DNA of 63,117 bases, the filler included, from Asterionella formosa (Eukaryota): the NCBI GenBank assembly GCA_002256025.1. It is 9 parts of 9 records of this genome, joined end to end, with 100 filler letters (N's around TTAATTAATTAA, not from the genome) between each part and the next. Parts side by side here need not be neighbours in the genome. Positions count along the whole stretch, not along the records: positions 29,111 to 54,777 come from NKIB01001901.1; 8 more parts are not named here. One strand, given 5' to 3'. Shown here in pieces: positions 1-63,117 of the stretch. Each line of letters begins with the position of its first letter. Position 1 is the first letter of the stretch. A program made the position numbers and the translations under genes. The notes beneath the pieces are model-generated. The model saw nothing but the letters and a program-made list of their open reading frames with translations. It was not told the DNA's origin and made no database searches.

Positions 1-1111
1 TGAATGCTGCAACTCGATCGAAAATGGAAGTTCGTTCAAAAGCTACTTGGTCACTGCATTTTCCCGGTGCAATTACACCAAAATAAATAAATCTTGAGTC
101 AGCATCACAAACAGCCTGGACATTGATTCCATAAGTCATGTAGTGACCGGAAAAAAATGAACCAGGGTTGTTGCCACTTTCAACTATAGTCGGGCGGTTG
201 ATGGTGGCTAGGAAGCCGTCAATAGCACCAACACATCCTCTCATCATGCCCTCTGAGCTTTTGCATTCAAAGCTGGAAGCCAATTTGATAAATTCTTCTT
301 TTTCTTTTGGAAAAACAATTTCGAGTTCTCCACAGTTTAGTACAGCATCAATGAACAAATCACGACATCGATAAAGTGAAGCAATGCTACAACCGTAGGC
401 ATGACGAATGTCGATGTAACTGCCACCAGCCAGCCATCGCAAACCAATGGCTACCACAATTTCGGGAATTATGGGCTCAGAAGTGCCACATTTGGAATAA
501 TTCCCTGCAATCTGAATTTCCAGCATGGAGGTGAGTTTTTTGAATGCTCTGTGTGACATTCTGTATGTCTTCTCGAAAGCAATCTTGTGATTGTGTTTCT
601 CGACATGTGATTGCCAGGAGATTCTTTCGTGGTGCCACTTGTGCCTTCGTTGTCGTCGTCGTTCAGATGACTGAAGCTGCCGTTTACAGCGTCGCCTTTG
701 TCGTTTGGATGAGTGTTCTTTTTCCTCTGCTTCCTTAGCTAAATGACAGAGGAAGAAGAAATCAAGATCACTACTGTCATCGTCATTATCATCAAATAAA
801 TCAAATGGCGACAACATGATTCATGCAAATGTGTGTTTTTAATATTATATTTAGTTTCCCGGTAATTATATTTTGTTGTTGCTTGATATCAAGACCATCA
901 TTATATTCCGGAGGGATATACACATGATCTTCGCCAGCCAGTTGCCGTTGAAGATTCATGTTACTCCATGATACAATGTGATCACAAATTAGTGATACAG
1001 TGACACCTTTGGAATGAATGAAATTCAGTTCAAATCGAGTTACCGTTGCTGATACATTTTCAAAAAAATTCAAATTCCGTGATACACGAAAAAAAATGAT
1101 AAGAACGGCCC
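1..1111 (-). mobile_element. PIF/Harbinger element, 5' end
   Basis: On the minus strand, TAA (1114-1112) is followed by GGGCCGTTC about 300 bp upstream of the transposase ATG. This matches the TAA/TTA target and GGGC-type TIR start of PIF/Harbinger elements. The other end lies outside the contig. Confidence 0.6.
2..817 (-). CDS. PIF/Harbinger-type DDE transposase (DDE_Tnp_4), 3'-truncated by the contig start
   Basis: Not in the ORF track; translated by hand from ATG at 817: MLSPFDLFDDNDDD...FEKTYRMSHRAFKKL...VAIGLRWLAGGSYIDIRHAYG...RGCVGAIDG...FFSGHYMTYGINVQAVCDADSRFIYFGVIAPGKCSDQVAF. The frame stays open to the window edge and the motifs are typical of Harbinger transposases. Confidence 0.9.
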   Translation of the reverse strand, partial: MLSPFDLFDDNDDDSSDLDFFFLCHLAKEAEEKEHSSKRQRRRCKRQLQSSERRRQRRHKWHHERISWQSHVEKHNHKIAFEKTYRMSHRAFKKLTSMLEIQIAGNYSKCGTSEPIIPEIVVAIGLRWLAGGSYIDIRHAYGCSIASLYRCRDLFIDAVLNCGELEIVFPKEKEEFIKLASSFECKSSEGMMRGCVGAIDGFLATINRPTIVESGNNPGSFFSGHYMTYGINVQAVCDADSRFIYFGVIAPGKCSDQVAFERTSIFDRVAAF

Positions 1112-1455
1112 TTAGTTCAGCAAAATTACCGCAACTTGCTGATATATATGATGTAACACTAACCCTATATACATCTGTATTGATGTGCAAGATCGCTCAC
1201 TTAGTGGTACCAGGTACCAGGTACCGGTATACCTACTCGTCCTTATTGCTCATCGTCATCCCTGAAGGGCGGAGCAACAAGCAAAAAGCTCATATCAGTG
1301 TAACCATCATAAGCAAACTGTAATAGAATTCGATATAGTAAGGAGGTCCAAAGAAAGGAGCCGTTGCATAATTCCGATAGGACTGTAGACTACCCAAAGA
1401 AGAGAGATACAACGCCGCTATTTGAATATTATAGAATCGCTGAAAAATTATTTGA

Positions 1456-2082
1456 ATGAGTACGAGGTTGACAACCACGCTGTCCTCGAGGCGAGCCAAA
1501 ACAGAGGTGGTTCGACTTTTGTTTGGATCCAACACTGGGAGTGCTGCTCCTGGAATTCCCCGAATGCTGGATCCAACTATCTATTCCTATGATCAACTCA
1601 AAAAATATTATTTGGAGAGATTACAAACAATTCATCCCGACAAACTAAAGCATGTAGATAGTACGGATTCTCTTAATATGAAAAATCGTTTCGTTGAACT
1701 TCAGGAAGCGTGGTCAAAGTATGAAACAGTCACCCGCTTGACGAGGAAAGTGGGGCAAAAAGGAGAGGCAGCCGCATTTACTAGGTTTGGGGTGGGTTGC
1801 TCGTTCAGCGATACCCCAGAGGAACGTGCTCAGCGAGAAGAAATTATGGACCAAGCTGGTAGGGGGTGGTTCTCGTCAGGCGCCATTTCAAGTACCAGCG
1901 AAATGAATACAGCCTATGTTCCTCAAAAGAATTCCTTGATGGACAAGGACTGGTTCGTAGATATTAACAGCGGGCCTTCCACCGTAGGGCAACGAAACGA
2001 GACGATGAATGGAACCCAGTCCATCAATGTTAGGACGACGACCACTCTGATTCCTGGCTTTCGACCGAAAACGAAACGCTGA
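1456..2082 (+). CDS. J-domain (DnaJ-like) protein
   Basis: 208-aa ORF with LKKYYLERLQTIHPDKL...RFVELQEAWSKY (HPD motif and helix III/IV pattern). The Arg/Ser/Thr-rich N-terminus could be an organellar presequence. Confidence 0.7.
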   Translation: MSTRLTTTLSSRRAKTEVVRLLFGSNTGSAAPGIPRMLDPTIYSYDQLKKYYLERLQTIHPDKLKHVDSTDSLNMKNRFVELQEAWSKYETVTRLTRKVGQKGEAAAFTRFGVGCSFSDTPEERAQREEIMDQAGRGWFSSGAISSTSEMNTAYVPQKNSLMDKDWFVDINSGPSTVGQRNETMNGTQSINVRTTTTLIPGFRPKTKR

Positions 2083-2309
2083 GGAACACGGTGAATCTGC
2101 AACTCGAACCATTTTTTCAACATCGTAAAGGTTATCTACCAGCTGGGTTGGGTTGGGTTGGGTTTGGTTCTACTCCCTTGTAAATATCTCGATGTAGGGC
2201 AAAGCTGGTGACGACAAAGGGAAGCATTCCCAGCTTCTATTTTTCTTCTTCTCACAATTATTGATGGACATAATCTCTGTATGGCTGTGTTATGTTATTA
2301 GATGCTATC

Positions 2310-3230
2310 CTATGTCGAATCTCGAAGTAGAACTCGTTCTTCCATGACCTTGCTGATTCTGCACGCAACTTCCTCTGGTCTTCCCGACCCTTCTATTTCT
2401 ACAACCACGTCTTCGTAATGCTACCGAACCGATGCAACATTGGCATGGAATTGACGTAGACGTTTCCTCATAGTATCTACAGTATCATCTGAACGTTCAA
2501 TCAGCCGCCCCGCGATGTCGGGAGGAGGCGGGAAAAATGTCGCGTGATAAATCGTGCCCGTAATGGGGTCTGTTCGTCGCCCTGTGACTCGAATCATGAG
2601 CTCTTTGTCGGGAACATTCAAGAAGAGGAAAAGGTCTGCGTGAATGTCACTCTTGGCTAGGGCTTTGGCCTGAGCCTGAGTTCTGGGGAACCCGTCCAGG
2701 AGCCAACCTTGCTGCACACAGTCCAGTTGCGAGATCCGATTAAATACCATTTGAATGATGATTTCGTCGGGGAAAAATTGACCAGCATCCATGAACTTTT
2801 GTGCCATGATCCCGATATAGTTTCCTCTTTGAATGGAATCACGAAGTATATCGCCAGTAGAGAGGTGGACAAGGCCGTATGTAGCGACAAGGTGTGTGCA
2901 CTGACTTCCTTTTCCACTTGCTCGTCCCCCCATTATAATGATCTTTGGAGGTTGCCTCTTGCTTAGTCGGATATCTGTTGGGATATTTTGAATCAGATCT
3001 CCGACTTCGGTGATCTTCGCATGAACTTGAGATTTAACGATTGTTTCCGTGTAGTGATTTTCGTGGCTCTTGCGGTCCTCGTACACCTCCGTGCTTAATA
3101 CAGTGTCAGCAGAAAGAACTCCCCATGGCCTAGAACGAGTTGGCGAGGTTTGATAAATGGCAGGTTTTGCAAGCGAGAACTGAAGGCGGCATGAAAATAG
3201 AATTATAAAAGTCGTAACTTTCAATGCCAT
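2310..3230 (-). pseudogene. adk: Adenylate kinase with signal-peptide-like leader; in-frame TAG at 2421-2423
   Basis: P-loop GGRASGKGSQC, HLSTGDILR, GWLLDGFPRT, GRRTDPITG and RSDDT are present. After the TAG the same frame continues HYEDVVVEIEGSGRPEEVACRISKVME to a stop at 2310-2312, which supplies the normal ADK C-terminal strand and helix. Probable start is MALKVTTFIILFSC at 3230. Confidence 0.8.
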
Positions 3231-3320
3231 ATTTGTCCTGGAATGCGATGGTAAGGTTGTTAGGGTGTTCTCGGAAAAGAGGGTTACAATACTTCTGGAG
3301 AAGATAATAGATCGCAAGTA

Positions 3321-3368
3321 CGGTGGCTCGGTGGCTCGGTGGCTCGGTGGCTCGGTGGCTCGGTGGCT
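3321..3368 (+). repeat. Perfect tandem repeat (CGGTGGCT)x6
   Basis: Read directly; about 90 bp upstream of the adenylate kinase start. Confidence 0.95.
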
Positions 3369-3751
3369 TTGCAGTTTGGTGGGTCGACCAGGAATTCTGT
3401 GACATGCAGTTAAATTAATATTCGTTCTATTCCTTCCGACTCTGCATCAACATCAAGAATTCGGACAGTGATTACAGAAAGTGACTGATGATTGTGCTCT
3501 TCACTATTCTAGCATACCACATAATACCTGGTACCGGTACCAGGGTAGCGAGCTTGGTGCTGTACCCTTTTCCGGTTTGTAGTAAGTATGAAGAGATCAA
3601 ATGTTCACCCCGCCATCAGGACCATAACCATCACTCCATACATGAAAAAAAATGATAAAAAGAATGATCATGAGTTTGACACAGAAAGCAAGATTCGACC
3701 GAGTGCGTCACAAACATCAAGAGGATGTGGACGAGCTCCTTACTTGTGGTA

Positions 3752-3920
3752 TGGTACCTGGTACCAGGTACCTGGCGGAGTTTGGTACCAGGGTACTCCC
3801 TCAGATTGTGGTACCAGGTACCTGGTACATGTTACAGTGCATAGTGGTGTATTCAACCAGAACCTGGTACTGGTACCACCATCAGGTGCTCCTTACTAAA
3901 GTACAGTACCTGGTACCAAA
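3752..3920. repeat. Cluster of GGTACC / CCTGGTACCAGG palindromic motifs
   Basis: ggtacctggtaccaggtacctgg, tggtaccagggtac, ggtaccaggtacctggtac, cctggtactggtacc and gtacctggtacc all fall within 170 bp. Similar clusters recur in many intergenic regions. Confidence 0.85.
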
Positions 3921-4196
3921 TACAGAACCTATCAAAATGTTCTTCGTACATACGGTACTCCTCCTGGCATGAAATGCTCAGAATGCTTCCACGCCTTATC
4001 TCTCCAGAGGTGCGTTTGGAATGATCGAATGAGAAATATTATAGGGAAGAATTCCAGGATACAAGGTAACATACGTGCATTTATTGATACACATCGCAGA
4101 TTCTGAAAACATCATGTTAAAATAAACATCTTCAGAATGTTTGGTAGTGTATATGATGCATAAAACCGCTGAAAATTATAACGGCGAGTAAAATCG

Positions 4197-4268
4197 TCTC
4201 TTGTAGTGAAGTGGTTATCACCCTTGACTTTGAATCAAGTATCCCCGGTTCGAATCCGGGCAAGAGAA
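4197..4268 (+). tRNA. trnQ-UUG: tRNA-Gln (anticodon TTG)
   Basis: Acceptor stem TCTCTTG/CAAGAGA; D arm with TAGTGAAGTGG A-box; anticodon arm CTTGA-CTTTGAA-TCAAG; T arm CCCGG-TTCGAAT-CCGGG; downstream T-run consistent with a Pol III terminator. Confidence 0.95.
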
Positions 4269-4409
4269 CTGGGTTTCTTTTTTGCATCGGAAGCAGCATC
4301 AAAAATATTCTTAACCGTCATCGTTTTTAAATCTAGTAGGTACCTACCGGTGAAAGGTACAGTACTGCACATCCCTGCTGCTTTCGTCTAGGTACCGGGT
4401 ACCTAGGTG

Positions 4410-5214
4410 CCCCCTCTGACTACTTACAGTTGCATCGATAATTCAAATTTATCCGGGGCCATTTTGACTCTTACGATTTTCTCCGGCTCAATTGCCCTAT
4501 TGTGCGGCTTGCTCTAATATACAGAATCATGCATATATTATACATAGAAAGATTAAAATTGGCAACTACGTTTCAAAAAAACGTTTTTCGGCTTTTTCGA
4601 CTTCCACTTTTGCTCATCTCGAGCAAAATGCAGATGCATGAGGACCCATTTTTCTTCGAACCATCTATTCTCAACATACATACAAAGTACGATATAACAG
4701 TAGAACAACGGCAATTTGCGTTGAATTATGGAATGTGCAACCCCAAAAGTGGTGATGATAGGAAGTAAGAAAACAACGGTATGCTCGTTTTGAGGATTGT
4801 AACCCTTAAACATCCGGTGGCATGGTCCACGTAGGTGCAACAATTGTAGAAAGTATACCAAACAATATTTTATTCTATTCGTGTTATAATTATGAGAGTG
4901 GCTTGTTGTATTTGGTTTCCCGCAAATATTTGACTGGCCGGCCGATGTGAAACAGCATTTGGCGATATGTACATGCATGCAATGAATATGCATGTGCAAA
5001 ATTGGTTTCGATTAATTTATTTAAATGCTATTAATTTAATTATAGAAACCGACTATATGATCACGTCTATATAACTCATAAAAAACGCATTTTTTCGAGT
5101 AAGCCGACCCTCACGTAGAAATTTGGTATGTTGGCTACATTATCCTTCATATGCAAACAGTAAAGACACTGGTGGTGCCGGCGAATCGATGCAACTGTTA
5201 CTAGACAGAGGGAG
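4410..5214. mobile_element. Non-autonomous Tc1/mariner (Stowaway-like) element, about 805 bp
   Basis: About 30-bp imperfect TIRs: left CCCCCTCTGACTACTTACAGTTGCATCGAT, right (reverse complement) CTCCCTCTGTCTAGTAACAGTTGCATCGAT. TA follows the right end (5215-5216) and TG precedes the left end. No intact transposase. Confidence 0.8.
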
Positions 5215-5398
5215 TACCTTGTACCACCACCTACAAACAGAGAGACAATGTTGAATCGAGTAAATTCACGTTTTGGAGTAAAAATGCTACCGGTAGATAC
5301 CTATTTTAACATAATTATTCAAGTAATGTTGTAGCGATTTATGTACTAACCAATAATGATCATGCTTTGAACTCATCAATTAGCTAGCATAACTTCCA

Positions 5399-5639
5399 AA
5401 TGTCAATGAAATTTTATTTTACATTAAAGCTATCCAATAATTGCACTCGGGCCCAGCCACCAAATAGATGGACACAATTAGTACTGGTTTTATTCGTCCT
5501 TACGGTACAACGGGACCTGTCTTTTCGTCAGCCGCAACCCCCCCCCGGAACCCTAGGGACTACATGAAAAAGACAGGTGGAGAATGCAGGAATCGAACCT
5601 GCCACCACGGTGGGTGTGCTAACCACTAAGCCCTTTCCC
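5399..5639 (-). mobile_element. tRNA-derived SINE, copy 1
   Basis: Minus-strand head with A-box GGCTTAGTGG and B-box GGTTCGATTCC. The body is homologous to 22357-22601. Flanked by an 18-bp direct repeat with one mismatch, TAGCTAGCAT(A/T)ACTTCCA (5381-5398 and 5640-5657). Confidence 0.8.
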
Positions 5640-6036
5640 TAGCTAGCATTACTTCCATAATTAGTCCCAAAGGTTGCTGTCAACAAGAAATGGAACGAAA
5701 AAGCTAAATTAAATTTTACTTCATTCAGCTGGCATCACTTTTTTCATGCAAATACAGGTGTTGTTATATGTTTCCACTAGAAAATTAATTCAGTGTCTGA
5801 ATAGAATGCTTCGTAAGTGCAAGGGAATGGTTTAGGTGTTATGCACATTGCGTTTGATCTGAGGTTGTGAGGTTCGATTCACGCAATTTCTTTGAGAAGC
5901 AAATGTTGGGTTCGACTCCCACACTCCTTACCATCCTGCATGGTCTGGCCTATTGCGCAAGAAAAAGTGGGTTGAATTAGGAAGCCAATCAGCAAGGCAG
6001 CCAACAAGCAGCCATCATTCCTGCTTGTTGCGCCTT

Positions 6037-6144
6037 CCCCTGTCCATCTTCCTGTCCATCTTCCTGTCCATCTCCCTGTCCATCTCCCTGTCCCTCTCCC
6101 TGTCCCTGTCCCTGTCACTACTGCTGCTGCTGCTGCTGCTGCTG
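6037..6144 (+). repeat. Low-complexity tandem repeats: (CCTGTCCATCTY)n, (CCTGTC)n, then (CTG)8
   Basis: Read directly from the sequence. Confidence 0.85.
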
Positions 6145-6208
6145 CGGCCCTCGCTATTCCACAACCACCACTGTTTGCTTAGCGTACGATACCCTTGATC
6201 CTATATGC

Positions 6209-6830
6209 TTGATACTTTTTTTGGCAGACGAAATCAATGGTGGAATTTTTGGGGAGGCCCGGATGATCGAATTAATTCGCCAAGGCACACTTGAACTCAA
6301 ATCTGCAGTCAATGAAGTTGGGGCTTATTCAAGGCGTGCTGCAGAAGAACTTGGTGGAGTGTGCAATACTCATGAGCCCAATCATCTTCCTGGAGTTGCT
6401 ATAATGACTCAACAACGATATGTACTTCATATGTATGATTGGAAGTTTCATGTTTTACCCAAAACATGGAGGTTCCCATGTCTTGGGCCTTTTGATATGT
6501 GGTTGCAAGGGTGGTTGGGTGATGGGCAACTTAATATACCTCTTCTCAAGATCTTGCAAGGAAAGGACGTTGTACATCTTGACTGCAGAGTAGGTCATGA
6601 CAGCATCAAGCAGCTGCAGAAGGCACGCAAAACTTTGGCAGACCTCAAATTCTTGATGACGTACTTGGAGACCAATGTTAAAGAGAAAAGTCATTGGGTG
6701 GAACATCATGCAGTTGCTACGGTTGTTGCAATGTACCACACTGTGGCCCATCTTCTTGTTGTTTGTGATGATTTCACTCATCACCATCATTGACAAGATG
6801 TTCACTTAAAATGGCAGACACTTGTATCCT
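6209..6830 (+). pseudogene. Degenerate TE-associated ORF, resembling the C-terminal domain of stramenopile NDC10-II/Crypton-like proteins
   Basis: FHVLPKTWRFP...DMWLQGWLGD...IPLLKIL...RKTLADLKFLM recalls that repeat family from memory. No ATG start, and stops lie on both sides. The family assignment is tentative. Confidence 0.35.
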
Positions 6831-8448
6831 TGATTCGCTAAAGTTTAGCTACTTCAGCTATTGGTATGGAAGTGTAGTAGGAAGAGCAATGAATAGTATA
6901 TATATGAATACATGTATTTAAATATTTTTTATTCTTTGAACAAGTCTATTTGTGGTAGTAGTACCATCTTATACTGGTAGTCCAGTTCCAGTAGACTAGG
7001 TAAGAAGCCAGTATAGTAGGAAGGTACTGTATAGCTTAGCTATGTACCGGTACAAGATACCTAGCAGCACTACCGGTGCTACAACTTGGAGCTCCTATAT
7101 ATGTACTACTTGATGTTCTACCCGGTATATCAGCGTGTGGAGGCAGAAAGACCTGGTACCTGGTACAAGGTACCTCCTGATAGTTGGTAGATGCTACGTA
7201 TCTGTAGCTCTTATGCAGTAAAAGTTGATAGAAAAATGTTTCTACACAATTTGTTTGTTTTACTTTGTGTGCTAATAATTGTTTTTATAAAAGAGTGAGC
7301 TCAATGTAAATATAAATTTGAATGTATAATTTTGAAACTTCCAAGCTCATGCATGTTTCAAAATAGAGGTGATTTTCGGAGGCCAGGAGGTTCATTTGTG
7401 TTCCCAACTTGAACTGGTGAGAATGAACTACATCCTCTTCCTAAATACTCATTTGTCTTAATCTTGGCCTGTCTCAACTTAGGCCAGATGCTGTTTGATC
7501 GAAGACTGCTTCTTACAGAATGATCCTGTTAATCATAACTAGATCATATCTAGTTTGCTTCTTTAATGTTCCTTGATTTTGCGGACATATCTGTAATTGT
7601 CTAGTCAATCATTCATTGATTTGGCCTCTAGGTCTTCTCGTCTTCTAGAGTCCAATTAATAGGTTAGAGAGAACTTCTCCTGAAAGTTCCTCTCTCAACT
7701 GTGGCATTTTACATGCGATATTAAACCATGTGTCCTTGACTCAATCATCTAGTGGATTGTGGTACATGTTCCTAATCAGGTCACTAGGGACGAAAATATA
7801 TTGCCACTCTCATAACCTGATCTGGAATCAGGAATCTCTATATGTTTCAACTTTGATGAAGTATTTGCACAGGCATTTGTCGTAGTCACGTGATCATTTT
7901 CGTAATCTATCTCCTAGCACTTCGTGGTGAGTTGCTCCTGGTATACCTACACGTGGTACCTGGTACAGGTCCCCTGGTACTTTAATGTACCAGTTACAGA
8001 TAAACTACCACATCATCATGCTCATTGAACATAATATATACACAGGGTCTATATAAAATAGAAATAATAAATATTATTTATCACGCCGTTCAGCCGATTT
8101 CGACATCAAGGATGGCATACGAATGGATTCTGGATTCCGTCTTGTGGTACACTCGTGTGTAGAATTTATCGTATGTAGCCTATTCATATCTGACCTACAT
8201 AAATGTCGAAGTGTCCGGTAAAACTGAAATTCAACTCATCACATTCGCAGGAATAGAAATGTTTTACCTGTCAACCAGATTCACGTAAGGCACCGGTAGT
8301 CTATTCAAAATTCTGTCAACCTCACCAATTCACTACATTTATTTTCAAAAGGCAAAGCCGAATGAACCTTGCTGTCAAGAAAACATTATCCGAGAGTTGT
8401 AGTCTATCATCTCTGCATATTTATTCGGTCATCATTTCAGTTCTTGCT

Positions 8449-9996
8449 ATGTTGAGACTGACATCATCGGCTAACTTCGCGAGAAGTCTTCACTTCAGAA
8501 ATGCTCTAAATCAAATAGGATGGACTTCTGCTTCACTGTTGGCAAACAACTTGACAAACAACTCCATCACCATGAGCGGCGTCAGCACAAGAAACGAGTC
8601 GTCCGCCAAAGTACACTATCACCGTGTCTATGTAGCAGTGGGATCGAATCTTGGCAATCGATTTGAAAGCATATCATCTTCTGTTGCGCAGCTCTGTTCT
8701 GACGAAAGAGTCAGACTTGTACGAACATCATTCTTGCATGAGACTGCCCCGATGTATTGGAAACACCAACCGGCCTTTTTGAACGGAGTGCTCGAAGTCG
8801 AAACGTGCTTGGATCCAATTGATCTTTTGAAGCGACTGAAAGAAGTGGAGGAGAATATGGGACGAGATTTAACGGGGATGAGAAATGGCCCAAGGCCTGT
8901 AGATCTGGACATCATCTTTTATGGCGTCGCGGATGACAAACAATCACTGCTTCTAGAATCGGATGTGCTGACTGTTCCGCACCCTCGAATAGGAGAACGA
9001 GAATTTGTCCTCGTTCCTTTAACTGATTTGAAAGCCGACAATGTTCATCACCCTTCCCTCAATTTGACTGTGGGTGAACTATACAGCCGATTAAAAAATA
9101 ATTCGGGCTTTAAGCCAGAAGCAGTTCGAATACTCCCATTACCTCGAGACCGAATGCTTTTCTTCAACGAAACGATTATTATGGGTATTCTCAATGTCAC
9201 TCCAGACAGTTTCAGTGACGGAGGAAAATACAATAGGTCGGTTCAGGTAGCCACAGAAAAGGCACTACAAATGGAAAGGGACGGTGCCGGCATTATTGAT
9301 ATCGGTGGCGAATCGACAAGACCAGGAGCACTAGAATTAAAAATAGAGGAGGAACTGAAACGCACCATACCTGTTGTTGTGGGAATAAGAGCACGCTCCG
9401 ATGTTCCTATTTCAATTGATACTCGTCATTCTGCAGTGGCCCGAGCCGCTATAGAGGCTGGAGCTGACATCATTAACGACGTTTCAGGAGGCACCTTCGA
9501 TGACGCCATGTTCGCTACAGCAGCAGATTTAGGCGTTCCTATCATTCTCATGCATATGAGGGGAACACCTGAAACGATGCAATCAATGACGGAATACCGT
9601 GACGTCGTCGTCGATGTGGTCGCCTCACTTATGGATCGTTCGAAGGCTGCGGAAGTAGCTGGTATACCAAGATGGATGCAAGTACTTGACCCGGGAATCG
9701 GTTTTGCGAAAGATTTAAGCGGGAATCTCATGCTTTTGAAGAAACTGAACACACTTCGGTCCAGTATAGACAACATGCCAATCTTGCTCGGAACAAGCCG
9801 GAAAGGTTTCATTGGGGAAATCACTGGAGAAGCTGAAGCAGCAGAACGAGATTTTGGCTCGGTTGCATCATCAGTAGCTGCGCTTTGCCTGGGCAACAAC
9901 GATTCCATTGGAAGCAACATCCTACGAGTACACAATGTGAAGGGAGCCAAGCAAGCTGCCATGATCATGGATGCAATAACTAATGTAGAGCGCTGA
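8449..9996 (+). CDS. folKP: Bifunctional HPPK-dihydropteroate synthase (folate synthesis), probably mitochondrial
   Basis: HPPK motifs VAVGSNLG, FLNGV, RNGPRPVDLDI and VPHPRI are followed by DHPS motifs MGILNVTPDSFSDGG, DIGGESTRPG, SIDT, NDVSGG, MHMRG, DPGIGF, GTSRKGF and RVHNV. Likely start is MLRLTSSANFARS (8449); the ORF is open from 8362. Confidence 0.95.
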   Translation: MLRLTSSANFARSLHFRNALNQIGWTSASLLANNLTNNSITMSGVSTRNESSAKVHYHRVYVAVGSNLGNRFESISSSVAQLCSDERVRLVRTSFLHETAPMYWKHQPAFLNGVLEVETCLDPIDLLKRLKEVEENMGRDLTGMRNGPRPVDLDIIFYGVADDKQSLLLESDVLTVPHPRIGEREFVLVPLTDLKADNVHHPSLNLTVGELYSRLKNNSGFKPEAVRILPLPRDRMLFFNETIIMGILNVTPDSFSDGGKYNRSVQVATEKALQMERDGAGIIDIGGESTRPGALELKIEEELKRTIPVVVGIRARSDVPISIDTRHSAVARAAIEAGADIINDVSGGTFDDAMFATAADLGVPIILMHMRGTPETMQSMTEYRDVVVDVVASLMDRSKAAEVAGIPRWMQVLDPGIGFAKDLSGNLMLLKKLNTLRSSIDNMPILLGTSRKGFIGEITGEAEAAERDFGSVASSVAALCLGNNDSIGSNILRVHNVKGAKQAAMIMDAITNVER

Positions 9997-10025
9997 ACGA
10001 TGTAGGATTAATGGATGTTCTGCAA

Positions 10026-12047
10026 TTACAGTTTACCTCCTTCACCAAAACCCATACTTACACTTGCACTGCGTGCATTTTCAGCAGCGACTGTATCACC
10101 AATGGCTTCAAGAACCATACTGTATCGCATCCACTCTTCTGGCGAGTTTGGTCGCAATGTGATGCTGCCACTGCAAATAGATCTCGCAGCGTACAGACTT
10201 TCCATGTCACCTGATTTGAGGGCGGCATGGCAGAATGCCTTTTCCGTTAGTACCCGCATATCTACCTCCCAAAAATGAAGACCATCAACTCCTTGACACA
10301 TTAGATCAACAATTTCCTTCCACTGTTCCTTCTCATTGTCTCTTATCATCCTTTCCCTCTGCTCGTTTTGAGCAAGACCCATTAACTTACCCATTTTGTG
10401 TAATGCTCTAGCAAATTCAATTGCTGTTCCCTGCAGCCCACAAAGAGAGTTAGGATCGAAAAGCAACGAAGCTATCACAGCTGAATTCGGTGGCAAAGGG
10501 GTCTCGTTGATGCTCAACAAAGTCGACCATGAGTTCTGAAGGCTTGTCCATCGAAAATCGTTGTGTTTGACTTTTTCACTCAAAGTTTGTTTAAAAAGTG
10601 TTAAGGTTGCATCAGACAAAAGCAATGGTGTCGGAGGCAGCCAGCATAAGACGTCCTCAACAGTGGCCACTCCAGTTGCAGCCACTCTAGAGTCTGTACC
10701 AACTTCCGGCGGCGTATTTTCAAATTCAAATGTTTGATTCTGATTGTCTCTGATAGGATATTCTTCTCGCAAGCCCTTTTCTTTGGAACCACCTCCAAAA
10801 AATGTTGAAAGTAACGACCCGACTGTCGTTTTGGCCTTTGCTGTAAAGTTATGCGGGGCTTGACTTTGAGGCCTTCGCCAGGGTCGCTGTTGTGCATATC
10901 CACTGTATTCCAACACATTTTCGAAATAATTATCGTAAATGCGTAGCGTCATAGTTCTCCCTCCCGATTCTTCTCGGTCCAATGCGTATCTGGCACCATA
11001 TCCAGCTAGTCGCGACTCGAAAAAGAGCAGACCACACCCTTCGTAGTTTTCCATCCCTTCGTTTCCTGCCAACATGGATATTCCTTCCGAGACTCGTCCT
11101 TCGGCATCCATGACATGAGCCAGAGCCCATGAGGCCGTACCTCCGGCCATTTTATCAGAAAAGAAGCGCATAGCTTGGGTGGTCAAATGTTCGGCTTCGG
11201 AGTGGCGTCCTCCCGCTGCTAGTCCTACACATATGAGGCCCAATCCAATGTGACTTCCCTCAATGGCCATTTTACGTTCTTGCCAATAGGCAGCTACTGA
11301 TCCAGAAATTTTGAGAGCTGCCTTGCGGTCTCCCAAAGTGGAACACAAGTCAGTGGCAAGTGCGAGCGCCAGACCGTCGCCAGGGCATTGTTGCAACAAG
11401 GTCATGAGGATATTCAGTGCCTGGTGTCGTTCATGGTTTAGGAGGCAGTCCAGCGATTGCAAATGCCGCCTTTCTCTTAATGTCAAACGTTCATCATTTT
11501 TGAATGTCACTGCCTCCTGAGCCATTGGCAGCAGTTGTATTTTCCCGTCATTGGTATGTGCCAGCAGAATGTCTATAGATTGCAGGTATCCTACATTGGC
11601 TTGCACAAGCACATGTCCAACTGCAGCCACTGCAGCCATAGGAACATGGCGGCAGCTGTGGATTTCGAGCAGAAGTTCTGCCCATACCTTTGCAGAAGAG
11701 TGAATCGATTGGAGGAGTGGTCCTTCCTGGCTCGAACCGCCCTTGCATGTTTTCCCCTTAGTACAAACAGCGAGAAGGAACCCGTTGAGTGATGCAGCTA
11801 GAGTCGGGCTCACCTCACCCAAAAAGGTGACAGGCTCATCGAAGAAGTCTCTAGTCGTTGCCGCTGCTACTTCCGAGATGTAGCGTCGCTGCCGGATGGA
11901 ACATATCGAGCTGGGCGGAACTTCGAACAGCGGGGTTGAAGGCAAAATGACTGACAATTGGCGCATCGAAGTGGGTAATCGATACCAACCGGGAGCTGCC
12001 AAACGCCGCCCTCTCGGAGAAGCGCAGAACATGGAATAGCGTCTCAT
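10026..12047 (-). CDS. TTC38-like helical-repeat protein with mitochondrial-type presequence
   Basis: 673-aa ORF with an Arg-rich acid-free N-terminus (...RRYIS). LTLRERRHL, QCPGDGLAL and WALAHVMDAEGR resemble TTC38-family motifs. The ORF is secure; the family call is moderate. Confidence 0.6.
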   Translation of the reverse strand: MRRYSMFCASPRGRRLAAPGWYRLPTSMRQLSVILPSTPLFEVPPSSICSIRQRRYISEVAAATTRDFFDEPVTFLGEVSPTLAASLNGFLLAVCTKGKTCKGGSSQEGPLLQSIHSSAKVWAELLLEIHSCRHVPMAAVAAVGHVLVQANVGYLQSIDILLAHTNDGKIQLLPMAQEAVTFKNDERLTLRERRHLQSLDCLLNHERHQALNILMTLLQQCPGDGLALALATDLCSTLGDRKAALKISGSVAAYWQERKMAIEGSHIGLGLICVGLAAGGRHSEAEHLTTQAMRFFSDKMAGGTASWALAHVMDAEGRVSEGISMLAGNEGMENYEGCGLLFFESRLAGYGARYALDREESGGRTMTLRIYDNYFENVLEYSGYAQQRPWRRPQSQAPHNFTAKAKTTVGSLLSTFFGGGSKEKGLREEYPIRDNQNQTFEFENTPPEVGTDSRVAATGVATVEDVLCWLPPTPLLLSDATLTLFKQTLSEKVKHNDFRWTSLQNSWSTLLSINETPLPPNSAVIASLLFDPNSLCGLQGTAIEFARALHKMGKLMGLAQNEQRERMIRDNEKEQWKEIVDLMCQGVDGLHFWEVDMRVLTEKAFCHAALKSGDMESLYAARSICSGSITLRPNSPEEWMRYSMVLEAIGDTVAAENARSASVSMGFGEGGKL

Positions 12048-14492
12048 ATTTTAAGCTGTTGTTGCAAAGAAGGAGAATCAGGGTGACCGGTTCATTCCGT
12101 GATAGCACTTGTTCGATTTTGTGTGATGTTGATCGCGATCAAAGCAAGAGACTGCCGATGATGAATGCTGGTACCAGGGTACCAGTACCAGTAAAAAACT
12201 GCATTGACCCACTGTTTTATCCCATTCGTTTGATTAGTTCGACTAACACTTAGCACCCCTCTCTCTGAAATCTGTTAGGAAGTATTTATGGCAAAAGGCG
12301 TCGGTACATGGCATCCTTTTCCTAGTTAAATTGAACATATGGTTCAGAAGATATTTATATACATCTACACGTAAAATACAGTCTCAGTGCGTCAATGCAG
12401 TATATGAAATTTTTTCCATACCTGAAAGTAATTTTATATTCGTTGGTGAACACGGATTATCCTTTTGGTTCAAAGCGAAAAGACATAAAATGCATGATGC
12501 TCCATGCATGATACCGGTACATTGTACAGGTACCATTCCTGGTACCTGGTAAATGGTACCAGGTACAATAGATGAACAGTATCAGTTTTGTGCACAGCAA
12601 TGGGCTCATATTTATAGGTACCAGGCACCAGGTACTCCGTACTCCGTACCACTAATAATGGTCTGCTTACATAGAAAATGGTATTACACGGCTGCACCGG
12701 GTTTCATCAATTTTTATTTACTGAATTATTATTGACAAGGTTATGGATAAGGCATAAAATGCGAGAAATTTACATACATCGTTGTACAGCTGGTTTACTC
12801 TGAGAGTGGCATTCCGTAGAATCTACCCAGTGCTGGTATATCCAGTATTCTTCTCCGCTGACCAAATATTTGAACGTATATAACAGTATACTATGTATCA
12901 TGTATATAATTTATGTACGTAAAAACTCTCCAATCAGCTTTGATACCATCGATTGACAACAACCAGAGGGATGCAAGCTGTCCATGTTATGCATTGCCTA
13001 ATGAACATGCTCTTGTCAATGCATAGGCACAGTGGCAGCATCATCTGAGCTTGTGTAACAGCACAGGAGCAGATTTGAGACTTTTGGGATAAAGGGTCAT
13101 GTTAGGTGATTCCAATACAGCTGTGGGCGCCATTTGATTGAAAGCTTGCAGCCAGCCGTTTTCCAGCCAAATGTTACCAATTGATTGATGGAAGTTGGAA
13201 TCTGAGTGTAGCCTACAAGCTACTAAAGGAGCCGAATTCATGGTATCAGCCAGGTGTGGTAATTTGCTTGGATGCAAGGAAAGAAAGAGCAACCAGCAAA
13301 TAGTAGTGCATTCATTAGTCAGAGCTTGTGCCTTCAGACTTGGCGATAAGTATGATGGCTGATGCTGATGTGACTGTCCCAAAATTCATGTTCATTCATT
13401 GAAGTAGCTGGAACTCTGCAAGTACAGGCATGCAAGTTCAAGGAAGAACTGAATTACTTGCTTGTGACGGTTGTTCTAATGATACCACAATATAATAAGT
13501 TGCTTGGTGGCGATTGAGCCTTCTTCTCGGACTTGTCAAAAGGCAGCCGTTGTTATTATAATGTGGCTGGCAGGCTGTGGATGTTGGTAGATGATTCCAT
13601 TATTTTACAGTGTACGGCACCTGCTGCCAGTCAGCCAAGAATCTTCATCACCTATTCTTCATGGGCGGAGGAGTTGGAACTCAATTACAGTCAGCCAAGA
13701 AAGCGAAATCATTTAATGCATGCTGATGATGGATAATGGTTCAAATGATTCCATGCCACAGCGGAATCAATTTACATTACTATTTGGAGCTTGAGGCTTC
13801 TAAAGAGGACAACAAGTGGAAAGATTTTGATGAGTCTGTGAATGCCGTTATTACATTTAAGTTTTTCAGCAGTGTGTGGCACCTTCCACCTATCATTGAA
13901 GAATTTGGAATGTGAGTGCAATCAGATTGCTGAAGGCGATGAATTCATGTTGGAAGGCATTGCTTCTGAAAGTAAAACAGCATCACTATTTATTGCTAAT
14001 CAATCTTGAGACCACTTCAGACATGGAGGAGTGAAAATGATCAAGCTGTGTATCATACCTGCATAGTATATGTGGCCGCAGTAGTGTTGCAGCCAGGCTT
14101 CATCATCCTTGAAGCTAAAACTCAAGTGCCATCTGCAAAATGACTACCTAATGGCAAGAGGCAGGATTCTCATGACAGCAAAGATCCCCTGTATTTTAGT
14201 TGGAGCTTGCACCATCGACTTTTCAACAGGAAAATGCTTCAGCAGCACTGTTCTGCACTGGCTGAAGCCTTTGCCGCCTGATTGGACTGTACCATCTGGA
14301 ATGTTGCTTGCAACAGGATTTAAGTTCATTGAAGCAAACCAAAGAAGTTGCCAGAGTCTGTTGTCATTGTAATAGGTAGAAAAGGTGTGAGAAATGTTGC
14401 ACTTAAATTACAAGCAGACTCAGACTTTGTTCTGTTAGCTATTCTCCTATGATATGAGATAATAGATTTCTTGATCTCAATTTTTTCACATT

Positions 14493-17130
14493 TCAGGATT
14501 TCATGCTCCCAAGAATCTTGACAAAGCCACCAGCAAAATCCAATGCATTGCGATGTGAGTTGTATCTGGTCTTCATTTCATGAATCTTCACAAGGTCAGC
14601 AGGGTCGTTATTAAGTATTATTTCTTGAATGGAAACAGGATTTCCTTCTTCATCTTGCACTCTTTGAGCATTAATGATCATATACCCCATGATAAATGAG
14701 CGTGCCTTCCTTGCTGCTGCCCTCATTCTCCCAATAGTCATGAAGTCACGAGAGTGTGATGCTTCCACTGCTATTTCGAACTTCTTCCCTCCTTTGTCAC
14801 ATAGCGGCTTGGACCTATAGTTACTCTTTTTCATGTCCCAAATGTATTCAATGCCCTCTCCTGTCAGCTCTGGGTGGCACTTTGGAGTTAAGACGACTTT
14901 CAACCCAATCTGGGCACCTACCCACTCAAGCATAGTATTTTCTTCCTTGAAATCTCGACAATTTCCTAACAGTTTCCTGAGACTATTAAAATCTTTGTAC
15001 TCTCCTGTCTCACGATCCTTCAAGGCATTGACATTAAAGGCACTGAAGTGAGCTTGAGTTGATCCTTGTATTTTTCCTCTCTCCCATACAATTTGAGCTA
15101 TTTCCTTTGCCTTGCCTGCCCATCCAGGACTCACTAGATTGAATTGGCGTGTTGTTTCAATTCCACACAACCTGCAGAGTGCCATTAAGAATGCCGGATT
15201 CCTATCATTAAATCAAGAAGGTAGTAATTCAGAGCAAACTTGCTCACGGAGTGCTTCCACTACCTCATTTTTGTTGAGACGCTGTGTCTTCCATTCATCA
15301 AGTTCAATATCATACATATGCCTTAATTTTTCTTCATCAGTTCCATACCACCATGGCCCTATGCTTGCTGAATCTGGGGTTTCCGGGAATTGAAATTGCG
15401 GTATATCCCCTGGTTTTAAAGTCTGAGTCCCATTATCGAATTCTCTAATATCACATGCAGACAAAATTGAGCAATGTATGATAGGTTGAGTGCCCCCGAA
15501 TCCCTTGTTCAAGACACTTTCATTCAAACCATCAACTCTCTTCTGACAATGTCCTAAGCTGTGATCAAACAAGCAAAGGTTGTCAAATTGTGGGAACATA
15601 ACTCTTGTGCAGTCCATCATGTCTTCAGTCTGGATCAACTCATGATTCCCTGTCCAATAACCTTCATGATTGACCACTGGCTTTAAAGTCCTGTTATTTT
15701 AAAGCAGTGATGTTATTCATAGAGTATTTTTAGGCGAGGCAAAACCAATGTCAGAACATACCTGACAAATCCTTGGTCCCACATTCTAAGCTCATTTTTA
15801 GTGGCCTTTCCATACACCTTGTTGGCAGCATCAACAGAAATATAGCTTTCACCTCTACTACTATTATTAATTTCCACAAGTTGATCAGCTGTTGGCCTTG
15901 GATTCCACTCATGAGACTGCCGGGATGTAAAACCTGAGAAGTGATAGCTCATTCCAAGATTCTTAGGACACATCACCTTCTGTCCACCTGAACCACCCCA
16001 ACAGAAAGGGTTACGGGATTTTTCATGGTTTACGGCCTCATCTTGACCAATAATCATGATTGGTTTTCTACCCCCAATTCTCTTACTGAGTAATCCACCA
16101 AATTGTGAACCAAATTCAGTCATTTGTATCATACCTGGGAACGTTTCCGCATCGTCAATGTGAAATTCACACATTTCTGTATCATGAGGATCCAAATATT
16201 CATATCCAAAATAGCCTTTTGATAACTCAGAGTTTTGACGCATCTCTATTGCCATCACCTTAGGGACTTGGATCCAAACTGGGGCCCTAATTTCAATATT
16301 GACAAGGTACTCATAGCAAAACCAAGCTCTATATTCTACCACATCCTTACGCTCATGCTCATCAACATAAAAGCCTTTCTGGTGTCTTGAATAACTGGAA
16401 CAATACAAAAAAAATTAGCAAATCACATGGAAGAAAGAGAATGATTTTATTTGTAAGACAAAATGTTGTATTTTAATGATGCAACATAGTAGACATGGCT
16501 GGCAATATATACATACCTGAATCCAAGATGTTGCAGCCAGTTTGAGGCAGTTGCCAGACAGAGAGTCTTTAAGCCACATTCATCAAGAATAGTTTGATCA
16601 ACACAAACAGAATCATACTCCACTCCCTTAGCAACCAGTGTATTTTGTCCTTTATTTCGTTCATCAACCAGCCTTGGAATAATCTTATCAACAATATATG
16701 CCTGGAAGCTACCACATGAGAGAGTTGCAAGATTTATATTCCAGTATTCCTTGATTTCATTCTCCAAACCAGGGTTGTTAGCAAAGAATTGAATGCCATC
16801 AAACCATGATAGGTTGGAAAATGGATTAGAAAATTTACGGTTGGATCGGAAGTCAACAAACCAATCTTGAATTGTTCTTCAACCACTAGCATCATCCTTT
16901 GACACAAGCTGCTTCCCAGCTGCATTTACCAACTGGATTGCATGCTTACACTATTTACCCCACTCCCATTGCTCACATTCGCCATTTATTTTCAAGACAA
17001 GTGAAAGAGCGCAAGATATATACAATGCTCGGTCTTGTAGATGGGAAATAAATCGATTGAATGACCCTGATGCATACATTGAATCCTTGATGCGGTTTCC
17101 CCTCCTGTTACTACCATTTCCTTGATGTTA
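14493..17130 (-). pseudogene. Intron-containing DDE transposase pseudogene (IS630/Tc1/mariner-related, DDE_3-type C-terminus)
   Basis: Motifs in order: RTIQDWFVDFR, WLQHLGFSY..QKGFYVDEHERKDVVEYR, IIGQDEAV, NHEGYWTGNH, LFDHSLGH, LTPKCHPELTGEGIEYIW. Two GT-AG introns (16395-16516, 15691-15761) restore the motifs. There is an in-frame TGA at 15213-15215 and frameshifts upstream. Confidence 0.8.
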
Positions 17131-18468
17131 CCTGCTGACATGATGAACCTTGGAATTCTCCAGCAAATCCATCATTGCCCAGCCATTATTGGCAGCTTTC
17201 AACAGAATCTTTTGCATTGCCACTGCTGCATCAAGTGTAGACTCCTCTACATCAATCAGCGGAAAGAGTTTTTCGGCCTCTGTTGAATACCAGCAGTTGA
17301 TTTCCATAAAATGGGCTTCATCGACAAAGCCTCTGACACTTAAAAAGTCATTACTAACTGTCTTGCAGCAGACAAGATGTCGTTTCCATGGAATGATGGC
17401 GGAACGCTCATAGTAATTTACACAAATATATCGGTTTTCCTCCTCAGCAACCTTTTTGCTATCATCATCTGACTGTACCAATCATGCTGGGAGAGCTGAG
17501 CAAACCGCCACTACAGCATGATAACTATGATGCTCATCTGAGGATTCCACTTCTTTGATACAGCCGGAGTCATCAACCATATCTCCAAGCCACCCACGTA
17601 CAAAACGGAATTCAGAACCAGAAAAATGAAATATGCGTCGTTGCTCAAGCGAACAAACTTGATTTGCCACACGTAGCAACCCACTCATTCGGAACCATGT
17701 ATTTTGACAATGAATATTTCTTGCTAGTATCAAATGCAAGAATGTATTTTTCAGTTTACTGAGTCGAAGGCACTGCGAAGATGTCATGAAGTGCTCCAAT
17801 GGTAGCAGGCCTATGGGATGGTTGTAATGCCTGGAATGCCATGGTTCAACAACCTTAACATTGGCGGAGAAATCAAAGTAGAGGAATAGCTTTCGCAACC
17901 ATTTTTTGGTATTGTTGACGTTGATGGAAATCTTGGCGTTTACCGTGAAGGCACATGCTGTGGGTTGGTGCACACAATGCTGCCCAAATTCTCAAACTTT
18001 TGTGATATTGCACTTAACTGGAGGCCTAGAAAGAATGTTGAGCAAGGTTTCTGGCTTGATTTTGTCCCCATCAACTTGTGACTGCAGGAAGTCATTCAGT
18101 TTATTCAAAGCTCCAAGCGAATTAATCAGATTGGTAGCTGTATCAATGGAAATCCATTTTTTCTGCCAGTTTCCAGGTCCATCGAGTTTCATGATGGAAC
18201 ACAACTGCTGGAATTGAAACTGGTCCGAAAAACTCTGTTTATGTACACCAGGCAAACATTTTTTCATTTCAAAGCAAGGTCTAAGAACTACGGAGGGCTC
18301 AAAATGATTAGACCGGTTGATGATGGCATTGTTGTCATTGTCTTCATTGGCTGTGACTTCCAACTTCTTTGTAGATGTTCCTACTCTTCTAGTTAGATAC
18401 TTCACTTTGAATTTTTTTAAATTCAAAAGAATCCAATTAGAACGAAACAAACATGGCAATGTATTCAA
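17128..18468 (-). pseudogene. Broken ORF segments upstream of the DDE transposase, probably the same element
   Basis: Three consecutive minus-strand ORF fragments (17128-17481, 17482-17973, 17992-18468) are collinear with the transposase. No domain recognised. Confidence 0.4.
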
Positions 18469-18501
18469 GGGTTCCTGTCATTCCTTTGATCAAAGATTAC
18501 A

Positions 18502-19560
18502 ATGTATTTATTGAATTTCAAGACTAAGACATTCAGAGTTGCTTTAACCGGTAAAAGGTTTGAATTGTTTGATCAAGATATGATTGATGGAAGCTCTGTG
18601 GAAGCATTGTTGATTGAAGTGAATCAATTTCGTGATATGGCTAGCACATGTGCCTTTAGCCCTGCAGATACCTTTTACTACTTTGAAAGGTGCTTGACCG
18701 TCATTGCCTTATCGGATTGGTTGAATGAGGCAGTACACCCAGACAATCAATCCTACTACTGATAGTTTTGATGAAGCGATGGTTTTATGGTTAGATGATT
18801 GTTTACCAAACGAAAGTTTTCAACATCAACGCCAATGGATGCTAGCTACACTACTTATCTAAAACTTTTTCTATGTTGGTAATGGATTTCGGAGCTCGCA
18901 TTAAAACTTGAACAGGCTACTTCAACTAATGCCTCATCCAGAAGATCAAAACGTATTGTCAAAAGAAGGTATGCGGATTATCATCATCTGCTCTATGCCT
19001 GATGAGTGGCATCAAGGGTTTGAAATGAATCATGCGAAAACTTCAGACCAATCAATTCGCTCAGTTCTCGCTTACTTCGAGAGTCAACAGTCGTTTAAAG
19101 ATCGAAACAAGCACCTTTCCAAGAACAGTTTTCAAACAATCACGCAACATTGTCTTCGTATCGCTGGAGGCAATCGTGTGATGCGTCAAGAAAACGAGCA
19201 TGTCAGGCGTCAATTATACAACGATAATTTTATTCCAAGTGGTTGTGGAAGAGCGCGTGCTATTGTTGACGCAGCCGGTCGCAAACGGGATCGTCAGGCA
19301 GCTGTTCGTCATCAAGCTCTACAAGCCAGTCGTACGTACCATGATTATCGTGGCCCTTGCCCAGTTCATCCTGAAGGTACCCATACTTGGGGCAATTGTT
19401 TTCAGAATCCTCATGCTCAAGGTGGTTGAGCAGGTTGCATGGCTGATCATAATAATGGACGTGAAGGAGGAAATTTTGGTGGTCATGGAGTTGGCTCACA
19501 TAGCAATCCTACGGAAAGCTACCATACTGACACATCGAAGACAGGAGAATACACAGTTTC
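18502..19560 (+). mobile_element. Degenerate LTR-retrotransposon gag-like region
   Basis: Broken ORFs with LNRLLQLMP...SMPDEWHQGF and the knuckle-like CPVHPEGTHTWGNCFQNP followed by a Gly/Asn-rich tail, typical of diatom retrotransposon Gag-like proteins. Confidence 0.55.
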
Positions 19561-19599
19561 ACCAGTGCACAGATCCGCTCACACATTAAAGGTTATCAT

Positions 19600-20720
19600 T
19601 ACAAAACATATTTCAGGAAAAAACACAAGATAGAATATATGGCAGAATCATACATTGACTGGCATAGTCTGAAATCAGCTGTCAAGAAACAAACAACAGG
19701 GTTGAAAACAATGATAACAAAGCACAAACATGGCTGGTTACCCACAGGTACCCGAAGTAAACTTATTCACAATGGGGAGGACTCCTGCCCACAATGCAAG
19801 TGCCAAGAAACCAATGAACACATCATCACATGCAGAAGTCCCAAAGCACGGTATACTATGGGAATCAGGCTGTCAGTAATGGCAAATGCTATCCAGAAAA
19901 GACGATCAGGCACAAAAGTGACACCAGTATGGTTAGATTATATCAGACCTTTTATGTCACCGAATGAAAAGCCTTTCACACGCCACTTTGTACCGCGTAC
20001 TTCGGGGGGAAAAAGATCATCTATCAATCGCTTAAACATCATGGAGCATTGTGCAAAGAACTGACTCTTCGGGGGTATTTGGTTAAGTGTTGGAACAAGG
20101 CAGCAAAGAGTTCCAACATCGAAGACAACATGGCACCATGAAAATTACATGAATTGAGGGTACCATCAACTATTACAAATCTATGGATGGTTGTCCACAG
20201 ATCATGGACAGACAGAAACGAAATTCTCCATCACAACGTCACCCTCAAAATAGTACAATTACACAATACTACCAGCATAAAGAAGAAATATTCAGATGGG
20301 ATTCCCATCTCTTCTCAATCGCACTACAGGATCTGCTTGACTCCCAACTGAACCAAAAAACTAGGTTTCTGGAAAGATCAAAATATATATTTCATGCATC
20401 CAAACAGCAGTCACAAAAGTGACAGGAATCTATATACACGTTTTTCTCAAGGAATACAGTACAGGAGACAGGAACTCCGACACCAGCAATCCGTCAAAAC
20501 TCTCGTGTGTGGCCTTCAAGAACCCACTACAAACAATCCACACTACAAATCGAAAAGGACCCAAGATCGTAGCTACCGAAAGTGTTTTTTACCAATACTT
20601 CTACTCGAGGGAGTGATCACCAACACATCTTCCACCGCCCCACCTCACTATGGGCCGTGAAGCGCAATAACGCCAAATCTAGAAATAGGATAGGATAACG
20701 GCGCTATAAAATGAATGAAA
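19600..20720 (+). mobile_element. 3' remnant of a non-LTR retrotransposon ORF2 (zf-RVT region)
   Basis: YIDWHSL...KHKHGWLPTG...CPQCKCQETNEHIITC (CCHC zinc finger) and LWMVVHRSWTDRNEILH (W..RN motif), with several stops and frameshifts. Confidence 0.7.
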
Positions 20721-21096
20721 TATAACTAATATACTTTATGATTGATTAATTGATCTTTCTTCTATGATGTATTGATAACACTTGTGTACATATTTTATCG
20801 TATTTTATTATCATTGTGATATTTTAACATGATCATATTTTGATTAGATTATATCATAAACATTTTATTAATTCATCATTGTTTTATGATCAATGAATCA
20901 TAGTTGTGTGATAGACATTATTCAATATTAGGTATCATATTTTGGTGATGTATATATCAAAATAACCCTATCGTAATATCACATTATCATCTTATCAAAC
21001 ATTAAATTTTGATTGCGACCTGTATACTGCATTGTACTACAGAGTGTATGATATTATAACACGCACATTAGTAGCTAAGGAACTGCTGTAATGTAT

Positions 21097-21942
21097 ACAA
21101 GTTGACAGTGTACGTACGCACACATTAAGCAGGTTTGAGGCCATGCACAGTTCTAACGAGCCAATGACAATACAGGTACCAATTTTTCCAGCGGCAAACC
21201 ACAATGATGAAGGACATTCGTCCCTCTATTGATGATGATCTGGATACCGGGTTTTTCATGAGGAAACAACAAGGATGAGAGCCACTTGTCCCTCTATTGA
21301 TGGTAACAAAGATGCAGACAAGCTCCACAGTGAATACAAGAACAACATACCAATAAAAACAAGTTGACAGTGTGCGTACGCACACGCTATGCAGTTTTGA
21401 GGCAACGGACAGTTCCAACAAGCAAATGACAATACGGATATCAAACTTTTCCTGTGGCAAACCACAATTATATTGATGAAGGATATTCGTCCCTCTATTG
21501 TTGATGATATGGATACCGGGCGAGTTTTCCATGAGCAAACAACAATGATGAGAGTCGCTTGTCGCTCTATTGATGGTAACAAAGATGCGGACAAGTTCAA
21601 CACCAGTGAATACTACAAGAACAGCATCCCAAATGCGGAAACAAGCGATATGAAAAAGAAATTGTAATCAGAATCATTCTATAACTATAACTATGTATGT
21701 GGATAGCAGTCTGTTACATTTTCGTATCTCCTTCTATGCTGAATCACAATGTAGATGTAGCATCATGTGAGAATTGAAAATGTCAACGAGAACATGTAGA
21801 ATGTCTTTGTTTACAAGTTGATTTCGGCAAGATTGTAATGCTGGTGGTTGACAAAACGGATTTACTATGTGCGCTGTGTGCGGAACCATTCTGAGTTGCT
21901 TTGTATGATTTCTCCTCTGTAAACTCTTAATTGAATGATTAT
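21097..21942 (+). repeat. Dispersed repeat with an internal ~262-bp tandem duplication; homologous to 54878-55374
   Basis: A unit beginning ACAAGTTGACAGTGT occurs at about 21097 and 21359. Sequence from about 21370 to TAAACTCTTAATTGAATGATTATG (about 21942) aligns by eye with 54878-55374. Confidence 0.85.
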
Positions 21943-22356
21943 GAACATAGGTTCACTGCACATGATGATTACTCAAAGATATAATGATCACTTGACCAAA
22001 AATTGAAGACGTTTTTGCAAACAATCTTTCCACTCGTCATTGCCAGTATTTTGTAGTTGTTGCAAAAATCGGAAGTGATGACGGCGGATGATGATGATGA
22101 GCCAAAGTATATTACTTTAGCTGGTACATTATCCTACCAGGAAATTCAAATAAAGGAACATAATAGAAACAATACATACAATAATTAAACTCACATAGTC
22201 AAAAGGGCTACTATTAAAAACAAGAGGGCATTTATCAAAATCATTAGATGATATAACGAAAAATTATGATCAGATGGTCATAATTCTATGATGTACCATA
22301 GAAATTTGATGGTTTTTATTTGCAGAGGCCTACATCTGGCTGTGAGGGTGTGTTAA

Positions 22357-22601
22357 AAAAATTCTATGACATTTTTAAGTACATTAAAGCTATCCAATAA
22401 TTGCACTCGGGCCCACCAAGTAGATGGACACAATTAGTACCGGTCTTATTTGTCTGTACGGTACAATGGGACCTGTATTTTTGTCAGCTGCTGCACACCC
22501 TGGAACCCTAGTAGGGACTACATGAAAAGATAGGTGGAGAATGCAGGAATCGAACCCGCCACCACAGGGGGTGTGCTAACCACTAAGCCATTCTCCTGGT
22601 G
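22357..22601 (-). mobile_element. tRNA-derived SINE, copy 2
   Basis: Perfect 15-bp TSD GTGAGGGTGTGTTAA (22342-22356 and 22602-22616). The tRNA-like head at 22596-22535 has acceptor stem GGAGAAT/ATTCTCC, A and B boxes, and T arm GCGGG-TTCGATT-CCTGC. Confidence 0.85.
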
Positions 22602-22995
22602 GTGAGGGTGTGTTAATATCTGCATATGCCGTACATCACATGCGCTGTATGGACTGTATCAGCATAGCCACCGCCAGATTAGGTACATGCTTGTATAGCA
22701 ACAGCAATGCAGGCAGCCATGACAGAAATAAATAATCATATTATTGTAGCTCACCTTTGTTGATGTCGAGATTATCCTCAATGCCAGAGTTGTTGGTACT
22801 GGTTGGATGGAAGAAGCCAGGGGAGTTGCCATAATGTAAGATGAAGCAAGGGAAAGTGGCACAGCAGTAGTGGCGCAAAAAAGTGGGCGCTTATAGACAA
22901 GGGCGCTCAATGGTGGCGCTTATTTGCACTGAGAAGCTTGACATAGGACAATGGTGATCAGGATGGGGACTATGCTGTCAAGGGAGACAAGGGGA

Positions 22996-23062
22996 GGAGG
23001 AAGGAGGAAGGAGGAAGGAGGAAGGAGGAAGGAGGAAGGAGGAAGGAGGAAGGAGGAAGGAG
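22996..23062 (+). repeat. Polypurine tandem repeat (GGAGGAA)x~9.5
   Basis: Read directly from the sequence. Confidence 0.95.
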
Positions 23063-25674
23063 AGATATTTTAGCTCTGCTGAGGAGAAATTCGTCATTAA
23101 CAAAGGTGAGCAACAATATTATGATTATTCTATTGCTGTCATGCCTGGAAGGTCCAGTAATCAGTGCATTGCTCGCACGTTAAACTAAAATATTCATGTA
23201 GTAGCAGTTTCCACCTACTTCGTTGGTTATCCGACCGGCTCACCGATTCCAAAATGATTCAAAGTATTACCATGTATATATATTACCTGTAACCGTTAAA
23301 AAGTTTCAATCTGAAAGCGCTGCAAACTTTCACATCAGAATCGCTGAATACCAACTTCAAGCTGCTGACTGTGGACTTTATTTCGCTAACTGCTAACTAG
23401 ATTTGCTGAAAATTTGAAATATGCACTGACTGTTTTCTTCATTTGCTGACTACCGACATGAAATCGCTGACTGCTATCTTCAACTTGCTGACTTCAAGCA
23501 ACATACTGGTTAGGAAGAAACCAGCTATACGAAAAATTATTTTTCATATTTGAATCACAATGGAAACGCATCTTCTCGTTGTGTTCTCAGTTGCTATATG
23601 CGTTCTTGCAGCGCCAGGGGCGCCACTCCTACGGTCAATCTAGTACTTGCGCCACCCAGCCTTGAACACATGTATACTCACAGGCAAGAGACCACCTGGG
23701 GCGTGTATTGCCTTCAGCAAGTAGCCGCCGCGAAGGGTATTGTTGAGGAAATTCACAAACTAGCTATTGTCACGTCATTTGCGTACCTACTGCCCACAAA
23801 TAAAGCATAAATGTCAATTTTACTTTACTGTTGCCCAACATATTAAATATATTTTAGATATTTCCTATATTTTCATCAAGAATTGCCAAAGGTCAGTTAT
23901 TTCCCATCATTAAAATATATTTTGTGTATTTCCTTTTTTGGCATTTTGGCAAGAAAACTGACGCCAATCGCCCCTAGGTTTTCCAGCCCTGGGATTGCCG
24001 AAATCGGCAAGGGGTCTACCTGTTAGCTAAGGATGCAATTTTATATACTCTACAGATTTGATAATATATATATAGTATTCACCTCGATTTTGTTCATCGC
24101 CTGAAAAGTGGACTCCGGCAATTGACCTTTCACCCTGACAATCATCATCCATCATGCCCAGTCTGAATCGAAATGAGTTCATTGATGACGCCAGTAGCGA
24201 TTTTTTGTCTATCGGATGCAGCTGGTTGTTGGGTTGCTTGTCTTCTCAAGAGATTCATGTAGTCACATCGTCTGTATTTTGTTGGACGAACGATGATGTC
24301 GGTTCGTATATCTGATGTTGGTGGCAAGTATTTGCTCGTCCGGTCATGCATGTGATGATGCTTAATGGATATTCTAGTCATGTAGCCTACATACATACGT
24401 AGTACTCAAAACAACCAGGCATGGTTTAAGCTAAACTCTAACGCTTCTTTATGCTTTCTACTGGGTATTATCTTTTCGAGACCAGAATGTGAAGTTATGA
24501 TAACATTCACATATTCATTGATTTTACTTAGCGTAAGCCCGATTTCGTCCTCACAATTATCTTTCTCACTCTATCCTGCCTGCCGTTGCTCTCAGTTTGG
24601 GATTACAACAGGGACCATTCGACTTTCTTTTGATAACATCATATGGTGCTTGTTACTAAGCTAGTAGTTAGAGCGGATTGGTAAGTACAACAGTGAAACA
24701 CTGAATGTGGAATGTAGATACTATTTGTTGAATTTCCTAGTATTTGGTTGCTTCCATGGTCTGTTTTGATTGCTTTCATGGTTGTTTGTCAGTTGGCAAT
24801 GTCATTATCGTTCTCTTTTGTCTATCTACTCAAGGGCTGATGTATGCTGTATCAATGCCTACTCTTTGAAGATGTATTGTTATTCTTATTTGTTGATTTG
24901 TATAGTTGTTGACCATGATGTCAATATTCCCACAAAGCAAGAATGCTTTTCTTGCACTAATGTGCTGTGCTACCTTTCTACTACATGTTCGTATCACAAG
25001 CTTTATATCAATACATAGCTAGAGGGAGTCGATAGTGGAGCAGCCTGGAAATCACACTTGCTCAGAATCGAATGGAATGGAATGATCAGGGTTGTTTGGT
25101 GGGAGGAATGACTGTCGGTGAAGGAGTGCAGCTACCAGTGCTTGTGACAGGCTACAGCTATTTGCATGTTTGAAGCAACAAGATCATCTACGCTACATAA
25201 CGATGCAGATCTCAGTTGGGTTCAGCTTTTTCCGTCTTTCTGTATTATTTCGCTTTTCAATTGTGTGATGGAAAAGTTAATACCTTTGTAAGTACTACAA
25301 TGCATGTGTCTCAACTGAAACTCCTCTTTTTTGCTTCGTTTCTAACCAAAAAACAGAACTTTTTCTATTTCTCGTTTGATGCTACTTATTACATTGCATG
25401 TCTTTCTTTGGTTGCTCCAAGCATCATGTTCAATTTTCATTTAAAATCTATGTTACAATCATTCTCGTGTGTTATACGCTTGTTTTACCATTTCTATGTA
25501 TTTTACCGTTAATCTGGCTGTAATGCTAAAATAAGCATTTTCTACTATGCCGTAAAATTCGATGTGCTCCATATTGCCCGTAAATAGAAATTACTCAAGA
25601 AATTACTTTAAGCCTAAAAATTACTTCGAAGTAACCGAATGGCAAGATGACAGCTGGAGCGGGAATTGCCTTCT

Positions 25675-25774
25675 NNNNNNNNNNNNNNNNNNNNNNNNNN
25701 NNNNNNNNNNNNNNNNNNTTAATTAATTAANNNNNNNNNNNNNNNNNNNNNNNNNNNNNNNNNNNNNNNNNNNN
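25675..25774. other. Artificial contig linker N44-TTAATTAATTAA-N44 (also 27343-27442, 29011-29110, 54778-54877, 56453-56552, 58120-58219, 59786-59885, 61452-61551)
   Basis: Eight identical 100-bp spacers with stop codons in all six frames. Confidence 0.98.
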
Positions 25775-27342
25775 GGATGGCATATTGAGTCATACACTTC
25801 ACGAAAAGCCAACCTTGTCGGGTTTGATGCAAAATCTTCCCGTAAAACTGGAATGCCCATTGTCAGTGCGGTAACAGTAGTGGAGACACAAGGGAATAAA
25901 TACCTTCTCCGTGTACATGAAGCTGTGTATAATCAAGGCAGTCCTACCACCCTCCTCTCAGAGTTTCAGTTACGAGAACATGACTGCATTGTTGATTCTA
26001 TTTCCACTAAGCACCCAACAAGCATACCAGGCAGGAAAGGAGGACAGTGTTTTCTTCCCCGTCCTCATGTCTACATCCCTTTTATCATTAATGGAGGTCT
26101 TATGACATTCAGACACCGGTTACCAACAGAACAAGAATTAACATCATTGCCACCTATCGATATCACAGCAGACTTCCCTTGGGATCCTAACTCACACTAC
26201 AGTGACCAATGCTTATCATTGCTGCCATTACAGCAAGATATATCAGTCCAGGTACATAACATTGTACACATGAAAGACGATAAACTCTGCACCTCACCAT
26301 ATGTACTCTTGGACTCTACCCTCGATACATACAAGAACCCTTTGGGCTTGGTATTAAACCCAAATCTTGCAGCTGAGAAACCTAACAAAATGTGCCATGC
26401 TCTCCTTACTACTCGCATAGTCAATCCAAACATTGATGCCCTCAGACCATACCTAGGATTCCAATCAACTGAGGTCATTTCCCATACCTTGGCCAACACA
26501 ACACAATTGGCTAAAGCTATATACCGGTATCCCCTTCGACGCCACATTAAATCCCGCTTTCCTCAAGCTAATCGACCACGCCTCAAAGAGAAGGTAGCAA
26601 CTGATACATTCTTTGCCAACTGCCGCGACATTACTGGTGCTACTTGTGCACAGGTTTTTTATGGAATCACTTCCCACGTTATCAATGTATATGGTATGCC
26701 TTCCGAAAACGGTGCCCCCGATGCGTACAACGATTTCCTGCGGCATGAAGGTTGCCCCACCATCTTACGTCGAGATAATTCACGTGTCCAATCTGGCTTA
26801 CGGTTCCAACAACTCAACCGTTTGTATCTGATTGGGGATGAATATACGGAGCCATACCATCCACAGCAGAACATGGCTGAGTTACGGGCAGTTAAATGGT
26901 TGAAGCAACACACCCAATTGCTACTTGATCGAACAGGAGCACCTCCTATGCTTTGGTTGCTAGCATCACAGTACCTTGCTGCTTTACACAACCATAGTGC
27001 TGATGAGACCCTCAATTGGGCGATTCCCCTCACACTACGTCATGGAGACACCCCTGATATCTCAAAATTCTTACACTTCCAGTTTTATGAGAAAGTGTAT
27101 TACTTAGACTACCAAGAGGTATATCCAGATACTAAAGAAAAGCCTGGGTACTGGGTTGGAATTACAGACAATGTGGGGGACATCCTGACCTACAAAATCC
27201 TCACTGACCATACACAACAAGTGCTACACCGCAGTGTTGTCCGACCATGTGACCCGGCCCACCCCAATCACCGCATACAGTTTAATCCCATGAACAATCC
27301 TGCGGTAGCCAACACAACTCCTCTTGCCCCCTTACCTGCTTT
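25775..27342 (+). mobile_element. Ty1/Copia (CoDi-like) pol fragment containing the integrase
   Basis: One open frame spans the whole contig: PLRRHIKSRFP, VATDTFF, LRRDNS, TEPYHPQQNMAE, GDTPDISKFL, FYEKVYY, GYWVGITDNVGDILTYKIL. Confidence 0.85.
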
Positions 27343-27442
27343 NNNNNNNNNNNNNNNNNNNNNNNNNNNNNNNNNNNNNNNNNNNNTTAATTAATTAANN
27401 NNNNNNNNNNNNNNNNNNNNNNNNNNNNNNNNNNNNNNNNNN

Positions 27443-28174
27443 TTTGCCGTGCACCCTGACATGAAGAGCCACACCGGTGGCGTGATGTCTTTTGGAACTG
27501 GAGGCATCATATGCAAGTCGACCAAGCAGAAATTGAACACAAAGAGTTCGACGGAGGCTGAATTTGTGGGCGCCAGCGATTATCTCCCGAACACGCTGTG
27601 GGTAAAAATGTTTCTTGAAGCACAGGGATACAAGATTCAAGAAAGTTTCTTCGAACAAGACAACGAGAGCGCAAATAAACTCGAGAAGAACGGACGAATT
27701 TCGGCAGGGCCAAAGTCTCGGCATATCAACATCCGCTATTTCTGGATTAAGGATCGATCGGTAGATGAAGGAATCACCATTCGCCATTGTCCAACGTTGG
27801 AAATGTTGGGGGATTTCTTTACGAAACCACTGCAAGGAAACCTGTTCAGAACATTCCGAAATGTGCTTCTAGGAGCTGCGCACGTCGATACCCTGACTGC
27901 CAGTTCCCTGGCAACAGCCGAGGAGCGTGTTGAAAAAATTCGAGCTGACTGCCACAGGACAGGCGTGAAGGGTATAGTAGACACGAGAGAGTACAGTACT
28001 ACAGTTAAAACCGTACAGCCGCTACCAAGAGTTACCTGGGCTGACGTGGTAAAAGGCACCACGCAAGGAAAAGCAATCAGAGGTCAAGAAAAAATGTTAA
28101 AATGCAGTGTGAGTAATAAGAGTGTTTCGAGACCATTATCTCGAAACAATCCAGTTAGTAAAGTGAAAGTTTAA
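27443..28174 (+). CDS. Ty1/Copia RNase H C-terminus (partial pol)
   Basis: HPDMKSHTGG, KQKLNTKSSTEAE, EQDNES, KSRHINIRYFWIKD, MLGDFFTKPLQG. Confidence 0.92.
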   Translation, partial: FAVHPDMKSHTGGVMSFGTGGIICKSTKQKLNTKSSTEAEFVGASDYLPNTLWVKMFLEAQGYKIQESFFEQDNESANKLEKNGRISAGPKSRHINIRYFWIKDRSVDEGITIRHCPTLEMLGDFFTKPLQGNLFRTFRNVLLGAAHVDTLTASSLATAEERVEKIRADCHRTGVKGIVDTREYSTTVKTVQPLPRVTWADVVKGTTQGKAIRGQEKMLKCSVSNKSVSRPLSRNNPVSKVKV

Positions 28175-28279
28175 GTTTGACAACTTCTTCGTTGCTATCA
28201 ATTTCATCAACTGTATTCGATTAACACAGTACTAGGTTCAAGGCCTACAATACGGTCGAATACGGTAGTTGTTACAACA
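27928..28279 (+). repeat. 3' LTR of the Copia element (352 bp)
   Basis: Purine tract GAGGAGCG lies immediately before TGTTG (27928); the LTR ends CAACA (28279), forming the terminal inverted pentamer. Confidence 0.75.
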
Positions 28280-28893
28280 ATGAGGGCTAGTTGGAAAAAA
28301 ATATTGTTGCGAACTCACATAATTATTGGTTTGATCACATAATTATTAGATAAGTAGAATAAATTTTGTTTTAGAACACATAAATTTTGGTTTGACCCAA
28401 ATAAATTCCCAAAAAAGTAGCATAATATTTTAGAAAAGTAGCATAAATACGTCACTTTAGACATAAATTTGAAAAAGTGCCGTAAACGGCGTCTTAGATG
28501 TTGGACTTGGGAAACAGCGAGGAAGGTTGTATCCCGCCGTATAAAACGGTTTCGAATAAGAGGAGTTGGAACGAAGAGATGTGACAAGAACTGACCTGAC
28601 ACTTCTGTCCGACTTGGTCGATGGATTTCTCCCGCCTATTTGTGACTTCCTGCGAAACACAACAAAACTTGCCACAACGACGAATCAAACGGGTTTCGAA
28701 TATGAGGAGTGGTTGGAACAAAGAGACTTGTCATAAACATGACACTTCTGTCCGACTCGGTCGATGGAGCAAAAGAAACGACACCAGCGTCCGGTTATTT
28801 GCAAATGGCTGTACTTGATTAAAAACAAATAACCATTTTGTTAGTAACTATTTATGAGTAAATAAAAATTCTTACTTCCATCTTTCCCCATAG

Positions 28894-29010
28894 GAATCAA
28901 GCAAAAACGAAAGTGTTCCTGACGAGGAATGCTGTGTTGTCGATCCGGAAAGTGGGGAACTCATTCGTCTCACAGTAGCCGAAAAGGAGCGTATCTTTCT
29001 GGACGCGCTT
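28894..29010 (+). CDS. PGRL1: Fragment of a PGR5-like 1 (PGRL1)-type thylakoid protein
   Basis: Hand translation ESSKNESVPDEECCVVDPESGELIRLTVAEKERIFLDAL, cut by the contig end. It resembles the PGRL1 motif (L)TxxEKExxFLxAL that precedes xYY. It is preceded by a pyrimidine tract and AG. Confidence 0.55.
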
Positions 29011-29112
29011 NNNNNNNNNNNNNNNNNNNNNNNNNNNNNNNNNNNNNNNNNNNNTTAATTAATTAANNNNNNNNNNNNNNNNNNNNNNNNNNNNNNNNNN
29101 NNNNNNNNNNCT

Positions 29113-32100
29113 TCTTCATTCTCTACTGCATCGCGAGCATTTCAATCATCGTTACGCCGAAATCGCCTGTATCCACGGCCCTCGCCGTTATCATTCTGCG
29201 TCGCAGCTGTCGGCGGCAAATTTCGATCATTCTTTGTGGCGGCAGGCGAAACCGAATCTTCGCATCCCTCGCTTAGACCCTTGACACGTCCCTTTGAAGT
29301 GACAGCTCCCTATGAACCAACCGGTGACCAACCAGAAGCGATTCGACAACTCATTCAGCAGCTGGAGGAGGGGGACAAATTCTCAACCTTGCGCGGGATC
29401 ACTGGAACTGGCAAAACGTTTGTCATGTCACATGTTATTTGTCACGCAAACAAGCCGACACTGGTGCTATGTCACAACAAAACATTGGCAGCCCAATTGG
29501 CAAGAGAACTTCGTAGCTTTCTCAAGAAGAATGCGGTCGAGTTGTTTGTTAGTTACTACAACTACTTTAAGCCAGAAGCGTTTCTTGAAACTACTGGGAA
29601 ATATTTTGGCAAAAAGTCGTCGGTCAATGAAGAAATTGACGCATTGAGACATCGCGCAACCAGGGCTTTACTTGAGAGGCGAGATGTCGTAATAGTCGCC
29701 AGTGTATCGTGTATATATGGACTAGGACTGCCGGCAGAATATCTCGCAGCGTCAACGATCATGACTGTTGGCGATACTATGCGCTCACTTGATCTGATTG
29801 CAAATTTGGAAAAAATGCTATACACACGACCTGAGGATCCAGGCGAGATGCTCCGTGGGAACTATCAACTTGCTGCCGGACCAGCAGGTCACGTTCTGTC
29901 GATCTGGCCGCCACAAGAAAGATTTCCTCTATCCGTTCGATTCAACGGCGTAGGGGACACAGTGCAAGTATCATCCATAGATGGAATCGACTTCGAAGAA
30001 GAAAAATTTACTGCGTCTTCAATTCGTATTTTCCCTGCTAAACATCATGTTTTTAATGAAGACATACGAGAAGAAGCTTGTCTAGCCATTGAAGCCGAAA
30101 TGCGAGATCGAGTCCAAGAGTTGAACTTCCTAAAGATGGAGGAGCAATCTAAGAGGTTACAGATGGGCGTATCAAATGATTTAATCCTGCTAAGAGAAAC
30201 TGGATTTTGTAACGGAGCTGAAAATTACTCACGACATTTCTCCAAACGAGCGGCAGGAGAAGCTCCTGATACCCTGATCGACTATTTAAAAATGTCTGCA
30301 GATGGAGACTGGTTGCTCATCGTGGATGAGTCGCACGTGACCTTACCACAGCTTAAGACCATGTACCGAGGCGATCGATCAAGGAAAGAGATGTTAGTGA
30401 AGCATGGATTTCGCCTGCCATCAGCAATGGACAATCGACCACTACAAGAGGAGGAATTTTGGAAGCAAGTTGGTCAGGCTGTCTTCGTTTCAGCGACACC
30501 TGCAAATTACGAACTTGAGAAGAGTCAGCGACCTCCAGTCGAAATGGTGATCCGTCCAACATTTATTTGCGACCCGGAGATTGATATTAGACCTTCGCGA
30601 GGTCAGCTTGCTGATTTGGTGAATGAAATCAAGAAAAGAGCTAGCCGAAATGAAAGAACGTTGGCTATGGCCATCTCCAAGAGGGACGCAGAGGATCTTG
30701 CGACTTTCTTGGGTAAGGAGGGGGTCTTGGCTACGTTTATTCACTGTGATCTAACAACACACGAACGTTCTAATGCAATCAGATCACTCCAAAATGGTGA
30801 AGTGGATTGCCTTGTTGGGATTAATTTGCTGCGAGAAGGTTTAGATCTTCCTCAAGTCTCTCTCGTTGCCATCCTCAACGCCGATTCTGCAGGCTTGTTT
30901 CGCTCTCACACCGCTTTGCTTCAAACTATTGGGAGAGCAGCGAGAAATTCGAACGGAGCTGCAATATTTTATGCGGACAGAATAACTGATAGCATGCAGA
31001 AAACTATTGAGGATACCAAGCGACGACGGGAGAAGCAGTTGGCATACAATGAAGCTATTGGATGCAAGCCAATATCGACGGAAGGCTCAACAATGATGTC
31101 AATCTTTGATTTACTACGAGACGAAATCAAAGATCAACGAGAGCAGACTGAGGCTTTCGACCGCTCCGATGGCTCGACGAAATCTCGAAAATGTCTACAA
31201 GAAACAGAAAGGGTTGAAGTTCCTCTACCACTGACCGCTGACAGGATCTCCGTCGTTACTGGTAATTTACCCTCAAAACCTGGTGTCTACTTTTGGAAGG
31301 ATGGACAAGGCAACATTCTGTACATTGGTAAAGCAAAAAAACTTCGAAATCGTGTCCAATCATACCTATCACCGAATGCCAAGCACAGCTCTAGGATCAA
31401 GACAATGATTGCTAAATCTACCACCCTTGACTTTGTTCTTACACCAAGCGTTCGCGATGCGTTGATTTTAGAGTCAAATCTTATCAAGCACCATCAACCC
31501 CTTTACAACGTGCTTCTCAAAGATGATGAGACTTATCCATATATTTGTGCATCCATAGGAGATAAATTTCCTCGCTTCTTTTCATCTCCAAGAAGGCAAA
31601 CTGGAGAGAAAGCTTCGAAATATAGATACTTTGGTCCATATCCTCACTTCCAGGAGATAAATGCACTTCTGGGAGAAATCGAAGAAACTTACAGCCTTCG
31701 AGCAAAGTCGTTTGCAGCCCGTCACGGTGACTGTACCCAGACAGAGTACGCAGAGATGTTTAATCTAGCAATGGTTGAGGTATTCGAAGCGGGTGCTAAC
31801 AACAGTCAATTAGTGGAGATGCGTTCTGAATACGAAGAGGCCAATTTACTCTTTACTAGTGCCGATAACAAGTGTCGAGATGTTGTTGCAATTGGACATG
31901 CCGAAAACGATGAAAACAATTTGTTGGTTCATGTGGTACAAATGCGAGAGGGTTTGGTGGCTGGTCGCTTTTCCTACTCCTGCGAGCTCCAGTCAGGCTT
32001 TTCGACAGAAGAGGACATGTCTGCCGTGATTCAAGCCGTCCTTGAACGACAGCACTATCCTTCGGGAGAAGAAAGCGGTGGATGTAAATTTACTTTCTTT

Positions 32101-33021
32101 CCGGATGAGATCTTGTCACAGTTCCCAATCGAAAACGAAAACGAACTTAAGAAGGCTGTCAAGATAGCAAGAACCAAAGTGGAACCCAACAGTAGCGCCA
32201 ATCTGAAGATTCGAAATCCGGCAACTCGGGGTCCAAGAAAAGAAACCGATGCTCGGGCATTGGAATTCGCATTGGGCAATGCAAACCAAGCAGCTCTGGA
32301 GTGGCAGCAAAGTACGGTCGTGGGCGCAACGAGGTCTTCAATTGATGGCACTGCCATGTCGGAACTCGTATCCATGCTTTGTTTGGAAAAACCTCCACGT
32401 AGAATTGAGTGTTATGATATCAGCCATACCCAGGGAGAGGTTGCTGTTGGTTCACGGGTGGTTTTTATCGATGGGAAGCCTTCCCCTATGCTTTACAGGA
32501 AGTTCAATATCAAGACCGTTGAAGGGAACAACGACTATGCAAGCCTCGAAGAAGTCCTCGAACGACGTTTTCATCACGTCTGGGAACATGAAAGAGGCGA
32601 GCTAGTCCACCAAGATGACCCATGGGCTCTCCCTGACCTTGTTGTTATTGATGGAGGGGTTGGTCAGCTCGGAGCGGCCATCAAGGGCATGACAAAGGCC
32701 GGCGTGTTTCCTCCAGCATTGCCGTATTTGGGATATCACGTGCCCTCAAAAGTGAAGGAAGAAGATATTTTGGAGGAAGAAATCATACTTAAGTTTGAGA
32801 ACAACACCCATGTCATGATCTCATCTCAATGCACTCATGTTCCCATTTGCGCTTTGGCGAAATCAAAAGAAGAAATATTTGTCCCTGGTCATAGCATCCC
32901 TGTGAATAATTCCCCCGACTCGCCAGGGCTACTTCTACTGAGGTCCTTGCGAGACGAAAGTCATCGATTTGCATTGGATGCCCATCGAAAACGGCGAAGT
33001 CTTAAATCCAAGGAGGTTTAA
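29113..33021 (+). CDS. uvrB-uvrC: UvrB-UvrC fusion protein (excinuclease helicase + GIY-YIG + RNase H-like nuclease), 5'-truncated, probable plastid targeting
   Basis: UvrB part: PTGDQPEAI, GITGTGKT, HNKTLAAQL, FVSYYNYFKPEAF, VASVSCIYGLG, DESH, GFRLPSAMDNRPL, VSATP, GINLLREGLDLP, QTIGRAARN. UvrC part: LPSKPGVY..ILYIGKAKKLRNRVQSY, PLYNVLLKDDETYPY, RIECYDISH, NDYASLEEV, PDLVVIDGG, LRDESHRFA. The frame is open back to the contig start (SSFSTASRAFQSSLRRNR...). Confidence 0.93.
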   Translation, partial: SSFSTASRAFQSSLRRNRLYPRPSPLSFCVAAVGGKFRSFFVAAGETESSHPSLRPLTRPFEVTAPYEPTGDQPEAIRQLIQQLEEGDKFSTLRGITGTGKTFVMSHVICHANKPTLVLCHNKTLAAQLARELRSFLKKNAVELFVSYYNYFKPEAFLETTGKYFGKKSSVNEEIDALRHRATRALLERRDVVIVASVSCIYGLGLPAEYLAASTIMTVGDTMRSLDLIANLEKMLYTRPEDPGEMLRGNYQLAAGPAGHVLSIWPPQERFPLSVRFNGVGDTVQVSSIDGIDFEEEKFTASSIRIFPAKHHVFNEDIREEACLAIEAEMRDRVQELNFLKMEEQSKRLQMGVSNDLILLRETGFCNGAENYSRHFSKRAAGEAPDTLIDYLKMSADGDWLLIVDESHVTLPQLKTMYRGDRSRKEMLVKHGFRLPSAMDNRPLQEEEFWKQVGQAVFVSATPANYELEKSQRPPVEMVIRPTFICDPEIDIRPSRGQLADLVNEIKKRASRNERTLAMAISKRDAEDLATFLGKEGVLATFIHCDLTTHERSNAIRSLQNGEVDCLVGINLLREGLDLPQVSLVAILNADSAGLFRSHTALLQTIGRAARNSNGAAIFYADRITDSMQKTIEDTKRRREKQLAYNEAIGCKPISTEGSTMMSIFDLLRDEIKDQREQTEAFDRSDGSTKSRKCLQETERVEVPLPLTADRISVVTGNLPSKPGVYFWKDGQGNILYIGKAKKLRNRVQSYLSPNAKHSSRIKTMIAKSTTLDFVLTPSVRDALILESNLIKHHQPLYNVLLKDDETYPYICASIGDKFPRFFSSPRRQTGEKASKYRYFGPYPHFQEINALLGEIEETYSLRAKSFAARHGDCTQTEYAEMFNLAMVEVFEAGANNSQLVEMRSEYEEANLLFTSADNKCRDVVAIGHAENDENNLLVHVVQMREGLVAGRFSYSCELQSGFSTEEDMSAVIQAVLERQHYPSGEESGGCKFTFFPDEILSQFPIENENELKKAVKIARTKVEPNSSANLKIRNPATRGPRKETDARALEFALGNANQAALEWQQSTVVGATRSSIDGTAMSELVSMLCLEKPPRRIECYDISHTQGEVAVGSRVVFIDGKPSPMLYRKFNIKTVEGNNDYASLEEVLERRFHHVWEHERGELVHQDDPWALPDLVVIDGGVGQLGAAIKGMTKAGVFPPALPYLGYHVPSKVKEEDILEEEIILKFENNTHVMISSQCTHVPICALAKSKEEIFVPGHSIPVNNSPDSPGLLLLRSLRDESHRFALDAHRKRRSLKSKEV

Positions 33022-34225
33022 CCTTCCTAAATGAGCCTCACCAGCCACTGTTCGAGTGCCCTAAATTTTGACTTTCAATCCAACATTTCCAAGTAGATTT
33101 CACATCGGAACTTGCCACAGAATAGTTAATAGTAAGAACCTAACCCACATGAAGCACTTCACATGAACATATTAGGTAAAGATGCCAGGGCATTGACAAC
33201 ATTTTTTTCATTCTGACTGACAAATTGTATACTAATCCTCTATTTTCATCCCATTTTTGACTCCAGCAAAAATTGTGGGGCATTTTAAAATTGTAATGCT
33301 GCAAGAAGAATGGGACTCATGGGCCATAAGCATTTCTTCAGCATCGTCCCTGTAGCTGTGAGAGTGATGCCTGAAATTGCTTACAATGAGTTCCCTATTT
33401 TTCAGAAAGTTATTTTACTTTTTCATTATGTCATCATGGTAGGCAGTCATTTCATGTCAGAAGGGGGACCCAAAAATTGCTTGATAATTAAAATGAAAAT
33501 AGTTAACTATAGGAAGATATTAGGATGCTAAATTTATATTGCACCCTTGAGATGACATTTGAAGTGTTGGTGTTCCCTCTATTGTATTTTGGCACCGAGA
33601 ATGCATGGATAAAACCAATCCATCTTGTTTGTCTCAGCATACACATGAAGATTGTTGCGGGATAGAAATGGAACAAAAATTCTTCTGAAGGAGGAATCCA
33701 AAATATCCAATGAGTGAAGATTCGAATCATCATATTATTAGCATGGTGTAATTACTCAGTATATTCCAGATAGAAAAGGGACACATTTAGATTGTCAATC
33801 AATTGATATCTGATCATCACACTGGTGGTCATCCACAGCTACTATGTATTTATGTAATAACATTTGAGGTGCAAACCTGAGCTACCAAATTTGGGCAACA
33901 CAAACACAAATTTTTGGGCTATTAGTACAACAATTTGTGTTATAAAAGACACTAAGATATAATTTTGGCACGCTCTGCCTGATAATACAAAATTTTTATT
34001 TCATGTATGTATTAAATCAAAAATTGTTTTGGCGATTTGATACATAATGTCGTCATTACGGTTTGATAATCGAGATATTTTTATATTACTTATCTGACAT
34101 AAAGTATATATTTAACTATAATTGTTAACAGTGAAATTTTCGTATGATTGCATCCTCATCTATGCTATCCTACCTGTTCATTGTATGCAGGAGTTCTATA
34201 TATTCATCATCATCAGTTGCCGACA

Positions 34226-34625
34226 ATGTCGGATTTCCTCTCATCTCCTCCGGACAATGATGACAATATTATCGCATTGCTTCTGTTAGCAATGTGTGAT
34301 CCTTCAGTCAGCAACAAGACGCCAACGTTCTTGTTGATGAGGTCAGAAGAAGAAATGGCCAAATCCGGCACCATGCACTACAGCATCCATTGTCAAGTCC
34401 TTTCTGGACTTTGTTCAACAGCAAGCATGATGATGCTCTGCTCATCAAATTATGTGGGTTTGACCATGTTTCTTCCGAGCTCCTATACCAGCTTTCGAGC
34501 CATGTTCTGATTCCTTTCCTCCCTGTAGGAAAAATACGGATTTCATTATTAGAAATCAAACAACCCAGAAAGGTTGGAGAAGATACCTCTGTTCCATAAG
34601 TTGTCTGGCACTTGGGTTGCCATGG
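34226..34625 (+). mobile_element. Truncated degenerate copy of the Harbinger-like transposase at 56553-57741
   Basis: Clear nucleotide homology with 56580-56955 (for example TTCTGGACTTTGTTCAACAGCAAGCATGATGATGCTCTG), with deletions and frameshifts. Confidence 0.85.
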
Positions 34626-34942
34626 ACCTTTTTTCTCATCGTCCGATTTTTGCCAAATTGGTCTTTTGATACCAATTTGGCAAGATACGATTTACCTCAA
34701 TGTAGACCTTCTGAAGGCAAAAGGAAAAGCGACTTAGTAAAGATGGAATTTACAAAGTGCAATTCAAACGAAAAAGGAAGCGAAACAAACAAAAACATGC
34801 AGCATGATTTGAAACATTCAAACAAGACAAAACTTGCGGCTCTCATGTTGTGATAAGATATAAACATAATCAGTACACAAGAAGCTAAAGGAAAGGAAAG
34901 AATGTCTGCAATCCTTGTGGCCGTGGTGATCGTGGTCAAGGT

Positions 34943-35558
34943 AAAGCAGCTCACTCTGTCCATTTTTAACGCAGGCAAAGTGCATTCTAGTACTGATATA
35001 CATGCAATTTTTCTGCTGATCAGCTACCTCCTGTGGATATTTTAATAGCCAACAACCAAGAATATGTTGCATCTGCATCCAGTGTGGCAAGTGTGAATTT
35101 GAAAGACCGCGCAAACTGGGCCAATCAAATGTCGGTAAGTAATTGAGCTTGACCAATCAAATTGTAATAGTAAAGTGATCGAGCACTTACAATGGAATTT
35201 TCGTATAGGAAATTGTAGGACGAAAAAGTTGAATCACAAGACTCCTACTATTCATCAAAGGAAAAGCAGCACACTCTGTCCATTCAATGCAGGCAAAGTG
35301 CATTCTAGTACTGGTATGCGTACAATCACTGATGATTAGCTACCTACTGTGGATATTGTAACAGCCAACACCCAAGAAAATGTTGCATCTGCATCCAGTG
35401 TGGCAAGCATGGGATTGCAAGACCGCACAAATCGGGCCAATCAAATCTCGGTAAGTAATTGAACTTGAACAATCAAAATATTTATAGTGAATCGGGCACT
35501 TATCATGGAATTATTTTGTACAGAAGATTGTAGGACGAAAATTTGAATCAGAAGACTC
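34943..35558 (+). repeat. Diverged tandem duplication, period about 320 bp
   Basis: Units 34943-35244 and 35263-35558 share GCAGGCAAAGTGCATTCTAGTACTG, ATGTTGCATCTGCATCCAGTGTGGCAAG, GGGCCAATCAAAT, CGGTAAGTAATTGA and ATTGTAGGACGAAAA. Confidence 0.85.
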
Positions 35559-36615
35559 TTATTCCGAAGATGACATTTCGGCTTCTAGTGATTCTGATTC
35601 CGACATTTTGGTGATCGTTGAAAAGGCCAATATTGTCGAATTTCGGGACAAGAATAGCTCAATGTTGGCAGGGTTTGAAGAAGTGCTAAATAAATACTAA
35701 GTAATCTTCATATAGCCCCAGAAGTTAATTTTCGATGAGAAAATGTAGAATGGAGGAACTTCGGTGTTGTTACTACTAGGCCAAATAAACAAGTTGGCCC
35801 AGTAGAATCCACTATTTTCAGCATGGCTAAAAACCCGAAGTTCTTTTCTGCAGTTTCTGGACAGATCCAACGATATACCGATATACTGACATTATATATA
35901 GAGTTGACCTACACCCCTTGTTACTTTGATCAATGACTGTATCTATGTTAAATTCTTCTTCAGTCTGACTGCAGCCAATGCTAGCTCTTTCTAGACAAGC
36001 TCAGTGTATTAAAACCTTCTGTTCTTATCCCACCTTATTGTGAGCTTATTTGATCTAACTTTTAATCTTTCACATGACCAATTATTATGATCTCTTCCCA
36101 AATTTGTATATAGATATTCATTGTGTTGTTAGACATTCAATTCTCAACTGACAACTTAACTCTTCTCACTTCCTAGCAGAACAATCGTGAATATTTAATG
36201 CTATCTGCATTGCATATATACCTTTCCTTCATTGAAATATTGATTACTTAGAACATTCTCCATTCGAATATTTACCTTGCTGATTCAGTTCTTGACAATC
36301 AATGCTGTTCAAATTCTCACAGCCTTTCAATAGAGGTTTTTGTCTGGAATTTTATTCAAGATTGATTAGTTCGACTAAACTAATATGCACGCAGTGCTAA
36401 ATCTTGACATATATAAACATACACCGGTATATATGGAAAGTGTATTTTGGGGAAAGCTCCAAGTACCGGTAGTGATGTACAGGTATAGAGGTGTACCTTT
36501 ATTCGTACATTTTACGCATGCATCGCATTTTATCCTCCGCCTCCAGGGCTGAACATTGCTTTGCAAAATACCGGTAGTCGCTCGAAGTTCAAATGACAAT
36601 TTCGGAAGTAAGACG

Positions 36616-37605
36616 ATGATGTTATGTGCCACACTTTTTCGCCGCTCCCACCTTTGTGTACAGCGACGAAGCTTTTCCTTCATTCCTCCCAATCTTAATT
36701 TGAAGGAGGATAGTGCTGCTTCTCAGACGCTTCGAGGATGTGGACAGGTCATTTTTCTTGGGAATTCTTCGCAGGGCGCAGCCGTTTTGACTGGGTTGGC
36801 TATTGGGGATCCAACATTAGCAGTCTGTGCGCTGGGAGGAGGCGCATGGTGCACGGCTTTAGCTAGGGCCACTCTCAAGGAAGGAGACGAATCAACAAAT
36901 AGCGGACTTAACGCCTACAACGGCGTCTTGGTCGGAGCTGCGTTTTCCGTATTTCTTGGACCTGATCCATTGATTGTTGCTGGAGCCACTGTGTTGGGAT
37001 CGACTGGAGCCTTTGCTTTGACCAGGGCATTGGGAGCTACATATCCTTTTGGTCCACAATGGACCTTTGCCTTCAATGCTGCTGCTATTGGAGGTTTGAT
37101 TACAGCGAAGCTACTTGCTCCACCGACCAGTTCTATGCCCCCCGCCCAAGTTGTCGTTGCCGAAACAGCACTGGAGTTATCTGATCTCATATACTCTCCC
37201 TTCACTGGAGTTTCGCAAATCTTTCTAGTCAACTCACCAATTTCTGGTGCCATTCTTCTCGGATCCATTGCTATGACGTCTCCGGTTGCTGCCGCACACG
37301 CACTAACAGGAGCTGCCATTGGCAGTGTTATGGGGATTTCCTCTGGTGCCGACTTCGCGGCCATTGCCGATGGTCTATGGGGATTTAATCCATGCCTCAC
37401 TTCATTGAGTGTAGCCATTTTCTTTCCTACAGTATCAGTTGGTCAAGTGATTCTTTCAGCTGGTGGTGCTGTTGGCACCACCATGTTGACAAGTGCGATG
37501 GGTCCCATCGTCATGAGTACACTCGGAACGCCGGCATTCACTTTACCCTTTTGCTTCGCTGCAACGGCTACTTATGGAATAGGCAAGGTCATGAAATTGG
37601 GCTAG
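36616..37605 (+). CDS. Urea transporter (UT/SLC14 family), probably mitochondrial
   Basis: Two pseudo-repeats: LRGCGQVIFLGN / FTGVSQIFLVNSP, GLNAYNGVLVG / GLWGFNPCL, WTFAFN / FTLPFC. Presequence MMLCATLFRRSHLCVQRRSFS. Confidence 0.9.
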   Translation: MMLCATLFRRSHLCVQRRSFSFIPPNLNLKEDSAASQTLRGCGQVIFLGNSSQGAAVLTGLAIGDPTLAVCALGGGAWCTALARATLKEGDESTNSGLNAYNGVLVGAAFSVFLGPDPLIVAGATVLGSTGAFALTRALGATYPFGPQWTFAFNAAAIGGLITAKLLAPPTSSMPPAQVVVAETALELSDLIYSPFTGVSQIFLVNSPISGAILLGSIAMTSPVAAAHALTGAAIGSVMGISSGADFAAIADGLWGFNPCLTSLSVAIFFPTVSVGQVILSAGGAVGTTMLTSAMGPIVMSTLGTPAFTLPFCFAATATYGIGKVMKLG

Positions 37606-37665
37606 GAGAGAACATTAAAACCCAGTCTACACATTCTAGGAAGTATAATAATTCAAAATAAATTA

Positions 37666-39321
37666 CTAAACAAGTTTGACAACAGTAGTCAATTCACTTT
37701 TGGATCGAAGACTCGCTAAAGGAACAATAGAAACACTACAGTCCACATCCCATCGCACTATACAATAGTCTCCCGGCTCAGTGTATCTCACATGCCCCGC
37801 CACGAGCTGGAGCGTCAGTTCGTGAAACGGTGCGTCAAATGGCTTGGCCGAATACCAAGTGTCATCGCATGTCCACCAACCAATCAATGACTGTCCTGTT
37901 GCAGCTGTAACAATGGTTTTGCCTGCCGATAGCATGCTAAAAAGCATAGCCTCATGTGGCGATGTGGGAAGATAGGGTGGAATTGTCTCGTCCAAAATTG
38001 CTCTAGCTAAAGTGGCGTCGTCTCCGCAGTCACTGCACAACACACACTCTTGACGAAGCACTGCAGTCGTTGTCGCGGTGGAATTAATTTGAACAGGAAT
38101 GTAGCTACCGCAAACATCACCTTTCAATCGTAACTCCCTCACCATACCCTTCCAATTGATTTTGCTAAAGTGCACTACCTTTACTCGTGTAACTCTCCCA
38201 TCCGAGGAATAATGCCACAATTCGGTACCTTCCTTCACACTCCAGTCCATCCATTTCAATGTCGTGGCCATATCTGCTTGTGCCATGGCAAAAAATTCCG
38301 GTAATTGGATCCAATTGTGCACTGCGTAGGATGGGAGAACATGCTGTACAACGGCGGTCCATGTGATCTGGCAGTGATGAAATTCCACTAAAATGGCACC
38401 CTGTTCCATGACGGCCCGTACTTTGGCACAGAAATAGAGGGGCGGGAGGTAATCAGAGCCATCCAATGAGGTTGGTGGTCCACCGGTCCATTGCGCATAT
38501 ACGCCGTCCTTGATGGAGTGATCATGGATCGTCCATAAAGGAATTTCGTCATGATCTGATGCTGTGTGCTCTGTGGCAATGTCAGAGATTTTTCCAGAGG
38601 AGGCTGGTAGGACGTGGACCACTCTCGGATCGACATGGCGAAGTGCCACTCGCAGACACTCAAACTTGACGGTCATAATGTCATGTGCCATGATCCTAAT
38701 GATATCTTGCAGTGATTGTTCGCGACAGTGCTGCATGAATGAGTGAGTCATGGTCCAAGCTGGTCCGGCATTGCAATTGGCAAGTGTGGCCATGAAGACA
38801 ATGTATCGTTTTGTGGTCTTCGCGGGAATGACTTGTTCTACATTTCCGGAATAGCAGCAATCCATAAGTAGCAATACATTGGTGCCCGAAAAGTCGGTTT
38901 CGATCATGGCGAACATGTCATCATGTCGCCACTTTCCTTGCAAGGTACAAAAGTGATCGGCCAGTCCATGGCCGCCATAGTAGACCAGAAGGGAAGTTGC
39001 AGTTGTTCCTTTCGAATGACGTTGTAGCAGTGTGGATAAATGATATCGAACTGTGGGCAACGTTGCTTTGTCGTCTTTGATAAATACCACTTGATTAGCT
39101 GGTACTTGCAGCTCCAGGAAGAATTGATACAATCGTTCGTCTCCGCTGGTCGCACGGTTCGTTTCGTATTCCGAGTTGATGCCCACAATAAACACCAACA
39201 GAGAGCCAGGGTCTAAGAAATAGTCCGTACTTGTATTGATATTACCATTACCGGTACTCTCCTTCGATACTGTCTCTGATGTGAGGATTGTGTGGCCATG
39301 ATCATTGCGCCCCAACGACAT
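37666..39321 (-). CDS. Caspase/metacaspase-fold (clan CD) peptidase with C-terminal Tudor/Agenet-like segments
   Basis: LVFIVGIN, LLVYYGGHG and LLLMDCCYSG give the His-Cys dyad. The C-terminal half has aromatic beta-rich motifs VYAQW...YFCAKV and IGWW..DDTWYSAK...IVRWDVDCSVSIVP. Confidence 0.7.
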   Translation of the reverse strand: MSLGRNDHGHTILTSETVSKESTGNGNINTSTDYFLDPGSLLVFIVGINSEYETNRATSGDERLYQFFLELQVPANQVVFIKDDKATLPTVRYHLSTLLQRHSKGTTATSLLVYYGGHGLADHFCTLQGKWRHDDMFAMIETDFSGTNVLLLMDCCYSGNVEQVIPAKTTKRYIVFMATLANCNAGPAWTMTHSFMQHCREQSLQDIIRIMAHDIMTVKFECLRVALRHVDPRVVHVLPASSGKISDIATEHTASDHDEIPLWTIHDHSIKDGVYAQWTGGPPTSLDGSDYLPPLYFCAKVRAVMEQGAILVEFHHCQITWTAVVQHVLPSYAVHNWIQLPEFFAMAQADMATTLKWMDWSVKEGTELWHYSSDGRVTRVKVVHFSKINWKGMVRELRLKGDVCGSYIPVQINSTATTTAVLRQECVLCSDCGDDATLARAILDETIPPYLPTSPHEAMLFSMLSAGKTIVTAATGQSLIGWWTCDDTWYSAKPFDAPFHELTLQLVAGHVRYTEPGDYCIVRWDVDCSVSIVPLASLRSKSELTTVVKLV

Positions 39322-40121
39322 GTCTTGCTGTCACCAATGGTCCTGCTTGCGTACATATGAGACTGCTGACGAGACTACCCCGGTACATAGCATGCTTATT
39401 AGACAGCCACCAGTATCATCAGGAAGGCGAGTTAAAACGCGTGAGTCATGTTCGTATTGCGTAGCGTGCACCTGGTATATATAAGAATTTCCCGCCAGCA
39501 TTTTATGATTGCATACAGAGTTGAATAAATCTGAATATGCCAATCCCGCCTCGTTGGCTCTAATATCGGCTCATTACTTAGACGAACACCAAAAATTCCG
39601 ATACTAATCAACATTGAATTAACAATCAGGCATGAATATATGGTGGAGTCAAGTCCTGATTTGATTTTGCAGTTGAGCCGCGCACTGGCGATGGCCATGA
39701 TGCCGGCGAGAAATAAGGAGGTGCTCGTTGGGAACGAGCATGGGCGAAGGATGGCTCAACGCTTGATGGCTCTTTTTTGGCAAGAATAGGCCCGCTGCTA
39801 TCGATGTCAATTGTTGAATTTCCTAAATGTACTGCCGGTACCGGTTATTTACTCATCAGCAGGTACAGTACTACCGGTATGTACTGTACCTGTGTACCCT
39901 GCCGGTAACATACTCGTACTCTCGTCCGAGCCGAGAACGATCAAGGAGCCAACAGTCGACGAACAAGCGCCTCACTTGATTCCTTACCGAATTTTCGTTC
40001 CCGCAGCTCCAACTGAACGGAATTCTCTCATAAACTCTCAGGCACTGACTGTTGACCTGACTTCCTGCACACCGGTGCACATATACAAATAGTTGATCGT
40101 ACGGTGTACTGTGATCACACC

Positions 40122-43100
40122 ATGTCCACATCCGAAAGGACAATGGCTGCTGCTCGGCACCACTCCGCCTTGGCCGAGTCGCTGACCAAGGAAAGCTGCC
40201 ACCACGCCGCGTTGGCGCAATATCAACATGCCCTTGAACTATTTCGACAATCCTATCTACGGGGCATCGTGTCGTCCAAAGGCGACGCTGCCATGACGTT
40301 GTACAACATGGGTCTACTGAATCGGAAAACAAATCAACGACATGAGAGCATGGCGTGCTTTGTGGAGGCGGAGGAGTTGTTGCTGCAGTTGCCACTGCGC
40401 TACAACGAAGGGCTCTTGGTTGAGACACTCCAGCAGAGAGCGAGTTTGCTTGCGACGGGCCAAGAGGCGATTGATTGTCACGAACACGTGGTTTCGCTGT
40501 TGCTGGAGGACGAGGACGACCCAGGAGAGGCGGCGGAATGGGCACAACTATATGAGGCGAGAATATCCGACGACAAGCGAGCGGAAATGCTGACTGTTTC
40601 GCTAAGGGCGCTGGGACAACTGTACCTATCGCAACAGAACGTTGACGAAGCGTTGAGAGCGATGGAGGAATGCTTGGTCATGGCGCGGGTCAGACAAGAG
40701 AGGCTACCAGAAAATGACGAAGTTTCGAATCTCGTCTTGTTGCTCATTTTGCAACTCTCGACACTGTACTTTCAACAAGAGGATTTCGAAGGAGTCATTT
40801 CTCTATTGGAAGAAGCTGTCGTCTTGCAAAAAGAACGAGGAGAGGATGTGGCATTATCTTTGAACAATCTTGGACTTGCTAACGAGCGCAAGGGCGATTT
40901 GATCAAGGCATTGTTGTACTATCAAGAATTGTTGCAACTGCGAAGAGAAGGAAATGATCCCATTCGCAGCGCTGAATCAATGGTTACTTGTGCAAAGATT
41001 TTGGAACGTTCACGAAGAACTCACGATGCAATGGCCTTGTACCACGAAGCTTTGGCTATTTATCAGCAAACTCCACAATTGTATTCTGCCCTGATAGCCG
41101 AGATTATGGTTCGAACCTCTAGCTTGGGGGTTCCAGTATACTCGGAATCACTACTGACGATGCATCCCGATGACAACGACAGGACCATAGATAAGGCCCA
41201 CTTCTTTTATGAACTCGCGAGACAATACCAGCAGCAAAAGGTTCACCAAGCAGCAAAGGATTGCCTCCTGGAATGTAGGCAACTCCTGGAGACCATGTCG
41301 AGAAATGAGATTGATGATTTGGGAATTCGAGTCGACGCATTAGAGCAAATGATTCAGAACGATCAAATTATCACTGCAGCTGAAGAGGATCCCAGACAAA
41401 CCTACGAGTCGTTCCATTTTACACCATCCCAAGCAGACGATTTACTGCCGTGTAAGTCATCTGAATCAGCAACGCAATTCGTCGAATCACCACTAGAGCA
41501 AGACGACGATTGGACCCTACCTCCCTTACAAACTAGGTTGATAATGATCGAACAAGAAGGGGTGGAGATGGAACACGTGGAACGCCCCATACCCTCTCCA
41601 ACACTTGAACATCATACCGATTGGATTTTCAACGATGTCATTAGTGTTACATCAGAAATAAGAGAGATTACAGGCCCCAATGACGGAAGACTTGGGATAT
41701 CCCAAAGACCGACCGCCATGGAAGCGCAGTACTGCCTGCTTCCGTTGTCATCAGTAGTAGCTGATGAATCAGATGAAAGTCAGATTACGAAATTAGCCAA
41801 GGCTGTGGCGCGGGATGATGAGACGCCAGGCTTGACATGTTTGATGACCTCCAACATTGACGACGAGCCAGACCCCGAAATAACTCTTGACATGATGGAA
41901 CTATTAGAGGAAGAATCAGATGATGAAGAATCACATCCCCTGGTTGATTTCAACAAGTCTACTAAAGAAAAAAGCAATACTCTCCACGACGACCGGCCTA
42001 GTGTTGCGGAGACTGAGAGTGAATCTGATGTTTCCGATGAAATTTGCAAAGAGGAAGGAGAGATTGAATCAATTCAAGAGTCAGTGGAGGAGTCACTGAA
42101 GGAGGAGTACATTGGAATTCAACACTCCATATCTGCTGCAGCCAAAGGTGTTACTCAAATTTTTGGTTTCATTTTTGATGGACAAGAGAGCGAGCGGTCG
42201 TTCCAGAATGTTAAGGCCTCGCCAACCACCGTGATGAGTGGATTATTCGGACATCTTGTTACTCCCAATCCAGCTGAGCCTGTAGAGTGGGAAGACACCG
42301 GCGATGGTCATGAAGAGGCCAATTTCGACTTCTCTTTGGAGAACATTCCATCTGTAAACGATGGAGATGAAGCTGATACAGGGACGTTTCATGAAGACTT
42401 GGCAAATGCTAGCACAAGTTGTGAATCCTCCGTCGAGTCCAGTGATGATTACAGCGAATCTTCAGAAAGCGACTGCATGTCACATTCCGATTCCGATGAC
42501 TACGAGGATGCTCACTCGGTTTCGGATTTCGAGACAGGATTTGACTACGACCAACCAGTCGATAGTTTCCTTGGTTCATCTGGAGTTCCAGAAGGAGATG
42601 CTTTTTGGAGCGATGATGACGAGGCTAGTGATTCTTTCTCTCGTGCTGACTCGAATACAAATGAACAAAGCGATGATGTGTCTGGTCGGCCGAGTATCGT
42701 TCCTATATTTGGCTACGACCAACAAGTCGACAGTTTTCTTGATTCATCTGGAGTTCCAGAAAGGGATGTCTATTGGAACGACGGTGACGAGACCAGTGAT
42801 TCCTTCTCTCGTGCTGACTCAAATACAAATGAACAAAGCGATGATGAATCTGGTCGGACGAGTCTCGTTCGTATCGACAAGGATCAACGGGCACCAACGA
42901 GAACCGCCAATACCGTTGTTGCCGACGACGAGGTGTGTCCCGCAAAATCGCCTTCGATTTCACCGACGGACGTTCTCGAATTGCACGGCAGGCCTTTATC
43001 TCTGGAGAATATCAAGTGCGCCTCCTTTGGCAAAAGATTTCCCAGAAATCGTGTTGTGAAGGCAATTTCAAATACATTTCGACGGGTAAGGAAGAGAAAA

Positions 43101-45512
43101 AACAAGTTGCTTCCTTCTACACCGGAAGGTGATATAACACTCATTTCCCCGGAATCATCGCCGGAATCATCGCCGAAGCAACTGGACTTCCCTGCTTCGA
43201 CAACAGCAGTGGATTCAATGGATGTCACTCCCATAGGCCCAGTCCAAGTTATAAAACTTAGGGAACGAACTCGATCTTGTGAAGATTCAGTCTCCCAAAT
43301 TACTTTTCATCGCGACGAACAACGTGTTCAAAGCTATCAAGTCGAGGGCGATACTCAATGGTGGTGGGGAGCGACTGTCAATGGGCTTGAAGAAACCTTG
43401 TTCATGGCTCATGCTGTGGCTGACGACTTCTTTTCGGCCCAGTCCATTCACGAAAAGAGGCGCAAGAAGCGTGAACGCAAGATGCGTGAATTGGCTTCCC
43501 ATCATGCCGGCAGTGATAACCTTGTTGAAAGCGATGACGATTCCGATGTCTTCAGAAACCTAGATAATGAGCAGATGCACTCTTCGGATGGAGAGGAAGC
43601 TGAAGATGAGCCTGCTGCACTACAAGAGCGAATTGAGAAGCAATCCCACATAGGGCCCAACCTTGAAATGATTGCTCTTGAGATTGACAATGCAAAATGG
43701 GTTCCACCGAAGAATAGTAACTCGATTCGTGGAACGCGAGGTCAACATAAATCATCCAAGACGCAGAATCAAATTTTAGAAATGTTGAATGCAGTTGATA
43801 GTATGAATTCAATGCACGGATACTATAGCATTGAAGTTGCGCTTGCTCTGGTGGCACTCGGAAAGCTACAATTGGAAGTTGGAGACTCGGATCTAGCAAC
43901 TGAAAGTATTCTTCAAGCTCTCAAGGTTCAAAAAGCAATTGGCAACCCTCTTGAAATGACTCGCTCCTTACATGTGCTGGCAGAGATTTACTCAATTCAG
44001 CAAGAGTTTGAGCAAGCCTTGGATTGCTACAAGGATGCCCAGAGACTTGAGAGAAGGCTCTATGGCCCCGACCGCCCAGAGAATGCATGCACGCTCAATC
44101 GAATGGGACGAGTATATGCCAATCTTGGAAATTTTTCCCTTGCCATGGAAAAGCATCAGCAGGCCCTTCAAGTGCTCAAGGGTTGCTGCGGAGAGAACCT
44201 CCGACATCCAGCAGTTTCCCAGACTTTGATTCTTATTGGCGAAGTCTACTATCGAGAGCGAAACAGCTTTGATACAAATAGATCGAACTCCTCAGACGAC
44301 TATGGCACATTTATTGAAGCCGGCATGCTCGATATCATTGCTCTGGCCCATGAAGATCGCGGTTCTGTCAAGATGGCATTGTGCTTCTTGGAAGAGAAGA
44401 TCCAAGTGATGCGAGATAGAAAATCTCCGAGTGCTCCCAGCGATATGATTTCAACTCTCTATAGCCTTGGCACTCTGAGTAGCAAGGCTGGTTTGTACTT
44501 TGAAGCTATCGACTATTACGAACAAGCGTTGGGAATGCAGCGAGAGCTCGGATGTACCAATGTACAGGAAGCAACCGCAATGGTCTTGATCGGCACGGTT
44601 GATTTTCATATGGGTCAATACAAAAAATCACTTCTGCTCCTAAACGATGCACTTGCTATACTGACGCTCGCTCTCGGGGATGACGACGAACTCGTCGCAG
44701 ACACTCTGCAGCGAATAGGGTCAGTCGAAGCCCGACTCAACAACTTTGACGGTGCGTTCAGCCACTTCAATCGGGCAATAAATATTCAAAGGGATTTTGC
44801 TGGCCATTCCGATCCGTCTAAAATGAGAATGCAGTTGGAGGTTGGCATTGCATTGTTGGGTGAATACAAAACTGATAGGGCTATTGAAATCTTCGACGAG
44901 CTCAAGATCAAGCAGGAAAATCTCCACGGCCGGAAACATCCCGACATTGCCGATGTCTTGCACCAACTTGGAGTTGCGTACAAGCTCAAGGGCGACTATG
45001 TCAAGGCCATGGCCCTTTTCGAAGAAGCCTATCAGATGCGTCAGCAATACTTTGGTCGCGACCATCCCTTTCAAGCATCCACTCTCCACGAGATCGCATT
45101 GCTCATGTTGAGAAAGGATCAGGTCAGGAAGGCATTGATCATGTGTACCTCCGTGCTAGAAGTGCGCAAAGAAACTCTTGGTGAACGACATGTTGATGTG
45201 GCCCTGACAATTTCAACCCTTGGTCGTTGCCAAACTGTTTTGGGCAACTTTGGTGCATCTCTAAAAGCATTTACTGAGGCGCTACCCATGGCAGAAGAAG
45301 CAGTGGGAGCCAAGCACCCTCTGGTTGGTGATATTCATATAGACAAAGCCATGCTCCATTTGAAAAAATGTGAGTTTGATGAAGCCAAGAACGCTGTGCG
45401 CGCTGGTCTTGCAATTTTCAATTGGTCCCACGTTCCGGAAACGCATCCAAGACGAATGGCGGCCTTGGAGCTCTTGGAAAAGGTTGACCGTGATGAGATG
45501 CTGTGTGTTTAA
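40122..45512 (+). CDS. Large TPR protein (kinesin light chain/nephrocystin-3-like TPR_12 repeats) with an acidic disordered centre
   Basis: About 1796-aa single ORF with N- and C-terminal TPR arrays (e.g. HPDIADVLHQLGVAY, HVDVALTISTLG, ACTLNRMGRVY) and an Asp/Glu/Ser-rich middle. Confidence 0.85.
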   Translation: MSTSERTMAAARHHSALAESLTKESCHHAALAQYQHALELFRQSYLRGIVSSKGDAAMTLYNMGLLNRKTNQRHESMACFVEAEELLLQLPLRYNEGLLVETLQQRASLLATGQEAIDCHEHVVSLLLEDEDDPGEAAEWAQLYEARISDDKRAEMLTVSLRALGQLYLSQQNVDEALRAMEECLVMARVRQERLPENDEVSNLVLLLILQLSTLYFQQEDFEGVISLLEEAVVLQKERGEDVALSLNNLGLANERKGDLIKALLYYQELLQLRREGNDPIRSAESMVTCAKILERSRRTHDAMALYHEALAIYQQTPQLYSALIAEIMVRTSSLGVPVYSESLLTMHPDDNDRTIDKAHFFYELARQYQQQKVHQAAKDCLLECRQLLETMSRNEIDDLGIRVDALEQMIQNDQIITAAEEDPRQTYESFHFTPSQADDLLPCKSSESATQFVESPLEQDDDWTLPPLQTRLIMIEQEGVEMEHVERPIPSPTLEHHTDWIFNDVISVTSEIREITGPNDGRLGISQRPTAMEAQYCLLPLSSVVADESDESQITKLAKAVARDDETPGLTCLMTSNIDDEPDPEITLDMMELLEEESDDEESHPLVDFNKSTKEKSNTLHDDRPSVAETESESDVSDEICKEEGEIESIQESVEESLKEEYIGIQHSISAAAKGVTQIFGFIFDGQESERSFQNVKASPTTVMSGLFGHLVTPNPAEPVEWEDTGDGHEEANFDFSLENIPSVNDGDEADTGTFHEDLANASTSCESSVESSDDYSESSESDCMSHSDSDDYEDAHSVSDFETGFDYDQPVDSFLGSSGVPEGDAFWSDDDEASDSFSRADSNTNEQSDDVSGRPSIVPIFGYDQQVDSFLDSSGVPERDVYWNDGDETSDSFSRADSNTNEQSDDESGRTSLVRIDKDQRAPTRTANTVVADDEVCPAKSPSISPTDVLELHGRPLSLENIKCASFGKRFPRNRVVKAISNTFRRVRKRKNKLLPSTPEGDITLISPESSPESSPKQLDFPASTTAVDSMDVTPIGPVQVIKLRERTRSCEDSVSQITFHRDEQRVQSYQVEGDTQWWWGATVNGLEETLFMAHAVADDFFSAQSIHEKRRKKRERKMRELASHHAGSDNLVESDDDSDVFRNLDNEQMHSSDGEEAEDEPAALQERIEKQSHIGPNLEMIALEIDNAKWVPPKNSNSIRGTRGQHKSSKTQNQILEMLNAVDSMNSMHGYYSIEVALALVALGKLQLEVGDSDLATESILQALKVQKAIGNPLEMTRSLHVLAEIYSIQQEFEQALDCYKDAQRLERRLYGPDRPENACTLNRMGRVYANLGNFSLAMEKHQQALQVLKGCCGENLRHPAVSQTLILIGEVYYRERNSFDTNRSNSSDDYGTFIEAGMLDIIALAHEDRGSVKMALCFLEEKIQVMRDRKSPSAPSDMISTLYSLGTLSSKAGLYFEAIDYYEQALGMQRELGCTNVQEATAMVLIGTVDFHMGQYKKSLLLLNDALAILTLALGDDDELVADTLQRIGSVEARLNNFDGAFSHFNRAINIQRDFAGHSDPSKMRMQLEVGIALLGEYKTDRAIEIFDELKIKQENLHGRKHPDIADVLHQLGVAYKLKGDYVKAMALFEEAYQMRQQYFGRDHPFQASTLHEIALLMLRKDQVRKALIMCTSVLEVRKETLGERHVDVALTISTLGRCQTVLGNFGASLKAFTEALPMAEEAVGAKHPLVGDIHIDKAMLHLKKCEFDEAKNAVRAGLAIFNWSHVPETHPRRMAALELLEKVDRDEMLCV
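42543..42870 (+). repeat. In-frame 168-nt (56-aa) tandem duplication inside the TPR gene
   Basis: YDQPVDSFLGSSGVPEGDAFWSDDDEASDSFSRADSNTNEQSDDVSGRPS versus YDQQVDSFLDSSGVPERDVYWNDGDETSDSFSRADSNTNEQSDDESGRTS. Confidence 0.92.
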
Positions 45513-47255
45513 AAATTATAGTTGTTCAAAGTTTCCTTTTCTCTGTGGTCGTATTGAAATGTTAGAGTGAGAATTTTCGCTGAACTTGATCCATGAGATC
45601 GTTGCACAGGAATACTTTAGGCTCGCATTCATCACTTCTTGACACCAGGTCGACTTATACTATAAGACAGGCAAGCGCTCGCTCTGGAGACTTGTCACTT
45701 TGTTCTCCTCCTGGTAGTGTCAGAGTGAGAGTAATAATGCTCATTTTGTAGTGGCTTCTTTGAGGTTTACTACCGTACCGGTATTGTCCATTATATTCTG
45801 GTCCCGACAGAAACGTACCGGTATAATAGCTACGGTGTTTCTTATGAGACCGTGCACCTTACACGCCCTAATACCAGTATCATCGATGGTGAAACACTTT
45901 GTGACTGGACCGCACACTGAAAAACATTTCAAGATTTCTGCATAGTATTTCTTCTCCTAGGGTCCACAATATTGTCTGTCAGGTACGAACCTTAGTATAC
46001 CAATGCCCGCATGCAATCAACAATTCAACTAAATCTAGTCTTGAAAAGCACGTCAGGAATTCCTCTGTTTGTGGATACTGCTGGAAAACAAGACAAACAT
46101 ATCGGTTTCGAAATGAAATCCGACGGTGTGACTGAACTCAGCAATAACACTTCAAGATTGCATGTTGCGCCTGCTGCCTTTTCCAAAAATGGATAAAATC
46201 AGAGTATGAAAGTGTAATTATTACCGGTGTTACCAGTTGTCAATTCTCTGGTACGGTATGTTTCTCGTTGTTGACCCAATGTAAGTAAATGCCGGTAAAT
46301 TCGATGTCGCGTTCACGTCAAATTACTTAGATCGAGTCTTACTTACCTACCGGTAGTACTGGTATTGATTTACCAAAAGCAAAAGAGCGGCATATGACCG
46401 ATGTACCAATGATATTCACCCTCATAAGGAAACTCGACTCAACTGCAATAATCACATATATATATATCGTCAAATGGCTTCATGCTGTGATAACATGTGT
46501 ATATAAGGACGTAAACATCGAAATAATCTCATAAGTCTTATCTTTCTACCCAAGCCTTTGATTCCCTGACTCCTCCTAAGTAATAAATTATTATATTATG
46601 TTATAGCTACATATAATATTCTTATTGAAATGGGCGCGTAAGTTCAATTATATTTATTACATCGCATATTTATACTGATGGAAAGCAAGGTTTCTTTTGT
46701 ATGATGCTTTATTTACAGAACACATGACTTTTAGGAGAAGGTAGACCTATCAGTCCCTGATGCAAATGACCTATGGGAATGCCAGCTCAGTTAAGTTGAA
46801 CCAATGATTTTCATGCTTCCAAGCAAACTCGACTGAACTCGAATTACCTGATATTTATCACGACAACTTTATTCAGCCTTGATGATGTACGTCAGTGTAA
46901 GCCACCAATAAGCCCTAGGAAGACTTGTCCTATATGTGATTTCGCTCCCCATGCCCTCGATTCCTCGACTCCCTCTAATAAATTTTACATGTATGACTCC
47001 GCATACCGGTATACTTATTGGAATGGGCTCGTCTGTTGCATTATTTACAGAACACGTAGGAAAACCGTATCTGGAGTCGCTGTTTCCTCTAGCGACGTGA
47101 AGTCGATCTAGGCAACCTCCCAGTACATGGCCACGAGATTCAACACGACCATCGATGATCAGTTCCCCAGTTGATGTGCTCACAAATTGCAAAAGCAACA
47201 ATTGCTCTAGCCTACTATCGGTAGAATCTCTCCTCAACCAACTTCGCTAATAACC

Positions 47256-48884
47256 ATGAAATTTAACACCACTGTTTCCTTCCTCGCCTTGGTAGCGCCA
47301 GTATTGGCTGCCTCCATTGGGTCTCAAGAGGTCCTTCTCACCCTCACCCATGTCATCGGAGATACCACCTCCGCACTTGACCCCACCTGCTTTTCTGCCG
47401 TCGATCATGCAGTCAAAAATGCCTTCCAAACTGTTCACAAGAACTCAGACTTCTCCATTGCTGGTCTCGAGTTCACTACAGAGGTCGACGCAGCAAACTA
47501 TGACGATGATGATGCCGCAACTAACAAGGCGACACTTCGCAAGCCTGTTTCGGCCACGATCCGTATCGGAGGCAGAATTGACTTTGGCTGCACCTTGTGC
47601 GACCACCAAGATACCAACCTCATTCCTGGAATCGCCCTGCGAGAAGACAGTCCAGTCAATATCATCTTCCTACACCGTCAGTTTGAGATCCAGACACGCA
47701 AGGAACTCAAGCAATCGGGCTGTGCTGCCTTCAAGTCTCTTCGGGAAGTTGATATTGCATACCTTGCAAACACAAACGTTACTCCTAACGAACGTCACGA
47801 ACCCACTTCAACTGCTGATACCGCCATTCTTACCGATGATACTACCGCCACGCAAACAATGTTCTTCCACATTGACAATCTCGATGCCGACAAGATGACT
47901 GCGGCAGCAATGGTCTTTGCCAATGATCAGGTCATCATTTCTTATAACAATGTGCTATCTGGAGGCGAATATACTGCTATACTTCTGGACAGCACAACCC
48001 TGGTGGCACAATTTACTCCAGTTCCCCAAAATTCTGTCGCAGTTGTCGGCATCGGATATTATTCTTCTGCTTATGCCAGGTTGGCCGGCAAATTGAATTC
48101 TGCATGCAATCTGTGCCTTGAACCTGGTGTAAATTGGCGAGCTAGAAATCCGTCCCGATTTACATCAACTCAATCACTTGCGAAATCCAATGAGTTACTA
48201 ATGACCCATCGTGAATTCGAACTTGAGCTGGCCGCAGCTCTGAAAAGCTCCTCATTTGCTGCCTTTGCTCACATCACCGATGTGAAAGTTCGTTTCGACG
48301 AAGACACCAATGCTTTAGCTAAGAAGAATCCAAAGCCAAAGCCAACCAACACATTATACTCTGGGCCTCTGTCAGTTGAGATGCTTAAAGTCGATTTCGA
48401 CAGGATGAATGGAACCTGCGTCGACATCCTCAGCAAGGCTATCGTCGATGAATACAACAAGATCCTCACTGCGGTCAGCAATTTCCAACTTGTCGAAACA
48501 TCTTTTAATTCAGAAGTTTTCATTAGAAGCGATAACGCGATTAGCATTGACGGCAGCAACATGGTTGAAGATGTTGATTCTCATCCTCCTCTCGGTAAAT
48601 CACGTCCTGATTATCCTCCTCCATTGACGCCTGGATGGCGCAAGCCCAATCTCGCTCTCTCTGGTTGGCGATCGTACAAATGTCTCACAACTAAAAGCGA
48701 TTGCAAGTTTAGCGACTATGAAGCTGCGCTCGTTTCTGCTGACTTGCTCAATGAAAGCCTACACGAAACATTTGAGGACAACGTCTACCTGCAACTCAGG
48801 AGTGGAAATTGCGCTGCCTTTTCGGAAGTTTCCGGCTTGAATATCCTCTTTGGCAAAGGCAATCCTGTCGCTATAGAGCAATAG
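47256..48884 (+). CDS. Secreted protein of unknown function with three internal repeats
   Basis: Signal peptide MKFNTTVSFLALVAPVLA. Three units end in a Cys pair followed by H(R/E)xFE...S...AAF (HRQFE/CAAF, HREFE/FAAF, HETFE/CAAF). Confidence 0.8.
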   Translation: MKFNTTVSFLALVAPVLAASIGSQEVLLTLTHVIGDTTSALDPTCFSAVDHAVKNAFQTVHKNSDFSIAGLEFTTEVDAANYDDDDAATNKATLRKPVSATIRIGGRIDFGCTLCDHQDTNLIPGIALREDSPVNIIFLHRQFEIQTRKELKQSGCAAFKSLREVDIAYLANTNVTPNERHEPTSTADTAILTDDTTATQTMFFHIDNLDADKMTAAAMVFANDQVIISYNNVLSGGEYTAILLDSTTLVAQFTPVPQNSVAVVGIGYYSSAYARLAGKLNSACNLCLEPGVNWRARNPSRFTSTQSLAKSNELLMTHREFELELAAALKSSSFAAFAHITDVKVRFDEDTNALAKKNPKPKPTNTLYSGPLSVEMLKVDFDRMNGTCVDILSKAIVDEYNKILTAVSNFQLVETSFNSEVFIRSDNAISIDGSNMVEDVDSHPPLGKSRPDYPPPLTPGWRKPNLALSGWRSYKCLTTKSDCKFSDYEAALVSADLLNESLHETFEDNVYLQLRSGNCAAFSEVSGLNILFGKGNPVAIEQ

Positions 48885-49979
48885 ATGGATATCTCACTGT
48901 CAACTACATCATCGGGGGAAATAATATAATTGCGTGGTTCTTGGTTTGCTCTCCTCACAAACGATCTGTCGAGTCGAGGGCGCCTACCGAACACATCCTC
49001 CCATCACTCCTATAACTGGGAATAAATTTAATTTATTATAGTTATAGTTACTGTACCGGTAGTTTTATTGCTGTCTCTCTCTGTTTATTTATATATACCA
49101 GTACCGGTATACTCCTCCTTTTGTTTGAAAATATTGCCATTGCCACATCCGTCGAGCACATATAAAGCACGAGAAAACAACTAGCAATGGCTCATGTTCA
49201 ATCAATCAGCTGATCAAGAACAATATTTGGTGCTTTTGGTAGTGTCGGTGGTGACCTAATAAACAGGTGTAATGATAACAGACTGAAGCAATTTATGATT
49301 AGAGACTATGATGTGTTTTGGGGCACTTTGTCCATCTGATGGATCTGTAGGCTGCTTGCTAGACAATCTACATGCAATGGCATTCCAAACATCGATATCC
49401 CAACAATCCATCTGAGAATCGCCTTTTGTCATTGGTCCATCACTACATCTGCCCATAGAATTACCCATTTGTTGCTTTCCTTGTCCCTGCTGATCTGTTG
49501 CTTGAAGCAAACCTTCACCAATTGGATCCTTGTCTGGTTGCCAATAACCGACTAGAAGGATATTTCTTTGAATTGAAGGTTTCATTCATATCAACTCATT
49601 CCCAAATAAATCAATTTTCACTGCTTCCAGCACAAGAAAGAGGAGGAGTGAAAATAGACAACTGAGTGAGATTCTGGTTGACCAAAATGTGATACAGTAT
49701 CCATCCTGCTGCTCATCACTTACTATTTGAAGCTATCTCCATTTGTTTGCCACATGACTGACGAGGTACAACAATGATGGGTACAATTCCCACATCACCA
49801 CATGGCCACTCAAACCCTACAATCAACCTGTATGGTGCTGTGAATCACCATCAAGAAGAATGAAACGAAAAGGATTAGGTGGAGGACAAGGATGATGATA
49901 CAGGTGATATGTTACAATATAATAGTTAGTATCGTGAACTTCAGTGTACTAGGTTTACCATCCTGCTCCTCTTCCTCTC

Positions 49980-50552
49980 TCAATGTTTAATTGTCTTAAC
50001 ATTTCCTGCGAATTTCGCAGTCAAGAGAAGGGAAAACCTCCGGTGCATCTCGTTGGAGACAATAACATCTAAAGAACTTGCATCTGTTGCTGATGTATAG
50101 GATAGCACACCAACTAATAGCAAGTCGGGATGCTTGCAAGGAAGTTTCTTTGGTGCAATCCTTCTTGGATGGATCATGTCATCCATTTGCAATTGTGAGC
50201 TCACATACAATCTGAAGATATTATATGGAACTTGAAAAATTGAGCAAAATATTTTGCTGTCACTGTTGTAAGATTCTTGCTCCAATTGTAAAGTGAGATT
50301 CTCCTCACCCTCTGTGAGGAATTTCTTCCACCAACATGACTCTTCCTTAGAAGCTTGAGGCTGTTTCTTTTTTCTCTGCTTAGCCTTTGCTGTTGGATAC
50401 TGATCATCAAATTGGAGCTGATCATCGGTCATGTGTGTTTTGGATACCAAGTCATTACACAATGCAGCTGCTGGCAAGGCAGCAGGTACTAGTTGGCTGC
50501 CATGACAACCACTGCTGTCTACAAAGCTGAACAAATTGTTTATATTGCACAA
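49980..50552 (-). pseudogene. Highly degenerate Harbinger-like transposase N-terminal remnant
   Basis: ESCWWKKFL...SKIFCSIFQVPYNIF...DLLLVGVLSY resembles the SxWW...FRxRFRVPY...LLxLGxLRY pattern of this family. Frameshifted. Confidence 0.4.
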
Positions 50553-51182
50553 GGAATCATGTCAACAGCATTGTTGGTGGAGTACTCATGTTGCAATTGA
50601 ATGAAGTGTAATTATCATCATTATATTAAACTAATTTGATAGTATTTTGTAATTACTGGTGTGCTGATGATTCATTGTGAATCCGGGTGCTATTTTCTAC
50701 ATTAAAGAGATTCTGATTGGTGGAACAATCCTCATTTTTCAATCCTCGTACATTCTTCACACAAAAAAGTATGCGAGGATTATCTGCCGGTCCCTGGTAC
50801 CAGGCACTATTTCTTCATCAAAATACGAGAATTGGGTCAATGATATAGCGGTATCGGGGACCCCCGATATCGTCGGGCAGCTAAAACGAAGATTCATCTT
50901 CCTCGTAGCTAATCGGTGGGATTTGCGATTTAATTAGCACCGTGAGGAAACAAAATTCGAAGGCGATTTCAGGTAGGCAGCAGCTCTCCGTGTGAGTGAA
51001 TCCGTATTTCTTCGGGCACGGAAAGTTTCGGCCTAAGTAACTTGGTAGAGAACAGTAATAAGATCAACTTCTGCAAAGACACGCCAGCACTTCTTGTTGT
51101 TATTACTTGCCGCCGACATCCAGCTTGATCATCATTTAGCCAACCCCATCCTATTTCTGTGATACGACAAGCTGTTTGCATC

Positions 51183-51857
51183 ATGGCATTCATTAAATCT
51201 CTTCTCGGCTTGGATTCCTATTTTACTACTCGGGAAGGCACCTTGAGCTGCCCTTGTGGAGCAGTCCAACTCATCCTCAAGGTTCCACCCAGTAGTTATG
51301 CCCTTTTTGAACAAACCTGCGCCATCTGCCACTGCAAGGACTGTGTGTCCTTCGCTACTGCCTGTTCGGGTGGGAAGGCTGTCCTGTCCAACAACGGCAC
51401 ACAATTGGTTGGTTTCTATAAATCGGACATTGTCGTGTCCAAGGGAAAAGACTGCATTGGGGCCATCAAGCTATATGAACATTCCCGTCGCGAACATTCT
51501 CCCATGGTTCGATGCTACTGCACTCAATGCGGAACGCCCTTGGGCGCTGACCTGACTGTGGGACCTGTGACATTGTTGTATCCTCAATTGATCACAGGCG
51601 GCACTACTATGCCCATCTTCCTTCCGAACCTGGTGTTCAACTATGCATCCGCTGTGAAAGGAACCAGGCCCTACTACAGTCAAGTTTCTGTTCGAAATGG
51701 ATTTGGTGCTCCTAAATTCATAATGCAGGTCATCCTTAGAGTGATTTGGGGTCACATTATGGGAAAAGTTAATGGCGGGCTTCTTGATGGCGTCGATTAC
51801 TCTAATGTGCCGGTAGGCATCGACAAGATCAAAGTGGATCCCAAGAAGGATGAATGA
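51183..51857 (+). CDS. GFA/CENP-V (Mss4-like, DUF6151-like) zinc-binding protein
   Basis: GTLSCPCGAV (CxC), ICHCKDC (CxCxxC), RCYCTQCGTPL (CxxC). Confidence 0.8.
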   Translation: MAFIKSLLGLDSYFTTREGTLSCPCGAVQLILKVPPSSYALFEQTCAICHCKDCVSFATACSGGKAVLSNNGTQLVGFYKSDIVVSKGKDCIGAIKLYEHSRREHSPMVRCYCTQCGTPLGADLTVGPVTLLYPQLITGGTTMPIFLPNLVFNYASAVKGTRPYYSQVSVRNGFGAPKFIMQVILRVIWGHIMGKVNGGLLDGVDYSNVPVGIDKIKVDPKKDE

Positions 51858-52043
51858 GTTTTTCAGTCCTAGAACTTACATTCATGCATGACAGGCATCT
51901 ATTCACTTACAGCAGCCTGTGTTCATCCTGATGGCTTTGGACATGTCGGGTACCAACCTTTGCTCAACTACGTTTTCACACTAATAGCATACCTTGTCAC
52001 ATTTAAACTGCTCTAATAGCTATTATTATTATTGTTCTAATAG

Positions 52044-54017
52044 TTATTCTCCTTTCAGTTGTTGTAGCTTAGCCATGACCTCCATTGCTTCTGCTGCTTT
52101 TCCTTGAACATCAAGTGCTCTACCTAGCAGCTGCCATGCCATTTGCTCCAGAGGAAAGGCCTCTGTGGCTTTTCGAAACTCTTCTTCACAAGCAGCCATG
52201 TCGCCACTTCCAGCGTAGATCTGGCCCACCATGCGGTAGTTTTGTAACCTTAATGGTTTGTATTGATTAAGATATTGTTTGGCATCGGAATTGCCTTGTT
52301 TTACCATCTCATCTAATAAAGGCTTTGCCGTTTCCAAATAATCCGTCGCCTTCAGAGCTGCTTCTTTGGCACCAACCAAATCCCCACTAGGGGCCAACAC
52401 ATTTGCCCTAGAATGCTGTACCAAGCCAAGATTAATCATGGCTTTAGGAGCAACCTCACCTCCACATTGGAGTGCCTTGAGAAACATGAGCTCAGCATCA
52501 TCCATGTTTCCGCCCTCAGCCAGTGAGGTTCCCCAGTTAAGCCAAGCTCCGCCAAACGTCGGGTCGACTTTGGTGGCACGTGCATACATTTGCATCTCCT
52601 CCTTGCTCTTGCCTTTGGCACCAAGTCGGATTCCAAGATTGTACAGCAGCTCTGCATCTTCAGCGTTCAATTCAAAAGATTTTTCATATGCAGCAATGCT
52701 TTCATCATCCTTCCCCTGTTCAGACAACAGCATACCGAGTGTAAACAGAGCATCCGAATCCTTATATTCCAAGAGCTCCAAGGCCTCTCGAATCTTTTTT
52801 TCAGCTTGCACAAAGTCTTTTTTCAAATGCAGAATCTCAGCCCAGTCTTTCAGGCACGTTGTACATCGAGGATTCATGGCTAGGGCCCATTCGAATAATT
52901 GCTCTGCGCCTTCTAAGTTTCCTTCTCTCCTCAATGCGGCCCCCCTATTTTTGAGTCGCCTCACATGCTCTACGCGGTCTTGAATCAATAAAAAAGCTCC
53001 CAACACATACCTCGTACCTTGCGTAACGCGGTGACCTCCATGTCGGACGGATCCCGGTCGAAAGGTCCCGTGCCCCACGTCCATGGGAAGGATAGTATCC
53101 AAGTGTTCAAAGAACGTTCCTCCACCAGTGTAATCTTTGGATGGAGTCATGGCCAGAGTCATGGCTAATATTCCATTGTCAACGTGAACATCAGTTCTTG
53201 GGTGGGAGGAGTTGTACTTAAGCAACGACACTGAATGAGCTCGCAAGACCGATGGTGAGCTCACAACTTCAGGAAACAAATGAGCCAAGAGTGGGAAGAA
53301 CGTTGACTCTAATTTTTTATTGAACCATGCTCGAGTTTGAGGCAGATTGGTCAGCCAATCTCCTCCTAGTCGGTACTTGCCAGACTTGTATTCGTTCTTG
53401 TCAACGCCTTCATCTTCGGCATTCCTAATAACTTGCGCAGCTTCTTCCACCGAAAATATGGGCTGACCAACTGTAACTTTGATGAGATCTAGAGGGAAAC
53501 CAAATGCTTCGGCAAAATCTTCCGGAGGCACGGCGCCCATGGAGTATGAATGAATCGACGTTGTTGCAGGTAGAACCGAATCCACAATACGTGCATCGGG
53601 TTTCGCACAGTAATACACCTCACAGCTTTTGCGGCAGTCATCGGAATGCTCCTTTTTGTTCTGCTCTATCGCGTCTAAGAATCCTTCACCCAGAACTTTT
53701 CCCAACACTAGGATTCGATCCTCCACCGTCGTTTCTGTAGCTCCTCCGCGAACGTGATTCCAGAAAGCCGGATAGTGTTCTTCCAATAATCTGGCTTTGC
53801 GAACCTTTTTGACTGGCCCCATTCGAAGAGCCATCCATTCGAATTGAGATACAGCCTCCTCTTTCGAATCAAACAGAGCTGTCTCGTCGAGCGCAAATGC
53901 ACCTCGTGCCCATAGATCCAATTTGGCGGCATGCAGTCGAATCGCCAGGTCGTCTTGTCCTTGCACAACCACAATGGTGGTGGTGGAAATTAGCAAGCAA
54001 ACGAGACGACGAATCAT
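52044..54017 (-). CDS. Secreted/ER 2OG-Fe(II) oxygenase (prolyl/lysyl-hydroxylase-like) fused to TPR repeats
   Basis: Signal peptide MIRRLVCLLISTTTIVVVQG; oxygenase motifs LLKY..TDVHVD, DYTGGGTFF and RHGGHRVTQGTRYVL; then multiple TPRs (DALFTLGMLL, ELLYNLG, AWLNWG, AMINLG). Confidence 0.85.
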   Translation of the reverse strand: MIRRLVCLLISTTTIVVVQGQDDLAIRLHAAKLDLWARGAFALDETALFDSKEEAVSQFEWMALRMGPVKKVRKARLLEEHYPAFWNHVRGGATETTVEDRILVLGKVLGEGFLDAIEQNKKEHSDDCRKSCEVYYCAKPDARIVDSVLPATTSIHSYSMGAVPPEDFAEAFGFPLDLIKVTVGQPIFSVEEAAQVIRNAEDEGVDKNEYKSGKYRLGGDWLTNLPQTRAWFNKKLESTFFPLLAHLFPEVVSSPSVLRAHSVSLLKYNSSHPRTDVHVDNGILAMTLAMTPSKDYTGGGTFFEHLDTILPMDVGHGTFRPGSVRHGGHRVTQGTRYVLGAFLLIQDRVEHVRRLKNRGAALRREGNLEGAEQLFEWALAMNPRCTTCLKDWAEILHLKKDFVQAEKKIREALELLEYKDSDALFTLGMLLSEQGKDDESIAAYEKSFELNAEDAELLYNLGIRLGAKGKSKEEMQMYARATKVDPTFGGAWLNWGTSLAEGGNMDDAELMFLKALQCGGEVAPKAMINLGLVQHSRANVLAPSGDLVGAKEAALKATDYLETAKPLLDEMVKQGNSDAKQYLNQYKPLRLQNYRMVGQIYAGSGDMAACEEEFRKATEAFPLEQMAWQLLGRALDVQGKAAEAMEVMAKLQQLKGE

Positions 54018-54877
54018 TTCGTGCAACTTCGATAACAGACACTAGAAAAAATCAGGCAAGCCGTCGTGAACAATGAAGCAAGAGCGAAGCCGTCGCTGAC
54101 TTCTAGTTGAAACTGAAATCGAAATTTAATATCAGTTGTCACATGAAGGCCAAGGAAGCTTTTTATTAATACGGTCCACGAAAAAGAGCGTCAAAGATTG
54201 AAAAGCTATCGCGGCAAAAATCTTCGTATTCATCTTGCTGAAATTTCAAATCATCCTCATACGGTCCTGAAGATTATTTTATTTATCATGTCAATCCGAC
54301 GTAAATGTTCTGATGTTTATTTTCTACATGAAGAATGGTAGTCTAGTTTGTGAATTTATTTTCATTGGTATTGTACAAACCATTGACATTCAGCATTGTT
54401 GTCATCATTGTTGTTATTATTGTTTTTGTAATCATTGGCCTTCCCATCTGCCTGCCTCCTTTTCTCCTTTCCTACCAGCATCACAAGTGTGTTCCTTGTT
54501 AGTATGACACCTTAAGGACCAACTGAGTACATAACTGATGAGGAGTATTCCTTTTGTGACTGACTTCAATATTGGATTGGTGGTTCCATTCAAGTACACA
54601 CGATTCATAGCGTGTACAAATTGCCATTATATTTGCTGCTGGATACTAAATTCAACTCAGGTTTGAATCTAAAGAAAGAGAAGAAATTGCTCATCTTTAT
54701 CTATGATATCAATTCTAACAGACTCCACAAGCCATCATCATACCCCACATCCTTTCTTTTCCATTTTCATTGCTATANNNNNNNNNNNNNNNNNNNNNNN
54801 NNNNNNNNNNNNNNNNNNNNNTTAATTAATTAANNNNNNNNNNNNNNNNNNNNNNNNNNNNNNNNNNNNNNNNNNNN

Positions 54878-55374
54878 GTGTGTACGCACACGCCAAGCAG
54901 GTTTGAGGCAACGGACAATTCCAACAAGCAAATGATGATACGGATATCAAATTCTTTCTACAAGCAAACAACAATGAAAAGAGCCACTTGCTTTCGCTCT
55001 CTTGCTTGATGGTATCAAAGATGCGGACGAGTTCAATAGTTAATTCAAGTTCAGTATGCCAAATGCAGAAACGAGCGAGCGATATGAAAATGAAATTCTA
55101 ATCAGAATCATTCTATAACTATAGCTATGTGGACAGTAGTCTGTTACGCACATTTTCGTATCTCCTTCTATGCTGAATCTCAATAGTAGATGTAGTATCA
55201 TGTGAGAATTGAAAATGTCAACGAGAACAAGTAGAATGTGTTTGTTTACGGGTTGATTGGCGAGATTGTCATGCTGAAGTGGACGAAACGGATATACTTT
55301 GTGCGCTGTGTGCGGAAAGATTTCGAGTTCGAATGGTTTCTTCTCTCCTGTAAACTCTTAATTGAATGATTATG
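54878..55374 (+). repeat. Second copy of the dispersed repeat at 21370-21942
   Basis: Shared blocks AATCAGAATCATTCTATAACTATA, TTTCGTATCTCCTTCTATGCTGAATC, ATCATGTGAGAATTGAAAATGTCAACGAGAACA and CTGTAAACTCTTAATTGAATGATTATG. Confidence 0.88.
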
Positions 55375-55429
55375 TCTCCCAATCTAATGGCAAATACGCA
55401 TCAGCAAACGAGTGGTGCCATGTTATATT

Positions 55430-56452
55430 GCATGATCCTATTATGCCTGCACTAATAAATCATTTTTTTTGGTGGTGACTTAGAAAGATTATTTGGTGCA
55501 ACTCCATTTGAGGTTCTTCATCAATTACTACTTGGAATATTCAAGAACATTTTGGAATTATTGTACAATTATCGGACTATCCCTGAAGAATGGACATGTT
55601 TTTTTAAAGAAATAAAATCACCAGATATTCCAGAGAACATATCTGATCAGAAACGTATCACTGAAACAACAGACACTGCTTTTCTTGATCAAGAGCAACC
55701 GATGGACACACGCACCAGTTACCAAAAATATCTACACTGGCAAAAATCATGACCCAACACTTGTACCAGCACCAGAAATGTATTTTCGAAACTAAACTAT
55801 ACTTCCAACAAAGTGCTAGATATATCAATAGTCATTTGGAAAGATAAGAAGGCAAAGCGATCATCGTGATATTCCAAAATTTTTATACAGATCTGGGATG
55901 ACAGCTTTGTCAAAAATGTCAGGGCAAGGCAAGAAATTCCCGTATTATTTCTGTCAACTATTTTTTCAATGGGTGGAATGATGGGTTCAGAGAACATGCA
56001 CCTAGAAAAGGATTTCACATTGCTGTTATGGTTATGTATATCTATCAATGACACTTTATTCATACCACAATATACATCAACATGAATTGATATTTTAGAG
56101 GAAAGGGTGAAGAGATTTATGTCAGTTACTAGGATTATGATTGGTCCCCAACGGGAAATGATATCTCAAATTGGCTTACGAATGGCAAAATTTCATGGAA
56201 TGAAACATTACCCTCATCTGATTAGGAAGTTCGCGGATCTCCTCTTAATTTCTTTGGTGGATATTTGGAGTCTTTTTTGAAAGACAAATTGAAACTAGCC
56301 ACCAGGTACTAAGCGTGGTGTCAACGGACAATTACATCGATTAAAGCATGACATTTTAACAAGGTCATATGAAACAAGGCAGTTTGCCTTGGCACGAAAA
56401 ATTGTTTTTGTAAGTGATTCATTACATACAGAAAACAAACAAAAGAAGATGA
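55430..56452 (+). pseudogene. Plavaka (CACTA/EnSpm-related) transposase remnant
   Basis: Hand translation gives LFGATPFEVLHQLLLGIFK and LRMAKFHGMKHYPHLIRKF/SPLNFFGGYLESFLKDKLK, the TP.E.LH...LG and KxH...H...FGxPxNF....E pattern. Multiple stops. Confidence 0.65.
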
Positions 56453-56552
56453 NNNNNNNNNNNNNNNNNNNNNNNNNNNNNNNNNNNNNNNNNNNNTTAA
56501 TTAATTAANNNNNNNNNNNNNNNNNNNNNNNNNNNNNNNNNNNNNNNNNNNN

Positions 56553-57741
56553 TGATGATGATGATGATGATGATGATGATGACATTATGATTACATTGCT
56601 ACTGTTAGCAATGTGCTATCCACCAGTAAATAGGACGCCATCGTTCAGGGAAAGTTTCACTATTGATGAGGTCAGAAGAAGAAGTGGCAAAATCCGTCGC
56701 CACGCACTACAGCATCCATTATCGAGTCCATTCTGGACTTTGTTCAACAGCAAGCATGATGATGCTCTGATTACCTTGTGTAGGTTTGACCATGCTTCTT
56801 TCGAGCTCCTACACCAGCTGTTCAAACCTTGTTTTTATTCCTTTACTCCCTATAGGAAAAATACGGATTTCATTGTTAGAAATACAACAACAAAGAAAGG
56901 TCGGCAAAGATACCTCTAATCCATCAGTTGTCTAGCGCTTAGGTTAGCATGGACCAGGACTCGTGGTTCCTATATGATTCTTCAGATTATTTTCGGATTA
57001 ACTCATGGTTCTTTGAGTGTTTGGTTGAGGTTTTCAAGGTGAATGATTGTAAAAGTACTGCTGACACATGAAGATGCCGTTGTGAGACTGCCTACTGCAG
57101 ACGAAGCCACCTTGTTTGCAACCATGATCAATCAGAAATACCCACTTATAACAAATTGTTGGGGAGCAATGGATGGTCTGAAACTGACCCTGCAACGGGC
57201 TGGAAATGAAACACAGCAGAACAACTTCTACAATGGATGGACCCATGAACACTATGTGACAAACTTGTTTCTTTTTTCGCCTGATGGAAAAATTCGCTGC
57301 TCATATTTCAATGCACCTGGTGTTCTACATGACTCCACCATGGCAATTTGGTCATCGATCTATGATCAGATTGAAACAGTTTACAGGGATACAGGCAAAA
57401 AAGTAGTTGTGGATTCAGCATTTGCATCGAAAAAATCAAATGCAATGTTGAAATCGCATCAAAACAATGTTGATGCAAATGGTAATCCTCGACAAAGATT
57501 TGGTATGAATCGCCAAGCCACGTCCATCCGACAGCTGTTGGAATAGGGAATGCGATGCCTTCAGGGATCATTTCCGAGAATCAAAGACAAATTTCGTTAT
57601 GAAGAAAAAGGTGAGAGAAAATTTATTCTCCAAATGATTGTATTGCTCTACAACTTTCGTGCTAGCAAAGTTGGTCAGAACCAAATTGCTTCAGTGTATA
57701 TGCCCTCTTTGCATAGGAGTGCAAATAGATATGCCATGTAA
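56553..57741 (+). pseudogene. Harbinger-superfamily DDE transposase (DDE_Tnp_4) with three in-frame stops
   Basis: LAWTRTRGS..LQIIFG, CWGAMDGLKL, FYNGWTHEHYV, FSPDG, NAPGVLHDS, VVVDSAF, SIRQLLE*GMRCLQGSFPR. Stops at about 56917, 57040 and 57544. Confidence 0.88.
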
Positions 57742-57784
57742 TTCAAAGAAATTATTCCTTCATGATTATTTAGCACCACTTCTT

Positions 57785-58119
57785 TCACATTATATTAGAA
57801 TGAATTAATTTAAGGTTGTTATTTGTCATCACTACTACTGCTACCACTGTTATTTTTGGTGTTTGAAATTGAGTTGAGGCAGACAAAGTTTGTTGTGTAT
57901 TGGCACCTGCTGTTAAGGTTAGATTTTGGCTTTGCATTGTTTGCTGCATTGAAATCATGTTTGAAGCAATAATTGAATTCATAATTGCCTGAGTGGGATT
58001 GGCACTGTCAGTGGAGGTGGTTGTTTGAGATACCCCATGATTCAACAATGATGCCATGATTGACATCATCATCATGTTCATCATGCTCTGTTGCTGCTGT
58101 TGTTGTTGCTGCTGCAGGT
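57785..58119 (-). CDS. Gln/Met-rich C-terminus of a convergent ORF, probably the second gene of the Harbinger element
   Basis: Poly-Q then MMNMMMMSIM. It converges on the transposase, as expected for two-gene PIF/Harbinger elements, and is cut by the contig end. Confidence 0.4.
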
Positions 58120-58221
58120 NNNNNNNNNNNNNNNNNNNNNNNNNNNNNNNNNNNNNNNNNNNNTTAATTAATTAANNNNNNNNNNNNNNNNNNNNNNNNN
58201 NNNNNNNNNNNNNNNNNNNGG

Positions 58222-58428
58222 GATTTTGATCCCAATGACCCATTTTCAGTTTTGGGTATTCACCAAAGTGCAACCAAGAGTGAGATTGCAGCGGCCTTTC
58301 GTCGCGAGATGCTGAAACACCACCCTGATGTTCAGACTGGAGCTACCGATGCTGCCAAGGAGCGTGCCATCGAGAGATCCAAAATCATAACTGCTGCTTA
58401 CCAACAACTCAAGAAGCAAACAAAGTAG
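58222..58428 (+). CDS. C-terminal J-domain of a DnaJ protein (5'-truncated)
   Basis: Hand translation DFDPNDPFSVLGIHQSATKSEIAAAFRREMLKHHPDVQTG...SKIITAAYQQLKKQTK*. Confidence 0.9.
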   Translation, partial: DFDPNDPFSVLGIHQSATKSEIAAAFRREMLKHHPDVQTGATDAAKERAIERSKIITAAYQQLKKQTK

Positions 58429-59032
58429 CGTGATTGGATTTCAATTATCATTTTGTCATGTTGCTATTGATAATAATGACTTTTGATGATATTGAGCTCT
58501 TTCTTGATTTATTCAGTGCTGCAAGGTTACTTGGGTCTATTATGTTCATTTGTGCTCAGAGTTGCTATTGTTCGTGTCAAATAAGCCATGCAAGTCCAGT
58601 AGCAACAATATGAAGTCCATTTTGACTCATTGATGGAATACAGAAATAAGAACAGCTATGTCTAAGTGAAGCAAACTTCACAGAAGTTGAAAATATGAAT
58701 ATCCTCAAGAGCTGATGGTGTACAAAACTTAAAAAGAGTTGTGCATCTTGTTATGCCATGTTTTATTGTGCATGTGCAATACCAAAATATGAATGGATTT
58801 ACCATCATCAACATCATGTGCGGGTACCAGTGTAGTCGAGATAGACTGCAACTGGTGCATCTTAATTATATTCAGGTTCAATAGTAAAGTAATTGCTGGT
58901 ACCAATGTATTAACCATGTCAAGACATAAAACGTAAAGCAAAATAGATTTGATTAAGATGTATGATTCGCTCTATAGTTGCTATACTTACAGTCTTGACT
59001 AGAATGGTGCTGGTATTACCGGTTAACTATTA

Positions 59033-59381
59033 CTCCCTCTGTCTGGCAGCAGTTGTGGATATTTGCAGTAACTCAAGTTACAAGCAGTTTATTTTTAGGA
59101 TGGATTGCATTGAAACTTACCAGATATGTATACACAAAGAAGCCTACTTGATTTATCTAGAGATGTCTAAGTATAAACTCTCATTCACTAATTAAATTTT
59201 TTACATAGATCAATCTAACATTTTATGTTTGTTGGGTACTGGATGCTCAAATATTTGCAGGAAAGAGAATGAATCAGAGCAAGCCGCACAATAGGGCAAT
59301 TGAGCCGGAGAAAATCGTAGGAGTCGAAATGGCCCCGGATAAATTTGAATTATTGATGCAACTGTTACTAGATAGAGGGGG
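59033..59381. mobile_element. Stowaway-like MITE, 349 bp, same family as 4410-5214
   Basis: TA|CTCCCTCTGTCTGGCAGCAGTTG ... CAACTGTTACTAGATAGAGGGGG|TA. The last ~105 bp are the near-identical reverse complement of 4410-4515. Confidence 0.82.
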
Positions 59382-60012
59382 TACCAGGTACCCATGGTAT
59401 TACTTGTAAAAATCAACCCAGGTTGTATTTTTCTGTAGGCCTCAAGTATCGTTCTACTGCGGATGGTAAAATACCTTGACGGTATTTTTCCTTACTTGAT
59501 CACGAGAAAATACAGTATTGTACAACAAAGAAAAAATCAACCCGGTTGCATTGACGGTTGATTTTGTACTCCCTTTTTGGTTAAAAAATCAACTCTGATT
59601 AAAATATGCACATGAAGCAAGATGGTGGTACTAGGTACCAGGTACCTAGTACTCCGCTTACCGGCAAGTTGCGGTAATTTTGCTAAACGAGCAGTATCCA
59701 AACTTTAGTGCTACATACGTCATCGTGCTGGCAATAGTGATTCCAATTCCAAATTGATTCATGTGTATCTCTTTTGATTTTTCATNNNNNNNNNNNNNNN
59801 NNNNNNNNNNNNNNNNNNNNNNNNNNNNNTTAATTAATTAANNNNNNNNNNNNNNNNNNNNNNNNNNNNNNNNNNNNNNNNNNNNATTTATTTGGGTCAA
59901 ACCAAAATTTATGTGTTCTAAAACAAAATTTATTCTACTTATCTAATAATTATGTGATCAAACCAATAATTATGTGAGTTCGCAACAATATTTTTTTCCA
60001 ACTAGCCCTCAT

Positions 60013-60364
60013 TGTTGTAACAACTACCGTATTCGACCGTATTGTAGGCCTTGAACCTAGTACTGTGTTAATCGAATACAGTTGATGAAATTGATAGCAA
60101 CGAAGAAGTTGTCAAACTTAAACTTTCACTTTACTAACTGGATTGTTTCGAGATAATGGTCTCGAAACACTCTTATTACTCACACTGCATTTTAACATTT
60201 TTTCTTGACCTCTGATTGCTTTTCCTTGCGTTGTGCCTTTTACCACGTCAGCCCAGGTAACTCTTGGTAGCGGCTGTACGGTTTTAACTGTAGTACTGTA
60301 CTCTCTCGTGTCTACTATACCCTTCACGCCTGTCCTGTGGCAGTCAGCTCGAATTTTTTCAACA
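60013..60364 (-). repeat. 3' LTR (352 bp), copy of 27928-28279
   Basis: Reverse complement of the LTR in contig 3. Confidence 0.75.
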
Positions 60365-61451
60365 CGCTCCTCGGCTGTTGCCAGGGAACTGGCAGTCAGG
60401 GTATCGACGTGCGCAGCTCCTAGAAGCACATTTCGGAATGTTCTGAACAGGTTTCCTTGCAGTGGTTTCGTAAAGAAATCCCCCAACATTTCCAACGTTG
60501 GACAATGGCGAATGGTGATTCCTTCATCTACCGATCGATCCTTAATCCAGAAATAGCGGATGTTGATATGCCGAGACTTTGGCCCTGCCGAAATTCGTCC
60601 GTTCTTCTCGAGTTTAATTGCGCTCTCGTTGTCTTGTTCGAAGAAACTTTCTTGAATCTTGTATCCCTGTGCTTCAAGAAACATTTTTACCCACAGCGTG
60701 TTCGGGAGATAATCGCTGGCGCCCACAAATTCAGCCTCCGTCGAACTCTTTGTGTTCAATTTCTGCTTGGTCGACTTGCATATGATGCCTCCAGTTCCAA
60801 AAGACATCACGCCACCGGTGTGGCTCTTCATGTCAGGGTGCACGGCAAAAGCCGCATCCACCCACGACCTCATCTTGCCCATGTCGTCGGCTCCAATGGT
60901 GTATTCCACATCCATACTTCCATTTATGTATTCCAACACCCGTCGTAGCTTTTGCTGATCTTGTTTGGTGCTTTTTGACACCCTGGTGCATAGGAAACTG
61001 ACCGCCAGTAGCAAATCCGCTCTTGCCCTGATCGAAACGTAAAGCAGTTTCGCCACTACACTATGGAAAATCTCGGCTTCGTTCTGGCTCAAAAAAGGAG
61101 ACTCCTCATCCACTTCGAATAAACACTTCTGGGCTGGCGTGGCCACTTCCCGTGTGATTGCCATCCCTGACTCGCTCAATGCTTCCTTAAGATATTCCTT
61201 CATAGTAATGACAGCTGTGCCCTTGCCTGTGTAATGTATATGCATACCCAGGAAAATGTGCTCTGTTCCTCTGGTGACAGTCATTTTATCAAAGCGCTCC
61301 TCGATTTTTTCGATAATTGATGTCACGACGTCCGGGTCCACATGCGAAATCTTGTTGTCGTCTACATACCACGCAATCGTGCACTGCTTCCCGTTGATTG
61401 TGCAGTTAGCAATGCAAGAGTCGTAAGGGTTTAACACAAAACCCATCTCTT
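60118..61451 (-). CDS. Ty1/Copia reverse transcriptase-RNase H (partial pol)
   Basis: NPYDSC, AWYVDDNKISH, FLGM, VAKLLY, WVDAAFAVHPDMKSHTGG, SSTEAE, DFFTKPLQG. Near-identical to 27443-28174. Confidence 0.93.
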
Positions 61452-61551
61452 NNNNNNNNNNNNNNNNNNNNNNNNNNNNNNNNNNNNNNNNNNNNTTAAT
61501 TAATTAANNNNNNNNNNNNNNNNNNNNNNNNNNNNNNNNNNNNNNNNNNNN

Positions 61552-63115
61552 TCTGACTTCGGAATGGTCTTAGGACCAATTCCTGAAGCCAGGTTTTGAG
61601 ACCCGAGGCCTTGGCATAAGCTCTGGCCCGTCGGGCACCCGCCAAGGCACACATTGGCAACATCCGTGCCTCCTTCCACAGGCCTACTGATGGCACATCC
61701 CCTGCCCTCCTGGCTCCAATGCTAGCCCTAAGGCATCGGTTCAGAAGAACCTGCATTTTGTCCGTAAGGTGACGGTTCATACCATACAGCTCAGCCCCAA
61801 AAAGGAGGCGGGGGGCAACTACTCCTGCAACAGTCAGCAAACGCATGGCCATTGGGACCACCGGGCACCGTAGAAACGGTACCAAGGTGGCAACTGTGGC
61901 CCGCCCTTGCTTGACTCTATGGTCCACCATAGACGAGATAGACAGACCTGGTGTCATGAGGACACCCAGATACATATATCTGTCCACAACAGGGAGTGGA
62001 AGTCCCTCCAGTTCCAGTCCGGCCACATCTTGTCCAGGGACAAGCGGTTCAGTGGCCGGGTCTGGGTCTGGCGGTAGGAATTCCATCAGCCCACACTTCC
62101 CTATGCCCACACTCATCTCGTTAGCTGTAACCCAGTTGGTAACGTGCATACAGAACCGTTTGGCCGCCTCCAGGGAGGGGCAGATTCCGGCCGCATCATC
62201 AGCAAAGAGGGTACATCCCACTGTCAGTGTGGAGTTCCGCCATGTGCGACTGTCCCCAGTTGGTACCAGGGCACCGCTCTCCTCCGTCCCCACTGCCAAG
62301 TCATCAATGAAGATGTTGAACAGTATAGGCGAAAGAGGGCAACCCTGCCGCACACCTCGCAACAGTCTGCAGGGGTCCGAGTACAGGGCAGTCAAGCCAC
62401 CCCCCACTCGTACCCTGATTGTACTGCTGCGATAAAGGGCACGTAGAAAAGCAAGGCAACGTCCCCTGATCCCAAACCTGGATAGTTTCGCAAAGAGCGC
62501 CTCGTGGGGCACCGTATCATATGCCTTCTTGAGGTCTACGAATACCACGTAGGTCGGCTCTCCCACTATCCTCCGGCGTTGTATGATTTCCATGACACAG
62601 GCTACCTGGGTTACACATTCCTCTCTCTGGCGAAAGCCAGCCTGGGCTCGGCTAAACAGCCCTCGAGATTCCGCTTCCACATTTATCCTGGTACCAAGGA
62701 TCACACACACCACCTTGAGGACAGTGGCCATGAGCGAAATCCCCCGATAGTTGTTCATATCAGCCAAGTCCCCTTTCTTAGGTATTGAGACGACCAGTGA
62801 CTCAGCCCACGACTGGGCCACCAGTCCCCTCTCATACGCAAAGTTGAGTAGGGTTCCTAGTGAGTCCGTCATTGGAGCGGATGGTGGCGGGGCGGGCTCC
62901 TCTTCCCGATAGTTTTGAAGGTGGGAAAGTAGGGCCCGTTCCTCCGCCAAACATGCCTGTAGCAGTTCAGTGGGTATCCCGTCACCGCCCGGAGCACGAT
63001 GGCTCTTCATCTTCCTCAGGGCAGTCCAAATATCGGAGGTTGTGAAGGGTTCGTCCAGCGAACGGATCCCCTCATTTGCCTGTGGGTGCGGGTCAAATTT
63101 CTCCCAATATTGGGC
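61552..63115 (-). mobile_element. Non-LTR retrotransposon (LINE) reverse transcriptase, uninterrupted fragment
   Basis: RAPGGDGIP, IPKKGD, NYRGISL, QAGFR, FVDLKKAYDTVPH, GVRQGCPLSPILFNIF, LFADD, YMYLGV. The frame is open across the whole contig. Confidence 0.93.
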
Positions 63116-63117
63116 CT

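What the first reader, a model, noticed from the sequence alone, without database searches (positions are those of the whole stretch)
29113..33021. UvrB-UvrC fusion lacking both UVR docking domains, with a plastid-type leader: candidate one-polypeptide organellar excinuclease
Seen: one intronless frame encodes a complete UvrB helicase core (Walker A at about 29395, DESH at 30325, motif VI QTIGRAARN), a ~60-aa linker, then the UvrC GIY-YIG nuclease (from about 31261) and the RNase H-like nuclease (YDISH, DGG, RDESH). I see no UvrB C-terminal UVR coiled coil, no UvrC UVR domain, no UvrC four-Cys cluster and no C-terminal HhH pair. The N-terminus reads ...STASRA-FQSSLRRNR, like the diatom ASAF cleavage site followed by a basic transit peptide. 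Known: in bacteria UvrA loads UvrB, UvrB recruits UvrC through UVR-UVR contacts, and eukaryotic nuclear NER uses unrelated XP proteins. Inference: covalent fusion has replaced UVR docking, giving a bacterial-type NER enzyme for plastid DNA. I cannot tell whether this fusion is already characterised.
Basis: partly seen in the sequence, partly recalled or inferred. Interest (0 to 1): 0.85.

Follow-up and report, generated by a model that had tools for sequence, protein, structure and literature searches.

The report
Single-chain plastid UvrB-UvrC repair enzyme
A diatom nuclear gene joins two bacterial DNA-repair proteins, the damage-checking helicase UvrB and the cutting enzyme UvrC, into one chloroplast-bound protein that has lost the parts the two normally use to find each other, which makes it a natural test of how this repair machine is assembled.

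Summary
Window 29111-33021 (+) is one open frame with a UvrB helicase core, a roughly 60-residue linker and the UvrC nucleases (GIY-YIG, RNase H-like platform, RNase H endonuclease). No UVR, Cys-rich or HhH element is detected. The 5' end is missing only because an artificial 100-nt assembly linker (29011-29110) cuts the contig. A 100%-identical 1335-aa protein and poly(A) RNA contigs supply that end. The RNA contigs bridge the junction without a break and are spliced in the 3' UTR.

The fusion is conserved in many diatoms, Chromera velia and the red alga Rhodosorus marinus. In trees, both halves sit beside cyanobacteria, and the fusions form one clade. The unfused sisters are a Cyanidium caldarium UvrB and an unnamed UvrC, and both still carry UVR.

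Of 58 scorable homologue leaders, 42 show a signal-peptide-like stretch followed by F or W (shuffled mean 4.5).

Most likely this is a nuclear-encoded, plastid-targeted one-chain excinuclease in which the covalent link replaces UVR-UVR docking.

The UvrA-docking domain 2 is unusually diverged, and the auto-inhibitory domain 4 is gone, so loading may not need UvrA. I could not test whether these algae have UvrA.

Ten literature searches found no description. Databases label it only "excinuclease ABC subunit B".

The parts
29011..29110 (.). Artificial assembly linker (N44 + TTAATTAATTAA + N44). It cuts off the gene's 5' end: 33 codons plus the 5' UTR.
   Evidence: One search lists 8 identical linkers in the window and one search shows the sequence. 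In one search, tblastn finds only residues 34-45 of the P0001 N-terminus in the window, at 29113-29148.
29111..33021 (+). 5'-truncated, intronless coding sequence of the UvrB-UvrC fusion. It holds residues 34-1335 of the 1335-aa protein P0001, plus the stop at 33019-33021.
   Evidence: open frame. (P0001, 100% identical). (one residue differs, 533 A/T; window nucleotide 30610 G>A in run X7). (RNA contigs colinear over 29111-33173).
29113..29289 (+). Rest of the N-terminal targeting leader (P0001 residues 34-92). The candidate signal-peptide cleavage ...SRA|F falls at 29131-29142. It is followed by a basic, Ser/Thr-rich, transit-peptide-like stretch.
   Evidence: P0001 N-terminus. (residues 43-92: K+R 8, D+E 2, S+T 10; the family motif is found in 42 of 58 leaders against a shuffled mean of 4.5). 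Passages in PMC4329603 describe the ASAFAP motif and the importance of F at +1.
29290..31083 (+). UvrB helicase core (P0001 residues 93-690). Walker A is at 29395-29418, the beta-hairpin VSYYNYFKPEAF at 29548-29583, DESH at 30322-30339, and motif VI at 30922-30948. It ends where bacterial UvrB goes on to its UVR hairpin (domain 4).
   Evidence: the region aligns to B. caldotenax UvrB 2fdc_A residues 5-614/615 of 658, E about 1e-175. (Pfam). (invariant G131, G133, K134, T135; D438, E439, S440, H441; Q637, G640, R641, A642, R644 in 71 fusions). (coordinates).
29761..30045 (+). UvrB domain 2 (the UvrA-docking domain; P0001 residues 250-344). It is retained but strongly diverged.
   Evidence: UvrB_inter scores 17.7 bits, below the cut-off of 22.9; 24% identity to cyanobacterial UvrB here against 54% in the rest of the core; the ratio is 0.45, compared with 0.68 for Cyanidium and 0.73 for other bacteria.
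31084..31260 (+). Linker between the two halves (P0001 residues 691-749). It stands in place of UvrB domain 4 (UVR). The middle of it is predicted to be disordered.
   Evidence: pLDDT is below 50 for model residues 12-33 (P0001 711-732); no UVR hit. RNA and DNA contigs bridge the region.
31279..31509 (+). UvrC GIY-YIG (3'-incision) nuclease domain, with its catalytic residues conserved.
   Evidence: PF01541, E 3.9e-08. (1yd6_A, E 1.8e-20). (Foldseek 1yd6, TMt 0.89). (invariant G757, Y759, Y770, G772, K773, R780, E820, N832).
31510..31878 (+). Shrunken middle region of UvrC. The Cys-rich Fe-S motif is deleted at about 31696-31740. The UvrB-binding UVR helices are reduced to a remnant at 31807-31854.
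   Evidence: alignment with 10 bacterial UvrC. (short helices at model residues 233-241 and 245-248 where a hairpin would be). Passages in PMC10085695 give the Cys motif consensus and the UvrB-interacting helices.
31879..32292 (+). Central RNase H-like platform domain of UvrC (PF22920).
   Evidence: E 5.3e-06. (confident fold).
32374..32973 (+). UvrC RNase H endonuclease (5'-incision) domain with the D-D-H triad (D1135, D1213, H1317). It carries a diatom-specific loop at about 32734-32793 that is modelled with low confidence. No (HhH)2 follows it.
   Evidence: PF08459, E 4.8e-42. (2nrt E 6.8e-12; 8b0q E 4.2e-11). (invariant D1135, D1213, G1214, G1215, R1313, D1314, E1315, H1317). (C-terminal truncation relative to bacteria).
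33174..33264 (+). A 91-nt GT..AG intron in the 3' UTR. It is spliced out in RNA contigs and retained in the DNA contig.
   Evidence: table 5 (joint 33173 to 33265 in X7 and X8) and table 8 (DNA contig X5 record 2 runs through it).

Best explanation
This is a nuclear gene of a freshwater diatom. It encodes a single-polypeptide, bacterial-type excinuclease for the plastid.

Origin (shown by trees): cyanobacterial uvrB and uvrC moved to the nucleus of the red-algal lineage, were fused once, and spread with red-derived plastids to diatoms and chromerids.

How it probably works:
- A bipartite leader (signal-peptide-like stretch, then F at +1, then a basic transit peptide) takes the protein into the plastid. 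This is inferred from the motif.
- The UvrB half keeps its ATPase, helicase and beta-hairpin motifs and verifies the lesion.
- The tethered UvrC half cuts 3' of the lesion with GIY-YIG and 5' with the RNase H (D-D-H) domain.
- A flexible covalent linker of about 60 residues replaces the non-covalent UVR-UVR docking of UvrB domain 4 with the UvrC UVR helices. Those helices, the Cys-rich Fe-S motif and the (HhH)2 DNA anchor therefore became dispensable and were lost (inferred).
For: **The fusion is real**
- There is one open frame.
- Poly(A) RNA contig X7 (4563 nt) and metatranscriptome contigs X8 and X9 cover 29111-33173 with no indel or joint.
- X7, and a short X8 contig, splice out a GT..AG intron at 33174-33264; X9's contigs stop at 33175 and resume at 33265 without bridging it. 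DNA contig X5 keeps the intron.

**Domains and catalytic residues**
- Domain content.
- The catalytic and motif residues of both halves are invariant in 71 aligned fusions.

**Lost parts**
- 0 of 34 fusions scanned show UVR or any HhH family (query; 29 at E <= 0.1; 4 at E <= 0.01).
- As a control, 51 of 53 stand-alone UvrB hits (P0287-P0339) list PF02151 in the precomputed Pfam column (my count).
- Bacterial UvrC P0133 and P0137 show both UVR and HhH.
- The alignment shows the three deletions.

**Ancestry**
- UvrB-half tree (71 rows): fusions form one clade (SH-aLRT 100); adding Cyanidium caldarium stand-alone UvrB gives 95; adding 4 cyanobacteria gives 98.
- UvrC-half tree (63 rows): fusions form one clade (100), sister to cyanobacteria (98).
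- With the stand-alone UvrC P0132 added (54 rows): P0132 plus the fusions, 99.

**Eukaryotic nuclear context**
- The neighbours on the contig are a urea transporter and TPR proteins.
- Named orthologues come from diatom nuclear assemblies, Chromera velia and Rhodosorus marinus.

**Targeting**
- 42 of 58 scorable leaders have Met, a hydrophobic window and [ASGC][FW]. The shuffled mean is 4.5, with a maximum of 10 in 200 shuffles.
- Chromera velia and Cyclotella cryptica show clear signal peptides ending ...YA|F and ...LA|F.
- F at +1 is described as crucial for diatom plastid import in PMC4329603 (passages).

**Plausibility of the reduced enzyme**
- D. radiodurans UvrC lacking (HhH)2 keeps dual incision, with weaker 5' cutting (PMC10085695, passages).
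- UvrB domain 4 is auto-inhibitory (PMC7835731, passage).
- A UvrBC complex finds UV lesions without UvrA in E. coli (PMC5814901, abstract).
Against: - No localisation or activity data exist.
- SignalP, ASAFind and HECTAR could not be run, so my leader test is a home-made heuristic.
- The query's own hydrophobic stretch is short (VLPFLFY), and the leader is also Arg/Ser-rich, as mitochondrial presequences are.
- The true start codon (M1 or M24 of P0001) is not settled.
- Of 74 full-length homologues, 16 had short leaders or leaders without a starting Met and were left out of the leader count. Of the 58 scored, 16 failed the strict motif.
- The trees are 'quick' IQ-TREE searches with SH-aLRT support only. 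The bacterial rows came from a pattern-biased scan, and several rows have deviant composition. The first two trees each contained two wrongly chosen ORFs.
- By simple score, the nearest named stand-alone UvrC were Clostridia, Melainabacteria and Chloroflexi, and the nearest named UvrB were Planctomycetota, Myxococcota and Chloroflexota. The cyanobacterial signal therefore comes from the trees and, not from every ranking.
- Whether these algae have UvrA is unknown.
- Domain 2 is still present, and it also binds DNA (PMC3458569, passages). Its divergence therefore does not prove loss of UvrA docking.
Confidence: 0.75

Rival explanations
1. It is the same fused excinuclease but still works the classical way. 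A nuclear-encoded, plastid-targeted UvrA dimer finds the distortion, docks on domain 2 and loads the UvrB half. Only the UvrB-UvrC recruitment step has been hard-wired.
For: - Domain 2 is retained in all fusions, with conserved core motifs (RG.YQ, WPP, IFPAKHHV; consensus, alignment).
- One fusion, P0284, still matches UvrB_inter above the cut-off at 38.2 bits.
- The red alga Cyanidium caldarium keeps a stand-alone UvrB with a strong domain 2 (87 bits). This suggests that the lineage inherited the full system.
Against: - Domain 2 is only 24% identical to the cyanobacterial domain, against 54% for the rest of the core.
- Within the fusions, domain 2 is 26% identical against 56% for the rest. 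Among bacteria the figures are 47% and 64%.
- 33 of 34 fusions scanned fall below the Pfam cut-off for domain 2.
- The auto-inhibitory domain 4, whose block UvrA normally relieves, is gone (PMC7835731 passage).
- The presence of UvrA in these algae was not testable here.
Confidence: 0.4
2. The protein goes to the mitochondrion, or to both organelles, rather than to the plastid alone.
For: - The query leader has only a short hydrophobic stretch and is rich in Arg and Ser.
- Rhodosorus P0114 has a plain presequence with no signal peptide, as expected for either organelle of a primary alga.
- 16 of 58 scored leaders fail the strict plastid-type motif.
Against: - Both halves are of cyanobacterial, not alphaproteobacterial, ancestry.
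- The [ASGC]|[FW] junction after a hydrophobic stretch is about nine times more frequent than in shuffled leaders.
- Chromera velia and Cyclotella cryptica orthologues have long, clear signal peptides followed by F.
Confidence: 0.12
3. The fusion has left nucleotide excision repair. It now serves another plastid DNA transaction, such as structure-specific cleavage, ribonucleotide removal or DNA turnover. The loss of the UVR, Fe-S and HhH elements would then reflect a change of function.
For: - Four elements that matter in bacterial NER are lost or degraded.
- No partner proteins could be checked.
- Rhodosorus P0114 and P0111 have also lost the central RNase H-like platform.
Against: - All ATPase, beta-hairpin, GIY-YIG and D-D-H residues are invariant across 71 fusions spanning diatoms, Chromera and red algae.
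- Co-retention of both nuclease sites together with the damage-verifying helicase is what dual incision needs.
- Bacterial UvrC without (HhH)2 still makes both cuts (PMC10085695).
Confidence: 0.08
4. It is an artefact: a bacterial contaminant contig, or two adjacent genes merged by misassembly.
For: - The window is a chain of contigs joined by artificial linkers.
- Bacteria can have overlapping uvrB-uvrC genes. L077 has uvrB at 995-3013 and uvrC at 2988-4868 in different frames.
Against: - Poly(A) RNA contigs from two studies and an independent DNA contig bridge the junction.
- The same transcript carries a spliced intron.
- The neighbours are eukaryotic.
- More than 70 full-length fused orthologues come from independent assemblies, including megabase-scale diatom scaffolds.
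Confidence: 0.01

Closest known systems
Bacterial UvrB and UvrC (UvrABC nucleotide excision repair), e.g. B. caldotenax UvrB (2fdc) and T. maritima / D. radiodurans UvrC (2nrt, 8b0q, 1yd6)
   Same: - The helicase core, beta-hairpin, GIY-YIG, RNase H platform and D-D-H endonuclease are all present.
- The UvrB half aligns at E about 1e-175, and the folds match.
- The likely chemistry is the same: lesion verification followed by 3' and 5' incision.
   Different: - One polypeptide instead of two.
- No UvrB domain 4 (UVR).
- UvrC's UVR helices are reduced to a remnant.
- No Cys-rich Fe-S motif and no (HhH)2.
- Domain 2 is diverged.
- The gene is eukaryotic and nuclear, and the protein has an organellar leader.
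E. coli UvrBC complex acting without UvrA (Springall et al. 2018, PMC5814901; abstract read)
   Same: It is a UvrB-UvrC unit that can recognise UV lesions by itself. This is the behaviour that a permanently coupled UvrB-UvrC would need if UvrA is absent.
   Different: The E. coli complex is non-covalent, held by UVR-UVR contacts, and is a minor back-up to UvrA. Here the coupling is covalent and the UVR domains are gone.
UvrB lacking domain 4 / UvrB* (Wang et al. 2006, seen only as a citation and in a review passage, PMC7835731)
   Same: The auto-inhibitory C-terminal domain of UvrB is missing.
   Different: That truncation was made in the laboratory or by proteolysis, and the product cannot recruit UvrC. 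In the algal protein, UvrC is attached in place of domain 4.
D. radiodurans UvrC-delta(HhH)2 construct (Seck et al. 2023, PMC10085695; passages read)
   Same: It is a UvrC without the C-terminal (HhH)2. It still makes both incisions, with weaker 5' cutting.
   Different: It is an engineered construct that still has the Cys-rich motif and the UvrB-binding helices, and it needs separate UvrB.
Unfused algal relatives: Cyanidium caldarium UvrB (P0286) and the unnamed stand-alone UvrC P0132
   Same: Both share the cyanobacterial-derived lineage and are the nearest sisters of the two halves. P0132 already lacks (HhH)2 and has a transit-like N-terminus.
   Different: - They are separate proteins.
- P0286 keeps a strong domain 2 (87 bits) and a weak UVR hit (17.9 bits).
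- P0132 keeps the Cys motif and UVR (27.5 bits).
Plant 'uvrB/uvrC motif' proteins (AT2G03390 and EXECUTER)
   Same: Only the name. These are plastid proteins that carry the short UVR motif (PMC4824065 passages; listing).
   Different: They are the opposite case. They have the UVR motif but no helicase or nuclease, whereas the diatom protein has the enzymes but no UVR motif.

Membership tests
UvrB (excinuclease ABC subunit B) | SF2 helicase core with Walker A, DExH box and motif VI | tested here: met
   GITGTGKT, VDESHV and QTIGRAARN are present and invariant in 71 fusions. The core aligns to 2fdc_A residues 5-614 at E 6.4e-176.
UvrB (excinuclease ABC subunit B) | Aromatic beta-hairpin used for damage verification | tested here: met
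   VSYYNYFKPEAF aligns to VSYYDYYQPEAY of B. caldotenax UvrB. S180, P187 and E188 are invariant, and V179 and Y182 are nearly so.
UvrB (excinuclease ABC subunit B) | Domain 2, the UvrA-interaction domain (PF17757) | tested here: inconclusive
   It is present but below the Pfam cut-off in 33 of 34 fusions. It is 24% identical to the cyanobacterial domain, against 54% for the rest of the core. Binding to UvrA is not testable here.
UvrB (excinuclease ABC subunit B) | C-terminal UVR hairpin (domain 4) that binds UvrC | tested here: not met
   No PF02151 hit in 34 of 34 fusions. The alignment to 2fdc stops at residue 614/615 of 658. As a control, bacterial P0287 scores 35.9 bits.
UvrC (excinuclease ABC subunit C) | N-terminal GIY-YIG nuclease with its catalytic Tyr, Arg, Glu and Asn | tested here: met
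   PF01541 at E 3.9e-08. 1yd6_A at E 1.8e-20. Y759, Y770, R780, E820 and N832 are invariant.
UvrC (excinuclease ABC subunit C) | Cys-rich motif CX6-14CX3H/QX3CX3C (Fe-S cluster) | tested here: not met
   The block is deleted in all 6 fusions aligned with 10 bacterial UvrC. The motif definition comes from PMC10085695.
UvrC (excinuclease ABC subunit C) | UVR / UvrB-binding helices | tested here: not met
   No PF02151 hit. Only a short remnant aligns, and the model shows helices of 9 and 4 residues there.
UvrC (excinuclease ABC subunit C) | RNase H-like endonuclease domain with the D-D-H triad | tested here: met
   PF08459 at E 4.8e-42. D1135, D1213 and H1317 are invariant. Foldseek gives 2nrt at E 6.8e-12.
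UvrC (excinuclease ABC subunit C) | [quoted passage not shown] | tested here: not met
   No HhH family in 34 of 34 fusions. The protein ends where the bacterial (HhH)2 begins. As controls, P0133 and P0137 show HHH_2 and/or HHH_5.
Diatom plastid-targeted proteins (bipartite presequence with ASAFAP motif) | ER signal peptide | not testable with these tools
   SignalP was not available. A home-made hydrophobicity test finds a signal-like stretch in 54 of 58 leaders on the loose setting and in 42 of 58 on the strict setting.
Diatom plastid-targeted proteins (bipartite presequence with ASAFAP motif) | Aromatic residue (F) at +1 of the cleavage site, followed by a basic, hydroxylated transit peptide | tested here: met
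   The query has ...SRA|FQSSLRRNR. The next 50 residues contain K+R 8, D+E 2 and S+T 10. The family motif is enriched over shuffles, 42 against a mean of 4.5.
Cho (UvrC homologue, 3' incision only) | GIY-YIG domain without the RNase H endonuclease half | tested here: not met
   The RNase H endonuclease domain is present and its active site is conserved.

The most novel reading that the evidence does not exclude
The fusion is a self-sufficient, UvrA-independent 'UvrBC' excinuclease.

- With the auto-inhibitory domain 4 deleted, the helicase is permanently ungated.
- With domain 2 freed from UvrA docking, the single chain scans plastid DNA, verifies lesions and makes both cuts alone.

That would collapse the three-protein bacterial pathway into one polypeptide. 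It would also be the first defined nucleotide excision repair enzyme of a plastid.
Probability: 0.4. Interest if true: 0.85.

Novelty: new variant of a known kind. Interest (0 to 1): 0.68.

Why it matters
**For the bacterial repair field.** How UvrC is recruited and activated by UvrB, what domain 4 and the UVR-UVR contact do, and whether a UvrBC unit can work without UvrA are still under study. This is my reading of PMC10085695, PMC5814901 and PMC7835731, of which I read passages and one abstract. The algal protein is a natural experiment that evolution has maintained across diatoms, chromerids and red algae. The docking domains, the Fe-S motif and the (HhH)2 anchor have been removed, and the covalent tether appears to be enough. 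As a stable 1:1 UvrB-UvrC unit, it could also make structural work on the incision complex easier.

**For organelle biology.** It gives a concrete candidate enzyme for excision repair of plastid DNA in ecologically dominant algae, a pathway for which I found no defined enzyme in the literature I searched. It also gives a clean example of endosymbiotic gene transfer followed by fusion and loss of the interface.

Tried and rejected
**UvrA in this organism or in other fusion-bearing algae.** This could not be tested.
- No whole genome is held for the window.
- The protein searches list only the best 120 hits, so a bacterial UvrA query would return bacteria only. I ran no further search on it.

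**Earlier notes of this scan.** They held nothing on this gene.

**ESM Atlas.** It returned only bacterial UvrB clusters at 0.86, with no cluster for the fusion. This says nothing about distribution.

**Literature.** Ten searches found no paper describing a natural UvrB-UvrC fusion or a plastid UvrBC.
- UvrB, UvrC, fusion, diatom.
- UvrB, UvrC, plastid, red alga.
- UvrABC, diatom.
- excinuclease, Phaeodactylum.
- UvrA, UvrB, chloroplast, algae, nucleotide excision repair.
- UvrA, UvrB, UvrC, Thalassiosira, Phaeodactylum, stramenopile.
- fusion phrases (two papers, neither on a natural fusion).
- UvrA, UvrB plus red-algal genera and Chromera.
- UvrB, UvrC plus endosymbiosis terms.
- UvrB, domain 4, autoinhibitory.
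- The plant 'uvrB/C' papers concern a UVR-motif protein, not UvrB or UvrC.
- The 2006 GIY-YIG survey lists no eukaryotic UvrC.
- The ASAFind paper's 8 supplementary files hold no 'Uvr' or 'excinuclease' word. They may list proteins by number only.
- The main text of PMC5462543 has none of these words. Its supplements, which list 770 conserved plastid proteins and could include this one, could not be opened.

**Trees.** The first trees contained wrongly chosen ORFs: L046_B and L050_B, and L092_C and L093_C. The UvrB tree was rebuilt without them, and the UvrC tree was rebuilt as a smaller set.

**Residue-level reading of the UvrA contact residues.** I dropped this because my recalled residue list did not match the one quoted in PMC3458569.

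**Structure.** A whole-protein structure was not attempted, because the mature chain exceeds the 1200-residue limit. A complex prediction of the two halves was not run, because together they exceed 1000 residues.

Full report
**1. What is in the window**

The window is not one molecule. It holds eight identical 100-nt linkers (N44 + TTAATTAATTAA + N44) that join separate contigs. One linker lies at 29011-29110, directly in front of the finding.

The gene's contig therefore runs from 29111 to 54777. The reading frame is open from the first base of that contig to the stop at 33019-33021.

**2. Domain content**

Pfam finds, in order:
- ResIII
- a sub-threshold UvrB_inter (17.7 bits against a cut-off of 22.9)
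- Helicase_C
- UvrB PF12344
- GIY-YIG
- UvrC_RNaseH PF22920
- UvrC_RNaseH_dom PF08459 (E 4.8e-42)

No UVR or HhH family appears at E <= 1.

Against solved structures, the N-half aligns to B. caldotenax UvrB residues 5-614/615 of 658 (E about 1e-175). That is right up to, but not into, the C-terminal UVR hairpin. The C-half matches the GIY-YIG domain (1yd6) and only the RNase H part of the UvrC C-terminal half (2nrt residues 7-109 of 220).

An alignment of six fusion C-halves with ten bacterial UvrC shows three clean differences:
- The Cys-rich block is deleted. Its consensus is CX6-14CX3H/QX3CX3C according to PMC10085695 (passages).
- The UVR / UvrB-binding helices shrink to a remnant.
- The chain ends about 12 residues after the last RNase H helix, where bacteria continue into (HhH)2.

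An AlphaFold2 model of residues 700-1335 built on 71 sequences is confident (mean pLDDT 86.2, pTM 0.64). It shows a disordered linker (P0001 residues 711-732), the GIY-YIG domain, a small helical bundle with only 9- and 4-residue helices where the hairpin should be, and two RNase H-like domains. Foldseek returns UvrC fragments only (2nrt E 6.8e-12, 8b0q E 4.2e-11, 1yd6 E 5.6e-07).

**3. Is the fusion real and expressed?**

A protein 100% identical over the window's part (one A/T difference at residue 533) is 1335 aa long and supplies 33 more N-terminal residues. Those residues are not encoded anywhere else in the window.

Of the 24 public runs listed, 20 hold the stretch or a part of it. Eight of those are RNA, and the runs come from 13 studies, mostly lake and freshwater samples.

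I laid the contigs of four runs on the window:
- The poly(A) RNA contig of X7 (4563 nt) and the metatranscriptome contigs of X8 and X9 cover 29111-33173 with no indel and no joint.
- DNA contig X5 record 1 covers 29111-31903.
- The junction region 31080-31260 is therefore bridged by RNA from two studies and by independent DNA.
- X7 and X8 skip 33174-33264 (GT..AG, 91 nt), while DNA contig X5 record 2 runs through it.

So these are spliced transcripts. The ORF has no intron, and the 3' UTR has one. Contigs cannot show transcript ends or expression levels.

**4. Eukaryotic nuclear context**

Downstream on the same contig lie a urea transporter (36553-37602), an 1818-residue TPR protein (40056-45509) and another TPR protein (52047-54041). 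There is no bacterial operon context.

**5. The family**

The first protein search scored 8000 candidates and lists the best 120. Most of those are full-length fusions or fragments of fusions.

Named sources are:
- Diatoms: Cyclotella cryptica, Cylindrotheca closterium, Seminavis robusta, Nitzschia inconspicua, Nitzschia sp. Nitz4, Pseudo-nitzschia multistriata, Mayamaea pseudoterrestris, Thalassiosira profunda, Epithemia clementina, Amphora coffeaeformis, and Bacillariaceae MAGs
- Chromera velia
- The red alga Rhodosorus marinus

The sources call the protein 'excinuclease ABC subunit B' or 'hypothetical'. One JGI label names both subunits.

In an alignment of 71 full-length fusions, the following are invariant:
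- The ATPase motifs G131, G133, K134, T135; D438, E439, S440, H441; and Q637, G640, R641, A642, R644
- The GIY-YIG residues Y759, Y770, R780, E820 and N832
- The D-D-H residues D1135, D1213 and H1317

Pfam scans of 29 of these 71 (chosen to span the identity range), of four further fusions and of the query give 0 of 34 with UVR or any HhH family.

Controls behave as expected:
- By my count, 51 of 53 stand-alone UvrB hits (P0287-P0339) list PF02151.
- Bacterial P0287 scores 35.9 bits for UVR.
- Bacterial UvrC P0133 and P0137 show UVR and HhH.

Among the 80 best bacterial loci there was no fusion. One Thermodesulfobacteriota genome has overlapping uvrB and uvrC genes in different frames (L077).

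**6. Ancestry**

A pattern scan of 185,579 prokaryote species genomes ranked five cyanobacteria first, at 47-50% identity. The scan is biased by its two patterns.

UvrB-half tree (71 rows, IQ-TREE quick, LG+C20):
- The 22 fusions form one clade (SH-aLRT 100).
- Adding the stand-alone UvrB of Cyanidium caldarium gives 95.
- Adding four cyanobacteria gives 98.
- Adding a Sericytochromatia genome gives 99.

UvrC-half tree (63 rows): the fusions form one clade (100), sister to four cyanobacteria plus the unnamed P0133 (98).

With the stand-alone UvrC P0132 added (54 rows): P0132 plus the fusions gives 99, and the fusions alone give 92.

P0132 has a transit-like, Ala/Arg-rich N-terminus. It keeps the Cys motif and UVR (27.5 bits) but already lacks HhH. 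Its nearest database relatives are all cyanobacterial UvrC at 41-45% identity.

Cyanidium UvrB keeps a strong domain 2 (87 bits) and a weak UVR hit (17.9 bits, below the cut-off).

The simplest history is this:
1. Cyanobacterial uvrB and uvrC moved to the algal nucleus.
2. (HhH)2 was lost from UvrC.
3. The two genes fused once.
4. Both UVR elements and the Cys motif were then lost.
5. The fusion passed to lineages with red-derived plastids.

The trees are unrooted quick searches, so the order of these events is an inference. By raw score, the nearest named bacteria were not cyanobacteria. In one search they were Clostridia, Melainabacteria and Chloroflexi. In one search they were Planctomycetota, Myxococcota and Chloroflexota.

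**7. Targeting**

The full N-terminus reads M1...M24-VLPFLFYQPSSFSTASRA|FQSSLRRNR....

Across 74 full-length homologues, 16 had short leaders or leaders without a starting Met and were not scored. These are probably truncated gene models.

Of the remaining 58:
- 54 passed a loose test.
- 42 passed a strict home-made test: a Met, a hydrophobic 6-residue window, then [ASGC][FW]. Shuffled leaders gave a mean of 4.5 and a maximum of 10 in 200 shuffles.

Cyclotella cryptica (...FFFLSHRSALA|F) and Chromera velia (MRVSLLCVAMALPLNSYA|F) are textbook cases. The ASAFAP motif and the need for F at +1 are described in PMC4329603 (passages).

Together with the cyanobacterial descent of both halves, this makes the plastid the most likely destination. 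The query's own hydrophobic stretch is short, and no dedicated predictor could be run.

**8. How it probably works**

Shown: both enzymatic halves are intact and conserved, the docking elements are absent, and the two halves are joined by a partly disordered linker of about 60 residues.

Inferred: the tether replaces UVR-UVR recruitment and fixes a 1:1 stoichiometry. DNA anchoring by (HhH)2 becomes unnecessary because UvrB holds the DNA. This is plausible, because D. radiodurans UvrC without (HhH)2 keeps dual incision with reduced 5' cutting (PMC10085695).

The more interesting inference concerns loading.
- Domain 2, the UvrA-docking site (PMC3458569), is only 24% identical to the cyanobacterial domain, against 54% for the rest of the core. 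That is a ratio of 0.45, compared with 0.68 for Cyanidium and 0.73 for other bacteria.
- Within the fusions, domain 2 is 26% identical against 56% for the rest. Among bacteria the figures are 47% and 64%.
- Domain 4, which is lost here, normally keeps UvrB's ATPase shut until UvrA and ssDNA open it (PMC7835731 passage).
- A UvrBC complex can find UV lesions without UvrA in E. coli (PMC5814901 abstract).

So the fusion may act without canonical UvrA loading. Against this, domain 2 is still there and it also touches DNA. I also could not test whether these algae encode UvrA.

**9. Novelty**

The fused gene models are in public databases under automatic names, so the sequence itself is not new. 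Ten full-text searches found no paper that describes or studies a natural UvrB-UvrC fusion or a plastid UvrBC. The 2006 GIY-YIG survey lists no eukaryotic UvrC.

The supplements of PMC5462543 could not be opened and might list the protein among conserved plastid proteins. Subscription journals are not covered by the library.

I rate it a new variant of a known kind: known domains and a known pathway in an undescribed, conserved single-chain architecture that has lost four canonical elements.

**10. Verdict**

What stays open is localisation, activity and dependence on UvrA.

Noticed in passing
window 25675-25774, 27343-27442, 29011-29110, 54778-54877, 56453-56552, 58120-58219, 59786-59885, 61452-61551: There are eight identical 100-nt linkers (N44 + TTAATTAATTAA + N44). 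The window is therefore a chain of separate contigs, most about 1.57 kb long plus one of 25.7 kb. Adjacency across a linker means nothing.
   Followed up: yes
window 27449-28174 (+): A 241-aa ORF on the small contig upstream. By recall only, it looks like the C-terminal part of a Ty1/copia-type retrotransposon polyprotein. I did not scan it against any library.
   Followed up: no
window 33174-33264: A 91-nt GT..AG intron lies in the 3' UTR of an otherwise intronless gene. It is spliced in RNA contigs X7 and X8 and kept in DNA contig X5.
   Followed up: yes
window 36553-37602 (+), 40056-45509 (+), 52047-54041 (-): The neighbours on the same contig are a urea transporter (PF03253, E 4.9e-50), an 1818-residue TPR-repeat protein and a 665-residue TPR protein. 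ORFs at 37669-39330 (-) and 47211-48881 (+) have no Pfam match.
   Followed up: partly
P0132 (unnamed, 610 aa, from a 1897-nt Logan contig): This is a stand-alone UvrC with a transit-peptide-like, Ala/Arg-rich N-terminus. It keeps the Cys motif and UVR but has no (HhH)2. It is the sister of all the fusions in the tree. It is probably an unfused algal intermediate, but its organism is unknown.
   Followed up: partly
P0286, Cyanidium caldarium (831 aa): This red alga has an unfused UvrB with an N-terminal extension of about 170 residues, a canonical domain 2 (87 bits) and a weak UVR hit. Some red algae therefore keep the split system.
   Followed up: partly
P0114 and P0111 (Rhodosorus marinus and a relative): These fusions are shorter (1137 and 1072 aa). 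In the alignment, P0114 lacks the central RNase H-like platform domain of UvrC altogether, and neither protein gives a PF22920 hit.
   Followed up: no
L077 995-3013 and 2988-4868; L069 989-3034, 3103-5721, 5718-7079: A Thermodesulfobacteriota MAG has uvrB and uvrC overlapping by 26 nt in different frames. A Parcubacteria MAG has uvrB, an 872-aa ORF and a short uvrC-like ORF in a row. Adjacency of this kind is the sort of arrangement from which a fusion could arise.
   Followed up: partly
L002 964-4020: In an uncultured cyanobacterium, the uvrB match spans 3057 nt for only 593 query residues. This suggests a large insertion, possibly an intein, in the gene.
   Followed up: no
window 32734-32793 (P0001 residues 1241-1260): There is a diatom-specific acidic loop of variable length (20-45 residues) inside the RNase H endonuclease domain. 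It is modelled with low confidence. Its function is unknown.
   Followed up: no
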